In this document: piece by piece, positions 1 through 64,000 of the stretch
How the letters are laid out: each line of letters begins with the position of its first letter
Position numbering within the stretch: position 1 is the first letter of the stretch
Assembly: GCA_016839945.1 (NCBI GenBank)
Contig: JAEOTE010000007.1
Span: forward strand, 64,001 to 128,000
DNA from: Candidatus Heimdallarchaeota archaeon
Lineage (GTDB): Archaea; Asgardarchaeota; Heimdallarchaeia; Heimdallarchaeales; Heimdallarchaeaceae
Reading direction: 5' to 3'
Length of the DNA stretch: 64,000 nt
Translations under genes and position numbers: made by a program
The notes under the pieces: generated by a model
The model's database searches: none
The model's input: the letters and a program-made list of their open reading frames with translations, nothing else
Told to the model about the DNA's origin: nothing

Positions 1-98
1 CGACACTAGTAATGTGGAGAGATCAAGCAAGATTCCAAACATTTCAAACCATAAAAGTATAAAGAAAAGAAGGATAAAAACCTTTAGGAATCTTGTTA

Positions 99-893
99 TC
101 AGGAATTAGGTTTTCTTTTCTTCCGTTTCTTAAATTTGTTAAATATTAGAAAGGTTATGGTTACAATCATCAGGAAACTTATAGTATTGCTGAAAAAGCT
201 TGTCTCCAAAAGTTCCTCGATTAAATTGCTTGAAGTAAATAGTGGAACTGAAATGTTATAACCTGGGAAACCTGGCATTTCTGGGTAAAGAGGATTATCG
301 TCTCCAAAAGTTGTGAAGTTACCTAAAGTATAATTTAGACCATAATCTATTCTATACTGAAGATTTGCACCTGTATATTTTGTTAGATTTACATAATAAA
401 TTGGAGTGTTAAAATCTAATACAGAGGCATAAGAAGAATAATCAGGATCAGGATAGTATAGTACTTCCCACTTTGCTGGGGATCCGTCAGGTATTCTTAA
501 TCTCCATCTTGCATTGACTGTAATTTTATATAAATTGATTTGTGCTGTAGTATAGTTTAGATGTGATGTATCAACAAAAGTGTTACCATAAAAGCCATAG
601 TAAACATCTGTTTCTTCATCTTCGTCTGTATCCAAACCAAGTAAACCAAAATATAGGTTTGGTCTTTCATATCCTCCTACTGATTCATTCAAACCCATTT
701 CTTCTCTTTCATTAGGTCCAATGATTATAAATCTGTTTTCGTCACCCGTAACTCTCATATGGCCTTCGAAATCCCAGATGTCTTCCTCTTCTTCGTCTTC
801 TTGAGCATAGGAAATTAAAGATACAGCACTGAACATTGACACTATCATAATTGTTGATAAGAAAATACTAAGCCATATTATCTTTGTTTTCAT
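99..893 (-). CDS. Secreted/cell-surface protein with signal peptide and C-terminal membrane anchor; paralog of 890..1717
   Basis: Hydrophobic N-terminus, C-terminal TM helix plus basic tail (KFKKRKKRKPNS); shares GNFTT[FY]GxxNPL with the neighbouring ORF. Confidence 0.75.
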   Translation of the reverse strand: MKTKIIWLSIFLSTIMIVSMFSAVSLISYAQEDEEEEDIWDFEGHMRVTGDENRFIIIGPNEREEMGLNESVGGYERPNLYFGLLGLDTDEDEETDVYYGFYGNTFVDTSHLNYTTAQINLYKITVNARWRLRIPDGSPAKWEVLYYPDPDYSSYASVLDFNTPIYYVNLTKYTGANLQYRIDYGLNYTLGNFTTFGDDNPLYPEMPGFPGYNISVPLFTSSNLIEELLETSFFSNTISFLMIVTITFLIFNKFKKRKKRKPNS

Positions 894-1717
894 CTTTTTC
901 TCCTCCTTTTCGTGTAAACAAGCGTATAAATTGCAATGATAGTTGAAAACGATATTATAACAGACAAAAATGGAAAACCAACGCTAAAACTATGAGTTCG
1001 TGGTAAAGATGAACGTTCAACGTTTTCTGCTACAGTTAAATTATAAAATGGCCATTCATATGCAGTTGTGTTTCTTTCATTAGTGAATGCAGGTAATGGA
1101 TTCTCTGGTCCATATGTTGTAAAATTACCATTGACAAGAGTACCATCTTCATAAATTATTTGCCAAAAACCAACAGGGCCTACAACCAGTGTAAAATCAA
1201 CTAAATGAACTGGGAATCTTAAATCCGAACCAGTCCAGATTTCTGGTAAAGTTACAAGTGGTGAATCTAATTTATCTACAATTTGGTCATAGATATCTTG
1301 AGTTTTATTATCAAAAGTACCTACATTTGCAGGTGTTATATCCTTCCATTCTAATCCACTTGCTTCATTAATAGCAAAACTATAATTACCTCCATTTCCT
1401 TGAACTTTTGTTTCTTCAAAGAAATCGGAGAAACTGGGAGCATTTCTGATCGATTGTATTCCATAGAGAGCCACTATAATATCTACAAGGCCATCATCAG
1501 TTTGATCTAAAGCATACACAAAAGTGCGAATTCTAAAAGGATCCTCGATCAAACTTGGGATTGCAATTTGACGGTGTTTTGGGTAATGTCTTACACCAGT
1601 ATATGCCCATTCAATTTCGTCATACAATCCTGCTTGCAAATTGGGTGTAATAAAGAACATTGGTACCATTAGTGAAAAAATTATTATTGAACACATTATT
1701 TTGGATAATCTCAACAT
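890..1717 (-). CDS. Secreted/cell-surface protein with signal peptide and C-terminal membrane anchor
   Basis: Signal peptide, C-terminal TM plus KRRRKR; ATGA overlap with the downstream paralog at 890-893. Confidence 0.75.
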   Translation of the reverse strand: MLRLSKIMCSIIIFSLMVPMFFITPNLQAGLYDEIEWAYTGVRHYPKHRQIAIPSLIEDPFRIRTFVYALDQTDDGLVDIIVALYGIQSIRNAPSFSDFFEETKVQGNGGNYSFAINEASGLEWKDITPANVGTFDNKTQDIYDQIVDKLDSPLVTLPEIWTGSDLRFPVHLVDFTLVVGPVGFWQIIYEDGTLVNGNFTTYGPENPLPAFTNERNTTAYEWPFYNLTVAENVERSSLPRTHSFSVGFPFLSVIISFSTIIAIYTLVYTKRRRKR

Positions 1718-1854
1718 CTTTCCTCCAAATCAACTCTCTACAACTAAGGTTTAAGTGACATTTATAAAGATTATTGAATTGAGTAGATAATAGGATTAGC
1801 GTTGTTTCATCATAACTCTTAAATCGTTTAAAAAAATCCTTGAACTAGGAACCC

Positions 1855-3669
1855 ATGTCTTGGCTTGAAAAAAGAAAACGAACACATTCCGCTAGAAAAA
1901 TATTTGGGGTTATCTTTCCATATATTTCTAAAAGGAAATTGTTTTTTACTTTTGTTGGCATAGTTTCTTTTCTTGCTGCAGGAATCGGATTAGCTACTCC
2001 TCTACTAATCAGAGAAGCCATTAACACAGCGATTCCACAAGAAAAAATTGGATTAGTATGGATTATTGGTGGTAGTATTTTTGTTGCAGCATTAATAGGA
2101 GGAGTAATGGTATTTCTCTCTAGATTTTATGCATCGCTTTTTGCACAGAAAGTTATATTCGAATTAAGAAATGATATCTACGAAATTTTGCAGCAATTAA
2201 GTCTTGATTTCTTTGATGATGAGAATACAGGACAAATTATGACAAGAGTTACTACAGATCTTAATGCCATACAGTCATTTGTAAGTTTCACAGTTCGTTT
2301 GATCATGAATGGGATTATAATGTTTGTTGGAGCTTATATTGCGATGCTAATCATGAGCTGGAAGCTAGGATTGATTCTTGTTGCATTATTTCCTGGTTTT
2401 ATATGGTTGATTTATTGGTTCAGCAAAAACGTGAGACCTTTATTTTATCAAGCAAGAAGACAGTTTGGAGATGTAACTTCAATCCTTCAAGAAAATGTAA
2501 CAGGAGCACATGTTGTTAGAGGATTTGCTCAAGAAGAAAATGAAATCGCTAAGTTTGATAATTCCAATACGATATATAGAGATTTAAGAATTAAAACACA
2601 AGTATATCGTGCAATCTACTTCTCAATTATGACTTTATTAATTGGTGTTGGAACAACTTTAGTTCTTGTTGTTGGTGGAATAGCTACAATTAATAACCAG
2701 ATGGAGCTAGGAGATTTTATTGCTTTTATAGCATATTTAGCATTATTACCAGGTCCAACAAGGCAGCTTACATGGTTAGTGGGAATCATTCAGAGAGCTT
2801 TAGCAAGTGGAGATCGAATAATAGAGTTAATTGAAGCTAAAAAAGAAGTTCAAGAAGATCCGAATGCAATTGAACCACCAACATTCAAAGGAAAAATATC
2901 TTATGAAGAAGTATCGTTTGAGTATGATAAAGGAAGACCTATTTTATCAGATTTGAGTATAACGATACCATCGAGTCAGAAAATTGTTATTCTTGGAGGT
3001 ACAGGAAGTGGAAAAAGTAGTTTTGTTAATTTACTTTCGCGTTTTTATGATCCTACTTATGGTATAATCAAAATCGATGATGTTGATATTAAGAAATATA
3101 AATTGAAAAAAATGAGAAGACAAATAGGTTTGGTTCTCCAAGAAACATACTTGTTTAATGCAACAATTAAGGAGAATATAGCTTTTGGAAAGCCAGATGC
3201 AAGTGATGAAGAAATCATAGAAGCTGCAAAAACTGCTAAGATATATGATTTTATTGCTAGCTTACCAGATGAATATGAAACAAGAGTGGGAGATAGAGGG
3301 ATCACATTAAGCGGTGGTCAAAAACAACGTCTTTCAATAGCTAGAACATTACTTACTAATCCTTCAATCTTGATTTTTGATGATTCAACTGCTTCAGTTG
3401 ATGCAGAAACAGAAGCACATATACAAGAAGCATTGGATATTCTAAGTAAAGGAAGAACTACAATAATTATATCACAAAGAATTTCTTCTGTTCATTATGC
3501 TGATAGAATTCTTGTTTTCGAGGAAGGTAAAATAGTTCAAGATGGCAATCATGATGACTTAATCAGTAGTGTAGGTATTTATCAAGAGATATACAGAACT
3601 CTTGCTGAGAGTATGCAGAAAGTGAGTGATACTATAGATACAAAAGAAGTTGTAAGAGGTGATGATTAA
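1855..3669 (+). CDS. ABC exporter half-transporter (TMD-NBD), subunit with degenerate Walker B/H-switch (TM287-like)
   Basis: Multi-TM domain; Walker A GGTGSGKSS; signature LSGGQKQR; Walker B ILIFDD (D for catalytic E); switch ISQR (Q for H). Confidence 0.93.
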   Translation: MSWLEKRKRTHSARKIFGVIFPYISKRKLFFTFVGIVSFLAAGIGLATPLLIREAINTAIPQEKIGLVWIIGGSIFVAALIGGVMVFLSRFYASLFAQKVIFELRNDIYEILQQLSLDFFDDENTGQIMTRVTTDLNAIQSFVSFTVRLIMNGIIMFVGAYIAMLIMSWKLGLILVALFPGFIWLIYWFSKNVRPLFYQARRQFGDVTSILQENVTGAHVVRGFAQEENEIAKFDNSNTIYRDLRIKTQVYRAIYFSIMTLLIGVGTTLVLVVGGIATINNQMELGDFIAFIAYLALLPGPTRQLTWLVGIIQRALASGDRIIELIEAKKEVQEDPNAIEPPTFKGKISYEEVSFEYDKGRPILSDLSITIPSSQKIVILGGTGSGKSSFVNLLSRFYDPTYGIIKIDDVDIKKYKLKKMRRQIGLVLQETYLFNATIKENIAFGKPDASDEEIIEAAKTAKIYDFIASLPDEYETRVGDRGITLSGGQKQRLSIARTLLTNPSILIFDDSTASVDAETEAHIQEALDILSKGRTTIIISQRISSVHYADRILVFEEGKIVQDGNHDDLISSVGIYQEIYRTLAESMQKVSDTIDTKEVVRGDD

Positions 3670-5477
3670 TGGGTTGGTTACTTCATTACATGGCAAGAGA
3701 AGAAGAAGAGCGTGAAAGGAAATATTCAGACTGGACTCTTTTTAAAAGAGTTTTTGGTATGTTTAGATATTATAAAACTGAAGCTGCAGCTGTAGCTGCT
3801 ATTGTTTTAACTGCATCACTTTTTTCTTCCTTAATTCCTATACTCATGCAAAGAACAATCGATTATTTCATACAACCTGGAACAAAGGATTTTGTAAATG
3901 AATTAATGATTATGGGTGGGTTATATCTTCTATTCATCATACTAAACTTTGTACTCATTTTAACTAGAACTATTTTCTTTGCAAAGCTAGGACAAAAAAT
4001 GATCTATAGAATAAGAAATGATGTTTTTACTAAATTACAATATCTTTCATTTGACTATTTCACTGAAACAGAATCTGGTAGAACAATTTCTAAAGTTACA
4101 AATGATGTAGATGCACTTGGTGAACTATTAACTACTGGAATAATAGATATTTTTGCTGATTTTTTTGGGTTAATTTGGATATTAGTGATAATGTTTCTTT
4201 ATGATATTCAAATGACACTTCTGACATTTACAGTTATACCAATACTCCTTATTATTGCAATTTTCTTTCAGAAAAGAGTCAGAGCTGCTTATCGAAGAAC
4301 AAGAGTTGCAATTGCAAAAGTTACTGCTAACTTACAAGAAACAATTTCAGGTGTTAGAGTGACTAAGGCTTTATCTAGAGAAGGGGAAAATATTGAAAGG
4401 TTCAGGGATCTGAATCAAGAGAATTTTGCGGCCAATGTTCAGGCTGCAGGAGTATCCTCTCTTTTCATGCCTATTATACAAATAATTGCAGCCCTAGGAA
4501 GTACAATAGTCATTATATTTGGAGGATATGCTGTAATCTCTCTTGGTACTATAACCTATGGTGAACTTTACGCATTTTTAGAGTACTCAAATAGATTCTT
4601 TATGCCTGTGATAAGTTTATTCACGTTTTACACAATCATTCAATCAGGTTTCGCAGCAGCAGAAAGAATCTTTGAAATAGTAGATGAGGAACCAAGTGTA
4701 AAAAATCACTCTAATCCATTCAAACCAAAAGAAATAAACGGTCATTTGGAACTACATTCAGTTGACTTTAGATATCAAGAAAATGTCCCTGTATTAAAGA
4801 ACATCAATTTGGTCATAAATCAAGGAGAGAGCATAGCTTTAGTTGGTCAAACAGGAGCTGGAAAAACGACGATTACGAAGCTCTTATCTCGTTACTATGA
4901 TGTTTCTGAAGGAGAAGTTCTAGTGGATGGAAGGGATATAAAAGAAATAGACTTGGAGATATTAAGAAAAAACATAGCGATTGTTCCCCAAGATGTTTAC
5001 TTATTCAGTGGAACGATTATGGAGAATCTCAAGTTTGGGAAGAAAGAAGCAATGGATGATGAGGTTTTCGATGTTTGTTTAATCTTGGGATTGCATGATT
5101 ATATTCTAAGACTTCCAGAAGGATATGAGACAGATGTAAAAGAAGGCGGGTCTAGATTGTCATTAGGACAAAGGCAACTTATATCCCTTGCAAGAGCTGT
5201 TGTAGCTGATCCAAGTATTTTGATTCTTGATGAATGTAGTAGTTCTGTCGATCCCATTACAGAAGCTTTAATTCAAAAAGGAATAAATTTCATTCTCAAG
5301 GAGAGAACATCAATAATCATAGCCCATAGACTTTCAACTATCAAAAATGCTTCCAAAATTGTAGTTCTAGAAGATGGGGAGATTATTGAAGAGGGAACAC
5401 ATGAAAAATTACTTTTAAAGAAAGGAAAATATTATGATCTTTATGAGACACAGCTTACTAGTAACATAATTAACTAA
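3669..5477 (+). CDS. ABC exporter half-transporter (TMD-NBD), partner subunit (TM288-like)
   Basis: Walker A GQTGAGKTT; degenerate signature LSLGQRQL; Walker B ILILDE; IAHR; TAATG overlap with the upstream gene. Confidence 0.93.
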   Translation: MGWLLHYMAREEEERERKYSDWTLFKRVFGMFRYYKTEAAAVAAIVLTASLFSSLIPILMQRTIDYFIQPGTKDFVNELMIMGGLYLLFIILNFVLILTRTIFFAKLGQKMIYRIRNDVFTKLQYLSFDYFTETESGRTISKVTNDVDALGELLTTGIIDIFADFFGLIWILVIMFLYDIQMTLLTFTVIPILLIIAIFFQKRVRAAYRRTRVAIAKVTANLQETISGVRVTKALSREGENIERFRDLNQENFAANVQAAGVSSLFMPIIQIIAALGSTIVIIFGGYAVISLGTITYGELYAFLEYSNRFFMPVISLFTFYTIIQSGFAAAERIFEIVDEEPSVKNHSNPFKPKEINGHLELHSVDFRYQENVPVLKNINLVINQGESIALVGQTGAGKTTITKLLSRYYDVSEGEVLVDGRDIKEIDLEILRKNIAIVPQDVYLFSGTIMENLKFGKKEAMDDEVFDVCLILGLHDYILRLPEGYETDVKEGGSRLSLGQRQLISLARAVVADPSILILDECSSSVDPITEALIQKGINFILKERTSIIIAHRLSTIKNASKIVVLEDGEIIEEGTHEKLLLKKGKYYDLYETQLTSNIIN

Positions 5478-5540
5478 CACATAGTTCTATTCATTACAAA
5501 ATCTTTTTTACTATACTTTTTCTTTGAATAGTAGATATAA

Positions 5541-7391
5541 ATGGCTAAATTATCTGAATTAACTGCAAATGAAGATAAAAGAGTTTTATGTTTAGGAAAC
5601 GAAGCAATTGCTAGAGGAGCTATTGAAGCTGGAGTTCAAGTGTTTGCTGCTTATCCTGGAACTCCTAGCAGTGAAATAAGTATGGCACTTAATGCAGCTG
5701 CACCAGAACTCGGTTTTTATGCTGAATGGAGCACAAATGAAAAAGTAGCAATGGAGGTAGCTTTTGCAGCATCTATAAGTGGAATCAGAGCAATGACTGC
5801 TTGTAAACATGTTGGTTTGAATGTTGCTGCTGATGTTTTTTATTCCTTCATGTATATGGGATGTAAAGGTGGATTTGTAACAGTAGTAGGAGATGATCCT
5901 CATTGCTTCAGTAGTCAAAATGAACAAGATTCAAGATGGTTAGGTGTATCAGCAAACTTTCCAATTATTGAACCATCTAATCCTCATGAAGCAAAAGAAT
6001 TTACAAAACTAGCTTTCGAAATTAGTGAAAAATTTGAAATTCCAATGTTACTTAGATCAACTACAAGAATTTCGCATGCTAGAGCAGATGTTCAATTTAA
6101 CAAATATGAATCAAATTTCAAAGATGGAGAATTTGAAAAAACCTCTCGATTTAAGTGCTTACCTGCGATAGCTAGAGCAAATCATCCTAAATTATTGGAA
6201 AAAATTGAAAAAATCAAAGAATGGATTCCTGAGAGTGGTCTAACAGTAGTTGAAGACTGTTCCGATAATAAATTTGGTATAATAACTTCAGGAATATCAT
6301 ATGCGTATGTCAAGGATGCGTTAAAGGAATTGAAATTAGATGTATCCATTTTGAAACTAGGTATGGTTTCTCCACTTGATGAGGAATCAATTATTAAATT
6401 TTCAAAAGATAAAGAAAATATTATTTTCATAGAGGAAGTTGATCCATACCTAGAGGACAGAATATCAGCATTATTAATTCAGAATAATTTGTATCCAAAA
6501 ATACATGGAAAGTGTTCTGGAGCAACTAAACGTTATCATGAATTGAATTATAGAATTGTAGCAGAAGCTCTATCGAAAATAATAGGAGGAGAAATCCCAT
6601 CAGTTGCCGAAATAGAGGAAGCAGTTGAAGGAACTAAAGAATTTATTCCATTCAGACCTCCTTTATTCTGTGCAGGTTGTCAACATAGAGCTGCATTTTA
6701 TGAACTTTCCAAAGTTGTTAGAAAGAATAATGGTATTTTCTCGTCAGATATTGGTTGTTATTCCTTGGATCCTTGGGTAACAGATACAATTGTCTGCATG
6801 GGGGCTTCTATTGGAATGGCAAATGGTTTCGCTCGAGTGATAAAGGATAAACCCATTTTTGCGATAATTGGAGATTCTACATTCTTCCATACAGGTCTTC
6901 CTGCTTTAGCAAATGCAGTATATCATAAAGCAAATTTCAATATTTTAATTTTAGATAACAGGATGACTGCAATGACAGGTTTCCAACCGAATCCTACTGA
7001 AAGTATTCCCATAGAAGATGTAGTTAAAGGAATGGGAGTAGAATATATAGTTGAGTTTGATCCTTATGATTTCGAAAATGGAAAAAAAACAATCGAAGAA
7101 GCTCTGAAGCATGAAGGTCCCACCGTTATAATCATGAGAAAAATATGTGCTAATGAGTGGTGGAGAACGCAAAGAAGGAAGGGTGAGAAGATTGAAGTTT
7201 ATTCAATTGATCCAGAAATATGCATTGCTTGTGGTACATGCATAGTGCAATATCAATGTCCAGCAATTTCATGGAGTTTGGATACCAATACAAAAGGGAA
7301 AAAATATTCTGTCATAGATCCTTCAATGTGTACTGGATGTTCAGTTTGTTCTCAAATATGTCCTGTAAAAGCAATTTCAAAGGTAGAGTGA
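5541..7391 (+). CDS. iorA: Indolepyruvate:ferredoxin oxidoreductase alpha subunit
   Basis: LGNEAIARGA, YPGTPSSE, KHVGLNVAAD, RPPLFCAGC, TPP motif GDSTFFH, C-terminal 2x[4Fe-4S] ferredoxin motifs. Confidence 0.95.
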   Translation: MAKLSELTANEDKRVLCLGNEAIARGAIEAGVQVFAAYPGTPSSEISMALNAAAPELGFYAEWSTNEKVAMEVAFAASISGIRAMTACKHVGLNVAADVFYSFMYMGCKGGFVTVVGDDPHCFSSQNEQDSRWLGVSANFPIIEPSNPHEAKEFTKLAFEISEKFEIPMLLRSTTRISHARADVQFNKYESNFKDGEFEKTSRFKCLPAIARANHPKLLEKIEKIKEWIPESGLTVVEDCSDNKFGIITSGISYAYVKDALKELKLDVSILKLGMVSPLDEESIIKFSKDKENIIFIEEVDPYLEDRISALLIQNNLYPKIHGKCSGATKRYHELNYRIVAEALSKIIGGEIPSVAEIEEAVEGTKEFIPFRPPLFCAGCQHRAAFYELSKVVRKNNGIFSSDIGCYSLDPWVTDTIVCMGASIGMANGFARVIKDKPIFAIIGDSTFFHTGLPALANAVYHKANFNILILDNRMTAMTGFQPNPTESIPIEDVVKGMGVEYIVEFDPYDFENGKKTIEEALKHEGPTVIIMRKICANEWWRTQRRKGEKIEVYSIDPEICIACGTCIVQYQCPAISWSLDTNTKGKKYSVIDPSMCTGCSVCSQICPVKAISKVE

Positions 7392-7395
7392 TAAA

Positions 7396-8001
7396 ATGGA
7401 TGAAGAATACAAAATGGTTTTAGTAGGTGTTGGTGGTCAAGGAATTCTGACTATTTCAGATGTTATAGCAATAGCAGCTCAGAAAAAGGGCTTACATGTA
7501 TTAGGTTCAGAAGTTCATGGCATGGCTCAGAAAGGTGGATCAGTTATTACAAACTTGAAAATTGGGAAAAAACTTTACTCACCAACAATACCTATAGGTT
7601 CCTGCAAAGCTCTGGTTGGATTAGAAGAAAATGAAACACTTCGATATATTAAATTTCTAAAACCTGATGGAATTGTTATAACATCTAAAACTGTTCTTTA
7701 CCCAGTAGGCTGGAAAAAAGACAAATCTGCAGCTGATATTGCACATGAAAAAATTGAAGAGAATCTAGAACAATTCAAGGTAAAAATCATTAGAATAGAT
7801 GCAGAAGAATTAGCTCTGAAAGCTGGTTTAGTTCTTACTCAAAACATAGTTCTGCTTGGAGCTCTATCTCAAATAAAGGATTTCCCACTATCAGAGGAAG
7901 ATCTCAGATCTGCTCTAAAAGAAAGAGTACCTTCTAAATACTTGAACCAAAATCTAAGAGCCTTTGATTTAGGTATTGAAGCAGTGAAAAATAGAACATA
8001 G
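7396..8001 (+). CDS. iorB: Indolepyruvate:ferredoxin oxidoreductase beta subunit
   Basis: GVGGQG and SEVHGMAQKGGSV motifs; directly downstream of iorA. Confidence 0.95.
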   Translation: MDEEYKMVLVGVGGQGILTISDVIAIAAQKKGLHVLGSEVHGMAQKGGSVITNLKIGKKLYSPTIPIGSCKALVGLEENETLRYIKFLKPDGIVITSKTVLYPVGWKKDKSAADIAHEKIEENLEQFKVKIIRIDAEELALKAGLVLTQNIVLLGALSQIKDFPLSEEDLRSALKERVPSKYLNQNLRAFDLGIEAVKNRT

Positions 8002-8068
8002 TCTACTATTTCTACAAAGGACTTCTTGTAAGAGTTCAAGGTTTAGAATTAGAATTAGTGTTTATTTT

Positions 8069-8386
8069 CTAAGCATTACCTTCTTCTGGTGGTAATTGCA
8101 CAGCGTCTATGATTCGTTCACCTGCAACCACCTCATCAACGGAATGAATTGAAGAACCATAATCTCGGAGAGTTTCTTGAATATTTTGGAAAATCAAATC
8201 GTCTCCTACAATAGTTACAGTTATTCCTTCAGTGCTTGAATCAGTTTCAGTTCTTAGAATATTCACTGATTCTATTCCTTTCAACTTAGTTAATTCCAAA
8301 GCCAAAACATCAATTCTTGGTTGATGAGGCTTTAACACATCCAATACAAGTCTTCTTATGCGAACATTTTTTGTGGGTTCAGCCAT
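8069..8386 (-). CDS. DUF211 family protein
   Basis: IRRLVLDVLKPH...SIHSVDEVVAG pattern typical of archaeal DUF211. Confidence 0.85.
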   Translation of the reverse strand: MAEPTKNVRIRRLVLDVLKPHQPRIDVLALELTKLKGIESVNILRTETDSSTEGITVTIVGDDLIFQNIQETLRDYGSSIHSVDEVVAGERIIDAVQLPPEEGNA

Positions 8387-8534
8387 CTTTGTTCCCGTGT
8401 TATAACTGATTAGTCAATTTTTTCTTTGTTTAGTAGATTATTAAACTTTCTGTTATCTAAATAGATGTAAGTAATAGTAATATTCTTTAATTTGGCTTAC
8501 CATTAGAAAAAAGAATTTAAACATAGTAAATATT

Positions 8535-11500
8535 ATGTATTGGGGAACTCTAGATTATGAGTACAGATATGTGAGGTTTATGACTAAGAAATTTCCGTAT
8601 GAGCTTTGGTTATCTGCAGGAAGTGATGCAGGTATTAGTTTTGCCACAGTTGGCCGTCTAGCTAAAGATTCAAGCATGATGCAAGGGATTCTACTTTCCC
8701 TTCAAAATCTAATGTCTACAGAAGTAGATGTTTCTAATTCACAATTTATGACAGGAGAGAATGAGTTTGTAAAATTTGGTACTTTTACACTTGCAGAAGA
8801 AGCAGATAATGTTGTTGTTCAATATATCGTTAAATCCGAACAAGCAAAGAAATTGTCCAAATATGATGAAGAACTTGTTCAAGAGTTAGCTCAGTCATTC
8901 TGTAGATTCATAATATTAACACCCAATTTCCATCAAAACATATCTGCTGGAAAAATGATATCTCCTGATTATGTATCAAAAGCGTTCCTAAAAGCATGTA
9001 CTATTACTAAACAAAAAATTAGTGTCCCTACAAATAACAAGGATTTGGGTGAGCTAATAAAGAAACATATAGAGATTATAGAACAAAATCCGGAGAATTA
9101 TGAAACATTAGTACAATTAAAAGACATTAAACAATGGTTAGGGGATGATGAACAGTCTTGGGATAAAGGTTCAATTATACCATTCAAAAGACAACTTCTT
9201 GTTCAAATGGTTTCTCAAGATATATTAAACCAAATAATTAGAGAGGATCCTTTTGTTCTCTTAGAGTTTGAATCCCCCAGATATGTGGTGGAGGAAATTC
9301 GAAATAGTATTGAAAATTATTTAAGAAAGAAAGACATCAAACCTCAAGATTTAATAGAAAGATATCTAGCAAAAGATTTGTCAAAAATTGTTAGAACAAA
9401 CCTTGAAAGATTAACAATCGATGAAATACATTCTGCCAATTCCTTTATATCTAACATTCTAGCAAAGGAAGTAATATACAAAATTGCTAAAGAAAAACCT
9501 CTAAATTCTTTAATTGATTTTAGAGATATTCCCCTCTTTAGTACAATTCAAAAAACTATAACCACACTAACAGAGATTCCTAACCCTGGAACAATGATAT
9601 GTGATGCACTTATTGAGGATGTATCACCTTTAGTACTACAAAGTGGAAGACTTTTCTATAATCAATTAATAAATCCATTTACTGGAAAAAAACTTCCCCC
9701 AAGTATTTGGAATGTGATAATAGATTTTACATATGCAATAATTGAAGAAAAGAAAATTAAAAGTAAAGAAGAAGGGAGAGAAACGTCTATACAAGTAAAA
9801 AGAAATCTTCTAAACAATCGTCTAGCAAAATTAACAGTAATTCAATCAGAATGGCTGAAGGAATTAACTATAAAATTTAAGGAAGTAGGTGTAGGAAGAG
9901 AGCTTCGATTATCTAATGTTGAAGAATCTGTCTTATTTGCAAACGCATTGGAAAGAGCAATAATCACCACTTTGGAGAAAATAGTCAAAGATCAACTATT
10001 TAATACAAACCTAGGAGATATCTTTAATTTCATGATTGATACATTCAAAGATCTAGCTCCTAAGACGGTTTTAGCTAAAATAATATCCAATGTAATGAAT
10101 GATGTTAAAGAAAGAAAATATGAAACTGCTCAACAAATGAGTATGAGCGCTCAAGATCTTATTGGAGCATCAATTGAAGAAGGAGATGTGAAAGCTTTTG
10201 TGAATTCAGTTCCTGTTCAATTGAAAAGATCTTTCTTTAGAGGAACAAATCTCAGTTTTGATGGAAGAACTGTATCTTCTTCTGAATTATTACAGAAAAA
10301 AGGAGTTTCTATAAGTATAGGTAACAAAATAATGCCTCTAAACGATTTTGAAGCAGATGCAGAATTTCTATCAACTTGTTTTACAAACTCTAAAATATTA
10401 CGTAAAGCTTATGCTAAAGCCATATTGAGGGGGATGATTGAATCTTATGTACAACAGATTTTTAATTTTGAAGGTGAGATAATAGGAAGACTTGACTCTT
10501 TAATAACTGCTTTTAATAAAGAAATGGTTTCGAAATTGACACCTGCTCATAGGTTGCTTGAAATAAAAGAAAGTTTCCCTTCTTTCCCTCAAATACGGGA
10601 TATTCCACAAAAATTTGCTGAAAGAAATTTTCATGATCGTTGTCGTGATAGTTGGAATCTTTATGCACCTAAAATTCAAAAAGCAATCCAAGATATACTA
10701 AATGGTTTCTCTAAGCTACGTACAAAGGATTTAAACTATAAGAAAAAAGCTATGAAACTGTATAGTAAAGCTATAAAAGATCTAAAATATGTTCGAAAAA
10801 TTCTTCTTAAAAGCTGGAATCCCCTCAATAATCAAATGACCAAAGTTGTTGAAAAATGGTCAAAAGATGTAAGTGCTAAGCTTTCAGCTCATCTAGATTT
10901 TGTTGATCGCAATGTTAATGATTGGATTAGTGATGTTTTCAAGATTAATAGACTAGAATATGGCCGTTTTACAATTTCACATGAGCAAAGTCAAAAACAA
11001 ATAATTGAAACTCTCAATGAAATCAACCCTAGAGAGATAGCGGAATTACCTAAGAATTTCATGGAGATTGCTATATCAATTCTGCTTTATCGTCGAATAC
11101 CTGAGTATGTTATAGATGAATCATACAACCAAATGATATCTGGAGAAAGGAAAGTTGCTGATGCTGTATTAAAAGCATGGAGTAAAAGCAAATCCAGAAA
11201 TGAGTTTGAGGATAACCTTTACATGAACATGAGGGTTTTAGGAAATACTTTTACTAGAATGATTAATACATACGGGAGATTAGTAAGCTCGTTATTTATT
11301 CAAGATGATATTGCTTTATCCAGTGATATCAAAGGTTATTACATAGTATTAGGATCATTCACAAAGGATGTATATACTACAAAAAATCATGTGTTATCTA
11401 TCTTAAGATTCCTGAATGTTGAAGTTATAGATTTAGGAGAAGATTGGGAAGTCAGACTGTACTTAGAACCTGAATACAAGAAAGAGATGAGTGAGTACAG

Positions 11501-11726
11501 AGACCGTTTAATTGTTATGAGTGATTTAGTAGGTTTCGTTGCTCGTAAGAAGTTTGATGAAAATACAGGTCCTGTACTAGAAGGAATAAAATCAGCTATT
11601 AATTATTTAATTGAACATGGAGACACCAACATTATAGACCTAGCAGAAACAATTAAAGAAGCACTCTTTATGCTATCAGAATATCCTACAAAAGTATTAG
11701 AGGAAAAACAACAACAAAAACAATGA
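8535..11726 (+). CDS. Large hypothetical protein with putative N-terminal longin-like domain and long helical body (start may be ATG 8580)
   Basis: 1063-aa ORF; N-terminal YELWLS..DAGISF..DSSMMQGILLSLQNLMSTEV resembles Asgard longin-type domains by eye. Confidence 0.55.
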   Translation: MYWGTLDYEYRYVRFMTKKFPYELWLSAGSDAGISFATVGRLAKDSSMMQGILLSLQNLMSTEVDVSNSQFMTGENEFVKFGTFTLAEEADNVVVQYIVKSEQAKKLSKYDEELVQELAQSFCRFIILTPNFHQNISAGKMISPDYVSKAFLKACTITKQKISVPTNNKDLGELIKKHIEIIEQNPENYETLVQLKDIKQWLGDDEQSWDKGSIIPFKRQLLVQMVSQDILNQIIREDPFVLLEFESPRYVVEEIRNSIENYLRKKDIKPQDLIERYLAKDLSKIVRTNLERLTIDEIHSANSFISNILAKEVIYKIAKEKPLNSLIDFRDIPLFSTIQKTITTLTEIPNPGTMICDALIEDVSPLVLQSGRLFYNQLINPFTGKKLPPSIWNVIIDFTYAIIEEKKIKSKEEGRETSIQVKRNLLNNRLAKLTVIQSEWLKELTIKFKEVGVGRELRLSNVEESVLFANALERAIITTLEKIVKDQLFNTNLGDIFNFMIDTFKDLAPKTVLAKIISNVMNDVKERKYETAQQMSMSAQDLIGASIEEGDVKAFVNSVPVQLKRSFFRGTNLSFDGRTVSSSELLQKKGVSISIGNKIMPLNDFEADAEFLSTCFTNSKILRKAYAKAILRGMIESYVQQIFNFEGEIIGRLDSLITAFNKEMVSKLTPAHRLLEIKESFPSFPQIRDIPQKFAERNFHDRCRDSWNLYAPKIQKAIQDILNGFSKLRTKDLNYKKKAMKLYSKAIKDLKYVRKILLKSWNPLNNQMTKVVEKWSKDVSAKLSAHLDFVDRNVNDWISDVFKINRLEYGRFTISHEQSQKQIIETLNEINPREIAELPKNFMEIAISILLYRRIPEYVIDESYNQMISGERKVADAVLKAWSKSKSRNEFEDNLYMNMRVLGNTFTRMINTYGRLVSSLFIQDDIALSSDIKGYYIVLGSFTKDVYTTKNHVLSILRFLNVEVIDLGEDWEVRLYLEPEYKKEMSEYRDRLIVMSDLVGFVARKKFDENTGPVLEGIKSAINYLIEHGDTNIIDLAETIKEALFMLSEYPTKVLEEKQQQKQ

Positions 11727-11751
11727 AATTTCTCTGACTTCCATTAGTAAT

Positions 11752-12477
11752 TTACTTTGGCAATCTAGGTCCAAAAATAGAAGTTCCTATTCTAACCATA
11801 TTTGATCCTTCTTCAATTGCTATCTCAAAATCATTGGACATTCCCATTGAGAGTATAGGATTTTCTACTACTAAAAGAGGTATAATTTGCTTTTTGAAAA
11901 TTTCAGTAGTTTTAGAAAACAGTTTCCTCAAAACCTGTTGATCACTTTCAAATTCTAGGGGAGCTATTGTCATAATACCATGTACAATAACATTTGAATA
12001 TTGTTTTGTTAATTCAAGAAATTTCAAGGTTTCACTAATGTTTAAACCTTTTGGAGAAGCTACATTGCTAAAATCTACTTGTATAAGAATAGGATATATT
12101 GTTTTCTGATTCAATGCACGTTTGTTAATAAGAGATAAAATCTTCTCTTGTTGAACACTCTGGATAAAATTACAGTTTTCAACAGCAAATTTTACTTTGT
12201 TCGATTGCATACGTCCTACAACATGTAATTCAGTTGATGGAGAATAATTCTTTATTTGAAGTATCTTTGATTTAAGTTCAGTACCAACAACCTCACCAAT
12301 TATTTTAAGACCTGCATCTATTGCTAATTGGATTCTACCCATTTCAATGCGTTTAGTTACACCAACCAGTGAAATTTCTGTTCCATCACGTCCACTCTTT
12401 CTTGCACTTTCATCTATTCTACCTAAAACATCTTGATAATTAGAGGGAATATCTATAGAGAGTGGACTCTGAGTCAT
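11752..12477 (-). CDS. yggS: YggS/PLPBP pyridoxal-phosphate homeostasis protein
   Basis: LVGVTK, HVVGRMQSNK, SMGMSNDFEIAIEEGSNMVRIGTSIFG. Confidence 0.93.
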   Translation of the reverse strand: MTQSPLSIDIPSNYQDVLGRIDESARKSGRDGTEISLVGVTKRIEMGRIQLAIDAGLKIIGEVVGTELKSKILQIKNYSPSTELHVVGRMQSNKVKFAVENCNFIQSVQQEKILSLINKRALNQKTIYPILIQVDFSNVASPKGLNISETLKFLELTKQYSNVIVHGIMTIAPLEFESDQQVLRKLFSKTTEIFKKQIIPLLVVENPILSMGMSNDFEIAIEEGSNMVRIGTSIFGPRLPK

Positions 12478-12574
12478 TGTTTTATTATAGACACTTAAAA
12501 AATAAAGATATTGCTATCAACAATAGTTTTGATTTCATTCAAAATTCAACTGGTTTTAATACAGTTATTCTCAA

Positions 12575-13357
12575 TTAAAGCACTCTACCTTCCATTCCTC
12601 CATGGACCATTATTGTTTCTCCACTTATATGTCCCGCAGCTTTTTCTGAAAGAAGAAATCCAACTATTGAAGCTACATCCTCAACTTGAGCTATTTTTTT
12701 TAAAGGCATTGTTTGGAATATTCTTTCCATCTTCCCTTCTTCTCTTAAAGATTTTTCTGCCATCTCTGTAAATACCCAACCTGGTGCAACACAATTAACT
12801 CTACCTAAAGAAGAATAAGTAATTATTTCGTTTTTCCATGTCTTTGTTAAACCATACATCAAAGCTGCTTTTGTAGCAGAATAATCAGCATATCCTGCTT
12901 CACCAAATTGACCAGCTGTAGAACCTATTAAAACAATTGAAGCTGTCTCTTCCTTAGATGATAGGAGATTTCTGAAAAATTCTCTAACACATAGGAAAAC
13001 ACCAGTAAGATTAACATTCAAGGTTTTTTCCCATCGATCTATATTCATCTTATCAGTTAATGTAGGCATAGGTGCCCAGATTCCAGCATTAGCTACTAAA
13101 CAATCTACTCTTCCAAAATTATCTATAGCTTCCTGAAAGATTCTTTTAATATCAGTTTCTTTTTCTAAATCACCTTTGATTAAAACAAGATTGCTTGAGT
13201 CTAGCTGATCCCTAATTTGGTTGGCTTTATCCTCACTTTTATTATAATGAAGACTGATTTTTGCACCCTCTTGGTGCAGTAGTTTTACAATAGATTGTCC
13301 AATTCCTCCTGACCCACCTGTGACTAACACATGCTTATTAGTTAATCCTAATTCCAT
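12575..13357 (-). CDS. Short-chain dehydrogenase/reductase (SDR)
   Basis: TGGSGGIG, NAG, YSATK (YxxxK), VNCVAPG. Confidence 0.93.
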   Translation of the reverse strand: MELGLTNKHVLVTGGSGGIGQSIVKLLHQEGAKISLHYNKSEDKANQIRDQLDSSNLVLIKGDLEKETDIKRIFQEAIDNFGRVDCLVANAGIWAPMPTLTDKMNIDRWEKTLNVNLTGVFLCVREFFRNLLSSKEETASIVLIGSTAGQFGEAGYADYSATKAALMYGLTKTWKNEIITYSSLGRVNCVAPGWVFTEMAEKSLREEGKMERIFQTMPLKKIAQVEDVASIVGFLLSEKAAGHISGETIMVHGGMEGRVL

Positions 13358-13441
13358 AGGATAAAGAAAGAGAGTGAGATTTTAAATTTAATCCAATGAT
13401 TTCATTTGAATATATTTATAAAAGAATGTTCTTGACTGAGA

Positions 13442-14848
13442 GTGATACATATGAACGAAGATTTAGTAAACAATGTACTAAAATCTATAGAAAAAGAAAA
13501 AGTTACTTATGCTGATATAAGAATTGAAAATTCTTTAATGACACAAATTCGAACTGTTAATAAAAAAGTTGAACGAAGCACTACAGGGATAGAATCTGGT
13601 ATAGGAATAAGGATTCTAAAAGAAGGTGCTTGGGGATTTGCATTTGGACCTATCGATAATTTTACAGATATCATTAAGATGGCAGTCCAAGCAAATAAGT
13701 TGAATCTCAAACATAAGAAAGAGGAAATTAAATTAGCAGAGATAAAAATCGTAGAAGACGATTTTGAAGGAAAGCAGAAAAAGAAAATTGATGATGTGGG
13801 ATTTGATGAAAAAATCCAAATGACTTTTGAAACTGATAAAGCTCAAGAAGATGAAAAGATAAAATCCAGAACATCCGTTTATAGAGAAGTTCTCAAGAAT
13901 GTGATTCTAGCAACAACAGAGGGAACAAGGATAAACTATTCTGTACCTTATGTAAGACTAGGAGCAATTTCTGTCGCTAGAGAAGGAAATGAAACCATAG
14001 AAACCTATTGTATTGCAGGTCATTTAGGTGGTTTAGAACTCATTGACATTAGAGCACCACAAGAGATAGGAGATAAAGCTAAAGAAAGAGCTTTAGAAGG
14101 ACTTAAAGCTCCTAAACTTAAAAATGGAAGATACCCAGTTGTTCTTGATGGAACAATAAATCATCTTTTTGCTCATGAAGCTGCAGGTCATAGTGCAGAA
14201 GCTGATTTAGCAAAAAATGCAGGTATTCTTAAAGGTAAGTTAGGAAAAAGAATTGCTCATCCAAAAGTTGATATGATAGACGATGGGAGATTGAAGGAGG
14301 TTGATAACATCGTACATTTTGGAAATATAAAATATGACGATGAAGGAGTACTAGGACAAAGAAATCACATTATTCGAAATGGTATTCTTGAAACTTACCT
14401 TCATGATAGAGCAACAGCAGCTTATTTTGGTACAAAACCCACAGGAAACTCAAGAGTAGAGGCATACAATTATCCTCAAATAATTAGAATGACTAATACA
14501 TTCATAGCTCCAGCTGAAGATCCTATGAACCATGAAGAGCTATTAGAGTTAATTAAGAACGGATATCTACTAATGCAAGGAGGAGGAGGACAAGTAAGTC
14601 CAATTGAAGGTACTTTTAATTTTGGTGTTGGAGAGGTGTATGAAGTCAAAAATGGTGAAATAGGTCAAAGGTATCGTCCAACTACTTTAGCTGGAAATAC
14701 TTTGGAGACTCTCAACAAAATCATAGGAATATCTCCTGAAATGGGAGATCCTCTAGTTAGTACTGGATTTTGTGGAAAAGGCAGTCAAAGTGTACCTGTA
14801 GCAGGAACTGCAGGATGGATAGCTGTAAAAGATATTGTAATAGGTTAG
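13442..14848 (+). CDS. tldD: TldD metalloprotease subunit
   Basis: HEAAGH (HExxGH), YDDEG, RMTNT, C-terminal CGK. Confidence 0.92.
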   Translation: MIHMNEDLVNNVLKSIEKEKVTYADIRIENSLMTQIRTVNKKVERSTTGIESGIGIRILKEGAWGFAFGPIDNFTDIIKMAVQANKLNLKHKKEEIKLAEIKIVEDDFEGKQKKKIDDVGFDEKIQMTFETDKAQEDEKIKSRTSVYREVLKNVILATTEGTRINYSVPYVRLGAISVAREGNETIETYCIAGHLGGLELIDIRAPQEIGDKAKERALEGLKAPKLKNGRYPVVLDGTINHLFAHEAAGHSAEADLAKNAGILKGKLGKRIAHPKVDMIDDGRLKEVDNIVHFGNIKYDDEGVLGQRNHIIRNGILETYLHDRATAAYFGTKPTGNSRVEAYNYPQIIRMTNTFIAPAEDPMNHEELLELIKNGYLLMQGGGGQVSPIEGTFNFGVGEVYEVKNGEIGQRYRPTTLAGNTLETLNKIIGISPEMGDPLVSTGFCGKGSQSVPVAGTAGWIAVKDIVIG

Positions 14849-14857
14849 GAGATAAAA

Positions 14858-16312
14858 ATGTCAGAAAATAGTCTAAGTATTAAAATTGAAAAAGCACTTG
14901 AAACTGGTCTAAAGTATGCTAAAAAAGCTGGTGCATCGCATTGTGAAGCTTATGGTGTAAATGAGAAAGCATATAATTTAGAAATTGAAAAAAAAGAACC
15001 TAAACATAATATAGGAATTATGCATGGTCTTGCTTTTAGAGTAATTGCAAACGATGCATTAGGATTTGCATATACTTCCTCATTCCAAGAAAATGATATT
15101 AAGCATACAATTAATTTAGCAATTCAAAATGCAAAAACACAAAAGAAAGATCCGGATTTGAAACCTTTTCCTGAATTAAAAGAGACAAAAGAAAAATTGT
15201 CACTAGATAAAAAACTATATTCTATTAAACCTGAAGAAATTGCAGAAATATTTGAAAAACTCCATCTTGAAAAACTACCAAAGAATATTCATTTCTTATT
15301 TTCTTTCGGTTTTCTTGGATCTGGAGAGAGTTTCTTAAAAAACTCTCAAGGTTTGGATCTTCATGAAAAAGACGCAGGATATGGTTTAGGGATAGGATAT
15401 CTATCATCTCATGGTTACCCTGTATATGACATTCATGCTGAAGGTTCAAGAAAACTAGGTGAACTAGATCCTGAAATCATTGCAAAAACAACAATAAGCA
15501 AAGTACTTGAAAGTGCAAAACCTAAAACAATGTCTGTCGCAGGTGAGTATCCTGTTATCATAACTCCTGAAGGTTCCTATGGTGCATTTGGAGCATTGTT
15601 TGGAGTCTTAACAAATCTACTGCGAGGAGATAAGGCTTCTAGAGGGGATACAGTCTATGCAGATAGGATAGGAGATCAAATTGCTCCTGAGAATTTCACT
15701 CTTATTGATGATCCACTAAGAAAAGATTTGGTAACATCTGCTTTATATGATGGTGAAGGAGTTCCAACTCAGCGAACAAAACTAATAGAGAAGGGAGTAC
15801 TACAAACATACTATCTGGATTCTTATTATGCAGGGAAACTGAATATGGAAAGTAACGGAAAAGCTACAAGAGGAGGATTATTTAGTGGAAATCCAGTTAA
15901 AGGACCACCTCGAATTGGCTCCTTTGCAACAATCATTGAACCTGGTGATTCCTCAGTTGAAGAAATGATAAGCGAAACAAAGGAAGGTTTCATGCTGAAA
16001 AGCTTCATGGGTATTCATATGTCTGATATGAGTAGTGGAAGATTTGCTGTAACAGGTAGTGGATGGTATATTAAGAACGGGGAGAAAAGGTATCCTGTTC
16101 AAGATATTTCACTTTCTGGAACAATACCAGATTTGTTGAAAGGTATTGATATGATTTCAAAAGAACGAAAGAAAGGAATAAACAATGAAGTTCCATACTT
16201 AAGAGTGGAAAAACTGAATGTAACAGCTAAGAAACTAGATTTTAAAGTACGCTTTGGAATAAAGATATTGAAACTACTAACAAAATTTGGGTATCCAAAT
16301 CCTTACACCTAA
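14858..16312 (+). CDS. pmbA: PmbA/TldE subunit
   Basis: Paralog of the upstream tldD lacking HExxH; YDGEG; SGRFAV. Confidence 0.88.
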   Translation: MSENSLSIKIEKALETGLKYAKKAGASHCEAYGVNEKAYNLEIEKKEPKHNIGIMHGLAFRVIANDALGFAYTSSFQENDIKHTINLAIQNAKTQKKDPDLKPFPELKETKEKLSLDKKLYSIKPEEIAEIFEKLHLEKLPKNIHFLFSFGFLGSGESFLKNSQGLDLHEKDAGYGLGIGYLSSHGYPVYDIHAEGSRKLGELDPEIIAKTTISKVLESAKPKTMSVAGEYPVIITPEGSYGAFGALFGVLTNLLRGDKASRGDTVYADRIGDQIAPENFTLIDDPLRKDLVTSALYDGEGVPTQRTKLIEKGVLQTYYLDSYYAGKLNMESNGKATRGGLFSGNPVKGPPRIGSFATIIEPGDSSVEEMISETKEGFMLKSFMGIHMSDMSSGRFAVTGSGWYIKNGEKRYPVQDISLSGTIPDLLKGIDMISKERKKGINNEVPYLRVEKLNVTAKKLDFKVRFGIKILKLLTKFGYPNPYT

Positions 16313-16367
16313 TTTCTAATTTTTTTTCTTTTCGAAAAATGGAAAAAGAAAAAAGAAAAAAGAAAAA
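16313..16367. terminator. Probable bidirectional U-rich terminator between convergent genes
   Basis: T-tract followed by A-tracts between the stops of pmbA (+) and the 961-aa gene (-). Confidence 0.45.
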
Positions 16368-19253
16368 TTATTTTCTTCGTTTTGTAAATATTACTGCACT
16401 TGCTACAGCTGCGAAACCAATGATGCTTAGAATAGAAGCAATACCAAATTCAGAGATTACTGGTAAGCTTGATGGTCCTAAAACATAATCTAGAGTTGGA
16501 GGACTTGCAAAGTTAGCACTAACAAGTATTTCGAGGTATGCTTGTAATATACCTGCTCCGCTCATACCATAATCAGGAACAGTTGTTATTTCAAAGTCGA
16601 AACTTGTTTTTAATCCAGCACCTAGAACTACACCTGAGTTATAATCTACAACAACCCATATGTAACCTCTGATAAATCCATCAATGATTGTATTTTCCCA
16701 CTCATAGTCTCCATTTAAAGCATCCCATTCGATGTCAGCTTCGGTATCTATTGTTATATAATAATACATAACATCCATACCAGTTGTATAATGATAACTA
16801 TCAACTTGAGCATCTATTAGTAATTGTGTAATTAAGAAGTTGGTATTTATAACATCTAGAGCATTGAATGCATCTACGAAGTAGTCTGTAGCTCCCAGCA
16901 TCGAGTTAGCCGTTACTACTAAACCATCATAGTAATTCCAATCAGGTATGACATGGAATCCCATTGGACTAAACATTGGGTAAGTCACCGTAGATTCATA
17001 TGGTGTTGCCAAAGGATCTAATGGATCATACATGGTGTAATTAGCTTTTGCCCATAATCCTTCATAATCCAACATTTCAACTCCTAGAGTTGGATGTCCT
17101 ATTGAGCTTAAAGCTTGTGTCTTAAAGTTCTTTACGCTATCAATGAAATCTGTAGGTGCTAATGGTGGTGCATTATAATAGAATATAACATTATCAAATA
17201 AATAAGTCCATGAGCTTGGCGATGGTAAGCTTGGTGTATAAGGAGTATCGGTTTTCGCATCGTCTAATTCCAGTGTTATATTGAACCAAACATCTGAAAC
17301 TGCGTAGTAGTCCATACTTGCTGTTACATTGAGAAGTTTTCCTGTTGTTGTATTATAACCCCAGTATACATCTTGTGTTAATTGAGCATCAGACATATTC
17401 ATATGCATTTCAAAAAGACAGTATTGATTCGCAACATCATATGTTGTGTTGAATCCAGGTTGTCCTGTTGAATCATTCTTGGCTACATCAAAAGTGTCAA
17501 ATTGTACCCAATCGGTGTCACTTGCATCGAAGGTTTGGAATGGAACAAATCGTTCACTGAATGGCCAATAGTCATATGCGCCCCACCAAAATTCGTACTC
17601 ATGATATTCAGAGATTGCGAAATTTAGGTCAGTGAACATTGTTATATCAATAGGAATTGCAGGTAATATTGAGTTAGCTAAGAATGAGAATTGAAAGTCT
17701 GGAAGTGTCATGTTATAGAATGGTCCATTACTCCATGTCCAATCTAAAGCACTAGGACTGTTTACTAATGATTCATAAAGGTAACCATTTGGATATCCTT
17801 CAAGATATTGTTGTTCATAAATCCAATTAGCTCCCATTTCATAAGGATCAGTAGTACTTGGGGAGTAAGGTAGAATAATTAAAGGAGTTTCTGGTAAACT
17901 GTTGTAGGAATCATAAGCTCCTTCAGCAAATCCATCAAAATATCCTTCTTCTCTGTAGCTGGACATACCCCATTGGTATTGTTCTCCTGCAGTTGTAAGA
18001 TCAAATCCATCATCATAAGCAGCCAAGTAACCTTCTTGTATTCCATTATTATATCCTGATTCCCATGCATCCCGAGGATCATAGAAATAAGGATCAGGTG
18101 GTGGAAACCAAGTTGTATATCTTGGATTTGCGGAGAGTCGATCGTTTTCTCCATTCCAATAACCATTGTAATGATAGTATCCATCGTGATAACCATCAGC
18201 ATAACCAACAGGCCAATTATTCCATGCATTGTTGTATAAGTCATTATACAGCATTTCATTGAAATATAATTGAGCTCCTTCATATAGATATCCTGCAGCA
18301 TAATAATCTTCGTAAAAACGAGGATAATATTGCCATCTTGCATAGCTATTCATATCAGTTATTGCTGGTGGAGCTGGAGCTTTTTTATCTGGTATTCTAT
18401 CTGTAATGAAATCTGTTTGACCAGTGGTGAAACCATCACCTCTTGCATCAAAGAATCCAGTATAGAATCCATCTAAAGCAACTTGAGCGTCAAACCATAA
18501 GGGATTGTTGCTACTAAATTCACAACCCCAGTGTCCTATATCATACCCAATAACTTCTCCTAAATCGTAAGCAAAATCACCAAGTTGATATTCACCATAA
18601 TGATAAGGTCTTGGCCATTCATTTCTGGGTGGCCAATATCCAAAAGAATTGTTATAATCATACCAACCATTGTCAAAATTTGGCATGAATGAGGCGTTAA
18701 AGTTTGACCAGAAAACACTTGAAGTTACATTGTCTATAAAATTACTTCGTGGCCAGGTTTCCCAATAGAAATGAATATCTGTTTTTGCGAAATCATCTGG
18801 AAAGCTAAATTGAGATACATTTGCATAAAAACCAAAATCATCATATAGATTTAGAAATCCAATTGCTTGCAAAACAGTTTCACTTATACCATCATGATAT
18901 CCATGAGTTTCATTCCACTTATACAAAGGAATGTTATCCATAGCGCTGATAAGAATTTCAATTTCGCTCCCTTCTAAACTGTTTATGAGACCAAAATCAA
19001 AATCTGGAACCTCTTCAGGTAGCATCATTCTTAGAAGATCAAAGGCAGCTGAGCCCCAATCAAATTGTGATATATTATAAAACAAATGTGCACCTGGTTC
19101 TACAGGTCCATAATCAGGTTTTATGTTGCCAGGTAATGTAGAATTATCTTTTGCCATCATAGCGTTTGGTGTTATAAGTGGCAGTAAAATTATCAATAAG
19201 CCTATACTTAAAATTTTATTTTTCATATTTGAACCCCTAAGGAATTCTAACAT
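16368..19253 (-). CDS. Large acidic, aromatic-rich surface (glyco)protein with C-terminal sorting-signal-like anchor
   Basis: Signal peptide from MKNK; many NxS/T sequons; GYxxGYxDG repeats; C-terminus ISEFG-TM-KRRK. Confidence 0.75.
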   Translation of the reverse strand: MLEFLRGSNMKNKILSIGLLIILLPLITPNAMMAKDNSTLPGNIKPDYGPVEPGAHLFYNISQFDWGSAAFDLLRMMLPEEVPDFDFGLINSLEGSEIEILISAMDNIPLYKWNETHGYHDGISETVLQAIGFLNLYDDFGFYANVSQFSFPDDFAKTDIHFYWETWPRSNFIDNVTSSVFWSNFNASFMPNFDNGWYDYNNSFGYWPPRNEWPRPYHYGEYQLGDFAYDLGEVIGYDIGHWGCEFSSNNPLWFDAQVALDGFYTGFFDARGDGFTTGQTDFITDRIPDKKAPAPPAITDMNSYARWQYYPRFYEDYYAAGYLYEGAQLYFNEMLYNDLYNNAWNNWPVGYADGYHDGYYHYNGYWNGENDRLSANPRYTTWFPPPDPYFYDPRDAWESGYNNGIQEGYLAAYDDGFDLTTAGEQYQWGMSSYREEGYFDGFAEGAYDSYNSLPETPLIILPYSPSTTDPYEMGANWIYEQQYLEGYPNGYLYESLVNSPSALDWTWSNGPFYNMTLPDFQFSFLANSILPAIPIDITMFTDLNFAISEYHEYEFWWGAYDYWPFSERFVPFQTFDASDTDWVQFDTFDVAKNDSTGQPGFNTTYDVANQYCLFEMHMNMSDAQLTQDVYWGYNTTTGKLLNVTASMDYYAVSDVWFNITLELDDAKTDTPYTPSLPSPSSWTYLFDNVIFYYNAPPLAPTDFIDSVKNFKTQALSSIGHPTLGVEMLDYEGLWAKANYTMYDPLDPLATPYESTVTYPMFSPMGFHVIPDWNYYDGLVVTANSMLGATDYFVDAFNALDVINTNFLITQLLIDAQVDSYHYTTGMDVMYYYITIDTEADIEWDALNGDYEWENTIIDGFIRGYIWVVVDYNSGVVLGAGLKTSFDFEITTVPDYGMSGAGILQAYLEILVSANFASPPTLDYVLGPSSLPVISEFGIASILSIIGFAAVASAVIFTKRRK

Positions 19254-19379
19254 ACATATTAAGAATCTTATTTAAAAACCTAATGTTTGATTTTTTTCGA
19301 AGTTAAAAATAATGTATAGCGAAAAATATCTGTCTTACATAGAATGAGTTGAAATTAAAAGATTAAAAAAGAGAGATAA

Positions 19380-19577
19380 TTAATCTAATTCTGTTGGTTG
19401 CTCAAATTGGCTTCCGAAAAACTCAAAGTTGTGATAACTGCCACACTCTGGACAGTAGAATGTCAATATGAAGGTTTCTTTTCTGTTTTCGCCTTTAAAC
19501 TCATGTTCTGTATTTTTTTCACAGAATTTGCAATAAATTGCTAATTTTGGTCCTTGTGCTTCTGACATTTGCTTCAC
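19380..19577 (-). CDS. Small zinc-ribbon protein
   Basis: CKFC and CPEC pairs in 65 aa. Confidence 0.65.
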   Translation of the reverse strand: MKQMSEAQGPKLAIYCKFCEKNTEHEFKGENRKETFILTFYCPECGSYHNFEFFGSQFEQPTELD

Positions 19578-19627
19578 TTAATCATTTTACATATTCATTT
19601 TTAAGTTATTTGCAATAATATGAAAAA

Positions 19628-20785
19628 CTAAAGAATTTTATTTAATCGTTCAATTACTTCTTGAATCTGTTCTACACCGGCTGAACCGAAGCTTGCTCTT
19701 ATATAGGGAGTTTGACTTGGACCAAATTCCAAACCTGGAACTAAAACAACTCGAGCATCTTTGAAGGCTTTTTCAGAAAATTCTTCACAATTAGAGTATT
19801 TAGTTTGAGAGATATCTGGATAACAATAAAATGATCCTACAGGTTCTTGGCACGATATTCCTTCAATAGAATTAAATCCTTTAACAATAACATCTCTCCT
19901 TTTTTGAAATTCATCTCTGATATACTTAATAAATTCCTCAGATTCTTTTGTTTGCATGTAGTTCGCTAAAGCAACCTGTGTAGGTGTTGTAGAGTTAGCA
20001 ACTACATAAGTATGATATTTAAGAATAGGCTTTAAGAGCTCAGGAGTCGAAACACCAAATCCCATTCTCCAACCAGGGATTGCATATGTTTTAGAGAAAG
20101 AATTAGCTGTTATAGTTCTTTCATAAGCATTGTCAATACTTCCAATATGAACATGTTCGTTTCCATTGAAAATAATATGTTCATAAACTTCATCACTAAG
20201 AATAAGTAAATTGTAATCCTCTGCTAAATCCACTAAGGCTTTTAGCTCTTGTCTGGTCATTATTGCCCCTGTAGGATTAGAGGGGAAGTTAAGAATCATG
20301 ATTCTGGTTTTATCTGTGATTTTTTCTTTAGTTTTTTCGATATCAATTTTAAAATCAGGAGTTGATGGCATCCAAACCATTTTTCCTCCAGCTAAAACTA
20401 CTTGACGAGGATAAGTTAGAAAACAAGGATCTTGATGTAAAACTTCTTCACCTGGTTTGAGATATGTTTGTAGAGCAACATAGATTAGTTCTACACCTCC
20501 TGTTGTTACAATTACCCCTTCTGAAGAATCATATTCAACACCATAATATTCTTTATACTTTTCTGCAATTGCTTTCCTTAGTTCTAGATTTCCTATAGAT
20601 TGGTCATAATTATTGTAATCATCATCAACTGCTTGTTTTAATGCTTCCTTCAATCCAGTGGGTGTAGTAATATCAGGTGCCCCTATACCTAGTGAGATAA
20701 CATGTTCTATACCTTGAGCTTTAGCAAAAAGTTCTCTAATTCCACTTGGTTCAATTGTATCAAGTTTTTCTGTAGGAAATTTCAT
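19628..20785 (-). CDS. Class I/II PLP-dependent aminotransferase (aspartate/aromatic type)
   Basis: NFPSNPTG, SDEVY, SFSKTYAIPGWRMG. Confidence 0.93.
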   Translation of the reverse strand: MKFPTEKLDTIEPSGIRELFAKAQGIEHVISLGIGAPDITTPTGLKEALKQAVDDDYNNYDQSIGNLELRKAIAEKYKEYYGVEYDSSEGVIVTTGGVELIYVALQTYLKPGEEVLHQDPCFLTYPRQVVLAGGKMVWMPSTPDFKIDIEKTKEKITDKTRIMILNFPSNPTGAIMTRQELKALVDLAEDYNLLILSDEVYEHIIFNGNEHVHIGSIDNAYERTITANSFSKTYAIPGWRMGFGVSTPELLKPILKYHTYVVANSTTPTQVALANYMQTKESEEFIKYIRDEFQKRRDVIVKGFNSIEGISCQEPVGSFYCYPDISQTKYSNCEEFSEKAFKDARVVLVPGLEFGPSQTPYIRASFGSAGVEQIQEVIERLNKIL

Positions 20786-20821
20786 CTTGGATAGAAGTAG
20801 AAAAAAAAGTAAAATTAAACC

Positions 20822-20939
20822 TTTGCATATAGTATTTATATTTCTATTATATTATTTCAAGAACTTTATCAACAGGAGAATTTGCATATAGTATTTATAT
20901 TTCTATTATATTATTTCAAGAACTTTATCAACAGGAGAA
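20822..20939. repeat. Perfect 59-bp tandem duplication
   Basis: 20822-20880 is identical to 20881-20939 (tttgcatatagtatt...caacaggagaa). Confidence 0.95.
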
Positions 20940-21964
20940 TCTAGTTTTTCTAGAATGGTTCTGGTTTGATATCTCATTAAATCTTTATTACCTACATTCT
21001 CTAATAATTCCAGTGATTTTTTAATAGCACTTTCTGTTGTGTATTCGTTAAATAAAGGTATACCAATAGATGAAATATACTCTAGAACATCTAATGGTTT
21101 GGGATAGTAAGAAATTGAAGGTGTTCCCATCGAAGCAGCTTCTCTAGCCATTGTTGCCCCACCAGTGATGCACATATCAGAGTAATAATACAAAGACAGA
21201 GTATCAACAGCTTTAGGTGGAATGATGATTCTATCTTGAAATGTTTCCTTTAGGATTAACTTTTGTTTTTCATATCTTGGAAAAACAACTGCTTTTCCAT
21301 TATATGTTTCGAAAATCTCTTTTAGGATTGTATCCAGATGTGTTTGATCTGCCATCCCTTTTTCAAGCATATAAGCTGCACTACTTTCTTCAGGTCTACA
21401 AACAATAAAATTATCTTCCTGTGTTAATCCTAATTCGTTCAGAATCCCATCATTAGGGGAGAAATCTCTAATCCATGCTACTTCATCTAATCCATCATAT
21501 GGTTTTAGTTGTTCCTCTGTTGCACCAAGTGCAAACCATCCTTCATTTCGTATGCAAGAACTGTAAATCAGATATTTTGAGAGAGGAATTGTTAGTTTTC
21601 CTACAGCTTTTGCATGAGGAGAGTCGTTGATTAATATTGTTGGAATAGCTAGTCCAAAAGCAACTCTTGTTGATTCCGGACAGGAATAAGATATATGATA
21701 ATCAGGTTTATTTTCTAAATCATTGATATAATTTGCTAACAATCCTATTCTCTCATTTCCAGCCTTTAGCTTTCCATAGAGAGTCCCCCCACCATGTTTT
21801 CCTAGAACTGTAACTTCTCTTCCAAGCAATTCAAAAAGAGTAACTACATAATCATAATCTCTGCAAGTAAAAATAACTTCATGTCCTTCTTTCTCTAATT
21901 CTATAGCTATTGTATTAAATAGTAAAGGTTCTTTAGATGTTACAGCATCAAACCAGATAATCAT
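20906..21964 (-). CDS. DUF354 family GT-B-fold protein
   Basis: IWFD, FTCRDY, GKHGG, NDSPHA, RPEESSAAY, GGATMAREAASMGTPSISYYP. Confidence 0.85.
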   Translation of the reverse strand: MIIWFDAVTSKEPLLFNTIAIELEKEGHEVIFTCRDYDYVVTLFELLGREVTVLGKHGGGTLYGKLKAGNERIGLLANYINDLENKPDYHISYSCPESTRVAFGLAIPTILINDSPHAKAVGKLTIPLSKYLIYSSCIRNEGWFALGATEEQLKPYDGLDEVAWIRDFSPNDGILNELGLTQEDNFIVCRPEESSAAYMLEKGMADQTHLDTILKEIFETYNGKAVVFPRYEKQKLILKETFQDRIIIPPKAVDTLSLYYYSDMCITGGATMAREAASMGTPSISYYPKPLDVLEYISSIGIPLFNEYTTESAIKKSLELLENVGNKDLMRYQTRTILEKLDSPVDKVLEII

Positions 21965-22042
21965 TAATAATGGTCTATTCTACATAATCAAAAATATTGT
22001 GGAAAAACTCTATTTATGAAATAAAGGAAAAGGTGTAGAGAA

Positions 22043-24202
22043 TTAATCGCATTTGCTATATCCACATATTCTACAAGTAAAGCAACCTTCAGCAAACTCC
22101 AACATTCCTCCACATTCAGGGCATGCAATTGTTCCATTTGCTCTTACTATCTGTTCATCGATGAGATATTGTTCTAAAACATGAGAAATCCCATCAGCAC
22201 ACGATAAAATTGTCTTCCCTTGGTAGAAATTGGGACTTGGACATCTAATTCCAGCGAGATGTTCCGCAATAGAATCTAACTTTACACCTGATCTAAGAGC
22301 TAAAGAGATTAACCTTCCTACTGCTTCGCTTTGACTCGTTATACAACCTCCACTCTTTCCAACTTGAACAAAAACTTCACATACTCCTGTTTCATCTTTA
22401 TTAACAGTAACATAGAGATTCCCACAACCTGAACGAATCTTATGAGTTCTACCTAGTGTTACTTCTGGACGATCTCGAGGTTCTACTTTTTCTGTTGAAA
22501 CTACTTCAACTTCATGTTTTTGTTCTGGTTTCTTTGTAGTAAGAACTTGGTATTTTCGAGATCCATCTCTATAAACAGTTACTCCCTTACAGCCTTTTTT
22601 ATATGCTAAAAGATATGCTTTTGCTATATCTTCTCTTGTTGCTGTTGATTCAAAATTGATGGTTTTTGAGGTTGCATTGTCTATGTGTCTTTGGAAGTTC
22701 GCTTGCATCTCAATATGATATTCTGGATTAATATCATGAGCTGTAACAAAAACGTCCTTAATATCTGGAGGAATTTCATCTATCTCTTGAATTGAGTTGG
22801 TTGCAGATATTTTCACAATTAACTCTTCAGAATAGATTTTTCTATCCTTTATCATTTTCTCAAATACAGGATTAACATCAAACAGTTTCTTTCCACCTAA
22901 AACATTGCGAGTAAAAGCTACTGCATAATAAGGTTCAATTCCACTGGAACATCCAGCTATTAGTGATATTGTTCCTGTAGGTGCTATTGTTGTAACTGTT
23001 GCGTTTCTCATTGCTTCAAACATGCCCTTCAATCTGCTTTTTTCAAAATTTGGGAAGTTCCCTCTTTCTTTCCCAAGTTCTAATGATGCTTCTCTTGCAG
23101 TTATTTGGATAAAAGTCATTATTTTTTCTGAAATCTTAAGAGCTTCTTCTGAATCATATCGAATACCTAATTTTACAAGAAGATCAGCAAAACCCATGAT
23201 CCCTAAACCAATTTTCCTATTTGCTTTGGTCATCTGTTCGATTTCTGGGAGAATGTAATTATTCTTATCAATAACATTATCAAGAAACCTAACACCATGA
23301 ACAATCGTTTCTCCAAGTAAATCCCAATCAATTTCACCATTCTTAGTGTGGTTAGCAAGGTTAATAGAACCTAAATTACAGCTCTCATAGCCTAAAAGCG
23401 GCTGTTCACCACATGGATTTGTACTTTCTATTTCTCCAATTTGTGGTGTTGGATTATCTTTGTTTATTCGGTCAATAAATACAATCCCTGGTTCTCCATT
23501 TTTCCAAGCCATGTCCACTATTTTATTAAAAACTTCCTTGGCATTTAGTTTTCCAATTGGTTTCTTTGCTCTAGGATTGATTAAATCGTAATCTTCATTC
23601 TTCTCAACAGCTTTCATGAAGGATTCGGTTACTGCAACAGAGATGTTAAAATTAGTTAATTTTGTTTGGTCTTCTTTACATGTGATAAACTCCATAACAT
23701 CAGGGTGATCAACACGCAAGATTCCCATATTAGCACCTCTTCTCCTACCTCCTTGTTTGATAGTATTTGTAGCTGCATTAAACACTTCCATGAAACTAAT
23801 TGGACCGCTAGCTATACCCCCTGTTGTTTTAACAACATCATTTTTTGGTCGAAGTTTACTAAAAGAAAAACCTGTCCCACCTCCACTTTGATGAATTAGG
23901 GCAGCATCCTTTACTGCATTAAAAATTGAAGTCATATCATCCTTTATAGGAAGTACAAAGCATGCAGACAATTGACCTAGTTTTGTTCCAGCATTCATTA
24001 AAGTAGGTGAGTTTGGTAGAAATCTGAAAGTAGTCATTAATTCATAATATATTCTTCTTTCTTCTTCAGAATCACCAATAAAATTAGCAACTCTCCAGAA
24101 TAATTCCTCTGGAGTTTCTAATAGTTTCTTATTTGCATCTCTGAGAAGATATCTTTTTTCTAAAACAGTTTGAGCATTTTTTGAGAGTTCGAGAACTGAC
24201 AC
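22043..24202 (-). CDS. nrdJ: Adenosylcobalamin-dependent (class II) ribonucleotide reductase with C-terminal TSCPD/zinc-ribbon region
   Basis: PNSPTLMNAG, LSACFV, TNPCGEQ, TIAPTGTIS, KGVTVYRDGSR, C-terminal CPEC..CRICGYSKC; GTG start. Confidence 0.93.
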   Translation of the reverse strand: MSVLELSKNAQTVLEKRYLLRDANKKLLETPEELFWRVANFIGDSEEERRIYYELMTTFRFLPNSPTLMNAGTKLGQLSACFVLPIKDDMTSIFNAVKDAALIHQSGGGTGFSFSKLRPKNDVVKTTGGIASGPISFMEVFNAATNTIKQGGRRRGANMGILRVDHPDVMEFITCKEDQTKLTNFNISVAVTESFMKAVEKNEDYDLINPRAKKPIGKLNAKEVFNKIVDMAWKNGEPGIVFIDRINKDNPTPQIGEIESTNPCGEQPLLGYESCNLGSINLANHTKNGEIDWDLLGETIVHGVRFLDNVIDKNNYILPEIEQMTKANRKIGLGIMGFADLLVKLGIRYDSEEALKISEKIMTFIQITAREASLELGKERGNFPNFEKSRLKGMFEAMRNATVTTIAPTGTISLIAGCSSGIEPYYAVAFTRNVLGGKKLFDVNPVFEKMIKDRKIYSEELIVKISATNSIQEIDEIPPDIKDVFVTAHDINPEYHIEMQANFQRHIDNATSKTINFESTATREDIAKAYLLAYKKGCKGVTVYRDGSRKYQVLTTKKPEQKHEVEVVSTEKVEPRDRPEVTLGRTHKIRSGCGNLYVTVNKDETGVCEVFVQVGKSGGCITSQSEAVGRLISLALRSGVKLDSIAEHLAGIRCPSPNFYQGKTILSCADGISHVLEQYLIDEQIVRANGTIACPECGGMLEFAEGCFTCRICGYSKCD

Positions 24203-24546
24203 TTATATCCCTTATTTATTTAATCTTGAAATTTGTTATTAAACCCCGAAGAATTCTTCAACTATGAATAGTAAACTTAAGACACAGTTGAGAAACGCTT
24301 TCCTCAGATACCTTGTGTTGACAAAAATGAGAGATATTTAAGGTTTTATAACACTAGTATTTTCAAGCTTTAAGCGCTTAAAATAAATCTTAATTCCGAC
24401 ATAATTCCTAACTTCTTTTGAGTATTTATAAATTATTCAAAAATAATATGGCTTAAATTTATGCCTTACATATGACTTTTTTTCAAAAAAATCGATATAG
24501 AATTTCCGATAAACTTTAATTTAGGAGTAACATTATACAAACATAC

Positions 24547-25404
24547 ATGAAATTCAAAATGAATCGAAGAGCTGTATCTCCAGTTGTGGCAATTATCTTA
24601 ATGTTCATTCTTATAATAGCTGCTATAGGCATTTCACTTGTTTATATGCTGCCTAGTATAAGCAGTTTCAAGGATAAAAGCTACAATAATAGCAATAATT
24701 TATACTTTCTAGCTCTTGATTCAAGCATTCAAGAGTTGATTAACAATCCACCACCTATTAGTAAAGAATTCATATTCTTCCATGAACAAGGAGAACTATA
24801 TTATGATGAGAGTTGGTTGGTATTGTTTTTAATGCATGAGATATCAGGGACTCGTACTCACCTTGTGATGCAAGATAACATTACACGTCTTATACATCGA
24901 AGCACCTCTATCGCAGATTATGAAAGTGGAGAACATAGATATCTGATAGGTCCTCAAGATCAAGATTACGTATTTATTAATGGGAGCAGTACAGTTTATA
25001 ATGAAATCGCAGTTCTCAATACTTCGAGAACCATATATGAAGCATCTTTTCTTGATCTTGCACTGTACTATAGATACGTTTTAGCAGTTGATTATGAGAC
25101 AGCTGGATTAACAGAAATATACAACATGGACATAATACATATTGATTTGGAATTAAATGAATCAGCTTTTTACAACCCAACTAGAAAACAACTGTCATTA
25201 CAACTTACATACGAAGGAACAGAAAAAGAGGATTTAGGAACAATAGATTTCTTAACAGACATCTATTCTGATATACGCATAGCTAACCAATTTAATCATA
25301 TAAACTATGAGAATCCATTGTATTTCCCTGTTAACACTAATTATATATCTCATCAAATCAAGATTAATATGATAAGTTTAAAAATTCAAATTTCAATATT
25401 CTAA
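24547..25404 (+). CDS. Archaeal type IV pilin-like protein (class III signal peptide)
   Basis: MNRRA|VSPVVAIILM followed by a hydrophobic helix. Confidence 0.8.
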   Translation: MKFKMNRRAVSPVVAIILMFILIIAAIGISLVYMLPSISSFKDKSYNNSNNLYFLALDSSIQELINNPPPISKEFIFFHEQGELYYDESWLVLFLMHEISGTRTHLVMQDNITRLIHRSTSIADYESGEHRYLIGPQDQDYVFINGSSTVYNEIAVLNTSRTIYEASFLDLALYYRYVLAVDYETAGLTEIYNMDIIHIDLELNESAFYNPTRKQLSLQLTYEGTEKEDLGTIDFLTDIYSDIRIANQFNHINYENPLYFPVNTNYISHQIKINMISLKIQISIF

Positions 25405-25415
25405 GGAGTATAATA

Positions 25416-25877
25416 ATGCCAAGCGAGTATTTAATGTACATGGCCATCTTGTTGGTCGGAACCCTTGCGATAGGGGCAATTTCAGTTACAATGATTGCTA
25501 TTAATGGTACAATGGAAGATAGAGCAATTGAAACGAATTTGGAGAATATATCGCAGAATCTAGCGGAAATAATTCATGATCTGAAATCTTTCTGTGAGAA
25601 CCAGATTCAACAAGGAGCTACGAGCTTTACGCATAGTGTGATGTTATCTTTACCAGATGAGGTTCATGAAGAATCATACATAATTAAAGTTTCCTCAGAT
25701 GGTATTAACTATTATTTAGACGCAAGTTTAGTGGAAAATCCTGAATTATCAGTTTCAATTAATTTACTTATTCCTGTAGATTCCATCACTATATCAGGTT
25801 CTATAGAAAGTTCGGATCCTTCACCAAAAGTAAGCTACACCTTTGATGGAGAAAACAGTAATATTGTTCTGGAATAG
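25416..25877 (+). CDS. Pilin-like protein
   Basis: N-terminal hydrophobic helix with early Glu (MPSEY); lies between a pilin and the ATPase; SD aggag at 25404-25408. Confidence 0.6.
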   Translation: MPSEYLMYMAILLVGTLAIGAISVTMIAINGTMEDRAIETNLENISQNLAEIIHDLKSFCENQIQQGATSFTHSVMLSLPDEVHEESYIIKVSSDGINYYLDASLVENPELSVSINLLIPVDSITISGSIESSDPSPKVSYTFDGENSNIVLE

Positions 25878-25994
25878 TTTTTTTATTAAAAATCACTAAA
25901 TTCACGCTATTTCTTTTCATTTTTCTTCTAAAAAAACAAAAACATAGCTAATATGAAAAATAACTTTAAAAAGACTAGTTCATAATAATAATTC

Positions 25995-27530
25995 ATGCAA
26001 GAAGAAACTGGAGAAGCTTTTACTGATACAGCAGCTGTTCCAATACTTGAGGAAACATATCCTGTAAGTCCTCCGTTTTCTTATGTGTTAATTCAAACGG
26101 ACCCTGTTTCTAAGCGAACTCAATATATGGTTGTGGAAATTCCACTAGATTCAAAGGAGCAGGCGATTTACAATAAGATTTTCTCTATAATGGTTGATGA
26201 ATTGGATGTAGATCTAAGTGTTCTGAAATCATCTGAAAAAGCTGAAGAATTCCTTAAGAAAAAGATTGTTGATATCATTAAAAGATATAGAATTTCTCTC
26301 AATGAATCTCAATTTGAAAAAATCATGTACTACTTAACACGAGATTTAATTGGTTACGGAAAGATTCAACCTTTTATGCTTGATCCAAATATAGAAGATA
26401 TCTCAAACGATGGAATAGGGATTCCAATTTACGTATGGCATCGTAAATATGAATCTATATCAACAAACATCTCATTTGATAGTGCAGAAGATTTGGATAG
26501 TTTTATCATTAAACTTGCCCAAAGAGCTAATAGGCATATTAGTATTGCAAATCCGCTCTTGGATGCATCACTACCAGATGGAAGCAGAATCCAACTTACA
26601 TACGGTAAAGAAGTTACTCAACGTGGTTCAACTTTCACTGTAAGAAAATTCAAAGCAGATCCTTTTACAATTACAGATTTAATTCTATACAACACAATAG
26701 ATTTGGATATTGCAGCTTTCTATTGGTTTACAATGGAACATAATGTTAGTTCCCTAATAGCAGGTGGTACTGCAGCTGGAAAAACCACTCTCTTAAATAC
26801 AATTGCTATGATGATTAAACCTGATCTTAAAGTTGTAACAATTGAAGATACGGCAGAGCTTAATCTAGCACATGAGAATTGGATTCCAAGCGTTGTTCGA
26901 TCAGGATTTGGTGAAACAACAGAAACAGGCTATAGAAGAGGACAAATCTCAATGTATGAATTGTTAAGAGCTGCAATGAGACAACGCCCTGACTATATTA
27001 TTGTGGGTGAAATTAGAGGAGACGAAGCATATGCAATGTTTCAAGCAATGAGTACAGGTCACAGAGGTTTAGGAACTATTCACGGTGATTCTGTTGAAGG
27101 AGTAATTCACAGGTTAGAAAGTAAACCAATGAACATACCTCGTTCAATGATGAAATCATTAGATCTCATTCATGTTATTCGAAAGGTTCGACTACAATCC
27201 AAATTCGCTCGTAGAACTCAATCTGTTACTGAGTTGATAGGTTTAGATCCTGTTACTGAAGAAATCTTAACAAACAAGCTTTACCAATGGAATCCAAAAG
27301 ATGATACATTCATCTATTTTGGAAGAAGCTATGTTCTTGAAAAAATAATGGAAAACACAGGAACAGAGGAACAAGAAATCTTTGATGAACTTGAAAGGAG
27401 AAAAACCATTCTTCGATGGATGGTAAAGAAGAGAATTAGATACTTCGAAGATGTTGCTTCTGTTATTCAAGAATACAATTCAGATCCTGATAGAGCACTA
27501 GAAAAGGCAAGGAAAGGATTAAAGGCTTAA
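25995..27530 (+). CDS. Type II/IV secretion system ATPase (FlaI/TadA/VirB11 family)
   Basis: Walker A GGTAAGKTT, IEDTAE, RQRPDYIIVGEIRG, GH..TIH box. Confidence 0.93.
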   Translation: MQEETGEAFTDTAAVPILEETYPVSPPFSYVLIQTDPVSKRTQYMVVEIPLDSKEQAIYNKIFSIMVDELDVDLSVLKSSEKAEEFLKKKIVDIIKRYRISLNESQFEKIMYYLTRDLIGYGKIQPFMLDPNIEDISNDGIGIPIYVWHRKYESISTNISFDSAEDLDSFIIKLAQRANRHISIANPLLDASLPDGSRIQLTYGKEVTQRGSTFTVRKFKADPFTITDLILYNTIDLDIAAFYWFTMEHNVSSLIAGGTAAGKTTLLNTIAMMIKPDLKVVTIEDTAELNLAHENWIPSVVRSGFGETTETGYRRGQISMYELLRAAMRQRPDYIIVGEIRGDEAYAMFQAMSTGHRGLGTIHGDSVEGVIHRLESKPMNIPRSMMKSLDLIHVIRKVRLQSKFARRTQSVTELIGLDPVTEEILTNKLYQWNPKDDTFIYFGRSYVLEKIMENTGTEEQEIFDELERRKTILRWMVKKRIRYFEDVASVIQEYNSDPDRALEKARKGLKA

Positions 27531-27644
27531 ACTAAAACACTCATTCTGGAGGGAGTAAAGAGATTTTTTTCTCATCAATAATAAGTTAAATAATCGAATT
27601 TATATAATGTAATGGCAAATTATTCTTGATATTGAAAAAGTATT

Positions 27645-28277
27645 GTGATACATATGAATCCTGATGAAAATGATGATAAGAAAAAGAAGAAAAAACAACC
27701 TGATGATTCTTATCCGTTTGATTTCTTCAGCTCTTGGGAAGATTTCAATATAGAGGAAGCTATGGAGAGATTTTTACCATATTTCAGAGGTTCATCTTTT
27801 GGGAAAATGATAGATGAAATGCTAAAGAATTTTATGAAAAACTTAGAAGGAATAGATTCTGCTGATTTTGAGGATATAACCAAAAATCCGTTTGTTTATG
27901 GATTTAAATTCGGAATGGGTCCAGATGGAAAACCACAAATTGACCAGTTTGGAAATGTAAAATCTAAAACCTATGGTGATATCGAAGCATCTGATGTAAG
28001 AGAACCGTTGATTGATGTTTTTAAGGAAAGTGATAAAGTTAGAGTTATTGCAGAGGTTCCTGGTGTTAACAGGGGAGATATTAAGTTAACAGGCACAGAA
28101 AGAACACTAACAATAAAAGCTCATTCGCAAGAAAGAAAGTACGAAAAGTCGGTTAGCCTTCCAGTTGCAGTAGACATTCAAACTGCAAAAGCTAAGTACA
28201 AAAACGGCGTTCTTGAAGTCATAATTGATAGAAAAGAGAAAGAAAAAGAAGAAGATTTCAAAATAAGTGTTAATTAA
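27645..28277 (+). CDS. Archaeal small heat-shock protein Hsp20
   Basis: PFVYGF..GPDGKP..FGN, REPLIDV, AEVPGV, AKYKNGVLEV. Confidence 0.92.
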   Translation: MIHMNPDENDDKKKKKKQPDDSYPFDFFSSWEDFNIEEAMERFLPYFRGSSFGKMIDEMLKNFMKNLEGIDSADFEDITKNPFVYGFKFGMGPDGKPQIDQFGNVKSKTYGDIEASDVREPLIDVFKESDKVRVIAEVPGVNRGDIKLTGTERTLTIKAHSQERKYEKSVSLPVAVDIQTAKAKYKNGVLEVIIDRKEKEKEEDFKISVN

Positions 28278-28281
28278 GAAA

Positions 28282-28968
28282 TTATACTTCAAGCCAAAGA
28301 TATATGTTATGAGGGAGAGTAGCATATACGGTTTGTCCACCAACTAAATCTAGTAAGTATCTTCCGTCACCTAGATTACTAACTGGAGTGCTTGGAATAA
28401 CAGTAACAATTCCATCACTAATCATTGTTTGAATACCGTTTTGGATTTTGTATAAATAAACATAGTTAGAGGTTCCAGCTATATTGGATATCTCCATATA
28501 ATAAGCTGTATCAAAAGAATAAACACCGTCATAATATAAATCAGGACTATTTATATGAATAGAAATGTTGAATGAGCAGTAGATATATGTGGGATTAACC
28601 AGTGTGCTTGTGTTTCCAACCAATAAACTGTCCGTTACATAAGATAGTATTGCAGGCAGATTATGGTCATCTAAGTATGCTTCGACATGATTTATATTTG
28701 TTTGAATGAAGGTTTGAATGTCATTAGCAGAATCACCCATAGAATATTTTGACAAAGATATCTCAACCATTTCTTGTAGATTAGATATTGAATTATCAAG
28801 ATAATTTAACAGTTGCTCCTGGTTGGGAGCTGGATCAATAAATGGACTTTGAGTAATTCTATATACAGTAGTAGATATTAAGATTAAATAGATTAAGATC
28901 ACAATTGCTAAGAGGAGGAAGACTTGTCCCTTTTTGTCTTTAAACATCGTTGCTTTCATTTTAAACAC
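28282..28968 (-). CDS. Minor pilin-like protein (class III signal peptide)
   Basis: KKG|QVFLLLAIVILI. Confidence 0.7.
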   Translation of the reverse strand: MFKMKATMFKDKKGQVFLLLAIVILIYLILISTTVYRITQSPFIDPAPNQEQLLNYLDNSISNLQEMVEISLSKYSMGDSANDIQTFIQTNINHVEAYLDDHNLPAILSYVTDSLLVGNTSTLVNPTYIYCSFNISIHINSPDLYYDGVYSFDTAYYMEISNIAGTSNYVYLYKIQNGIQTMISDGIVTVIPSTPVSNLGDGRYLLDLVGGQTVYATLPHNIYLWLEV

Positions 28969-29428
28969 CTTTTAGCCAAACATGAAGATGAATGATACAA
29001 GGATCATATTCACCCATGATTTCTGTAATCATGTAATCTATACCAATAGCTTCATTTGATAAACTTAGATGTTGATTAATCCAACTACTAGTCATAATTT
29101 CAGAAGAAGTAACGTTCTGGCAGTGTAATCTAAACTCCCCATTATCTGGAAGAGCACCATATAACGCTTGCTGAATAATTGCTTTTTGATTATTAATGTC
29201 TATCAAAGAATCTATTTTCAACGCATAAATAAACTCATCAAGAACACCATTATTGTCTAATGCTTTTATGGTACTGTAGATGTTTTCATGGAAATTCGTC
29301 TCGCTAGTTGGTTGTGTAGCTATTTGTACTTCATAGAGAGCTGTGACCATGATTATCATAACAGAAACAGCAATGAAAGCTTCTATTATGAAAAGTTGTC
29401 CTTTTTTATTTCTAAATAATGCTTTCAT
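28961..29428 (-). CDS. Minor pilin-like protein (class III signal peptide)
   Basis: NKKG|QLFIIEAFIAV. Confidence 0.75.
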   Translation of the reverse strand: MKALFRNKKGQLFIIEAFIAVSVMIIMVTALYEVQIATQPTSETNFHENIYSTIKALDNNGVLDEFIYALKIDSLIDINNQKAIIQQALYGALPDNGEFRLHCQNVTSSEIMTSSWINQHLSLSNEAIGIDYMITEIMGEYDPCIIHLHVWLKGV

Positions 29429-29432
29429 TATA

Positions 29433-30590
29433 TCACCAATACCATATTTGACATTTTATCAATACATTGCGTAAGAACAAAACTTGTGTTTCAGATATAT
29501 ATCCTTGATTATCAAGATCTGCTGAAGTTCCATAAATCCCACCATTCTTAGAAGAAAGGAACATTGGGATACCCATAAATCCTCGTCTATGTGTAGTTGT
29601 TTCTCTTTCATGTACTAAAATTAATGCTAATCCTTTTGAAGGAATGGGAATGGCCTCACGGAGATAAACGTTTCCTTCGTCATTCCCAGTTTTTAACATA
29701 TCAAATTTATAATAAGAGACATCAATATTCTTAGATGGAAAGAGAGCGAATACAGCAGCCTCATCACTTAAAGTAGTTCTAAATAAGCTTACATCAATGG
29801 AACTATGTAAAGTAACAGTGTTTTCTCTAACAAAGGGATTTAACTCAAAATCTGCTTCTCCATAATTGATTCCATCTGAGCTTTCAAGGTTTAATGTTGT
29901 ATAATCCTGATATATTTCTCCTACTTGAGCAAATGCTGCTATACTGTAGAAATTTGTTACATTAACCTCAAAAGTGGATTTGAAACTAATAGTATCTGAA
30001 ATAACTTTGGTTGTTGTGTAGTTTGTATAAACTTCATTATTTCCATTTACTACAAAAACCCACACATCAGCATTTTCAAAAGGTGTTTGATGATCTGTAA
30101 CCTTTCCAGAAATAGTTATATCATCAAAAGCAACTCCCCAATCATCTATTACGATGCTTATCGGAGAATAAACTCCAATTGCAAAATCTCTCGTAAGCCC
30201 ATATGATGCCTTTACACCAATATAATTGATATACCAATAATCCGAAATCCCACTTGATAGACGGTTGATTTTTGTAAAATCAAGTGTTTCTTTATAATCC
30301 AGTAATCCTAAACGAAAATCTGTAAGAGAACTAGTTCCTATGTAACCCCAATTAGAAGGATTTCCAGTTGAAAGAAAGATATTATTGTATAATTTGTTTA
30401 GTTCTTGTTCTTGAGAATATGTTTCCAATTGAACCATTGAAGGGATTAATAGATTTGATAAAACGATAATAACTTGACTGAAAGCAATTACAAAGATGAG
30501 TAATGCTAGAGCAAAATCTACTCCTCTTATTTGAGCTCTCTTGTTTTTCTTCAATGACAATTTTCTATTCCCCTTTCTCTTCAACTTCAT
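29433..30590 (-). CDS. Large minor pilin-like protein (class III signal peptide)
   Basis: NKRA|QIRGVDFALALLIF; GNPSNW motif seen in archaeal minor pilins. Confidence 0.72.
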   Translation of the reverse strand: MKLKRKGNRKLSLKKNKRAQIRGVDFALALLIFVIAFSQVIIVLSNLLIPSMVQLETYSQEQELNKLYNNIFLSTGNPSNWGYIGTSSLTDFRLGLLDYKETLDFTKINRLSSGISDYWYINYIGVKASYGLTRDFAIGVYSPISIVIDDWGVAFDDITISGKVTDHQTPFENADVWVFVVNGNNEVYTNYTTTKVISDTISFKSTFEVNVTNFYSIAAFAQVGEIYQDYTTLNLESSDGINYGEADFELNPFVRENTVTLHSSIDVSLFRTTLSDEAAVFALFPSKNIDVSYYKFDMLKTGNDEGNVYLREAIPIPSKGLALILVHERETTTHRRGFMGIPMFLSSKNGGIYGTSADLDNQGYISETQVLFLRNVLIKCQIWYW

Positions 30591-31005
30591 CTCCCAATAT
30601 TCTCTCTTCCAAGAGAGATTTGATCTCAGCTAAAGTAGCTTCTAATTCAACAAGTTCCATACCTTTTTCTAGTAAGTTAGAAGCTCGTTCTTGCATTTCA
30701 TCAGCTTTCTTAATCCTGTCGGACACTAAATTCTCTACTTGTCCTTTCAATTCTGCTAAATCTTGCTTTGAACCCATAGCATCTTCTATTTTCTCAATTC
30801 GGTCTTCTATTGGACCAAGGTCAACTGAAACAGAACCAACAACACCTTCAGCATCAGGATCAGAAGAAGGAACAACTCCTTTTTCCAATGTTCCCATAAT
30901 TCTAACTACATTAAAACTTACTTGATTCAGAATGCGTTTTAGTTCTTCAACTTCATCCTTTAGAGTCTTAAGGTCGTCTTCAATTTTCCCCATATTTTTC
31001 ACCAT
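30565..31005 (-). CDS. Coiled-coil hypothetical protein in the pilus operon
   Basis: Heptad-rich acidic protein; overlaps the downstream pilin gene. Confidence 0.65.
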   Translation of the reverse strand: MVKNMGKIEDDLKTLKDEVEELKRILNQVSFNVVRIMGTLEKGVVPSSDPDAEGVVGSVSVDLGPIEDRIEKIEDAMGSKQDLAELKGQVENLVSDRIKKADEMQERASNLLEKGMELVELEATLAEIKSLLEERILGDEVEEKGE

Positions 31006-31013
31006 TATGAATG

Positions 31014-31985
31014 TTATATCGTTATATTGAATAGAGGACTGTCTGGTTGAATCAAAATCTTAAAAGCAAACCATCCGATAAACATGAGCACTACAGAGTG
31101 CATAAGACCTGCTTTAATTGACATCTTAGACATTTTTCCTGCCACCAATCCAGAAAAGAATCCTTGAATTGCCAACATGTGCAAGAAGATAATCTCCAAT
31201 GTATCAAGATTAATATCTAAAAGGAACATTCCTGCAGTTTGTTCTGGACCAATATTAGCTGAACCAAACGGTATAAAGAAAGTTTGGAACAATACAACAA
31301 CGACTAGAATGAATATAAGAAAGGATGCGTAAACAATCCAGACATAAGGTTTCATAGCACCTTCTCTTTCTTTCTTTAAATCAAGAAGTGTTTGAACATG
31401 TTTTTCAGTAGCTTCAAAAATATCTTCTAAATTACCTCCAGATCTCTCAGCTTCTAGTATTAGTAAAGCAGCTCTTTGTGCTAAGGGAGTATCGATTGAT
31501 TCTTGAAAATCTTCCATTGCTTTATTGAAAGGGATACCCCAGGATACCTTGCTGGACATCTTTCTCAATTCAGGAGTTAAAGGACCATAATGTCTCTTAG
31601 CAGATTCTTGAATAGCTCTTGGCAAACTCATACCAGTTCTCTGAGCACTGCTGATTTCCCTTAGTAAAAAAGGTAGATTTTCATCAATTCTTCCTTGTCT
31701 CCTTTCTTCTCGGTAAATTATAAGAAATGTAGGAACTCCAACCATAACAATAATAGCGAGAATTATGAAATCGTTAATATCCAAGAAATTAATGAAATCG
31801 TTTGTTACAATTTTCTCGCCTGTTACTGGATCCAGTGTAAATTCGTATGCTATAACATCTATAATACCTAGAACGACTAAAATTAAAGCTGAAACAGCTG
31901 CAATTATCCAATAAATTGTATCTTGAGTTATCTGAAATTCTCTTACTTTTACTTCTACTTCATCACTTATTGCCATTTTTTTCAC
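31014..31985 (-). CDS. Type II secretion F-family (TadC/FlaJ-like) membrane platform protein
   Basis: LPFLLREISSAQRTGMSL, YGPLT, SGG, FFSGLVAGKM. Confidence 0.88.
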   Translation of the reverse strand: MKKMAISDEVEVKVREFQITQDTIYWIIAAVSALILVVLGIIDVIAYEFTLDPVTGEKIVTNDFINFLDINDFIILAIIVMVGVPTFLIIYREERRQGRIDENLPFLLREISSAQRTGMSLPRAIQESAKRHYGPLTPELRKMSSKVSWGIPFNKAMEDFQESIDTPLAQRAALLILEAERSGGNLEDIFEATEKHVQTLLDLKKEREGAMKPYVWIVYASFLIFILVVVVLFQTFFIPFGSANIGPEQTAGMFLLDINLDTLEIIFLHMLAIQGFFSGLVAGKMSKMSIKAGLMHSVVLMFIGWFAFKILIQPDSPLFNITI

Positions 31986-32852
31986 CTACAACTCCGGTTG
32001 TTGAGCGTCTATCAACACTATGATACCCAGCTCTGCTACTGGAATAATTACATATACAAGAACTGCCATGAGGAGTGTGGAATTTCCTCCTGAACCACCC
32101 AACATTGACATCATAGCTAAAATAACTATGAAGAATATTGGAGCAACTACACCAATAACCATAAACAATTCTGCCATTACTCCTAGTGAGTCAATAAAAT
32201 TCTTTTCACTTTGAACCTTATCAGTCATCAAAGTTTCAGTTGAAACTTCAAGATAACGTTGTAATTCTCCTCCAGAAGTAAACGTTCCAACAATTCCTTC
32301 AAGGAAACTTGAATACTTTGGAGAGGGAGATCTTAATGATGCTTCACCTAAAGCATGAACAATATCATAACCAAAAACAGAGATATCTCTAGAGATCTTT
32401 TTGGCATCTTTAACAATCGCTACTCCTATTGTTTCTTGAGTTAGAGCCCTAAATATCCTATCTGGTGTTACGCCTGCAGATGCCATAGCTGTCATATAAC
32501 TAGCAGCTGTTGGAAGGGCTGCTTCAAGTTTTCTTTTTCTTTCTCCAACTAAGTAACTTGGATATATCCAAGTATATACTATCATGCCTATTAAAACTAA
32601 CACTGGAAGAAGTATTACTAAGATTATAGAAAGTTGTTCTTTAACTACTATTTTAATCGCGATTAGGAAAACTAAAGATACTAAAGAAAGTATAGTTGCC
32701 CAGAAAATTCTTACGCTTAAATACATTCGAACACTTTGATCAATTCCAGCTTTTCTCAAAGTTAGTTTAAGTCCTTCAAATTCTGCTAGATGAGGTTCTA
32801 TTATTCTTCCGATATAAGAATAAGCTATTGATTCAATTATTCTTGAACTCAT
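31986..32852 (-). CDS. Type II secretion F-family (TadB/FlaJ-like) membrane platform protein
   Basis: LPTAASYMTAMASAG, RSPS, TSGG; abuts the TadC-like gene. Confidence 0.88.
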   Translation of the reverse strand: MSSRIIESIAYSYIGRIIEPHLAEFEGLKLTLRKAGIDQSVRMYLSVRIFWATILSLVSLVFLIAIKIVVKEQLSIILVILLPVLVLIGMIVYTWIYPSYLVGERKRKLEAALPTAASYMTAMASAGVTPDRIFRALTQETIGVAIVKDAKKISRDISVFGYDIVHALGEASLRSPSPKYSSFLEGIVGTFTSGGELQRYLEVSTETLMTDKVQSEKNFIDSLGVMAELFMVIGVVAPIFFIVILAMMSMLGGSGGNSTLLMAVLVYVIIPVAELGIIVLIDAQQPEL

Positions 32853-33110
32853 TATTTTATCCTCTGTTTTTGAATATGTAAATATATCTACAAAAGTATA
32901 TTGTAGAATGACTATTTAACATTTGCTCGTAGTTAATAAAAGGTTGTATGAATTAAGAAAGTTATTCTAGATGCAAGAAGTTTTTTTCCAATTTCTTTAA
33001 TTATCCTATTCGCAAAAGAGAGCCTTAGGATTGAAAAAACAAAAGAATTGTTATTTTTTTGTTGAATCTATCGCCAAGTATAAAAATGATTATTAGTTAA
33101 TTCCTTTTGT

Positions 33111-33815
33111 ATGTCTTTGTATATTATACAATCAACAGGAGAAATGACTGAATGCGAAAATAAAGAGATTGCACTTTTATCTGAAAATGTTTTGCTTGTT
33201 ATTTCTCATAATCAAAAGAAAATCTATACATGGATAGGTAGAGCATCATCACCTCACTCTAAATTTGCTTGTGCAAGAGAAACAGCAAGAATTAGGATGG
33301 AATTGGGGTATAAAATAGTTAATTTAGAAGAAGAAGCTACAAATGATGATTTCTTAAGTGCAATAGATGAAGCGTGTAATATTACAGGAGCTGCAAAGCC
33401 AAAGCCAAAACCAAAACCAAAAGCAGAACCAAAACCAAAACCAAAAGCAGAACCAAAACCAAAGGCAGAACCTAAAACAAAAGCTACTACTTCAAAAGCT
33501 AAAACAGCTGCAAAGCCAAAACCGGAAAAAACAGAAACTAAACGAAGATATGAATCTGCAGAAGTAAAAACAAAAATTGTAGATGTAGAACACGTGTTAA
33601 AGCAACTAGAAATTCTTCAACCAATGGAGAATAATATTAGAGATTATGTTATTATAGGTGAAACATTATTTATTGCACCCGAAAACCTTGAAAAACCTGA
33701 TTCAGAATCAAAAGTGAGTCTTCCAGATGGATCCTTTGTTGCAGATGATTATATCCCAAGAATATTTTTAGAAAATGGAAAAATCATTGCAATAGAATTA
33801 TGGAGAGAAAACTAG
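33111..33815 (+). CDS. Gelsolin-like domain protein with Lys/Pro-rich linker
   Basis: LLSENVLLV..KIYTWIG..S....F..A..A..EE..DFL pattern of the gelsolin fold; central PK/AEPK repeats. Confidence 0.65.
   Translation: MSLYIIQSTGEMTECENKEIALLSENVLLVISHNQKKIYTWIGRASSPHSKFACARETARIRMELGYKIVNLEEEATNDDFLSAIDEACNITGAAKPKPKPKPKAEPKPKPKAEPKPKAEPKTKATTSKAKTAAKPKPEKTETKRRYESAEVKTKIVDVEHVLKQLEILQPMENNIRDYVIIGETLFIAPENLEKPDSESKVSLPDGSFVADDYIPRIFLENGKIIAIELWREN
33396..33476 (+). repeat. Coding minisatellite (ccaaaa / gcagaa units) encoding PKPKAEPK repeats
   Basis: Directly visible tandem hexamer-based repeats. Confidence 0.85.
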
Positions 33816-34378
33816 TAACCTTGTTTCTCCATCACTTGTTTAGCAATTATAGAATAAATGTCATTTACCCCTTCTCCCAATTTTGCAGAAGATTCAAGAA
33901 TTGTATAACCTTTAGAACCCCAAACCTCATTTGTTTCTTCTATTGATACTACTCGTTCATCATCTAAATCGGTTTTATTTCCAACGATTATTATTGGGAT
34001 ATCTGGGCATTTTTCTTCAACTTCTTCTATCCATTTCTCAATATGATCATGAGACTCTTTTCGAGTAACATCAAATACAATTACTGCACCATGAGCTCCA
34101 GTATAATATCTCTTACGGAGACTGACTAGCTTTTCTTGTCCCACTGTATCAAATAGTACAAGTTTAAGAACAGTATCTTCATCAAATTGTATTTTTTTAC
34201 TGTGAAAATCTACTCCTAAAGTAGGAAGATATGATGAAGAAAAGCGATTTTGAGTATAACGAACAGCTAGACTTGTTTTACCTACTGAATAATCTCCTAC
34301 ATTTATTATTTTGATAATGTAAGTAACATCTGGAGTAAGTGACATTAAGATAGAATAACTTGAATTGTATTTTAGCAT
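33812..34378 (-). CDS. Rab-like small GTPase
   Basis: G1 GDYSVGKTS, G2 PTLGVDF, G3 DTVGQE, G4 NKTD, G5 ESSAK; YYTGA; no C-terminal Cys. Confidence 0.93.
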   Translation of the reverse strand: MLKYNSSYSILMSLTPDVTYIIKIINVGDYSVGKTSLAVRYTQNRFSSSYLPTLGVDFHSKKIQFDEDTVLKLVLFDTVGQEKLVSLRKRYYTGAHGAVIVFDVTRKESHDHIEKWIEEVEEKCPDIPIIIVGNKTDLDDERVVSIEETNEVWGSKGYTILESSAKLGEGVNDIYSIIAKQVMEKQGY

Positions 34379-34486
34379 TTTGATAATATCAATTCAAAAA
34401 AGAAGTCTGTTTATATATCAAATTAGAATAAAGATGGAGTGAGGTTAATATTTTTAAATATTCAAACTCAAAAATAGTTATACTAC

Positions 34487-35206
34487 ATGAACTCTCAGAA
34501 TATAATTAATTCAGATTTTACGATTATAATTCCTACTCTTAATGAAGAGAAATCGATAGGAATTCTTCTTTCAGAAATTGAGAAATGTGCACCTGAAACT
34601 AAAGTTATAGTGTCTGATGATGGTTCAACAGATCGTACATCAGAACTTGTTACTGCATTTGATGGGAATTTAGATGTTTTATTTCTGGATAGAAAGAAAG
34701 AACAAATACACGGGTTAACTATAAGTGTTTTAGACGCAATAAAAACTTGTAAAACTCCTTACTTTCTTGTTATGGATGGTGATCTTCAACACCCCCCAGA
34801 AGCAATTGTTAATTTTTATAGATCACTAGATGAAAACAACGATTTAGTTGCAGGTAATCGAATCAAAGTTGTAGGAAAATGGCCTATACATCGTAAATTA
34901 ATGTCGTATATTGCTGGATTAATGGGAAAGATGACTTTGGTTCTAAAGAAAAGAAGTTCAATTAAAGATATCATGACAGGTTTTTTTGGTTCAAAAAGAG
35001 AGTTGTGGGAACCAATAATTGATAAAGAAAAGGAAAAATTCACTCTTGAAGGGTACAAGGTTCTTTTTGATTTTCTGAAAATCTATCCTGAAAAGCTCAA
35101 AATTAGTTATGTTGATTATGTTTTTGGGACAAGAGATTTTGGAGAATCAAAAATAACTTCAAAAATAATATGGTTATACTTCAAATCTTTATTTAAGAAA
35201 AGTTGA
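34487..35206 (+). CDS. GT2 glycosyltransferase, polyprenol-phosphate mannosyltransferase (Dpm1)-like
   Basis: IIPTLNE, DDGSTD, MDGDLQHPP, R..GESK. Confidence 0.85.
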   Translation: MNSQNIINSDFTIIIPTLNEEKSIGILLSEIEKCAPETKVIVSDDGSTDRTSELVTAFDGNLDVLFLDRKKEQIHGLTISVLDAIKTCKTPYFLVMDGDLQHPPEAIVNFYRSLDENNDLVAGNRIKVVGKWPIHRKLMSYIAGLMGKMTLVLKKRSSIKDIMTGFFGSKRELWEPIIDKEKEKFTLEGYKVLFDFLKIYPEKLKISYVDYVFGTRDFGESKITSKIIWLYFKSLFKKS

Positions 35207-35207
35207 A

Positions 35208-35900
35208 TTAAACTCCTCGTAAATATTGCTTGAAATCGTATACTGTTTCTAAGAATTCTTGCATCATTTCAGGATTCTTTATTCCTGAAATTTTTTCAAC
35301 TCCAGAATTTATATCTACAGCATTAGGAGAAAGAATCTTAACAATTTTACCAACATTTGCAGCTTGAAGACCTCCTCCCACTACAAGGGGCTTTGTAATA
35401 TTTTTCCTAATGTCTTCAACAACAGATATAATTTGTTTCTTTTTCTCTGAAGACTCCCAGCTAGATCCTAGTGGAAGATTGATATTGATTACATGAACAT
35501 ACTGATCTAGTATTTTTGCTGCTTCTATTGGATTAGAGTCAAGTATGTTGGATTCTAGTGTTTCCTTATTGAGAAACATAGAACCAATAACTGGTATATA
35601 AGCCATTGATTGTACCGCTATTAAGTTGTTAACATCACCAAAAAAATTTCCATTTATCTGTATCATCTGAGGTTTGCATGTATCCACAATTTCAAAGATC
35701 TCATCTATCTCTTCAGGCACTATTTCAGCAATTGTTATACAGTTTTCCACATTAGCAAAAATACGTCTTGCATCGAATTTACTAACAGTTCTAATCTCGT
35801 TGATGTCATCTATTATTGTACCTATTGCAAATTCTGAAGAGACATCAACTGACAATGCAGCATCAAAATCTGTTACTCCGGATATCTTCGCAATCCACAA
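35208..35900 (-). CDS. TrpF (phosphoribosylanthranilate isomerase)-like TIM-barrel protein, divergent
   Basis: AKISGVT, GGGLQAANV, AVDINSGVE..G.K; TTG start. Confidence 0.7.
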   Translation of the reverse strand: MWIAKISGVTDFDAALSVDVSSEFAIGTIIDDINEIRTVSKFDARRIFANVENCITIAEIVPEEIDEIFEIVDTCKPQMIQINGNFFGDVNNLIAVQSMAYIPVIGSMFLNKETLESNILDSNPIEAAKILDQYVHVININLPLGSSWESSEKKKQIISVVEDIRKNITKPLVVGGGLQAANVGKIVKILSPNAVDINSGVEKISGIKNPEMMQEFLETVYDFKQYLRGV

Positions 35901-36059
35901 TTTTACGTCCTCAAGTTGTTATTATTAGTTGGATTTTAATACTTTCCGCCTAAATGAAATAACTGGATGATATCCCAAATTTATCTGTGACTTGTCATAT
36001 ATAATTTCCAGATATTACAAAAGACCTTATTATATTACTAACATATTATTCTGATTACA

Positions 36060-36386
36060 TTGACTACAAAAGACACTTTTCTCAATTACAAATTAGAGAA
36101 AGCTATTGCTAGAATAAAAACTCACAGTGGTTATAACAATTCTCCTGTTTTTCTAGAGGTCTGCAATTGTCCTTCAAAAGGGGGTTCTTTGTATTATGAT
36201 ACAAAAAAGCAGTCATATTTTGGTAAGGGAAGCTGCGATCGGGGATTATTATGTTCGCAAATTCAAATAGATAAGCACCAGATTCGAATCAGAAAAAAAC
36301 TTCCATTACAACAATTAACTGAAATTGCAGAGAAAGAAGAACTTAATCAAAAAATCTTACAACCTGAGCCTACTATTAGTCTTTAA
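36060..36386 (+). CDS. Small Cys-containing hypothetical protein
   Basis: 108-aa ORF with CNC and C..C; start uncertain (TTG). Confidence 0.5.
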   Translation: MTTKDTFLNYKLEKAIARIKTHSGYNNSPVFLEVCNCPSKGGSLYYDTKKQSYFGKGSCDRGLLCSQIQIDKHQIRIRKKLPLQQLTEIAEKEELNQKILQPEPTISL

Positions 36387-36487
36387 GCTTGAATCTAATT
36401 AGTAACTGTTGGAAGAAACCCTCTCTATATTTTATATTGGCTTTAGTTAATAACAAGCAAATATTTAAGCATGTAAAAACAAAAATT

Positions 36488-38212
36488 ATGAAGATGAGCG
36501 ACGTGGATGATATTCTCTTTAAAGAATCTCTGATTAATGCTTATAAATATGGAACAGCTGACAAAAATATTGTTCTAAAAAAAATTATGGCTAATTACCC
36601 AAATTTAAGGAGTAAGGTAAAAGAATTAGCACAAAAGTTAGAAAAAGTTGTAAAAGAAGTTAATTCTTTAACAACAGAAGAAGTAGACAGAATAGCTCAT
36701 CAGAAGTATGCAGAAGAAATAAAGGAAGAGAAGAAAGAGAGGGAAGTTTTACCTGATTTACCATTTGCTGAAGAGGGTAAAGTCAAAGTGCGTTATCCTC
36801 CTGAACCTTCAAAACATCCACATGTTGGACAGATGCTTTCATTTTGTATAAATGACATGTTAGCTGAAAAATATAAAGGAAAAAGAGTTTTAAGGTTTGA
36901 TGATACAAATCCTGAGAAAGTAAGAGCTGAATACTATGACAGCTTTCGTGAAGTAATTCATTGGATGAACTTGAAGATAGATGAAGAATCACTAGCCTCT
37001 GATTATATGGAAGTTTATTACGAAAAAGCATTGGATTTAATCAAAAATAATTATGCTTTTGTTTGTTTATGTTCGAGAGAAGAAGTCACAAAACTCAGAT
37101 CAGAAAAAAAACCTTGCTCTTGCAATTTAGAACATTCAGTAGAAAAAAACACTGAACTTTTTGAAAAAATGAATGCAGGAAATTTCTCAGCTGGAGAAGC
37201 AGTGGTTCGTTTAAAAGGTGACATGAAAGCTGAAAATGCGGCTTTAAGAGATCCAATCCTACTACGTATTTCGGAGCATGAACATGCTATACAAGGAGAT
37301 AAATACCATATTTGGCCTATGTATGATTTTGAATCACCAATAATGGAAAATATTACAGGTGTTACTCATATACTCAGAAGTATTGAATTTGGTAAAATGA
37401 GGGAAGAATTACAAAGCTTAGTATCCGAAAAACTTGGGATAACACCTCCACATTTCTTGGAATATAGTAGATTCAAAGTTATAGGAGCCCCTACTCAAGG
37501 TAGAATAATCAGAGAATTGGTAGAAGAGAAAATAGTAACAGGCTGGGATGATTATAGATTAGTAACATACCAAGCACTAAAAAGGAGAGGGATACAGCCA
37601 GAAGTATTTCCAAAAATAATCGAAAGGGTTGGTGTTACAAAGTCATCAACAAGTATAGATTGGTCACTAATTTTCTCAATCAATAGAAAAATAATAGAAC
37701 CAAAAGTAAAGCATCTATATTTTGTTGACAATCCTATAAAGATTGATATCATCAATCCAGAACTTAAGAAAATCAAAATTCCCCTTCATCCCTATAATAA
37801 GGAATTGGGAGAAAGAACAATAGAAATTAATGATGTATTGTATCTTAGTGGAACTGATCAAGATTTGATTAAAGAGAATTCCATAATTCGTATGAAGGAT
37901 CTATACAACATTAAAATAGTGAAAAAACAATCAGCTGATACATTTTCTGCTGAAATTCATAGTCAAGAAATACTAACTGATATTCCAAAAATACAATGGG
38001 TTTCTGATCCTATAGAAGTTGAAATAGAAAAGGCAGAAATGTTATATTTAAATAATCGAATAAACAAAGATAGCTTAAGAAAAGTTCAAGGTTACGGAGA
38101 AAAAAAACTGCAAGAATTACAAATTGGAGAAATAATCCAGTTTGAACGGTTTGGATATACAAAAATTAATAATATAGCAGAAAAAGTACAAATGAACTAT
38201 ATTCATGGTTGA
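36488..38212 (+). CDS. gltX: Glutamate--tRNA ligase (archaeal type)
   Basis: RYPPEPSKHPHVG, LRFDDTNP, WPMYDF, GWDDYRL, IQFERFGY; start moved from TTG 36389 to in-frame ATG 36488. Confidence 0.93.
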   Translation: MKMSDVDDILFKESLINAYKYGTADKNIVLKKIMANYPNLRSKVKELAQKLEKVVKEVNSLTTEEVDRIAHQKYAEEIKEEKKEREVLPDLPFAEEGKVKVRYPPEPSKHPHVGQMLSFCINDMLAEKYKGKRVLRFDDTNPEKVRAEYYDSFREVIHWMNLKIDEESLASDYMEVYYEKALDLIKNNYAFVCLCSREEVTKLRSEKKPCSCNLEHSVEKNTELFEKMNAGNFSAGEAVVRLKGDMKAENAALRDPILLRISEHEHAIQGDKYHIWPMYDFESPIMENITGVTHILRSIEFGKMREELQSLVSEKLGITPPHFLEYSRFKVIGAPTQGRIIRELVEEKIVTGWDDYRLVTYQALKRRGIQPEVFPKIIERVGVTKSSTSIDWSLIFSINRKIIEPKVKHLYFVDNPIKIDIINPELKKIKIPLHPYNKELGERTIEINDVLYLSGTDQDLIKENSIIRMKDLYNIKIVKKQSADTFSAEIHSQEILTDIPKIQWVSDPIEVEIEKAEMLYLNNRINKDSLRKVQGYGEKKLQELQIGEIIQFERFGYTKINNIAEKVQMNYIHG

Positions 38213-39113
38213 TAACATGGTAGAAATTGGACTACTAATATTCCTAGTTTTCATCGCAATATCTTTGATAGTGGCAGCCAGAGCAGCGATAAGAAGCCAG
38301 AAAAAAGATAAAGCTGCAAAGAAACGTTATCGTCCATACCAACCTTATGGTCAAGAGAGAACGATAGATACTCCTACTCCATCAGCTCCTAGAACAGCTG
38401 TACAAACCACTAGTTCTCCTTCTGAATCTCGAGCAGCTTATGCTAGTGCAGATGAATTTTTCAGAGCTGGCATGTATGATAGAGCAAAAGAGGAATATCT
38501 AAAAACAGGGAGAGTTTTTGGCGCTGCAAAGTCTATAGCTGCAAAAGGGAGAGAATTTATTCCTGACTCTTTGGAAATCATTTCTAGATATGCTCCAGAA
38601 AGAGAAGAGGAAATGATAAGAAATCTTTCACGATATTTCTTCGATAGTGGAGAAACAGAAATATCTGCTATAATTTTGTATGATAGTAATTTAACTGATG
38701 AAGCTGATGCAGTTTTAGCAACAATTGGTAAAAGCATTGATGATATTTCCCCAACTGGTGTAGTTGAAGTTAGTGAAATAGAGACTGCAGTTATTTTGGA
38801 AGAAGAAAAAAGTTTGGAAGAATTAGAAGCCATCGCATCAGAAGCTAAAAAAGAAAAAGAAGAAGAAATAGTCATTAAGGAGAAAACTGAAGCCCCAAGG
38901 AAGATACAAACACAACCACTTAAAGTTGCTACCTCAGATTTAGAAGATAGATGCAGTGTATGTTTATCAGTTATAAAAGCTGGAGAAAGTTTTATAAGAT
39001 GTCCTCATTGTGAAATTCCATCTCACTATTCTCACATAGTCGAATGGATTAAGGTTAAACCACAGTGTCCAAATTGTAAGAAAAAACTTGTATCGAAAAT
39101 GTTTCAATCTTAG
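38205..39113 (+). CDS. Membrane-anchored RING-finger protein (putative E3 ligase)
   Basis: N-terminal TM; helical middle; C-terminal CSVC-x12-CPHC-x4-HYSH-xxxW-x6-CPNC. Confidence 0.75.
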   Translation: MVDNMVEIGLLIFLVFIAISLIVAARAAIRSQKKDKAAKKRYRPYQPYGQERTIDTPTPSAPRTAVQTTSSPSESRAAYASADEFFRAGMYDRAKEEYLKTGRVFGAAKSIAAKGREFIPDSLEIISRYAPEREEEMIRNLSRYFFDSGETEISAIILYDSNLTDEADAVLATIGKSIDDISPTGVVEVSEIETAVILEEEKSLEELEAIASEAKKEKEEEIVIKEKTEAPRKIQTQPLKVATSDLEDRCSVCLSVIKAGESFIRCPHCEIPSHYSHIVEWIKVKPQCPNCKKKLVSKMFQS

Positions 39114-39149
39114 TGAAAGAGTTAAAAAGAATGTTTTAATCAAAAAATT

Positions 39150-39635
39150 ATGGTATTTCTCACTCCTTTTCCAAATGAAATTATCAAAGAATTCATACAT
39201 AGTTCTACACAAGAACAGATAGCTGGTTTCGATTTAACTGTAAAAGATATAATGAAAGTACATAATGGGGGATCTTTAGATTTTGATAACACTAATAGAA
39301 AGATTCCAGAACATGAAACATTGGAATCTGAAAATGATATATGGAAATTACAACCTGGAGGATATTTAGTAAAATACAATGAAATTGTTAATGTTCCATT
39401 AGATGCAATTGGAATAGTTTTACCTCGTTCCAGTCTTATGAGATGTGGTGGGACTCTTTGTTCTGCAGTTTGGGATCCAGGATATAATGGCAGAGGAGTA
39501 GGATTACTAATCATATTTACAGAGATGAAAATTCACAAAAATGCAAGAATTGCTCAAATAATTTTCATAAAAACACTCGAAAAAACTACAAAAAGTTATT
39601 CTGGTGAGTATCAAAACGAAAATATTGAAGAGTAA
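39150..39635 (+). CDS. dUTPase / dCTP deaminase family protein
   Basis: GFDLT, PRSSLMR, AVWDPGYNG, RIAQ, YSGEYQ. Confidence 0.88.
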   Translation: MVFLTPFPNEIIKEFIHSSTQEQIAGFDLTVKDIMKVHNGGSLDFDNTNRKIPEHETLESENDIWKLQPGGYLVKYNEIVNVPLDAIGIVLPRSSLMRCGGTLCSAVWDPGYNGRGVGLLIIFTEMKIHKNARIAQIIFIKTLEKTTKSYSGEYQNENIEE

Positions 39636-39727
39636 CTCAAGATTAGGACAAATCTTATCAACTAAAAACGTGAGTTTCTTATATATTAAAATCTGATTAA
39701 TCTAATAGGAATAAAGAAAGTGAAATT

Positions 39728-40843
39728 ATGTCAAAAAAAGAAGAACCACCTAAAACAAAAAAAGAGAAAACTACTCCAACAAAGACAACAACTCCTAAAA
39801 AAGAAAAAGAAAAAGAACCTGAAGATTGGATAGCAGAAATTATTCCTAAAAAAACAAAACCAAGAGCATCCAAACCGAAACAAGAGGACATTGTTGATGT
39901 AGCTGTAAATCAAATACCAGGAATAGGTCCAGCTGTATCTGAAAAACTGCTGTCGGCAGGATATATTACTTTAGCAGCTGTTGCTCATGCATCACCTTAT
40001 GAGCTAGTTGAGCATTGTGAAATAGGAGAGCAAACCGCAAAGAGATTGATTACTGCAGCTAGAAGTCAAATTGGGATTGGATTCAAGAATGCTAAAGAAC
40101 TCTTAGTATCACGACAGAAACTTGAAAAAATATCAACAGGGAGTAAAGCATTAGATACACTACTTGCAGGAGGAATAGAAACAAGTTCTCTAACTGAAAT
40201 GTCAGGTGAGTTTAGAACTGGAAAGACACAAATCTGTTTTCAACTCTGTGTTATAACAGCTATGAGTAAAAAACTAGGTGGTTTAGAATCAGGTGTAATC
40301 TTCATAGATACTGAAGGGACATTTCGACCAGAAAGGATACTGCAAATATGTACTAGGTTTGGAGCTGATCCAGAAGAAGTACTAAATAGAATCAGTGTAG
40401 GAAGGGCATACAACTCAGATCACCAAATGGTACTAGTATTAGAAAGTCCAAGACTGATAAAGGATAACAACGTAAAACTGATGATAATCGACTCTCTTAC
40501 AAGTCATTTTAGAGCCGAGTACACTGGGAGAGGATCTCTTCTCGAAAGACAACAAAAACTCAACAAATATCTACACCAATTACTTAGACTTGCAGAGGTT
40601 TATGAAATTGCAATAGTAGCAACTAATCAAGTATTATCAAAACCAGATGTTCTCTACGGTGAAACTATTTTCCCAATTGGAGGTAACATAGTTGCTCATT
40701 CTTGCACCACAAGAGTATTTCTTAGGAAAGGAAAAGGAGATAAGAGAATAGCTAGAGTTATTGATAGTCCGCACATTCCTGAGATAGAAACAGTATTTTG
40801 CATAAGCAGTGAAGGCATTGTTGACATTGAAGAAAGTGACTAG
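39728..40843 (+). CDS. radA: DNA repair and recombination protein RadA with Lys-rich N-terminal extension
   Basis: HhH N-domain IPGIGP, Walker A GEFRTGKTQ, IDTEGTFRPER, IDS, GGNIVAH. Confidence 0.93.
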   Translation: MSKKEEPPKTKKEKTTPTKTTTPKKEKEKEPEDWIAEIIPKKTKPRASKPKQEDIVDVAVNQIPGIGPAVSEKLLSAGYITLAAVAHASPYELVEHCEIGEQTAKRLITAARSQIGIGFKNAKELLVSRQKLEKISTGSKALDTLLAGGIETSSLTEMSGEFRTGKTQICFQLCVITAMSKKLGGLESGVIFIDTEGTFRPERILQICTRFGADPEEVLNRISVGRAYNSDHQMVLVLESPRLIKDNNVKLMIIDSLTSHFRAEYTGRGSLLERQQKLNKYLHQLLRLAEVYEIAIVATNQVLSKPDVLYGETIFPIGGNIVAHSCTTRVFLRKGKGDKRIARVIDSPHIPEIETVFCISSEGIVDIEESD

Positions 40844-40900
40844 GAATTTAGCAAAATTTAAGTAGATTACAAATGATGTGATTGTTAGAAAAAGTAATTC

Positions 40901-41710
40901 TTGAAACACCAGTTGGTGAACAATTTGTCAGGAGAAAATGAAGGTATATCAGTCGGTGACGCAATAAAGATTACAGAATTAGAAAACAAAGTACAGACAT
41001 TGCAAACTAAAATCGATGAGCTTGAAAGTTTGAAGAATGAGTTTGAAGAGAAAAACAGCAACCTTAATCGAGAGTTAACTGAACATAAAAGCAGACTTGA
41101 TGCTTTAAGTGATGTTGAAAATCTTAAAACTACTCTAGAGAACGAAGCTTTAACTCTTAAAGAGGAAAATTCTCAATTAAAAGAAGCCAAAGAAAGCAAT
41201 GAAAATGAGATTCAACAACTCAAAAATGAAGTTATGAGAAAAGATACTGAAATGGCTAATGTTAAAAGAGATTTAGATACAAAGAGTGAAGAGCATCAAG
41301 ATAAACAAAATACAATCGATAAGCTCAGAGAAAATGTTACAGAAATAGAAAGTGCTAAAACTGAATTAGAAGCACAAACAGAACAACTAAGGGATGAAAA
41401 AGCTACACTTGAGAATAAATATAATGAACTTTTAGCAGATTCCTCAAGACTTGAGCAGATTAAGAACGATCTTAGACAAAAAGAAGAAGCTCTAAAAAGA
41501 TTCCAAATAATAGCTGAATCAGATCCTTCCTATAGTTGGCTTTCAACTCTAGAACAATACAAAGTAATAGAGTTAAAACGTTTAGCAATGTCAACTGGAT
41601 CATCAACACATGCGATTCTTAGATATGTCCAAATGCTTGAAGCAGCTGGACTTGTTGATATTGAAATGCATGGAAAGGATGACCCAAATCCAACAATAAA
41701 ACTCAAATAA
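40901..41710 (+). CDS. Long coiled-coil protein with C-terminal winged-helix-like domain
   Basis: About 180 aa of heptads, then LKRLAMSTGSS..LEAAGLVDI; start codon uncertain. Confidence 0.65.
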   Translation: MKHQLVNNLSGENEGISVGDAIKITELENKVQTLQTKIDELESLKNEFEEKNSNLNRELTEHKSRLDALSDVENLKTTLENEALTLKEENSQLKEAKESNENEIQQLKNEVMRKDTEMANVKRDLDTKSEEHQDKQNTIDKLRENVTEIESAKTELEAQTEQLRDEKATLENKYNELLADSSRLEQIKNDLRQKEEALKRFQIIAESDPSYSWLSTLEQYKVIELKRLAMSTGSSTHAILRYVQMLEAAGLVDIEMHGKDDPNPTIKLK

Positions 41711-41824
41711 ATAAATTATTCAAATCTTTTTTTTCTATTTTTTATGAATACCATTAATAGTTTTATTTAATGTATTCTAGATAACTTTATTAGAATCAGT
41801 TGTGATAAATTTTTAGCGATTAGA

Positions 41825-41980
41825 ATGGTAAATGAAACTAAAATAAAAGTAAATGGTGAAGAAGTTCCTTTAAATCAATTTGTTATTAAAATCACATCTA
41901 AGCTGGTTTTAGCTATTGTTGAATCACTTAAAGGATTAGAAGAGGATATCAAAGAAGTTCAAATAAATGTAAAATACTAA
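41825..41980 (+). CDS. 51-aa small protein absent from the ORF track
   Basis: Own translation MVNETKIKVNGEEVPLNQFVIKITSKLVLAIVESLKGLEEDIKEVQINVKY; VNG..PLN.FV..SLKG recalls a domain found at the C-terminus of MobB-like proteins. Confidence 0.75.
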   Translation: MVNETKIKVNGEEVPLNQFVIKITSKLVLAIVESLKGLEEDIKEVQINVKY

Positions 41981-42041
41981 GAGTATCTGATTCTTAACCT
42001 TGCTAATAAACTTTAAAACTAACTTGTTGATTTCTCTTCCT

Positions 42042-42989
42042 ATGAATTCCAATCAATTTTCAAGAAAGGAGATTATACTTTCATACATTACAATTCTAAG
42101 ATTGGTTAATGGTTTAGTTGCAGGTACAGCAGCAGCTTTTGGAATTGTATTGTCTCTACCTTTAGGAGTAAAAGTAGATTACCTTACATTAGCCTTAGTT
42201 GTTATAGGAACAATATTCGTATCTTCACAAGCTATGATATTTAATGATATTTCAGATAGAGAAGAAGATAAAATAAATTCTCCACACAGACCATTACCTT
42301 CAGGGAAAATTTCTGTAAAAACAGCCAAGATTTATGGAATTATTTTCGTGGTTCTTGCGTTACTTACAGCTGTAGCGATTGATATAATTAATCCAGAATT
42401 ATATGGATTAACTGTAATTACTGCAATACTCTTTGGTGGTTCATTAGATCTCTACAACATTAAATTGAAAAAGATGGGATTCTGGGGAAACCTTACTATT
42501 GGAATTAATGTAGTAGCTCTTTTTGCATATGGTTCAATTCATACTTTTCTTATTCATACAGGAATTGGTTTACCATGGATTCCAATTGTGGTTGGGGCTT
42601 GTGCTGGGTCCGGAAATGTTGGTAGGGAAGTAATAAAAGGACTTCCTGATATCGAAGGAGATAGAGAAGCAGGTGTAAGAACAATTGCTGTTAAGTATGG
42701 TCCTAAGGTTACAGCAATAATAGGATCACTTTTTCTTTGGGGTTTAATCTCGGGAGCACTAATCGCTGCAATCCTACCAATGTTTGTAGAAACAACACCC
42801 CCTCTTTACTTAGCAAGTCAGATAATAGTTTATCTAATCGCCATATTAGCAACATTTCTAGCTATAGCAATACTATTTAACCAGAAACCCAAGTGGGCTT
42901 ACACTACTAAGGAGATACTATTGTTTGTTTTCTTAGCTTTCTTACTTGTATTTATCATTGATAAGATTGTAAGACTAGCTCTAGGTTAG
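42042..42989 (+). CDS. UbiA-family prenyltransferase, digeranylgeranylglyceryl-phosphate synthase-like
   Basis: NDISDREEDKINSPHRPLPSG, REVIKGLPDIEGD; multi-TM; start moved to ATG 42042. Confidence 0.85.
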   Translation: MNSNQFSRKEIILSYITILRLVNGLVAGTAAAFGIVLSLPLGVKVDYLTLALVVIGTIFVSSQAMIFNDISDREEDKINSPHRPLPSGKISVKTAKIYGIIFVVLALLTAVAIDIINPELYGLTVITAILFGGSLDLYNIKLKKMGFWGNLTIGINVVALFAYGSIHTFLIHTGIGLPWIPIVVGACAGSGNVGREVIKGLPDIEGDREAGVRTIAVKYGPKVTAIIGSLFLWGLISGALIAAILPMFVETTPPLYLASQIIVYLIAILATFLAIAILFNQKPKWAYTTKEILLFVFLAFLLVFIIDKIVRLALG

Positions 42990-42994
42990 CAAAC

Positions 42995-43273
42995 TTATCT
43001 CTTTCTTATAACTTGATATACTAAAGGATTAAATGCATCTGGACACGCATGAGTAGATACATCTTTATCTTCTAACCAAGGAAATTCAGCTCCATAAGCC
43101 ATTGCAAATACTTTTGGCAAAACTGAATATAGAGCATGTAAACACACTTTCCCTTTAATTTCATTAGTGTCAAAATTTAGAACAATTTCGTCACCAACTT
43201 TGTGGTCAGCAGCACAGTTTCCTTCTTGACTTATTACTTTCAGAATTATTTCAAATGCCATGAAATTGCTCAA
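42995..43273 (-). CDS. TIGR04076-family small Cys protein
   Basis: GNC..HKVGD, CLHA, CPD pattern. Confidence 0.75.
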   Translation of the reverse strand: MSNFMAFEIILKVISQEGNCAADHKVGDEIVLNFDTNEIKGKVCLHALYSVLPKVFAMAYGAEFPWLEDKDVSTHACPDAFNPLVYQVIRKR

Positions 43274-43312
43274 ACTTCTAAATTTAAATACTTTATTCTT
43301 TTATAATAGAAT

Positions 43313-44389
43313 ATGAATGGGAAGTATGTGTATGATATTATCATTGAAGGAAACAATCTTACAGCTACAACTCTTGCATACTTTCTATCACTTAACTACA
43401 AAAACAAATCAATTGCTTTAATACAAAGAGAAGATGTACCAAATCGTTCATTCTTTACACCTAATATAGTTGCACCAGTTTTTGAATTATCTGATGAATT
43501 TATGAGTAGTGTTTTCAAAAGTAGTAAAGAAAAGCTAATAGAAGTGCATTCTATTTCAGGACATTTTGAATACTCTCAACTTTCACTAATTCTATTATAC
43601 AAAGAATTGGAAACGCAAGAAATAAGAAAAAATCATGAAAAAAAACTAACAAATTCTGAAATAAAGTATAAGCATTTATCACAAGAAGAGATTTCATCCT
43701 ATTATCCTTTCATCTCATCAGGAGAAGAGATTAAAATTACAGAAATCTATGAATCTTTTACCTGTTCAGATGTAAATGATTTAATGGTTGTTTTTCAAAA
43801 ATTAGCAGAGGAAAATGGAGTAGAAATAATAGGAAATGCGAGTAAGTTAAATTTCTATGAGAAAGAAGGTATTTTTGAAACGGAAGATAATGAATTTACT
43901 CCAAATGAGTTTTCAATAGTTACATCACCAGGATTTAATAGAATAAAAAGCATTGTTGACCAACAAGTTCTAAGAGTCACAACACCAATTCTTGAGAATT
44001 TTCCTAGAGTAAATCTTGTAGATGTTAGCACTCATACTCAAATGTGGTTAGAAGAATCAGGCTATTTCCAAATCTTCAGAGTTTTTAATGAGGTAGAAGA
44101 AAAGCAATGTGTTAAACAAATAAAAGATAATTTTAAAAGATTGTTTCCGTTGCTTGGAGTTTTACAAACAATTGATTCAAACTTCATAAATCTAAAAACA
44201 AATACTTCCTTAGAAGATTCTGTAGGAACTTTTGATAAGTCAAAAACATATTATTTTCATATTCCTTCTCAAATGGAATTATCAATTATTCCAAGTATAG
44301 CAGAAAGGTTTTCGATTTTACAAAAGAAAAATGAAACTGAATTTTTATCTGATATCTCGTTAAGAAAGATTCTTAGCTCAGAAAAATAA
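43313..44389 (+). CDS. Degenerate DAO-family FAD-dependent oxidoreductase-like protein
   Basis: YDIIIEGNNLTATTLAYFL matches the Rossmann start but GxGxxG is eroded; LSQEEI..YP and LAEENGVEI segments. Confidence 0.55.
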   Translation: MNGKYVYDIIIEGNNLTATTLAYFLSLNYKNKSIALIQREDVPNRSFFTPNIVAPVFELSDEFMSSVFKSSKEKLIEVHSISGHFEYSQLSLILLYKELETQEIRKNHEKKLTNSEIKYKHLSQEEISSYYPFISSGEEIKITEIYESFTCSDVNDLMVVFQKLAEENGVEIIGNASKLNFYEKEGIFETEDNEFTPNEFSIVTSPGFNRIKSIVDQQVLRVTTPILENFPRVNLVDVSTHTQMWLEESGYFQIFRVFNEVEEKQCVKQIKDNFKRLFPLLGVLQTIDSNFINLKTNTSLEDSVGTFDKSKTYYFHIPSQMELSIIPSIAERFSILQKKNETEFLSDISLRKILSSEK

Positions 44390-44398
44390 GTCAAGTTA

Positions 44399-46756
44399 TT
44401 ATTTTGAGTACTCTACTAGGAATTCATCAAATTTCATTTGTTTATCATGAAAATACCTCCTTAAAACTCTTGTATGAATCTTAAGAAGTTGTTTTGATAA
44501 ACTTGAGATTTTCTTATCTTTTGCAGCTGTTTTTATCAATACCAAAATTATTTCAGCATTTAATCCTCGAGATTTATTCGCAAAGGTTTTTCTTCCTTCA
44601 GCATTTAGTTTTTTCATTTCTTTAATAATGAATTTAGTACTTTCCTGTCCAAGATTATTCAGAGCTTTTATTCCTAGTTTATGTTCTTCCTCAACCACTT
44701 TTTTAACAGCTTCAGGAACGATAGATGTTTCTCTAGCTAATGAAAGGAGAATTACAAGTCTATCTTTAGTTTTGGTAGTTTTTATTTTACCATAGTATTT
44801 TTTCAGAGGATTAGCAGCATTTTTACCCATGTTTTTAATAACTTGCTGAAGATTGTTAAACCACCTTTCATCAGCTGTTTTTAATTTAGGAAGTATTATG
44901 TCAAGGATTTTGCTATCCATTTGACCAAGAGCTTTTATTGTGGATTTTACTAAGTTTTGATTAGGAGCTGATAATTTATCTGAAAGTTTTTTCACAATTG
45001 GAGCACCAATTTGAACTGCAGCATATACAGCTGCTTCTCTTACCAATATTTTTGGTCTTCTCATATTATCAATAATAACATCAACGACTCCTGGATCCTT
45101 TAACTCACCTAAAGCTCTTGTTGATATTTCAGCAATTGAATCATCATTATCTTTTGCTGCTCTTATTAATGTCATTAGTGCTCGTTTGTGTTTTATTTTT
45201 CTAAGAGATTCAACCGCTTTTCGTCTTAGATTTATATTTGGATCAGATAAAATTGATGAAAGAATTGGTACGGATTTTGCACCAAATTGGTTAAGAAGTT
45301 CACATGCTTTTTCTCTTATTATAGGATCGATTTCTTTCAAAGATTTCTCTAATAGTTGAAAAAGCTCATCATTTATATCTCTGAATTTACCTTTATGAAT
45401 AGCGAATGAATGCCCTAAATCTTGTAGTTCTTTTTCTGGATAATAGATGTACAAAATTGTACCTAACTTAACAACTTGAGGTAAATTAACATCCAATAAT
45501 CCATCGAGAGCCAGTTCAATGTTCTCATTACCGAAATAATGTAAAACTTCTATTGCGTTTTTTCTAAGTTGTAAATCATCTTCAGTTAATTCCTCTATTA
45601 GAACGCGAATTGAAGGTGTTCCAAGTGTGAGTAAAGCTTGTGTAACTGCTTCGATGATTGATGGATTCTTTCCTGCTAATTGTGTAGTTAATAAACGAAT
45701 TGCCCCTTCATACCCATATTTCTGGCTCATTACTAAAGTTAGACAATGAGCGGCATTTTTTCTTACATTTTTCTTCCCTTTATGAAGAGCATCCATTAAA
45801 TAATCATAGCTTTCATCACCAATTCTTTTCATAGTTTCAATAATAAAAGGTACATTTTTGTCCTCTTCAAGAGCAGTTATTAAATGGGGGAGAACACTCT
45901 CTCCAATCAGTGCTAACGATTTAGCAGCATAATATCCTGCTGGGTCACCTTTTTTGAATTGTTTAACTAAAATGGTTGTAGCCTTGGGACTCCCTAAATT
46001 ACCAAGAGCTTCGATTATAGATAGTTGAGTATCTATTGTATCATCAAAGTTAGATAATCTGTCAATGAGAATGCTAGAGTTCTTTGGATCATCAACATGC
46101 ATAAGAGCTAGAGATGCATATTTAACATGCTCTTGCTTATCTGTTTTTGAAACTAAAGTTCTAAGTTCTTTCACTATTAAATGAGTTAATTCCGGATATT
46201 TGGTTAATGTGAGTAAGGTAAGCTCTGGAAAAGTAGGATTGAATTGATTCATTCTAAAAGCTAATATCTTTTTTATGCTCTTAGGATGCTCTGATATAAA
46301 GTTAAAATCTATGAAGGTTTCTTCATAGTTCGAAAAAGAAGAATAACAAGTTCTTGCAGAAAGTTCAGCTAGAGTTGAAGAAACGGGTGTTACTGAATAT
46401 GATGCTTTGATTGAATTGAATATATCTCCAGGTTTAAGCGATGTTATAATTTCACAAAGAATTTCAAAGCTCTCTTCTTTAACTAAGTAATCTGCTAGAA
46501 GAGAGATAAAATGATCAAGCTTTTCAATAATCACTTCTCGGATTTGAGGATCAGGTTTTTTTATGTATGCTTTTAGAATCTTCTCTGTAGGAACATAGGA
46601 GGTACTGAAAAGCAGTTTGAGTGCATTTCTTCTAATAATGACATCATTGTCTACTAAAAAATCAACCAAAATATCATAATCTTTTATATTTTCTAATTTT
46701 ATTTTTTCAATCTCATCTTCCTCATGGAGAAGAAGTTTCAATTGCTCCTTATTCAA
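44399..46756 (-). CDS. HEAT/PBS-lyase repeat protein
   Basis: Many repeats such as IRRNALKLL, VRKNAAHCL, LRKNAIEVL, LRRKAVESL, VREAAVYAA. Confidence 0.9.
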   Translation of the reverse strand: MNKEQLKLLLHEEDEIEKIKLENIKDYDILVDFLVDNDVIIRRNALKLLFSTSYVPTEKILKAYIKKPDPQIREVIIEKLDHFISLLADYLVKEESFEILCEIITSLKPGDIFNSIKASYSVTPVSSTLAELSARTCYSSFSNYEETFIDFNFISEHPKSIKKILAFRMNQFNPTFPELTLLTLTKYPELTHLIVKELRTLVSKTDKQEHVKYASLALMHVDDPKNSSILIDRLSNFDDTIDTQLSIIEALGNLGSPKATTILVKQFKKGDPAGYYAAKSLALIGESVLPHLITALEEDKNVPFIIETMKRIGDESYDYLMDALHKGKKNVRKNAAHCLTLVMSQKYGYEGAIRLLTTQLAGKNPSIIEAVTQALLTLGTPSIRVLIEELTEDDLQLRKNAIEVLHYFGNENIELALDGLLDVNLPQVVKLGTILYIYYPEKELQDLGHSFAIHKGKFRDINDELFQLLEKSLKEIDPIIREKACELLNQFGAKSVPILSSILSDPNINLRRKAVESLRKIKHKRALMTLIRAAKDNDDSIAEISTRALGELKDPGVVDVIIDNMRRPKILVREAAVYAAVQIGAPIVKKLSDKLSAPNQNLVKSTIKALGQMDSKILDIILPKLKTADERWFNNLQQVIKNMGKNAANPLKKYYGKIKTTKTKDRLVILLSLARETSIVPEAVKKVVEEEHKLGIKALNNLGQESTKFIIKEMKKLNAEGRKTFANKSRGLNAEIILVLIKTAAKDKKISSLSKQLLKIHTRVLRRYFHDKQMKFDEFLVEYSK

Positions 46757-47352
46757 GGAGTCTTCCCCCTCATATCTTTCCGATATTGCAAGTAATTTAT
46801 AATCTCAGTTCCTAGTTCCTCAAAAGCATTTTGAACATTTTCCCCAGTTTTGGCAGAAGTTTCAAAATACTTTACTTTGAATCCTTTGGATCCGTAGCTA
46901 GAATTCAGTTCTTCTATGAATTTCATAACTCTCTCACTTACTGATTCCCTTCTACTTTTTGAAATAAGATCCATTTTATTCCCTAATATGAAGAAAGGTA
47001 CAATACCTCTTTCAGTTCCCTTTTCAAGTTCTTTAACCCATTTTTCTAATTTCTTTAGAGTTGTTATCTTGGTTGCATCAAACACCATTAGTGCACCTAA
47101 TGCTCCTCTATAATACATCATTCTTACTTTCTCAAAGATATCTTGACCGGCTATATCCCAGATTTGATACAAAATAGAGATGTTGTTTACCGTCTTTGGT
47201 AATGATGCAAAATCTGCTCCTATTGTTTCTAAATGATTAGTAATAAAACTCTCGCCAAGATAAGATCTTCTAAGACTTGTTTTTCCAACTGCTCCTTCTC
47301 CCGCAAGAATAACCTTCAAGTAAAGTTTCTGTCCATAACTCACATTATTCAC
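46753..47352 (-). CDS. Rab-like small GTPase
   Basis: G1 GEGAVGKTS, G2 TIGADF, G3 WDIAGQ, YYRGA, G4 GNKMD, G5 ETSAK. Confidence 0.95.
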   Translation of the reverse strand: MNNVSYGQKLYLKVILAGEGAVGKTSLRRSYLGESFITNHLETIGADFASLPKTVNNISILYQIWDIAGQDIFEKVRMMYYRGALGALMVFDATKITTLKKLEKWVKELEKGTERGIVPFFILGNKMDLISKSRRESVSERVMKFIEELNSSYGSKGFKVKYFETSAKTGENVQNAFEELGTEIINYLQYRKDMRGKTP

Positions 47353-49124
47353 GTCTTTTTATTTGATGCAATATTTCCTTCTTCATTAATTCTACCTAGT
47401 TTCTTATTTAAGAATTTAAACATTGAGGAAAGAGGAGAAAAAAGAGTAAAAATTAGTACAAAAGAACCTAGTAAAATTGTTAGAAAATAGAGAAATCCAC
47501 CATTGAGTATCAAGCCTAGATTTGGAGTTATTATCATTCCAACAATGAAATTATTTGCTACATGTAGGAAAATTGCAGCGTGTAATCCATATTTATAGAA
47601 TGCATATCCAAAAACCAATCCTGCTACAGCTGCTTGAACTATTTTCCCTTCTAACCAATTACCTGGATGATAATGGACATAACCAAAACAAAATGATGAA
47701 AATATCAGAAAAACAAAATCAAAGAATTCAAATTTTTTCCATCTTCCAGTTAAATAAAGAAGAGGATTTTTTAATTCTCTTTCAGTTAGAAATTTTGTTA
47801 ATTTCGACTTCTGCTTATTCTCTTTTCTTCTTCTTAACATTATAAATTGGACGATTTTTATACAAACAAAATATAAGCCATTGAGTACAAACAAAGGTAG
47901 TCCAAATAAGATCCATCGGTAGGTAATTTCTTCATGAAAACCAGCCCAAAATGCTCTAGACATTTCAACATAAAGCTGATCAAGATCAATAGAAATTTGT
48001 GATATAATTGGAACCCCTAGATTCATTAGAATTGTTATTAAAAGAGTTGAAAGAGCAATATTCAAGCAGAGTAAGTTTATAACCGGAATTAAATCACTCT
48101 TTTTAGCAGTGGAAATAAGTTTTGAAAATCTACTCCTTTTTGATTCAGGAATTCTTTCAACAGGGATATATCCTTCATAATTAATTTTTTGATTAAGAAT
48201 ATTGAAAGCTATGTTATCAAGTGAATCTTCTTCCAAAAATTTATCTTCTTTTGATATCTTTTCCTTTTCTTTTTTATCTTTAGGAAGATAAATTAAAAGA
48301 AATAGAATTCCAAAAAGAGCTAAAGACATAAGCGATTGAGCAAGTTTCCAGTCAACTATTATTGATTTAGGTAATTCTATAAATTTGAAGAAATCCTGCC
48401 TAAAACCTGTAGAAGGATTATAACTATATTCAAAATTTGGGAAAGTAAAAATTAAAGTTTCAACTCTACTTGATGCAGGAATAGATGGATAGATAATAAA
48501 GACAAGTAGATTGGCTAGTAATAGAGATAAGCCAATGAATAACATCATATTATTCCACTTGTTTTTAATGGAATATTCAACTTGTCTTACAGCTGATTCT
48601 ATACCAAGTTCTGGTTTGTCTGGGATTAAAACCTCTTTATAAAAAAGGAGACCAAGGTGTTTCTCTATCCCGGAATACAGGAATATTCCAACAAGTATAC
48701 TAAATAGCGATAATTGAATTAATTCTAAGAGGGTGATAGAGATATTTGTCAACACAGATATTGTATTGAGAGAGGAGAAATAAATAACTAGAGAGTATGC
48801 ACCTACTCCAAGATAGAAGGGTAAAAAGAAAAGGAATACACTCTTCAACGGTTGATCTTTCCTATCGATATCATTCTTAACAAACCATCTTCTAAAGAGC
48901 CAACCATAAATTATAAATGTTATAATTGCAAGAAAATATAACAAAATTGTGTAATAGGATATTGATGGAAAGTATGCTTTTAGTACAACATTTAAAGTAG
49001 TTAAAACACTAACAATTGTTACTATAATTAAAGAATGAAATAAAAAATTCTGAAATCTCATTAGTACCAATTGTCCTTTTTTAAGTAACGTCTCAATTCT
49101 TATCAAGTTATAGGTATTTATCAA
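47349..49124 (-). CDS. CPBP (Rce1/Abi-type) intramembrane glutamic protease with N-terminal multi-TM extension
   Basis: EEITYR, FGYVH and HVANN motifs (EExxxR, FxxxH, HxxxN); start uncertain. Confidence 0.85.
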   Translation of the reverse strand: MINTYNLIRIETLLKKGQLVLMRFQNFLFHSLIIVTIVSVLTTLNVVLKAYFPSISYYTILLYFLAIITFIIYGWLFRRWFVKNDIDRKDQPLKSVFLFFLPFYLGVGAYSLVIYFSSLNTISVLTNISITLLELIQLSLFSILVGIFLYSGIEKHLGLLFYKEVLIPDKPELGIESAVRQVEYSIKNKWNNMMLFIGLSLLLANLLVFIIYPSIPASSRVETLIFTFPNFEYSYNPSTGFRQDFFKFIELPKSIIVDWKLAQSLMSLALFGILFLLIYLPKDKKEKEKISKEDKFLEEDSLDNIAFNILNQKINYEGYIPVERIPESKRSRFSKLISTAKKSDLIPVINLLCLNIALSTLLITILMNLGVPIISQISIDLDQLYVEMSRAFWAGFHEEITYRWILFGLPLFVLNGLYFVCIKIVQFIMLRRRKENKQKSKLTKFLTERELKNPLLYLTGRWKKFEFFDFVFLIFSSFCFGYVHYHPGNWLEGKIVQAAVAGLVFGYAFYKYGLHAAIFLHVANNFIVGMIITPNLGLILNGGFLYFLTILLGSFVLIFTLFSPLSSMFKFLNKKLGRINEEGNIASNKKT

Positions 49125-49227
49125 TTTTTATTTTTCTCCTCAAACGGAAAAACTTTTAAAAGTTCTTCATGCAATTTAACAATACTCAATTTACGTACAA
49201 TTGATAACTGGTTTACAGGTGAAAAAA

Positions 49228-49644
49228 ATGAGTAAAAAAGAAACAGATGAAAAAGTAGACGCAAAAGAAGAAGTCGAAGAAGAAGTCGAAGAAGAAGTCA
49301 AAGAAGAAGTCAAAGAAGAAAAAAAAGCGACTAAAAAGGCAGCTCCTAGGAAAAAAGAAGAAAGCCAAATAATCTATATCGGAAAGAAAAATACTATTAG
49401 CTATGTGCTTGTAGCAGTAACAATATTAAACAAGAGTGATACTTGCGCTATCCAGGCAAGAGGAAGACAAATTTCAAAAGCCGTAGATGTCGCAGAAATA
49501 ACTCGAAGAAAATTCCTACAAGATATGGTTGAAGTATCAAAGGTTGAAATAGGTTCCGAAGAGCTCATGAGTGATAGGGAAGGGGAAGAGCCAACTACTA
49601 AAACTGTGTCTACAGTAGAAATAGTCCTGAAGAAAAAGAAATAG
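49228..49644 (+). CDS. albA: DNA/RNA-binding protein Alba with acidic N-terminal extension
   Basis: IYIGKK..SYV, ARGRQISKAVDVAEI, VSTVEIVL; start moved to ATG 49228. Confidence 0.92.
   Translation: MSKKETDEKVDAKEEVEEEVEEEVKEEVKEEKKATKKAAPRKKEESQIIYIGKKNTISYVLVAVTILNKSDTCAIQARGRQISKAVDVAEITRRKFLQDMVEVSKVEIGSEELMSDREGEEPTTKTVSTVEIVLKKKK
49264..49320 (+). repeat. 12-bp coding tandem repeat (RAAGAAGAAGTC, about 4.7 copies)
   Basis: Encodes [KE]EEV repeats in the Alba N-terminus. Confidence 0.9.
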
Positions 49645-49713
49645 TTCTTTAACTTGAGTAAAAAAACTTTTTCTTTAATTTTTTACATTTTATACTTTAT
49701 AATGTATATTATA

Positions 49714-51123
49714 TTAGATGAAATCTCCAGTCTCAATTTTCTGAGGAAGATAGAAATTTGTTATATACTGTGGATCTCTAGCATTTAGTGCTTGTATTTC
49801 TGCTTTGTAACCACTTGAAATTAAGATTTGTAGTTGTTCTTTCCATCGGGGTTTTCTTTTAACAAATTCCTCTTCTAACATAAGTTTCGATCTATGAATA
49901 TCCTTGGCTGTCATTTTCAGTAAAGTACTTTGAGGAATATCAAAACCGCTTTCTTGGGACAAATCACTAGGGAGTAGACCTAACCATTTGATATTAGGTA
50001 CTGCAAGATGACTCGATTCAAAACTCAAAGCTTTACTTCCAACACTATAGACTCTCATGATTTCAAAACCATATGGATCAGCGTCCATAAGTGAGAATAT
50101 AGGAAGGTTCAGCTCATCATTAATCTTCTTTAGGAACTGCCTTGTTGCCACATCAGGTTGTCCTTTAGCTGTAATTAAAATACTTGGAACATAATCATAG
50201 AAGTGATCTTCAGCTAATCTATTGAAAACCGCGTCTTTTTCTATAACTAGAACCATTTCCGCATCTGTATCTAAGTCTTCTATATCATCAATATTAGGAG
50301 ATATTGCTTTTCCTGCACCAATAGCTCTACAATCAATAAAATCTCCCTTTTCTTTGAAACTAATTCTTCCAACAACAATACCTTTTGATGATGCGCTAAT
50401 ATTAAGTGAAGTACGAGTAACTTGAAGCATTGCACTTAAATCTTCTAATAGTGAATCTGAAACTGTTTGTTTTTCAAATGAATTTACATCCATGTAAAAA
50501 ACATCTCTTTTTGTGCTGTGAATATCCCTAGAAAGTAAATCATGAATTAATCTCATTATTATCGTCATTTGTTCAACTGAACTTACAGAAGCTAAGTTTC
50601 GAAATTGACGTTCTATCATTTGTCTTCCAATTAGAACCAATTCTTGTTCTTCATCAAAACCTACATTCGTTCCACTCCTTGAAGGGATGTAGAAGGAAGC
50701 TTCAGATGGGTTGGATATGGCTTGCTGAATGAAATCAAGAGAATATTCAACTAACAGATTATTAGTCTCTTCAGATGTTTTTGTTTCTACGTGAGTTACT
50801 CCATAAGGCATGAAAAATTCTGTTCTATCAACAAGATCTCTTCTTACATCTTGTACTTTCTGAAGAGAGATATTATTTTTGACGCTCACACGCATGGCAT
50901 CTTTCTGAAGAGGATATCTTGAAAGTTTTCTAGAAGGTTCTAATCTATGCCATTTCTTCCCACTTCGAAGGAAAAGAATGTAAGTTCCTCTTTTTATATT
51001 AAAAGCTTCTTTCGTCCAATTATACATTTCTCTAACTAATATTTCTTTATCAAAACTAACTTGTTTTTCTATTGCTGGTAAGATTGTTGAATTTCTAAAA
51101 ATAAAATGATAATCAGGAGACAT
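49714..51123 (-). CDS. top6A: DNA topoisomerase VI subunit A with N-terminal ubiquitin-like extension
   Basis: TKRDVFY (catalytic Tyr), Toprim IEKDA and DADPYG, KGQPD..TR, KAEIQAL. Confidence 0.95.
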   Translation of the reverse strand: MSPDYHFIFRNSTILPAIEKQVSFDKEILVREMYNWTKEAFNIKRGTYILFLRSGKKWHRLEPSRKLSRYPLQKDAMRVSVKNNISLQKVQDVRRDLVDRTEFFMPYGVTHVETKTSEETNNLLVEYSLDFIQQAISNPSEASFYIPSRSGTNVGFDEEQELVLIGRQMIERQFRNLASVSSVEQMTIIMRLIHDLLSRDIHSTKRDVFYMDVNSFEKQTVSDSLLEDLSAMLQVTRTSLNISASSKGIVVGRISFKEKGDFIDCRAIGAGKAISPNIDDIEDLDTDAEMVLVIEKDAVFNRLAEDHFYDYVPSILITAKGQPDVATRQFLKKINDELNLPIFSLMDADPYGFEIMRVYSVGSKALSFESSHLAVPNIKWLGLLPSDLSQESGFDIPQSTLLKMTAKDIHRSKLMLEEEFVKRKPRWKEQLQILISSGYKAEIQALNARDPQYITNFYLPQKIETGDFI

Positions 51124-51124
51124 T

Positions 51125-54100
51125 TTATTTTACCTCCTTATTTTTGTTTTGAGATGTTGATTTAGAAGTATTGCTCTTCGAGTTTTTTTGAGAAACATCA
51201 AGCAATGTTGTTTGTTTTCCTTTTGTTGCTTTAGGTATAGTTGCAGTTTGTTTAATTACTACTTTTGGCTTAGTTACTGTCTTAGATTTAGTTGCAGTTG
51301 ATGATTTTGAAGGTGTTTTTGCAGCTGTTTTAACAGGTTTCTTCTTCTTTGGCTTGAGTTTTGCCTTGGGTAATCTATTCTTAAGATTTTTTATTGAAAG
51401 ATAGCTAAGGTTTGTTTTCTCATCCATGTTTGTTGATGGATAGACAACAAACTCCTTGATGGTTTTGACTCCCAACACTGTTATTTGATTTCTCGCTTCT
51501 GACTCCACTTCAAGATTTCTTAATGGTTTTTCTAAGAACTCTTTTAGGTCTTTTACACCTTGTTCTTCAAGCAGAGGATTCTTTACTATACTAGGTTCTG
51601 GAAATACTAATTGTTGTATTGTTTTTATCCCAGCTTTGTTCAGCTGAGTTATTAATTCTTCACTCAGGAAAGGATGAGTTTTTCTTATTAAAACAACCTC
51701 TTTTTCTGCATCCTTTATGGAATCCTGTGTAAAGTTTGAGAAGTAAGTTCTCAATTGACTTACCTGAATCCCAGTTATTTTGGAAAGACTTTGTGCAGTT
51801 TGTGCAAAAATATCCCAAAGTGTATGAATATTGTTCTTATGAAGTTCAGCTACACTTTGTGGATTGTCACTAATTATATCACTTAGATAATAAAATGGTA
51901 AATCTAGATTTCGTTTTATCCTTGAAACCTGAATACTATTCAACTTTGAGGTTTTCACAATCAGTTCTTCGGAAACATTCAAATGTGCTATAGTTGTATA
52001 TCCCGATTTGATTAACAGTTTTCTAATATTAGCATCAAATAATCCTATTTTCTTGACACTGTAACTCTTACTCTTCAATGTTTCATTGACTAACTGGCTA
52101 TTCATCTTATCTTGAAGAGACTTTACAATTGCTTGCTCTTGTTCAGTTAGACTTACGCTTATCGCTTTTCTTATATCTGGAATTGAAACAAAATCAATAA
52201 CTTGGATTATACCTTCGTTATGGAATTTTTCCAAAAGTCTTGGTTGATTAATGAATATAAGCATTGGAGCTCTTAACTTCTCGATAATTTTCACAATTTC
52301 AGAAGAATAGTCTTTAGGATCTTTGCTTTCAATATATTCAAGTAAAATTCCTATAGTTCGAATATCTTCTTTGCGTAGGAATGATAGTATTTCTTTGTCC
52401 TTTATGAACGAACTAAGTCTCTTCTGTTCAGAAGACATCATCCTTTCCACTCTTGTAGAGGAAAGTTTAGGTAGAAGAGATGTACATGTTGTTTCATATT
52501 CTATTTCACTTAATGATTTACAGTAAATTAAGAAATCAAAAACAGTCTGAAGCTTCATCTTATTCATTAAGTCATAAATCTTCTTATTTTCTCTAACAGG
52601 TGGAAGAGAAAAAAGATCAGTTTCTACCATGTTCTTTAATGAATCTGAGGTCTTCCAAACACTGCTTGTTTTTGATTTAGCTTGTTTATTGAATACAAGC
52701 GCTTCTTCAACTGATAGGATAAAACCTTTCTTAAGGATGGAAATATTGCTTCCTGAAAGTAAATCTTTAGGTATGCTTGTTAGGCTTCCTTCCAACTCCT
52801 TCAAAGTAATTAATGAGATATTCCTTAGATTTCTTAGGAAAACTGGATCAGGGATTTGGCTCTTAATCTTATTATAATCCTCTAACAATAATTCGTCTAT
52901 ACTCCTATAGGGAAGTTTTGAGATGATATCAACTTTCAACCTGTTTGGTTGAAGTAGGATTATTGTTCTTTTTAGATGATATGAGAGTTCATTATACTTC
53001 TTGCTTATCTTAGAATGAAGCTTTGAAATTGTTTTATTATAGAGTTCTTTTTCATGTTTTTGCAATAACAAAAGGTATTCTATTGAGGAATCTGACATAT
53101 CAAGTTTTTGATCTTTTGATTCAAGATTTAATACTTGCATCAGAGTTATACCTTTATTGAAAATAGAATTAATGGCATTTTGAATATCTTCTCTTTGTTT
53201 TTTGGTTACACTTATCTTATTGAGATTCATTGATAAATATGCTAAATCTAGTAGATTGAGAGAATATTCAGTTTTTGATACTAAATCCTTAAGCACTAAC
53301 TTTTCAAATACTTTTATTTTATCAAGTAAATAATTAGGAATCTTATCTAATGATACTTCTTCATCAAAAAGATCGGAGTAATACTTGATACTTCTCTGAT
53401 TTAGAATCGCTATATCCTTTGCAGAGAATATCTTACTTTCTTTTATCACTGGATGGCTTCCAAAATTACTGCTTGTTAAAGAGTATCTTATTTTTTCAAC
53501 TTCTGCTTGTTTTAATAAGAGAATTGAAGCAAGTTCTTTGTTAGTTAATAGATAAAATTCTTCTAAATTCTTAACATAGTTCTGTATGTTTTTCCAACTC
53601 TTAATTGTAACATCAGGAAGGAGTAAAAGCTCAATGGGTAGTTTTAGAATTCTCTTTATTTTGTTTGCCAGAGATTTGGAAAATGTGAACGTTTCTTTGT
53701 TTAAAGCAAAAATCAAATCATCCATTGTTGAATAATGTTTCTGAATTTCTTTCTTTGTTTCAGAATCGAAAATTTTCACTCTGCTTAACTGTACTTTCTT
53801 CTTAACATCTGTTTCAATTTTCTTGTAAGTTAGTGAAGAGGTAATTTCTAGGATTTTATCTTTCAATTTAGCAGGGGACAATATCATCCAAGAAGAGATG
53901 GGTTTTATTATGAGATCTCCTATAGTGTAAATACTCTTATCTTCTAAAATCTGTAGATCTGCCTTTGTTAGAACAGCGAGTGAGGAAATGGGTTTGGAGA
54001 ATGTTTGTTCAATTTTGAGACCCAAATCCGATAGTGAATCCTCTTTTTGATATAGTGTTGTTATTAAATCCAATATACTCTTAATTTTTGTTGTTTTTGT

Positions 54101-57100
54101 TTTCTTTGTGAACAATTCTTTAACATCGCTTTCCTCTATGTATTGATCTTTGGATATATAATTAGCTATTATACCTTCTTTTGATGCTAAGTAGTCTCCT
54201 AAGAATCCAACAATATTTGCTTTTTCTGTAGCATCACTTGTTTTCATTAAATCTCGAAAAGTTACTATTCCAGAATCTAAATAGTTGCTTTTTATTTCAT
54301 TTAGATTCTTTTGATTGATTTTTGGATAATAAAGGACAGAAGTGTTATAGACTTCTTCTGCTTTATTTTGAATTTGTTTAATCTTTTTCTCTGAAACTAA
54401 CCAGTCGTAAATTGTGTTATTCATTAAATCCTCGAGATTGTAAATTCCTATAGATTTCAGATAATTTCTGTCTTGAGCTGATAGGAAGAAAATTTCTTTC
54501 AAGTTTTGTTCTGCAACGGAATCTATTCGTTGAACAATCGAATCTACTTTGAAATTCTTAATAGTATTTTGAATAGTTGTGACTTTTACTTTTGAAGTAG
54601 TTGCAATAACTTTAGGAGATAGATAGAAGATATCTGCAATAATATTAACACCTGCAGATTTCATTTTCTCTAAATCTTTAGGATCAAAATCTAGAAAGCG
54701 TAGATTCGCCAATAAATATGGAGTAATTTTCTTGAAAATGACTTCATCATCTTTGAATGTAGGTGATGTCAATATTGATTTGTATGAAGAATATCCTTTG
54801 TTTGATAAATCAACTTCTAATTCGGATAATGGTTCTTTAAATCCCTCTTCTTTTATACCTTTTATTAACGAGAGAGAGAGAATAATTTCATCTTGAATAT
54901 TCTTTGGTAATTTATTAAGGAATATCAAATGCTCAATGATGGTTGTGAACCCTTTTTCATAACAATAATCTAGTGACTCTTTTGTTATTGAGGATAAATA
55001 GCTGATATTATTGGATAATTGACTTCTGTAGTCATCAACTTCTTTTCCTTTTACTTTACTATTAGTTACGATATGACTAACAGGAACGAAGAAAAGATGC
55101 TCAACTGTTGTTATACCTATTTGAAGGAGAGAAGTTGCTGTCTTCTTTGGTAATCCCAACATTTCAATTGAGATACCAAACTTATCAATTTTCTTCAGGT
55201 TTTTAACAAGATAATCTGGTTCTTCTTTCTGTTTTGTAATAAGCTTACTAAAACTTGCTGGCCAATTCTTCTGAGGTATAGCTAACAAATCGTTATATGT
55301 TGTTATATTACTATTTAACAAGTCTTTAATTTCTGTATCTTTCAGCTTTAATGATTTTCCAATTAACGTTATTGGGGTTAATAAAATAGAGATGAGTTTT
55401 ACAAGATTTTTCTTTTCCTCAATAGGTATTGGTATTAAATCAAGATTAAGCTCTGATGCTTGAACTAGAGATACACAACCATACTCGGAAAGAATGGTTT
55501 TGGTTTCCTTTGTTATTTCAGAGAATAGGCTTAAATCAAGACCTATTAATTTTACATTTTCTTCTAATGATTTAATATCAATAGTTGTTTTAATGGTCCT
55601 TATTTTTTCTTCTGCAACATTGATTAGTTTGGCTAAGAGTGGAGCTGGAATGAGAAGGAATTGGTAAAGGTTTCGAATGCCATTGTGTTTTAGTTTTTCT
55701 ATTTGTTTGGAAGTTAGGTTACCTATATAGGATAATGGAATACTTTTTAGTGATAGAAGTAGAGGGCAAACTTCTGAGAGTAATTCTCTTTTTTCTACAA
55801 TCTTACTATCTAGTGATAAAAGCTCATCTAGATAGAGTATTTTTTCATCCTTTAATCTCTTAATAAGAGCTGAATCTGAAACAATCTTAATATCAGAGAG
55901 TTTGATCGCCCATTCTGGAGGGCTTATCTGTATAACTATACTATTAAGAACCTCTACTATTTTAGAATGCAGATCATGATTTTCCTCTTTCTCTGATAAA
56001 CATAATAATCCTGATACAATGTTGTTACAATCGCTTTGAGACAAAATATTCAATTGTGCAATGTTAAGCTCAACGTTAGAAATGAGCCATGAAATTGGCT
56101 TAAACATATTTGAAGTGATTATTCTGATTAATGATTTCTCGATATCTCCAAAATCAAAAACTGGGTGAGGTATGAAATCTACTAATAATAGAGCACTTGA
56201 TAATCCATATTTCATAAATTGTTCTTCTGCTTTATTTGGAAAGGAGAGAGCATGATCAATATAGTATGAAAATGTTTCTGACATTCTTGTACTCAAATTA
56301 AATTCTCTTTGGAATATTCTTATTTGCTTTGCTACAGCTTTTGGTATACCAATTATTGTGTTGACATTTGTTGAGAGAAGTTCAATAACATGTTTAATAC
56401 CATTATTCCATAGAACTCCTTTAGAAGAAATATCAAAACCTGGTAATGCAAGAACATTCAAACACAGAAAGCTAACTAATTGTTCAATAAATGCTATGCT
56501 TGAGATTTTTTCTATTCTTTCAGATTCTGATAGTTGTAGCAGTGCATCTGGGATAAAACCAAATATATCTTCTACAGCTTTTTTTGTTGGATCGAATTCA
56601 AGAGATTTAAGCAAGTTGATTATAGGTTCGTTAAGGGTTAATGTTCTACCTTTTGAAAGTGTGAAAGTGCCTTTCCTAGCTGAACTTATGGTTTTTGGAA
56701 TTGAACCATTCAAGGCTCGTTTCAAATCCTTATCTGAACAATTAAAGAGATCAATCAACCTCAGAATTCCTTCACTAGTTAAGTTTAGTTTCTCCTCTGA
56801 AGATAACTCTGAAATTCGGTAAATTGAGATGTGACACGCGTTTAGAAAATCTCTCATATAGTCCCCAGAGACACTCAATGTAGGATATGCTTGATAATTT
56901 GAACTATACAAATCTTGAACATGTATTTTTCCAGATTTAAGTAGAGAATTAATTTTTCCCTTTGATAAAACAAAGAAGTTTACTAACTCGACACCTTTTC
57001 GTTTAACTTCTTTCATCAAATTAGAAGGAGTGATTTTGTCCAAGTATGTTTGCACTTTTTTCTCTGACATGTTTAGTAAAAGAGAGATTGTAGAAACATC

Positions 57101-60100
57101 CTCTGTAATAAAGGAGAGGATATCACCTACACCTGAATATATAAGCTTCATTACATGATGATTATCTAAACCAATAAAAGCTACAGAAGAGCGATATAGT
57201 TGCACTTCTCTAAAGATATCTAATCGAACTAGAGCAGGACGAGATTCTCTTATTTCTTCCATTCTTGATATAAAGTCTTGTACGGAGTTGATACCTATAT
57301 CTAGTAGTTTTTCGAGATAATCTTCCTCAATTGAAGGACAAACAGTAAGAGGTATAGCAGAACTAATTCTTCTTTCTGATAACTCATCGAATGATATGAG
57401 ATCTAGTGCATGAAACTCTTTGTATATTGGATTTTGCGTAATTGTAAATAACTCATCTCTATTCAATAAAGCAAGATCTATAACGGAATTTATTTCATGA
57501 TACTCCAGACGTTTAATTTCATCATAAGATAGAAAGCCTATGAATCGGATTGAGCCAGATAAGAGTTCTTTTGCTTTCTTATATACGTCAACTTGAAGTA
57601 TTTCAGAGATACCTAACAAAGATGCTGAATAGAAGAGAGTTTCAATATCTGTAATCCCTAAATCTTTTAGCTCATCTAGTTTTTTCTCTGGTATTAGTTC
57701 TGATGGTCTTATTAAGTGAGATTGTGATAAACGGAAGGACACAATATCGGTGTAGGTTAGACCTTCTTTTATTTCTCTTATTTGTTTCTGGGAAAAACCA
57801 GAGATTTCTGAGAGTTGCTTTTCTGGAAGTGAGAAGAAATCAATCAATGTATTAATTGAAGATTTGCTCAACTTGAGAGTAAGTTCTCTTGGAAGCCCCA
57901 TGGAAGCTATTGGGATTGCTAATTCCATTATTAGTTTATTAAGAGAGTCAGTCTCCATTAAACTTGAGAAGAAAGGCGAGAGGGCAGAATGTTCCTCCAG
58001 ATTTATTTCAAATACATCACCAATTATGACGTTTTTGTATTCTTCTCTACGAGCTTTTCTGATCTTAGTGAAGAAGGGTGTGATTCTAAGAGGTAACTCT
58101 AAAATTGATCGAATTAATGTTAGATTATAATGATCTGTAAGGTATTGTTTGTCTTTACCAGTTAAGTCTTTTATAACTTTTGGATCAGTAATAACATCTG
58201 ATAACGTTTTATTTTCTACTTCTTGAATAACCCTGTTGAAATATGATGAATTATATACAGATGCAGGTAGTTTAGCGAAGTAATGGAAAGCTTGCATTAC
58301 TATTATTTTTGAAGAATATGTAGAAACAACTCTGTAAAGCACTGGGTCTTTAAGATCTATATCAGGAATGAAAAGTAATTGGTAAACATAATGGATATCA
58401 TTTTGTTCTAAAACCTCTAATGAAAATTCTGAAATCTCTGTAAAAATCTTCAAAGGTAAGGTGAGGTATTTCTTAACAGCTGATATCTTTATCCACAATT
58501 CTGGATTAGAGAAATAATACTGTTCTTCTATAGTATAGAATATTTCTTGAATTGTTTGGAATCTTTCAAAGTGGAATATTGAATCTTTACTCAATAATCT
58601 TTGTTCAAGTTTATCAAACAATTGAGTTTCAAAAGCAAAAATACCCTTTTGTTCATACATTGCTTGAATGCTTGAGGATGTCAGAGAAGTTATTATACTT
58701 TCAGCATCCTTTGGAGAGATTTTTATGAGTTTGCTTAGTTTTTGAGATGATGCAAGAATAAACTCAGATATTGTTTTTATTCCATTTTCTCTTAGAATTT
58801 CTGTTTGACTAAATGAGAGCGATGGTAAGAAATAAACAGGTAGTGAGAAGTAGCCAAATATATCTGAAAAGTCTAAAGCACTTTTTATTGTTTCAAATCT
58901 TTCATCTGGTATTCCTGTTTTTTCCATCAGAACTTCAGGAGAGGATAACATAAAACCAAGTAAAGTCCTTATTTTTGCTTTTTCTAATAGTTCTATGATT
59001 TCAGGATCTAGCATATCAGAAATATGATCCAAAGATAGATTCAAGATAGCTTTAAAGGATTCAATAACATCCCATGGTAAAATTTCCTCATTCCACTTAT
59101 CTTTTGAAGTTGAGAAGTATAAATCCTCAATTGTCATTATGTTATTTTCATCCAACACTCTGACAATTCTAGGTTCTAATATTCCTAATTCAGAAAGGTC
59201 AATTCCAGTATCACTTATTCTAACATTCCTTTGAAGAAGTATAGCTTCTTCATTATCTACTCCTAAGAAAGAAGCAATATCTTCAGATTTACTTACTAGT
59301 AAATCAATAATTTTAGTGATTCCATTATTTCTCAAAATGTTGAGTTGTTGGGTTGTCAAGGTTCTAGTTTGGACCTCTTCTATTTCTTGTGTTTCTTCGG
59401 ATTCTTCAACTTGAACAGTTTTCTTGATGATTTTCTCCCATGTTACTAGTGTTAAAGGAGACCTCAGTAGCTTTCTGAACTTATCAATGACATTCCAGTT
59501 AACTACTGCTGAAGAAAAAGTGAGAGGGTGGGCTAAGTAAAAAATCTTATCCACTGTATCATAGCCAGAAAGTATTAGTGATACAATTTCGTGTGAAGAA
59601 AATCTCTCTGATTCTTCGTATTCAAATGATATTAGAGAAGTATATTTATTTCCTGATTTTTCAAAGAAATGAGTACCTTTTTTCTCAATTGCGAAAACAT
59701 CTATTAATTGCTGGGTTTCTTGAGTAGACCTTACTAAAGTAGCTGCTAACTCATCAATAGTATATTCAAATAATTGATGAATAGCTGTTATCCCTCTGTT
59801 CCTTAATTTATCAAAATCTTCAAGAGTTAACTTACTTATTCTAGAAATTGGTAAACCTAGAGTTTGAACGAATTCATCATATTCACTAATTAGTAAGATT
59901 TCCTTACTAAATTGATCAGTTTCTGAAAATGTTCTATTCTTGATATTATTGTGAAGCTCAATAACAAGTTTTCTTTCTTTAGCAGTGTTTAACTCAGATT
60001 CAATAATTTCTGGAATAAGATCTAAAAATTGTCTTACTGTTACAATATTTCTTAATTTCAAACGAAGAAGAGCTTCTGTAAGCAGAGATAAATCCTTGAA

Positions 60101-63100
60101 TTTGTCTGGATATAGTTGAGTAAGTTCGATTATTTCCATATTCGCTAATTGATTTAAATGTCGAATATTTTCCCAAAAACCTGTATTCAATGTTGGTTTT
60201 TCAGTAGGGTAAACACTGTATAGATCTTGGATTGTTAGGTTATGTTTTTCTATGAATTGAACTAATCTTGGATATTGGTTACTAAGTAAACTCAAACTCT
60301 TTCCAAATTCTGTTCTATTCTTTTTTACTTCTTCTTCACTTATTGATTGTTTTAAATCCTTTACCCTTTCTTCTGATATGTTTAATACATCAGATAAATC
60401 AGAATTAGACCAGATTGAGAACCTGCCAATACAGTTTATTCCTATTTCTTGCAATAAATATGATTGCCTTCTTAATGAAGGAAATGCAAAAGATATAGGA
60501 GTTAATAAAAGATTTGCAGTTTCTAGATATGTTCTTTTTGCTTCTCCTGTTAGATTGTAAGCTTCAGGAGGATTGTAAAAAATTTCCTCAATAGATACTA
60601 TTCCTGCAGTTTTTAGTGTTTCTTGATGTTTTATCCATTTGAATATTGGAGTTCCAAGACTCTTTTTTATTCTCTCAACATCTTTTTTTCTCAAACCTAA
60701 CTTTCTTAATTGAGGTGATGGAAATGCTAAGAATGCAGTAGTTGTAAAAATTTGAAGATTAACTAATTGTTGCTCAATATCCTTTGGTATTACTTTAACG
60801 TGAGACAAATCTTTATCTTTCTTTGACTCTCGAATGTGAGATATTAATTTGTGTTTTGATTCCTTGAGTAGTAGATCACCTATCAATTTGTAATCTCTTT
60901 TCAAAATTGATGCTGTGGGTAAAGAGATTAGGTTAGTAAGAGTCTTTATACCTTTTTGAGATAGAACCTTTATGGCTTCTGTTTCCTCTTCCCTAAGTAT
61001 TTCATCAGAAATTAACTCAAATTTAGATAGTTCAATAGATTCTGAGGATTTGACTAGAGTATCTAGAAAGGTATTGTACAAATTCCTCTCTAGTTCCTTT
61101 ATTACAACAAGATCATCTAGTTTAGCATTAATTAAATCCTCAATTGTTTTTATTTTTCTTCTATGAAAAGCGTTCTTAGTATAAGCATCTGTCCAATCAG
61201 GTTTCATCTTAGTTACATTGGTCTTAGAAAATGTAGGAAACTTATCACATAGTTGAGAAAAAATATTTTGCAGGTAATTAACTAAAACAGCTGTTACTTC
61301 TGTTTGATAGTTTACTGAATATGGTAATTTTGTTTGGTAAAGAAATTCTTCAATGGTTGTATCTTGAGATATCAAACCTTTAGAATTATCTTTTAGATAC
61401 TCAAAAGTTGGAAATAGTGTATCTATTTTTATGTCATCAACTTTGGTGAGTGAAGCCAGAAGTTGTTTTCTTTTTTCTGATTTAGCTTTACTTGTTTTAT
61501 CCTTGGTTAGTAAGTACTGATGAAGGAGCTGTTCTTTTTTATTTTCGAAAAGTTTCTCTAGTAATCCAGTAACTGTTTGTAGTTTGTTAAAATCTGTAGC
61601 GAAATAATGGTAACTGTTTTGTATCCATCTTCGATATAAAGCCTCTTTTAATGTGATTATAGTTTTTTCATTTTGAGTAAATCTTCTTTCTATAGTTCTA
61701 CTTACAAAGAGTTTAGGATCAAAACTAGGGCTCATTCCCTCTCTATCAAGTTCAGATATCGTTCTAAGTTTGATATTGTAGATATCTTGTTTAGTAAGTT
61801 CTAACAGTTTTGCTATATTATCAGATGGTGTTATGAGAAAATCAGAAATAGATTCAATATTGTTTGTTCGAAGAACTGATTGAATTCTTGATGGACACCA
61901 TACATTAGCACCAAATAATCTTCTTCCCAAAGGCATGAAGAGCTTAACTTTTTTTGTTGCACCATGAGCCAAGGCCGCAGCAATTCTGTCAGTTTCTAAC
62001 CTAAAATCAGTATAATTAACTGCTTCATCTTCTAAAATTTTTGTTAGATTATCTATGATTATTGGTGCAGATCTTACAAAGCGTGATAATCTTGCATGCT
62101 CTCTTCTTCTTCTTTTAGCTCTGCTTAAAAATGTCTTTAGTCTTCTCCCCAACTGCATTAATGCTAATCGTATCTCTTCCTCAATCTCAGGAACAATGGA
62201 TATATATTCTTTACTTGTTTCTGGAAAAGGAATCTTAGTACTTACTACTGATACAGCTACAGCTAGAGGATCAGATTGCCTTGTTAACCCATATTCATTC
62301 CATCTTATTGAAGAAACAGTATGAGAAATAACATCGTTCCCTGCTCCAAATATGAGTGGGATACGATTTGCGTACCTATAAATTATTTTATTATCTTGAA
62401 CGGTAGCTCCCTTTACTTGCGAAGCTTCATTTACTCCCCCTCCATAACCTATTGCTACTTCTACAACAAAGGGATGACCAGAATAAGCTTTAGGAGCTCT
62501 TGTTACAGCTTCTACAAATTTAGGTTCCAGTTCTTTTTCTAAACCCCTCCTTAATCTATTCGATCCTAATGGTGATAAAGCAGTACCTTTTGGATCATCA
62601 AACTGAAATATTCTATCTCTTTTTCTTTTAACATCTTTCGCTTCTTGGTAAGCTTTTACAAAACCTTCATGAACTATTCTTCTGATTTCGTGAGAGGTAA
62701 TATCTTTTGGAGATTTGTTTGGATCAATCTCTAAAAGTTGGAAGAAACCTTCTGCTATTTCCTCATTTACTCCCATGAATTGTGTTGCTAGAAATTGCTT
62801 GAGTGTTTTGCTTTGACTTGCAGTTAATTCTGCCTTGAACTGAGTAATATCACACCCCCATGGATGAATTTTAACTGGTTGAGGAGGGGGAGGCATATCA
62901 TCTACAACACTAAGAAAGTCCAGATCTTCATATTCACCTTCTTTATCTGCAGGAACTTTGATTTTAAAACTGGAATAAGGGGTAATAATTGCTAATTGCT
63001 TAAAATATTCTTTTACGCTATTCTTAGCAAGCCTCCATGCTCCTGTAAAAGTGATTGATATTTCTGTTCCAGGTTCTTCAAGATAGTTTGGATCTCCTGG

Positions 63101-63637
63101 TAGGTACTCACGTTGTTCCATGATTACAGGTTCGTTCTTTTCAAGATTTATCATTAAATGAAGCTCATGGGTAATATCATCCATAAAGTATCTGCTTCGT
63201 ATTTTTGCAGGTAAGTCAACAGATGACATAGAGTATAGCAAACACATTTTTGCTCCTAAACCAAAACGACCTCGTGTTTGAATTACTCCGTATTTTGTTC
63301 CAGTCAATACTCTCCCAAAAAGTTCAGCAATCTGGTGTCCAGGAACTCCTATCCCATTATCTTTACAGGTTAGTTGTAGAAAATCTAGATGCTTTTCTAA
63401 TTTTCTGTATTGCGTAACATCAAGCAATTCATTTATTTCTCTGCTGGAAAGTTTTCTTAAGTCTAAATCAATAACAGGATTAATTCCTCTTTTTTCTGCT
63501 GCATCTAGTCCATTCTCAACTAACTCTCTGATACTTGTGAAAACAGCTCTCATTGAATTACCAAAACCAGCAATGGCTCTGTTTTCATTAAAGAAAGCAG
63601 CAGCTGACATTTTTTTTGTAACTGTATCTTCTGACAC
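51125..63637 (-). CDS. top6B: Giant DNA topoisomerase VI subunit B fused to a long HhH-like repeat array
   Basis: GHKL motifs ELVENGLDA, DNGIG, TRGRFGLG, GTEI; transducer RYANRIPL, STKIPF; then about 3600 extra aa in one open frame; GTG start. Confidence 0.93.
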   Translation of the reverse strand: MSEDTVTKKMSAAAFFNENRAIAGFGNSMRAVFTSIRELVENGLDAAEKRGINPVIDLDLRKLSSREINELLDVTQYRKLEKHLDFLQLTCKDNGIGVPGHQIAELFGRVLTGTKYGVIQTRGRFGLGAKMCLLYSMSSVDLPAKIRSRYFMDDITHELHLMINLEKNEPVIMEQREYLPGDPNYLEEPGTEISITFTGAWRLAKNSVKEYFKQLAIITPYSSFKIKVPADKEGEYEDLDFLSVVDDMPPPPQPVKIHPWGCDITQFKAELTASQSKTLKQFLATQFMGVNEEIAEGFFQLLEIDPNKSPKDITSHEIRRIVHEGFVKAYQEAKDVKRKRDRIFQFDDPKGTALSPLGSNRLRRGLEKELEPKFVEAVTRAPKAYSGHPFVVEVAIGYGGGVNEASQVKGATVQDNKIIYRYANRIPLIFGAGNDVISHTVSSIRWNEYGLTRQSDPLAVAVSVVSTKIPFPETSKEYISIVPEIEEEIRLALMQLGRRLKTFLSRAKRRRREHARLSRFVRSAPIIIDNLTKILEDEAVNYTDFRLETDRIAAALAHGATKKVKLFMPLGRRLFGANVWCPSRIQSVLRTNNIESISDFLITPSDNIAKLLELTKQDIYNIKLRTISELDREGMSPSFDPKLFVSRTIERRFTQNEKTIITLKEALYRRWIQNSYHYFATDFNKLQTVTGLLEKLFENKKEQLLHQYLLTKDKTSKAKSEKRKQLLASLTKVDDIKIDTLFPTFEYLKDNSKGLISQDTTIEEFLYQTKLPYSVNYQTEVTAVLVNYLQNIFSQLCDKFPTFSKTNVTKMKPDWTDAYTKNAFHRRKIKTIEDLINAKLDDLVVIKELERNLYNTFLDTLVKSSESIELSKFELISDEILREEETEAIKVLSQKGIKTLTNLISLPTASILKRDYKLIGDLLLKESKHKLISHIRESKKDKDLSHVKVIPKDIEQQLVNLQIFTTTAFLAFPSPQLRKLGLRKKDVERIKKSLGTPIFKWIKHQETLKTAGIVSIEEIFYNPPEAYNLTGEAKRTYLETANLLLTPISFAFPSLRRQSYLLQEIGINCIGRFSIWSNSDLSDVLNISEERVKDLKQSISEEEVKKNRTEFGKSLSLLSNQYPRLVQFIEKHNLTIQDLYSVYPTEKPTLNTGFWENIRHLNQLANMEIIELTQLYPDKFKDLSLLTEALLRLKLRNIVTVRQFLDLIPEIIESELNTAKERKLVIELHNNIKNRTFSETDQFSKEILLISEYDEFVQTLGLPISRISKLTLEDFDKLRNRGITAIHQLFEYTIDELAATLVRSTQETQQLIDVFAIEKKGTHFFEKSGNKYTSLISFEYEESERFSSHEIVSLILSGYDTVDKIFYLAHPLTFSSAVVNWNVIDKFRKLLRSPLTLVTWEKIIKKTVQVEESEETQEIEEVQTRTLTTQQLNILRNNGITKIIDLLVSKSEDIASFLGVDNEEAILLQRNVRISDTGIDLSELGILEPRIVRVLDENNIMTIEDLYFSTSKDKWNEEILPWDVIESFKAILNLSLDHISDMLDPEIIELLEKAKIRTLLGFMLSSPEVLMEKTGIPDERFETIKSALDFSDIFGYFSLPVYFLPSLSFSQTEILRENGIKTISEFILASSQKLSKLIKISPKDAESIITSLTSSSIQAMYEQKGIFAFETQLFDKLEQRLLSKDSIFHFERFQTIQEIFYTIEEQYYFSNPELWIKISAVKKYLTLPLKIFTEISEFSLEVLEQNDIHYVYQLLFIPDIDLKDPVLYRVVSTYSSKIIVMQAFHYFAKLPASVYNSSYFNRVIQEVENKTLSDVITDPKVIKDLTGKDKQYLTDHYNLTLIRSILELPLRITPFFTKIRKARREEYKNVIIGDVFEINLEEHSALSPFFSSLMETDSLNKLIMELAIPIASMGLPRELTLKLSKSSINTLIDFFSLPEKQLSEISGFSQKQIREIKEGLTYTDIVSFRLSQSHLIRPSELIPEKKLDELKDLGITDIETLFYSASLLGISEILQVDVYKKAKELLSGSIRFIGFLSYDEIKRLEYHEINSVIDLALLNRDELFTITQNPIYKEFHALDLISFDELSERRISSAIPLTVCPSIEEDYLEKLLDIGINSVQDFISRMEEIRESRPALVRLDIFREVQLYRSSVAFIGLDNHHVMKLIYSGVGDILSFITEDVSTISLLLNMSEKKVQTYLDKITPSNLMKEVKRKGVELVNFFVLSKGKINSLLKSGKIHVQDLYSSNYQAYPTLSVSGDYMRDFLNACHISIYRISELSSEEKLNLTSEGILRLIDLFNCSDKDLKRALNGSIPKTISSARKGTFTLSKGRTLTLNEPIINLLKSLEFDPTKKAVEDIFGFIPDALLQLSESERIEKISSIAFIEQLVSFLCLNVLALPGFDISSKGVLWNNGIKHVIELLSTNVNTIIGIPKAVAKQIRIFQREFNLSTRMSETFSYYIDHALSFPNKAEEQFMKYGLSSALLLVDFIPHPVFDFGDIEKSLIRIITSNMFKPISWLISNVELNIAQLNILSQSDCNNIVSGLLCLSEKEENHDLHSKIVEVLNSIVIQISPPEWAIKLSDIKIVSDSALIKRLKDEKILYLDELLSLDSKIVEKRELLSEVCPLLLSLKSIPLSYIGNLTSKQIEKLKHNGIRNLYQFLLIPAPLLAKLINVAEEKIRTIKTTIDIKSLEENVKLIGLDLSLFSEITKETKTILSEYGCVSLVQASELNLDLIPIPIEEKKNLVKLISILLTPITLIGKSLKLKDTEIKDLLNSNITTYNDLLAIPQKNWPASFSKLITKQKEEPDYLVKNLKKIDKFGISIEMLGLPKKTATSLLQIGITTVEHLFFVPVSHIVTNSKVKGKEVDDYRSQLSNNISYLSSITKESLDYCYEKGFTTIIEHLIFLNKLPKNIQDEIILSLSLIKGIKEEGFKEPLSELEVDLSNKGYSSYKSILTSPTFKDDEVIFKKITPYLLANLRFLDFDPKDLEKMKSAGVNIIADIFYLSPKVIATTSKVKVTTIQNTIKNFKVDSIVQRIDSVAEQNLKEIFFLSAQDRNYLKSIGIYNLEDLMNNTIYDWLVSEKKIKQIQNKAEEVYNTSVLYYPKINQKNLNEIKSNYLDSGIVTFRDLMKTSDATEKANIVGFLGDYLASKEGIIANYISKDQYIEESDVKELFTKKTKTTKIKSILDLITTLYQKEDSLSDLGLKIEQTFSKPISSLAVLTKADLQILEDKSIYTIGDLIIKPISSWMILSPAKLKDKILEITSSLTYKKIETDVKKKVQLSRVKIFDSETKKEIQKHYSTMDDLIFALNKETFTFSKSLANKIKRILKLPIELLLLPDVTIKSWKNIQNYVKNLEEFYLLTNKELASILLLKQAEVEKIRYSLTSSNFGSHPVIKESKIFSAKDIAILNQRSIKYYSDLFDEEVSLDKIPNYLLDKIKVFEKLVLKDLVSKTEYSLNLLDLAYLSMNLNKISVTKKQREDIQNAINSIFNKGITLMQVLNLESKDQKLDMSDSSIEYLLLLQKHEKELYNKTISKLHSKISKKYNELSYHLKRTIILLQPNRLKVDIISKLPYRSIDELLLEDYNKIKSQIPDPVFLRNLRNISLITLKELEGSLTSIPKDLLSGSNISILKKGFILSVEEALVFNKQAKSKTSSVWKTSDSLKNMVETDLFSLPPVRENKKIYDLMNKMKLQTVFDFLIYCKSLSEIEYETTCTSLLPKLSSTRVERMMSSEQKRLSSFIKDKEILSFLRKEDIRTIGILLEYIESKDPKDYSSEIVKIIEKLRAPMLIFINQPRLLEKFHNEGIIQVIDFVSIPDIRKAISVSLTEQEQAIVKSLQDKMNSQLVNETLKSKSYSVKKIGLFDANIRKLLIKSGYTTIAHLNVSEELIVKTSKLNSIQVSRIKRNLDLPFYYLSDIISDNPQSVAELHKNNIHTLWDIFAQTAQSLSKITGIQVSQLRTYFSNFTQDSIKDAEKEVVLIRKTHPFLSEELITQLNKAGIKTIQQLVFPEPSIVKNPLLEEQGVKDLKEFLEKPLRNLEVESEARNQITVLGVKTIKEFVVYPSTNMDEKTNLSYLSIKNLKNRLPKAKLKPKKKKPVKTAAKTPSKSSTATKSKTVTKPKVVIKQTATIPKATKGKQTTLLDVSQKNSKSNTSKSTSQNKNKEVK

Positions 63638-63801
63638 GATTGCTACACCTTACATTAAACCTTAAATTAGTTTCTACTATTTTATGATATATGTTATTTA
63701 TAACTAGTATGTTTATATTAAACGTATTAGTATTTAAAGATAAATTTTACCGGCAAAAACTCTGAAAAGGAGGAAAGAGGTAAAAAGAAAAATAGAAAAA
63801 G

Positions 63802-64000
63802 TTATTTCTTTTTCAATTTAAATTCTGGAGAAGTTCTATGAAGTACAACTGAAGTTATAGCAAAACCTATTGTAACAAAGAATAATGCACCAAAAGCTCC
63901 TATAGTTCTTGAAGTATCAACTTTATCTATTTCATCCAAGAATTGACCTTTTATGTCATCATAATATACTTCAGTAGCTATAGTTCTGTCATACTGCCAG
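63802..64000 (-). CDS. 3' end of a membrane-anchored protein (partial; runs off the window)
   Basis: Own translation ...WQYDRTIATEVYYDDIKGQFLDEIDKVDTSRTIGAFGALFFVTIGFAITSVVLHRTSPEFKLKKK*. Confidence 0.7.
   Translation of the reverse strand, partial: WQYDRTIATEVYYDDIKGQFLDEIDKVDTSRTIGAFGALFFVTIGFAITSVVLHRTSPEFKLKKK

Follow-up and report, generated by a model that had tools for sequence, protein, structure and literature searches.

We describe a topoisomerase VI in which both subunits are enlarged, encoded in the window, that is, the whole 64,000-nucleotide stretch of Candidatus Heimdallarchaeota DNA that was analysed. Judged from sequence profiles, the B subunit (top6B, 51125–63637, minus strand, 4,170 aa) extends about 3,600 residues past the transducer with around 40 predicted (HhH)2 domains of the alpha-CTD/RAD51-N type. 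In the structural model, the Spo11-type A subunit (top6A, 49714–51123, minus strand, 469 aa) has a ubiquitin-like domain built in at its N-terminus and then an extra helix, both in front of the segment by which it binds the B transducer. Both frames come from the list of open reading frames and direct reading of the DNA, complemented by profile matches for top6B. The interpretation that we favour, with about even confidence, is that the array and the basic tail behind it would tether the enzyme to DNA or chromatin and that the ubiquitin-like domain would dock or stabilise it, an adjoining Alba gene being a chance neighbour.

The two genes form a translationally coupled operon. top6B begins with GTG, with an in-frame ATG at codon 10, and its TAA stop (51125–51127) is separated by a single base from the ATG of top6A; a Shine-Dalgarno sequence, GGAGGT, is read 9 nt upstream of this ATG, within the 3′ end of top6B. 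The operon that the first-pass annotation had proposed from the short gap is thus upheld by the 1-nt spacing and the internal Shine-Dalgarno sequence at the junction. The B-A gene order was kept in 18 of the 18 loci where both genes were recovered, and the same adjacency gives Top6B its neighbouring Top6A partner, with which it is predicted to pair.

Both catalytic cores are intact, as alignment with their relatives shows. Residues 1–545 of Top6B (62003–63637, minus strand) make up a canonical GHKL ATPase, H2TH and transducer core, which scores above the equivalog cut-offs of NF003218 (450.9 bits, cut-off 274) and TIGR01052 (388.3 bits, cut-off 380.7) and matches PF09239 with 184 bits. Residues 9–533 align to the Saccharolobus shibatae chain 2zbk_B, retaining the N-box (ELVEN), G1 (DNGIG), G2 (TRGRFGLG) and the switch lysine in STKIPF. 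Top6A matches PF21180 (201.7 bits) and PF04406 (74.1 bits) and aligns from residue 111 with 2zbk_A (E 4.9e-57). Its residues R206, Y210 (RDVFY), E295, D347 and D349 do not vary among 18 sequences, so that it has the 5Y-CAP with the catalytic tyrosine and the Toprim with E and DxD that define a Spo11-type protein; the earlier statement that both subunits keep their catalytic motifs was therefore correct. Top6A scores 258.5 against an NCBIfam equivalog cut-off of 531, as is expected from a divergent Asgard form. A single Top6B and a single Top6A match were found in the whole genome (88% complete, 186 contigs), and the search of this assembly for another canonical top6AB, prompted by the suggestion that the locus might be a second copy, returned none. 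The locus is the organism's single topoisomerase VI. A second, short Top6 pair is kept only in family f7 and belongs to a different paralogue clade.

Is the giant frame real? It stays open for 12.5 kb in DNA of 31% G+C, which makes a chance origin impossible, and it exceeds the canonical core by 3,625 residues. The added domains noticed at first sight on both subunits are real, and "an added domain" greatly understates the size of the one on Top6B. An artefact of misassembly, run-on annotation or gene decay is a reading of negligible probability, for which we found no support; the assembly, of 186 contigs, is 88% complete. Against an artefact, the frame is conserved free of stops in more than 60 genomes, including two single-contig genomes, Tandem Repeats Finder found in top6B no DNA-level repeats able to collapse or expand during assembly, and the orthologues, of 4,140–4,305 aa across the organism's own family, are colinear. 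Public records label these genes just "DNA topoisomerase VI subunit B".

The array occupies residues 573–4091 (51365–61921, minus strand) and consists, according to Pfam, an iterated HMM and hhalign, of RpoA-CTD-like (HhH)2 units and unmatched stretches. Above the Pfam cut-offs it matches PF21794 (95.2 bits), PF14520 (43.3) and PF03118 (39.2). The iterated HMM yields 35 significant units and a sliding hhalign scan 35 units at a probability of at least 85% plus 6 at 45–75%, so that 35–41 units of 60 aa, about 40, are detectable, and around 30% of the extension has no match to any unit model. Against the PDB, the unit profile finds the RNA polymerase alpha-CTD (1doq, E 3.3e-6) as well as the HhH domains of the Y-family polymerases Pol IV/iota and the RAD51 N-domains, all of them DNA-binding modules and its closest solved relatives. 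The first hairpin of the units (G-I-x-T) is kept, most units have lost the glycine of the second, and the arginine of the RpoA "265 determinant" is not conserved. The array has a net charge of 0 and a pI of 7.4 (5.1 to 8.9 among orthologues). It is followed by a Lys/Thr/Pro-rich tail recognised by composition, residues 4096–4170 (51128–51352, minus strand; 75 aa), with a net charge of +19 and a pI of 10.8. Families f1–f4 have a tail of like composition, with a charge of +14 to +40 over the last 80 aa, and f5 and f7 lack one; a short motif, [KR]Q.TL[LMD][DE][MVI], is conserved in the tails of genera g1, g10 and g13.

Comparison among orthologues suggests that the array is under purifying selection. 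It is colinear end to end, at 42–67% identity within the organism's own family and at 28% with f2, and the proximal 2,200 aa or so are colinear with the forms of 2,300 aa. The proximal units 573–628 and 802–858 are conserved; invariant residues fall in the first units, and unit 802–858 bears an invariant basic hairpin, NAFHRRK. The distal half evolves fast (25–38% identity within the family). A quick tree groups all array-bearing Top6Bs in a single clade (SH-aLRT 99), in which length is nested from 1,115 to about 2,300, 3,500 and 4,200 aa, and HhH domains are lacking in the Top6Bs of the sister lineages. This agrees with an array that arose once, in the Heimdallarchaeia lineage. It then lengthened stepwise and, within the family, is preserved at each position; the giant Top6B is fixed across the whole class. 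The shortest array, that of the 1,115-aa Top6B of f7, has more canonical HhH motifs (HHH_5 90.7 bits, IMS_HHH). Among 1.84 billion representative proteins, all those checked with at least about 10 matched stretches were either attached to a Top6B core or array fragments.

The N-terminal domain of Top6A (residues 1–86; 50866–51123, minus strand) was recognised from an AF2 model, Foldseek and profiles. The model (pLDDT 82) shows the order beta-beta-alpha-beta-beta-beta, and the PDB matches listed by Foldseek are, with few exceptions, ubiquitin itself, variants of it or ubiquitin-like domains (E about 1e-4; TM by target 0.7–0.86; probability 1.00 for ubiquitin); topology and structural match thus agree on a predicted ubiquitin-like beta-grasp fold. 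At the sequence level, profile A3, built for this domain, matches mono-ubiquitin with E 0.002–0.03, and of the 17 N-domains aligned, 3 match PF00240 (best E 2.2e-7). The copy in the window is not one of them and finds only FERM_f0 (E 0.004). We considered a conjugatable modifier of the ubiquitin type and rejected it: the domain is N-terminal within Top6A, with no free C-terminal GG, and strand 77–83 is not followed by a di-glycine, running instead into the helix and the core. This extra helix, residues 87–103 (50815–50865, minus strand), was assigned by DSSP on both models.

Do the two extensions travel together? The ubiquitin-like profile was matched in 28 of 30 genomes of f1, 1 of 1 of f2, 12 of 12 of f3, 3 of 3 of f4, 20 of 22 of f5 and 1 of 2 of f6, each positive genome having exactly one matching frame, of about 470 aa. 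Every family with an array-bearing Top6B of about 2,300 aa or longer has it, whereas none of 12 genomes of f7 does, where the long Top6B reaches only about 1,115 aa. The co-occurrence across relatives that the first-pass annotation had made the touchstone of its proposal therefore holds in f1–f6 and not in f7. Its description of the two elaborations as co-evolved stands in that they occur together; since the genomes surveyed are kin, this probably rests on a single evolutionary event, one gain rather than repeated co-evolution.

How might such an extension work? In the solved Topo VI structures (2zbk, 2q2e) the C-terminus of the transducer adjoins Top6A, which would place the beginning of the extension beside the DNA gate of the A subunit. 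There, the proximal units 573–628 and 802–858, the latter with its NAFHRRK hairpin, would be positioned to touch the DNA flanking the gate segment, with many weak contacts, made by the basic tail and by the long array of near-neutral charge, holding the enzyme on DNA or chromatin. Such tethering may i) raise local concentration and processivity or ii) let the enzyme reach a second duplex. The model for wrapping would be topoisomerase V, with its 12 (HhH)2 domains around DNA. The ubiquitin-like domain, at the same A-B junction, would most likely be a docking or stabilising module. In favour of a DNA tether are the relationship to alpha-CTD, Y-family HhH and RAD51-N domains, the more canonical HhH motifs in f7 and the retention of the basic tail in f1–f4; against it, the array is not basic, the second hairpins of most units are degenerate and the units have not kept the "265 determinant" arginine, some 30% of the extension is unmatched and the distal half evolves fast.

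These weaknesses lend some weight to the idea that the array is mainly a protein scaffold or a long spacer rather than a DNA binder, which we regard as possible although rather unlikely. Here 40 to 55 small helical domains would part the core from an anchor, either the basic tail or partners bound to the array, and the array would recruit other factors, with the ubiquitin-like domain as one docking element. The neutral to acidic charge of the array in most orthologues, where only the tail is strongly basic, and the degenerate second hairpins agree with a scaffold, as does the conserved tail motif; RpoA alpha-CTD and SAM-like folds also serve as protein-interaction modules, and Pfam cross-matches to SAM_EPH and SAM_TNK occur in related proteins. 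Yet there is no known partner, the repeat model matches no other protein in this genome, the nearest solved relatives of the unit bind DNA and the ancestral short array of f7 has canonical HhH motifs.

The tether reading draws on the analogy with topoisomerase V of Methanopyrus kandleri (type IC), in which a tandem (HhH)2 array likewise comes after the topoisomerase domain, and whose 12 (HhH)2 domains wrap DNA and appear to serve as a processivity factor (PMC9489208). It differs in its unrelated catalytic domain and mechanism (type IIB here), and the array described here is three to four times longer and made of alpha-CTD-like units; the PDB search with the unit profile matched no topoisomerase V chain. 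Membership in topoisomerase V was rejected, the catalytic part being that of Topo VI, and the analogy is functional only. Three (HhH)2 domains of topoisomerase V are AP lyase sites (PMC4838376), a precedent for an array that adds enzymatic DNA repair, and the units are rich in lysine (about 10% of residues). We nevertheless consider a repair activity very unlikely in Top6B: run against the PDB, the unit profile did not pick up topoisomerase V, and the units share no conserved lysine column, alignment A4 being without any invariant column.

Like the canonical archaeal enzymes (S. shibatae 2zbk, M. mazei 2q2e), this Topo VI has two subunits in a B-A operon, with GHKL/H2TH/transducer and 5Y-CAP/Toprim cores and all catalytic residues. 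Unlike them (B about 470–620 aa, A about 370–390 aa), it has a B subunit of 4,170 aa with some 40 (HhH)2 units and a basic tail, and an A subunit with an N-terminal ubiquitin-like domain and helix. The domain resembles the integral ubiquitin-like domains of eukaryotic proteins (USP15/USP11, tubulin cofactor E, UBL4A) in having a beta-grasp fold within a larger protein and no conjugation motif. It likewise resembles that of the GHKL ATPase SMCHD1, which is reportedly needed to stabilise the N-terminal ATPase module (PMC6620310). Unlike these, it belongs to an archaeal topoisomerase, where it sits on the subunit that cleaves DNA, Top6A. The same type of unit as in the array occurs in 4–9 copies in stand-alone tandem alpha-CTD-like metagenomic proteins (P0059, P0063–P0065, P0067; PF03118 up to 268 bits), which, unlike Top6B, have 528–1,024 aa and no topoisomerase core, none of those checked exceeding about 9 units. 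M. mazei Top6B has an Ig-like C-terminal domain (PMC9348778). Two studies report for Asgard TopoVI an additional helix at the N-terminus of TopoVIA and an extended C-terminus on TopoVIB, and C-terminal extensions from gyrase-encoding archaea (PMC9665070, PMC9348778); the helix is also eukaryotic (Brinkmeier et al. 2022, PMC9665070), and helix 87–103 may correspond to it. A GyrA-family match is present in this genome. These 2022 papers, by Brinkmeier et al. and Villain et al., describe one helix and one globular C-terminal domain, and neither an array nor a ubiquitin-like domain; the term HhH is absent from the searched text of the former (PMC9665070). Our literature search found no published description of either. 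In a published marker-tree table (PMC12395588), one node separates eukaryotic Top6A from Njordarchaeales, and five nodes separate it from Hodarchaeales.

Downstream of top6A, on the plus strand, lies the Alba gene (49228–49644, 138 aa from its first ATG). Its frame opens at a TTG at 49201, the previously annotated start being the first ATG. Direct reading confirms that it converges on top6A 69 bp away, the spacer (49645–49713), AT-rich with T runs on both strands, separating the two stops. The protein scores 57.4 bits with PF01918 (gathering cut-off 25) and just under the cut-off of NF003088 (87.4 against 90), its core being residues 57–119 of the 147-aa frame, and it is the only Alba match in this genome. 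The low-complexity N-tail noted at the outset is encoded by a 12-nt tandem repeat, AAAGAAGAAGTC, in 4.8 copies (49264–49320, plus strand; Tandem Repeats Finder), which makes it E/K-rich; it is a genus-specific (KEEV)n coding microsatellite that varies within g1. That Alba with its tail, Top6A and Top6B make up one co-evolved unit of chromosome architecture, with Alba working with the elaborated enzyme, is highly improbable, even though position and orientation are kept in 12 genomes of g1 (contigs spanning the locus, this one included) and one of g10, and the g1 neighbour is a separate and longer paralogue, with a canonical short Alba encoded elsewhere. The proposed alba-top6A-top6B synteny proved conserved in these two genera only. 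There is no adjacency in g12, g13, f2–f5, f7 and f20, Alba lying about 105 kb from top6 in two complete genomes of g13, and the Kariarchaeaceae-like family f3, with giant Top6B and ubiquitin-like Top6A, matched Alba in 0 of 12 genomes. Moreover, the convergent orientation means that Alba and top6A are not co-transcribed, and the tail, a recent microsatellite, is missing from the g10 neighbour. The best explanation is that Alba is a housekeeping chromatin gene that adjoins top6A by chance in two genera.

Spo11 and plant Topo VI descend from archaeal topoisomerase VI, and few known archaea are more closely related to eukaryotes than Heimdallarchaeia. At seven to eight times the canonical length, this Top6B would to our knowledge be by far the largest topoisomerase subunit. 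The design of a catalytic domain with an (HhH)2 array behind it, hitherto described as unique to topoisomerase V, is here recreated in a type IIB enzyme. A bolder reading, which we think improbable, is that Topo VI of Heimdallarchaeia has taken on a structural role in the chromosome besides its enzymatic one: its arrays and basic, H1-like tails would bridge or coat DNA, and the ubiquitin-like domain would couple it to the Asgard ubiquitin/proteasome or Cdc48 machinery. If true, each A2B2 holoenzyme would carry a pair of arrays reaching roughly 100 nm or beyond, and the complex would be the equivalent in archaea of the topoisomerase II chromosome scaffold of eukaryotes or of axis-tethered Spo11. 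The lineage has ubiquitin genes, and a ubiquitin-fold domain inside a Spo11 homologue suggests a regulatory or assembly link there. Array and ubiquitin-like domain are both relevant to the evolution, before eukaryotes, of DNA management at the scale of chromosomes.

The three-gene layout, the intact catalytic motifs and the Alba gene reported in the first-pass annotation were confirmed. The Alba ORF (49201-49644, forward strand; first ATG at 49228, the start used in that annotation) converges on top6A (49714-51123, reverse strand, 469 aa), with 69 AT-rich bases between the two, and top6B (51125-63637, reverse strand, 4,170 aa) begins with GTG. The 3′ end of top6B, ...GGAGGTAAAATAA, is followed by 1 base and then by the top6A ATG, 9 nt 5′ of which lies a Shine-Dalgarno-like GGAGGT. 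Upstream of the top6B GTG there are AT-rich TATA-like boxes and an AGGTG, and no Rfam match was found within 48000-64000. The Top6B core (residues 1-545) scores above both NCBIfam equivalog cut-offs (NF003218, 450.9 bits versus 274; TIGR01052, 388.3 versus 380.7), and residues 9-533 align to Sulfolobus shibatae Top6B (2zbk_B, E 1e-84), an alignment in which the N-box ELVEN, G1 DNGIG, G2 TRGRFGLG and the switch lysine in STKIPF are kept. Top6A matches the Pfam Toprim (201.7 bits) and 5Y-CAP (74.1 bits) families; homology with the S. shibatae subunit begins at residue 111 and not before, and R206, the catalytic Y210 (RDVFY), E295, D347 and D349 are unvarying in 18 of 18 aligned Asgard sequences. 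The Alba product scores 57.4 bits in Pfam, above cut-off. Both topoisomerase subunits had been said to carry added domains; both additions are real, but "domain" is far too small a word for that of Top6B.

What does this addition consist of? Pfam detects RAD51D_N (95 bits), HHH_5 (43 bits) and RNA_pol_A_CTD (39 bits) in the extension, all over cut-off. An HMM iterated on Top6B itself converges to a 60-residue unit with 35 significant copies between residues 573 and 4091, whose consensus, ...L..NGIkTIeDL....s.kdLskI.Gls.k....lk..L, matches (HhH)2 domains of alpha-CTD/RAD51-N type. Likewise, a sliding profile-profile scan with the family alignment gave 35 units at a probability of at least 85% and 6 more at 45-75%; the stretches that it left without a match (628-800, 1100-1170, 1780-1903, 2450-2585, 3135-3210 and 3447-3560) may be either spacers or units that have diverged. 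Among solved structures, the unit profile comes nearest to the alpha-CTD of RNA polymerase (1doq, E 3e-6), to the Pol IV/iota HhH thumb and to the N-domains of RAD51/DMC1, so that, as judged from sequence, the array fits the (HhH)2 fold class of alpha-CTD/RAD51-N type. No tandem repeat was found at the DNA level in top6B, the sole one of the region being in the Alba tail; it follows that the units are old and that assembly error is no concern. By composition the array carries no net charge (pI 7.4), and it is followed by a final stretch of 75 residues (4096-4170; window 51128-51352) rich in Lys, Thr and Pro, with a charge of +19 and a pI of 10.8. This tail carries a motif, [KR]Q.TL[LMD][DE][MVI] (KQTTLLDV in the window), that is kept in the organism's genus g1 and in genera g10 and g13 while the flanking sequence is not; it opens like a PIP box (QxxL), without the aromatic pair, and is a candidate partner-binding linear motif.

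No further protein of the organism's own genome contains the repeat unit at E <1e-3. In a profile search of 1.84 billion representative proteins, all those checked in which some 10 stretches or more matched either had a Top6B core or matched the array as fragments. The same search space holds stand-alone proteins of 528-1,024 aa with 4-9 tandem RNA polymerase alpha-CTD-like domains (metagenomic representatives P0059, P0063, P0064, P0065 and P0067; PF03118 up to 268 bits, with SAM-like or UBA matches in some), which, with their 4-9 units, are unrelated to the array proteins.

The locus had been suspected to be a second copy, a possibility that the genome does not sustain. In the assembly (3.0 Mb, 186 contigs, 88% complete) there is one Top6B match and one Top6A match, and no second Topo VI was found; the locus is thus the cell's Topo VI and no extra copy. 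We surveyed the length of the transducer-bearing open frame in 83 genomes of the class. It measures 4,140-4,305 aa in the organism's own family (f1), 4,244 aa in family f2, about 3,470-3,590 aa in f3 (Kariarchaeaceae in NCBI records), at least 3,570 aa in f4 and 2,312-2,346 aa in f5, and in f6 contig ends truncate it. Two Topo VI pairs occur in family f7, with Top6Bs of about 1,110-1,155 aa and about 500 aa. Among 200 genomes of the phylum, the remaining lineages listed have 400-760 aa, with the exception of f20 (about 2,290 aa). When 20 fetched loci were compared, the array proved colinear from one end to the other within f1 (42-67% identity across 4,170 aa) as well as with f2 (28% identity), and the 2,300-aa forms are colinear with its first ~2,200 residues. 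Within the family, identity is 79% in the core, 50-64% in the proximal array, 25-38% in the distal array and 28% in the tail. HhH motifs are present in the 1,115-aa Top6B too, where they are closer to canonical (HHH_5, 90.7 bits); none was found in the short Top6Bs of sister lineages.

In a quick maximum-likelihood tree of 38 cores, midpoint-rooted, with Asgard sequences only and SH-aLRT as its sole support measure instead of bootstrap, the array-bearing proteins form one clade (SH-aLRT 99), within which the long f7 copies branch first, then f20 and f5/f6, then f2/f3/f4/f1. The simplest reading of these sequences is that the array arose once and then grew in steps. The lysine-rich tail is found in f1-f4 only (+14 to +40 in the final 80 aa; relatives' loci L031/L029 versus L026/L024 versus the window), whereas the 2,300-aa f5 and 1,115-aa f7 Top6Bs terminate in an ordinary HhH unit, and thus the tail was gained with the last expansion. 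The short f7 copies fall far off in the tree, beside other ~497-aa Asgard copies. Because of this grouping with copies from other families, Asgard archaea have at least two Topo VI paralogue lines. Family f7 retains two complete operons (L030:1577-4232, L032:8995-11637), one with the HhH pair (B ~1,115 aa, A ~402 aa) and one with the short pair (B ~500 aa, A ~376 aa). In f11, another Asgard family, a further elaborated type IIB pair, unrelated to the HhH clade, occurs at L050:139-4503 and L053:352-4502: a third and very divergent Top6B-like gene of 648-706 aa (only ~65 bits to the Top6B core of the window) precedes a Top6A-like ORF that is at least 729-746 aa long and runs off the fetched stretch.

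The addition to Top6A is of a different nature. AlphaFold2 models of Top6A with an 18-sequence alignment (pLDDT 77) and of its N-terminal 110 residues alone (pLDDT 82) both place strands at 5-11 and 18-24, a helix at 30-41, strands at 48-54, 57-60 and 77-83, and a helix at 87-103. The Foldseek matches listed from the PDB are nearly all to ubiquitin, variants of it or ubiquitin-like domains (E ~1e-4, probability 1.00, TM by target 0.7-0.86), and the sequence profile of the domain independently matches mono-ubiquitin (E 0.002-0.03), the lower E for poly-ubiquitin reflecting summed repeats. Pfam ubiquitin is matched by 3 of 17 aligned N-domains (best E 2e-7) and Rad60-SLD by 2 of 17; the window's own matches FERM_f0, a ubiquitin-like F0 domain, only (E 0.004). 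The domain lacks a di-glycine end and continues into the enzyme. It is a ubiquitin-like domain built into Top6A rather than a modifier. A word-based search with this region retrieved only genus-level Top6A proteins of 469 aa. Two free ubiquitin-family ORFs occur in the organism's own genome (contigs C129:7-195 and C69:28398-28556 of G000; PF00240, 50.1 and 28.3 bits), and so the host has ubiquitin-type proteins, a possible source or machinery partner of the Top6A domain.

The two extensions go together as a phyletic pattern. Wherever the partner Top6B has at least 2,289 aa, Top6A has 463-472 aa; beside the 1,115-aa Top6B it has 401-403 aa, with the helix region present and the ubiquitin-like domain absent, and beside the 500-aa form 375-378 aa. 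A profile of the domain gave exactly one match per positive genome, in a frame of ~465-489 aa throughout: 28/30 genomes in f1, 1/1 in f2, 12/12 in f3, 3/3 in f4, 20/22 in f5, 1/2 in f6 and 0/12 in f7. As the genomes surveyed are kin, one gain, never lost, is the most economical reading, and the pattern is no statistical proof of the co-evolution proposed in the first-pass annotation.

Alba had been counted as part of the same candidate module, and here the comparison speaks against it. Most g1 genomes have two Albas, a canonical short copy elsewhere and, on the contig of top6B, a longer-frame copy that lies ~12.7 kb away from the transducer; the neighbouring longer-frame copy is present in 12 genomes, including the window's own, where it is the only Alba found, plus one g10 genome. 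Adjacency is absent in genera g12 and g13 (~105 kb apart in two complete g13 genomes) and in all other families, and Alba was found in 0/12 f3 genomes despite their giant Top6B and ubiquitin-like Top6A. The acidic/basic N-tail of Alba, (KEEV)n, stems from 4.8 copies of a 12-nt tandem repeat, AAAGAAGAAGTC (window 49264-49320), a coding microsatellite whose length differs between species of the genus and which is missing in g10. Given the patchy adjacency, the Alba-less f3 and the variable tail, Alba is no conserved component of the system but a local neighbour.

Previous accounts, in their accessible text, describe an extra helix in Asgard TopoVIA and a C-terminal domain in TopoVIB tied to the presence of gyrase (PMC9665070, PMC9348778); those portions mention neither HhH, nor an array, nor a ubiquitin-like domain. 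The organism probably has gyrase beside its giant Topo VI, for a GyrA-family gene opens one contig of the genome (G000:C62:3-1304; PF00521, 446 bits), in agreement with the published link. In the full-text literature searched, whose coverage is incomplete, we found no description of the array or of the Top6A ubiquitin-like domain, although one may exist. In NCBI records, proteins of 4,188 aa and 3,567 aa are named merely "DNA topoisomerase VI subunit B".

How might such additions serve the enzyme? In solved Topo VI structures (2zbk, 2q2e), the transducer of B abuts with its C-terminal end on the N-terminal segment of A, adjacent to the DNA gate. Since the array begins at this end and the ubiquitin-like domain also lies there, both would be placed at the A-B junction next to the gate. 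Residues that do not vary throughout f1 and f2, a basic NAFHRRK hairpin among them, lie in the first units, which would be the likeliest to touch DNA directly. The array is neutral to acidic in most orthologues, the second hairpins of its units are degenerate and its distal half evolves fast, all of which count against a simple electrostatic binder. On account of these features we give a tether to DNA or chromatin, made of array and tail, an even chance and hold it no higher; that the array is a protein scaffold or spacer instead is a less likely reading. A parallel exists in topoisomerase V, whose (HhH)2 array wraps DNA (PMC9489208), with regard to the proposed DNA retention; an AP lyase role like that of topoisomerase V was considered and judged improbable, there being no conserved lysine column among the units. 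In such a tether, the basic tail and the many weak HhH contacts made by the remaining units would together retain the enzyme on DNA or chromatin, and they could also enable the capture of a distant duplex.

Follow-up and report, generated by a model that had tools for sequence, protein, structure and literature searches.

The Top6A subunit (Spo11 homolog) of a predicted Heimdallarchaeales topoisomerase VI begins with an integral ubiquitin-like β-grasp domain (UBL), which we consider genuine with a probability above 0.95. The domain spans residues 1 to 85 (50869..51123; AF2, Foldseek, VIA, and hhalign) and lies in the window, a 64,000-nucleotide stretch of the contig JAEOTE010000007.1; all coordinates given here are window positions on the minus strand. 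The top6A gene (49714..51123; ORF call and Pfam) encodes 469 amino acids (aa) plus a stop codon and is the only Top6A homolog found in its genome, which is 88% complete and encodes GyrA as well. Its product matches both Pfam models of Top6A (PF04406, 74.1 bits; PF21180, 201.7 bits) and the 389-aa Sulfolobus shibatae Top6A (2zbk_A; phmmer E 4.9e-57). The TP6A_N domain (winged-helix/5Y-CAP; Pfam) covers residues 183 to 242 (50398..50577) and includes the codon of the catalytic-position tyrosine, Tyr210 (50494..50496; alignment), and the Toprim domain covers residues 290 to 463 (49735..50256; Pfam and alignment). Y210, E295, D347, and D349 are invariant in 39/39 aligned sequences.

From about residue 105 onward, the protein resembles canonical archaeal Top6A (S. 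shibatae 2ZBK chain A, Methanosarcina mazei 2Q2E/9O0G, and Methanocaldococcus jannaschii 1D3Y) in its N-terminal strands, its winged-helix/5Y-CAP domain with Tyr210, its acidic Toprim residues, and the location of its gene directly after top6B. The canonical N-terminal β-strands (IPSRSGTNVGFDEEQELVLIGRQ; residues 143 to 173, 50605..50697; alignment and AF2) align with those of the S. shibatae and M. mazei proteins. Residue 8 of 2zbk_A pairs with residue 111 of the window protein, and approximately 105 N-terminal residues, comprising the UBL, a helix, and a linker, are therefore additional. A preliminary description, made from the sequence alone, had counted about 85 extra residues, which is the length of the UBL itself but falls short of the whole noncanonical part once the helix at residues 88 to 100 and the linker are included.

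Structure prediction with AF2 yielded a mean pLDDT of 78.6 for residues 1 to 118 (27-sequence alignment) and 83.4 for full-length Top6A (39 sequences), with blocks of the UBL at 79 to 92. The secondary structure assigned by DSSP in the two models (strands at residues 4 to 11 and 18 to 25, a helix at 30 to 41, strands at 48 to 54 and 57 to 60, a turn at 66 to 69, and a strand at 77 to 83) follows the β-grasp order β-β-α-β-β-(3-10)-β over about 75 to 85 residues, and its first four elements appear in the β/β/α/β order that had been read from the letters. Every strong Foldseek match in the PDB (E of about 4e-4 to 1e-3) is a ubiquitin-fold domain. When the UBL was compared with 48,161 chain representatives by VIA-align, all 50 of the matches listed were UBLs (Z of 9.9 to 12.1), with an rmsd of 1.8 to 2.6 Å over 72 to 83 residues for most of them. 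These matches include TBCE (Z = 12.1), the UBL of USP11 (11.9), the UBX domain of UBXD7 (10.6), and ubiquitin (10.5), as well as TBCB, ISG15, SUMO, and talin F0. The β-grasp fold proposed earlier for the Top6A N terminus is thus borne out by both the AF2 models and the structural searches.

The UBL was also related to ubiquitin at the level of sequence profiles. hhalign aligned the UBL profile with a single ubiquitin repeat (probability of 94.5%, E 8e-8) and paired L15, L50, G55, and K56 of the window UBL with L8, I44, G47, and K48 of ubiquitin. L15, L50, and K56 are invariant or nearly so within the order, and the conserved hydrophobic residues at the L8 and I44 positions suggest a protein-binding face. 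The position equivalent to V70 is ambiguous and holds Ser, Asp, or Glu in the structurally sensible register. HMMER aligned the family segment “...leeekkLsdyplekek” to ubiquitin and thereby independently recovered the gapless match of the last UBL segment reported in the preliminary description; the in/out alternation suggests that, relative to that match, the last strand may be shifted by one residue. Against the PDB, the UBL profile hit single ubiquitins with E values of 0.009 to 0.8, and polyubiquitins scored higher by summation. A search of 1.84 billion protein representatives returned 423 matches at E ≤ 1e-3. The multirepeat top matches, among those checked, were polyubiquitins; among eight single-stretch matches checked, one carried TP6A_N, one carried Ubiquitin_2, and six short ones, which may be N-terminal fragments of Top6A, had no Pfam match. 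No second copy of the UBL was detected elsewhere in the genome with the UBL profile.

The profile match to the ubiquitin family proper (PF00240) holds at the family level, the window sequence alone being below the Pfam cutoffs (best sub-threshold match, FERM_f0 with 17.7 bits against a cutoff of 26.9). The N terminus of the Borrarchaeum ortholog exceeds the cutoffs of both PF00240 (31.2 versus 25.4 bits) and PF11976 (Rad60-SLD; 33.3 versus 23.8 bits), and the FERM_f0 model matches 9/27 family members. Judged from these profiles, the UBL is a member of the ubiquitin family itself, not of a distant β-grasp family. Among known proteins, ubiquitin and its uncleavable N-terminal fusions (UFD substrates) are the nearest sequence family; the window UBL shares their N-terminal position and keeps the equivalents of L8, I44, G47, and K48. 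Unlike ubiquitin, it has an insertion of 3 to 5 residues in the β3-β4 hairpin (RS..KKW), lacks the LRLRGG tail, and has a strongly basic pI.

Gly-Gly is absent behind the last UBL strand in the window protein and in every member of the alignment; the window Top6A instead runs through VSVKNNISLQKV into a helix and the body of the protein, and its next glycine is G108. Without the C-terminal Gly-Gly of conjugatable type 1 modifiers (ubiquitin, SUMO, NEDD8, and SAMPs), the UBL is therefore an integral domain rather than a modifier, in agreement with the earlier proposal of a noncleavable domain. The same proposal had called the domain “UBL/UBX-like.” UBX domains are distinguished by an Arg in strand 1 and a Phe-Pro-Arg loop between strands 3 and 4, as seen in complexes with the p97 N domain. 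This signature is absent from the window UBL, where the β3-β4 loop is R53-S-G-K-K-W58. The Pfam UBX model matched only 2/27 family members (best E, 0.091), and the UBX structure among the fold matches (Z = 10.6) was no better than other UBLs. The best structural matches are integral type 2 UBLs (TBCE/TBCB, the DUSP-UBL of USP11/USP15, the F0 domains of talin/kindlin, and the Rad60 SLD), with Z of 10.4 to 12.1 and rmsd of 2.0 to 2.6 Å over 80 to 83 residues. Like these, the window UBL has no C-terminal di-Gly and is part of a larger polypeptide; the differences are an identity of only 10 to 20% and the host, a topoisomerase subunit, for which no precedent was found.

If the true start of Top6A lay downstream, the apparent domain would be an annotation artefact, either untranslated or a decaying relic. 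Internal methionines (Met32 and Met77) are present, but otherwise nothing was found in favor of this reading, and we give it almost no chance of being correct. A GGAGG ribosome-binding site lies 9 nt upstream of the ATG, within the 3′ end of top6B (51133..51137), and GGAGG or AGGTG occupies the equivalent place before top6A in six genomes of the same genus. The ATG itself comes 1 nt after the TAA stop codon of top6B. Thirty-nine database homologs (463 to 470 aa) align from Met1, with identity as low as 37% over the first 190 residues, and in dozens of species, spread over three lineages, the UBL is conserved with its reading frame intact. Codons 1 to 85 have a dN/dS of 0.10 to 0.21 (Nei-Gojobori; dN of 0.064 and dS of 0.423 against the closest relative), compared with 0.008 to 0.09 for the catalytic core. 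The UBL is translated, and the purifying selection acting on it is roughly 10-fold more relaxed than that on the core; translation and selection, together with the confident fold prediction, argue against an artefact. The start at Met1 assumed in the preliminary description is therefore considered genuine.

The UBL is followed by a helix at residues 88 to 100 (50824..50862; residues 87 to 100 in the AF2 model of residues 1 to 118) and a low-confidence linker at residues 101 to 116 (50776..50823; AF2 and alignment), with pLDDT below 50 at residues 100 to 106 of the full-length model. The helix, which is also present in relatives lacking the UBL, is the fastest-evolving part of the protein (dN/dS of 0.3 to 0.5, and about 1 against the closest relative). 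In the linker, the motif P106-x-G108-V109...V112 is invariant within the order and recognizable even in UBL-less relatives; across the 39 sequences only P106 is invariant. With this helix and low-confidence linker behind it, the UBL looks like a bead on a tether in the models, flexibly attached by residues 88 to 100 and a linker of about 15 residues. A long helix at residues 117 to 137 (50713..50775; AF2) precedes the strands that bind the B subunit and probably corresponds to the extra N-terminal helix described for Asgard and eukaryal TopoVIA/SPO11 (Brinkmeier et al. 2022, PMC9665070). By comparison, the UBL occurs upstream of this helix and in one Asgard clade only; ubiquitin is not mentioned in the main text of that article.

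The partner gene, top6B (51125..63637; ORF and Pfam), encodes a giant protein of 4,170 aa and is the only top6B found in the genome, compared with about 530 to 620 aa in canonical topoisomerase VI. A GHKL and transducer core at about residues 1 to 530 (Topo-VIb_trans, 184 bits; the HATPase_c match is weak) is followed by HhH-type modules and a tail rich in Lys, together about 3,600 aa. As judged from the genes, a Top6B with GHKL ATPase and transducer adjoins Top6A, and the pair is predicted to form a topoisomerase VI holoenzyme. The giant Top6B extensions are collinear over their first 1,600 to 2,300 residues. Beyond the core, Pfam detected only HhH-type matches and, in all 4,170 aa, no known ubiquitin-binding family (UBA, CUE, UIM, or other), an absence that proves little at the sensitivity of Pfam.

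The distribution of the UBL was traced within the class and in a search of 200 genomes across the phylum. In the family of the window genome, a 469-aa Top6A with the UBL accompanies a Top6B of 4,150 to 4,300 aa, and in the other three families of the order, Top6A of 462 to 470 aa with the UBL accompanies Top6B of up to 3,470 to 4,244 aa. A Hodarchaeota-named family has a Top6A of about 469 aa with a divergent homologous N-terminal domain and a Top6B of about 2,312 to 2,346 aa. These N termini have no Pfam match on their own, and their homology was therefore established by profile-profile comparison with the window UBL (hhalign, 93.6%, E 2e-7). Outside the class, Borrarchaeum encodes a 463-aa UBL-Top6A and a Top6B of 2,289 aa, in a locus ordered as a canonical Top6B (557 aa) and Top6A (387 aa), a 968-aa HEAT-repeat gene, and the long Top6B followed by UBL-Top6A. 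One further family, a sister, has a Top6A of about 400 aa with a short basic tail and no UBL, a Top6B of 1,110 to 1,155 aa, and a second, canonical Top6B-Top6A pair. The partner of a UBL-Top6A is thus always a Top6B of 2,300 to 4,300 aa, and the co-occurrence that the preliminary description proposed examining was found in all UBL-bearing groups.

A tree was built from the catalytic core of Top6A only (quick IQ-TREE search, long-branched outgroups), and the 35 UBL-bearing sequences, from Heimdallarchaeales, Hodarchaeota-named genomes, and Borrarchaeum, form one clade (SH-aLRT, 98). The two canonical second copies have very long branches, which makes the rooting of this tree unreliable. The simplest reading is that the UBL was gained once and co-inherited with the long Top6B; with a single gain, the co-occurrence amounts to one data point, not a statistical association. 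The UBL evolves faster than the core, with identities within the order of 55% and 83 to 86%, respectively. Neither the Hodarchaeota-named forms nor that of Borrarchaeum preserve the loops N11-S-T13-x-L-P16 and G55-K-K-W58, which are conserved in the order, and any interface of the UBL is therefore lineage specific or loosely constrained.

The window UBL has a net charge of +9 and a pI of 10.2, and the domain is basic in 34 of the 35 sequences (net +3 to +11; pI, 9.3 to 10.3), compared with an acidic CAP and Toprim body (net −4 to −13; pI of about 5). The same position is occupied in the UBL-less family by a basic tail of 18 to 21 aa (net +4 to +7) and in another large Asgard family by 300 residues with Lys-rich linkers and two to four HhH repeats. 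Lys-rich composition is common in AT-rich genomes, which makes basic charge alone weak evidence.

As the candidate function that we favor, at somewhat less than even odds, the UBL may be a tethered adaptor inside the giant “long-B” topoisomerase VI holoenzyme. In the cryo-EM structure of the M. mazei enzyme, the winged-helix domains of Top6A bind a small hairpin of C-terminal helices that follows the Top6B stalk, and stalk residues touch the DNA arms (PMC13040014); these contacts would place the UBL appendage at the start of the giant Top6B tail, where DNA passes. At the Top6A N terminus, which in the solved topoisomerase VI structures is next to this hairpin and stalk, the UBL would sit at the site where the HhH-rich extension of 1,800 to 3,700 residues starts and DNA arms run along the stalk. 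Its surface is strongly basic, and L15 and L50 would give it a hydrophobic face like that of ubiquitin; the domain could dock on the Top6B extension and/or on the DNA that the extension holds and could so help to organize the giant DNA-binding tail or position it with respect to the cleavage core. The preliminary description had suggested that the domain may couple Top6A to the proteasome or Cdc48 or dock it on the B subunit; of the two, docking would be the more economical, judged by co-inheritance and geometry. Complex prediction for UBL residues 1 to 105 (27-row alignment) and Top6B residues 470 to 1360 (25-row alignment) gave an ipSAE of 0.00 in two runs without controls. It covered the stalk and the first ∼800 residues of the extension and bears on binding in neither direction.

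Type 2 UBLs act as recruitment modules in many eukaryotic multidomain proteins, and the domain could likewise bind an external, nondegradative partner, such as a replisome, segregation, or chromatin protein, and bring topoisomerase VI to chromosomal sites. A tethered, independently folding domain fits such a role, as do the hydrophobic residues conserved at the usual interaction face of ubiquitin and the closest structural neighbors, the adaptor UBLs of TBCE/TBCB, USP11/15, and talin F0. A tailed Alba gene that converges on top6A, 69 bp away, can be counted in its favor too. However, no candidate partner is backed by evidence, and the loci examined showed no conserved neighbor gene, that of Borrarchaeum differing in its HEAT-repeat gene and canonical topoisomerase VI pair; we regard recruitment as doubtful. 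In the eukaryotic ubiquitin-fusion-degradation route, an N-terminal, uncleavable ubiquitin is read by receptors. By analogy, the UBL might be a degradation or extraction handle through which Cdc48 or the proteasome unfolds or removes Top6A, for example when it is trapped covalently on DNA, and chains might be extended on Lys56, the K48 equivalent. The placement of the UBL within ubiquitin proper rather than a remote β-grasp family, the (near) invariance of L15, L50, and K56 in the order, the flexible N-terminal attachment, and the two ubiquitin-family genes, four E2-like matches, and one Cdc48 encoded in the same genome are all compatible with a handle. Nevertheless, we judge it unlikely: no receptor was identified, the UBX signature is missing, the V70 equivalent is ambiguous, and a constitutive degron would be costly on an enzyme that must persist. 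Nor would it explain the tight co-inheritance with the giant Top6B, and Asgard lineages with ubiquitin systems and an ordinary Top6A manage without the UBL. The specific proposal that this built-in “ubiquitin fusion” lets the Asgard Cdc48/proteasome or ubiquitin-chain system seize Top6A and remove DNA-stuck protein has, in our estimate, a slim chance of being right.

A further precedent for a UBL fused into a DNA-handling machine of the GHKL/transducer type is human SMCHD1, in which an N-terminal UBL stabilizes the dimer of a GHKL-ATPase and transducer module (PMC6620310). By analogy, the window UBL could stabilize a dimer or the ATPase gate, but we consider this very improbable. SMCHD1 carries its UBL in the same polypeptide as the ATPase, whereas here the domain is on the cleavage subunit. 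In the geometry of PMC13040014, moreover, the Top6A N terminus and the GHKL gate lie at opposite ends of the transducer stalk, and about 30 residues of tether seem insufficient to span the distance.

No description of a UBL on Top6A was found in the full-text literature, subscription journals being outside its coverage; the only trace found is the automatic RefSeq name “ubiquitin-like protein” on the 463-aa Borrarchaeum Top6A. Spo11, which initiates recombination in meiosis, descends from Top6A. A recent analysis identifies the conserved copy in Asgard archaea as the nearest archaeal relative of eukaryotic Top6A/Spo11 (PMC12680538). Here, this enzyme bears a ubiquitin-family domain and is accompanied by a B subunit whose size is seven to eight times normal, a combination seen in Heimdallarchaeales and in Hodarchaeota-named genomes. 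Should the UBL organize the giant DNA-binding tail, it would point to a way of constructing type II topoisomerases that is new; should ubiquitin machinery read it, topoisomerase control would have been tied to ubiquitin signaling before eukaryotes arose. Seizure by the Cdc48/proteasome or ubiquitin-chain system, if true, would mean that the archaea nearest to eukaryotes have a ubiquitin-dependent clearance of a topoisomerase or Spo11-like protein stuck covalently on DNA, which would foreshadow the processing of DNA-protein crosslinks and Top2cc/Spo11 in eukaryotes. The UBL is small, is predicted to fold alone, and is easily deleted.

Accessory modules appear to have a hot spot at the junction between the Top6B C-terminus and the Top6A N-terminus. 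In a large Asgard family from the phylum search (f11; loci L021-L026, e.g., L026:287-2413:-), Top6A reaches 700 to 790 aa, and its N-terminus comprises approximately 300 residues of lysine-rich, low-complexity linkers with two to four HhH repeats (LPGVG...). These DNA-binding modules are found at the C-terminus of Top6B in Heimdall genomes, whereas family f11 carries them at the N-terminus of Top6A; therefore, the HhH modules of the Heimdall Top6B C-terminus are placed there on the partner subunit. The window's Top6B closes with a Lys/Ser/Thr-rich low-complexity tail (the C-terminal ∼95 residues; window 51128..51420), which is encoded immediately upstream of the ubiquitin-like (UBL) domain of Top6A and is similar to the lysine-rich linkers of the f11 N-terminus.

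The Top6A linker (residues 101 to 116; window 50776..50823) is modeled by AF2 with very low confidence. Within the order Heimdallarchaeales, P106, G108, V109, and V112 do not vary, and P106 is alike in 39/39 of the aligned database homologs. The motif is still discernible in UBL-less relatives (LPEGIHEI) and is probably a strand that becomes ordered only upon partner binding.

On a Borrarchaeum contig (L020:362-14606), a 968-aa HEAT-repeat gene stands between two tandem Topo VI gene pairs: one is canonical, Top6B(557)-Top6A(387), and the other is Top6B(2289)-UBL-Top6A(463). The RefSeq name of this UBL-Top6A (P0058; WP_287583880.1) is just "ubiquitin-like protein," and JGI names relatives "meiotic recombination protein SPO11"; either automatic name covers only half of the protein. 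In several Asgard genomes, the Top6A match lies within a single open frame (1528 aa in G196:C50; 1471 to 1589 aa in G104, G117, G159, and G183). Because these frames are long enough to include Top6B as well, they suggest natural Top6B-Top6A fusions or read-through across a short intergenic gap. The window's own genome also encodes a GyrA-type subunit (G000:C62:3-1304; 446 bits), and the giant Topo VI is therefore not its sole type II topoisomerase.

The window also has a 785-aa open reading frame (44399..46756), 3 kb from top6A, that appears to encode a HEAT-repeat protein; its operon also contains genes for a small GTPase and for a CPBP protease. An Alba-family gene (window 49201..49644, +; Pfam, 57 bits), whose product has a Glu/Lys-rich N-terminal tail of ∼55 residues, is convergent with the 3′ end of top6A, with 69 bp between them.
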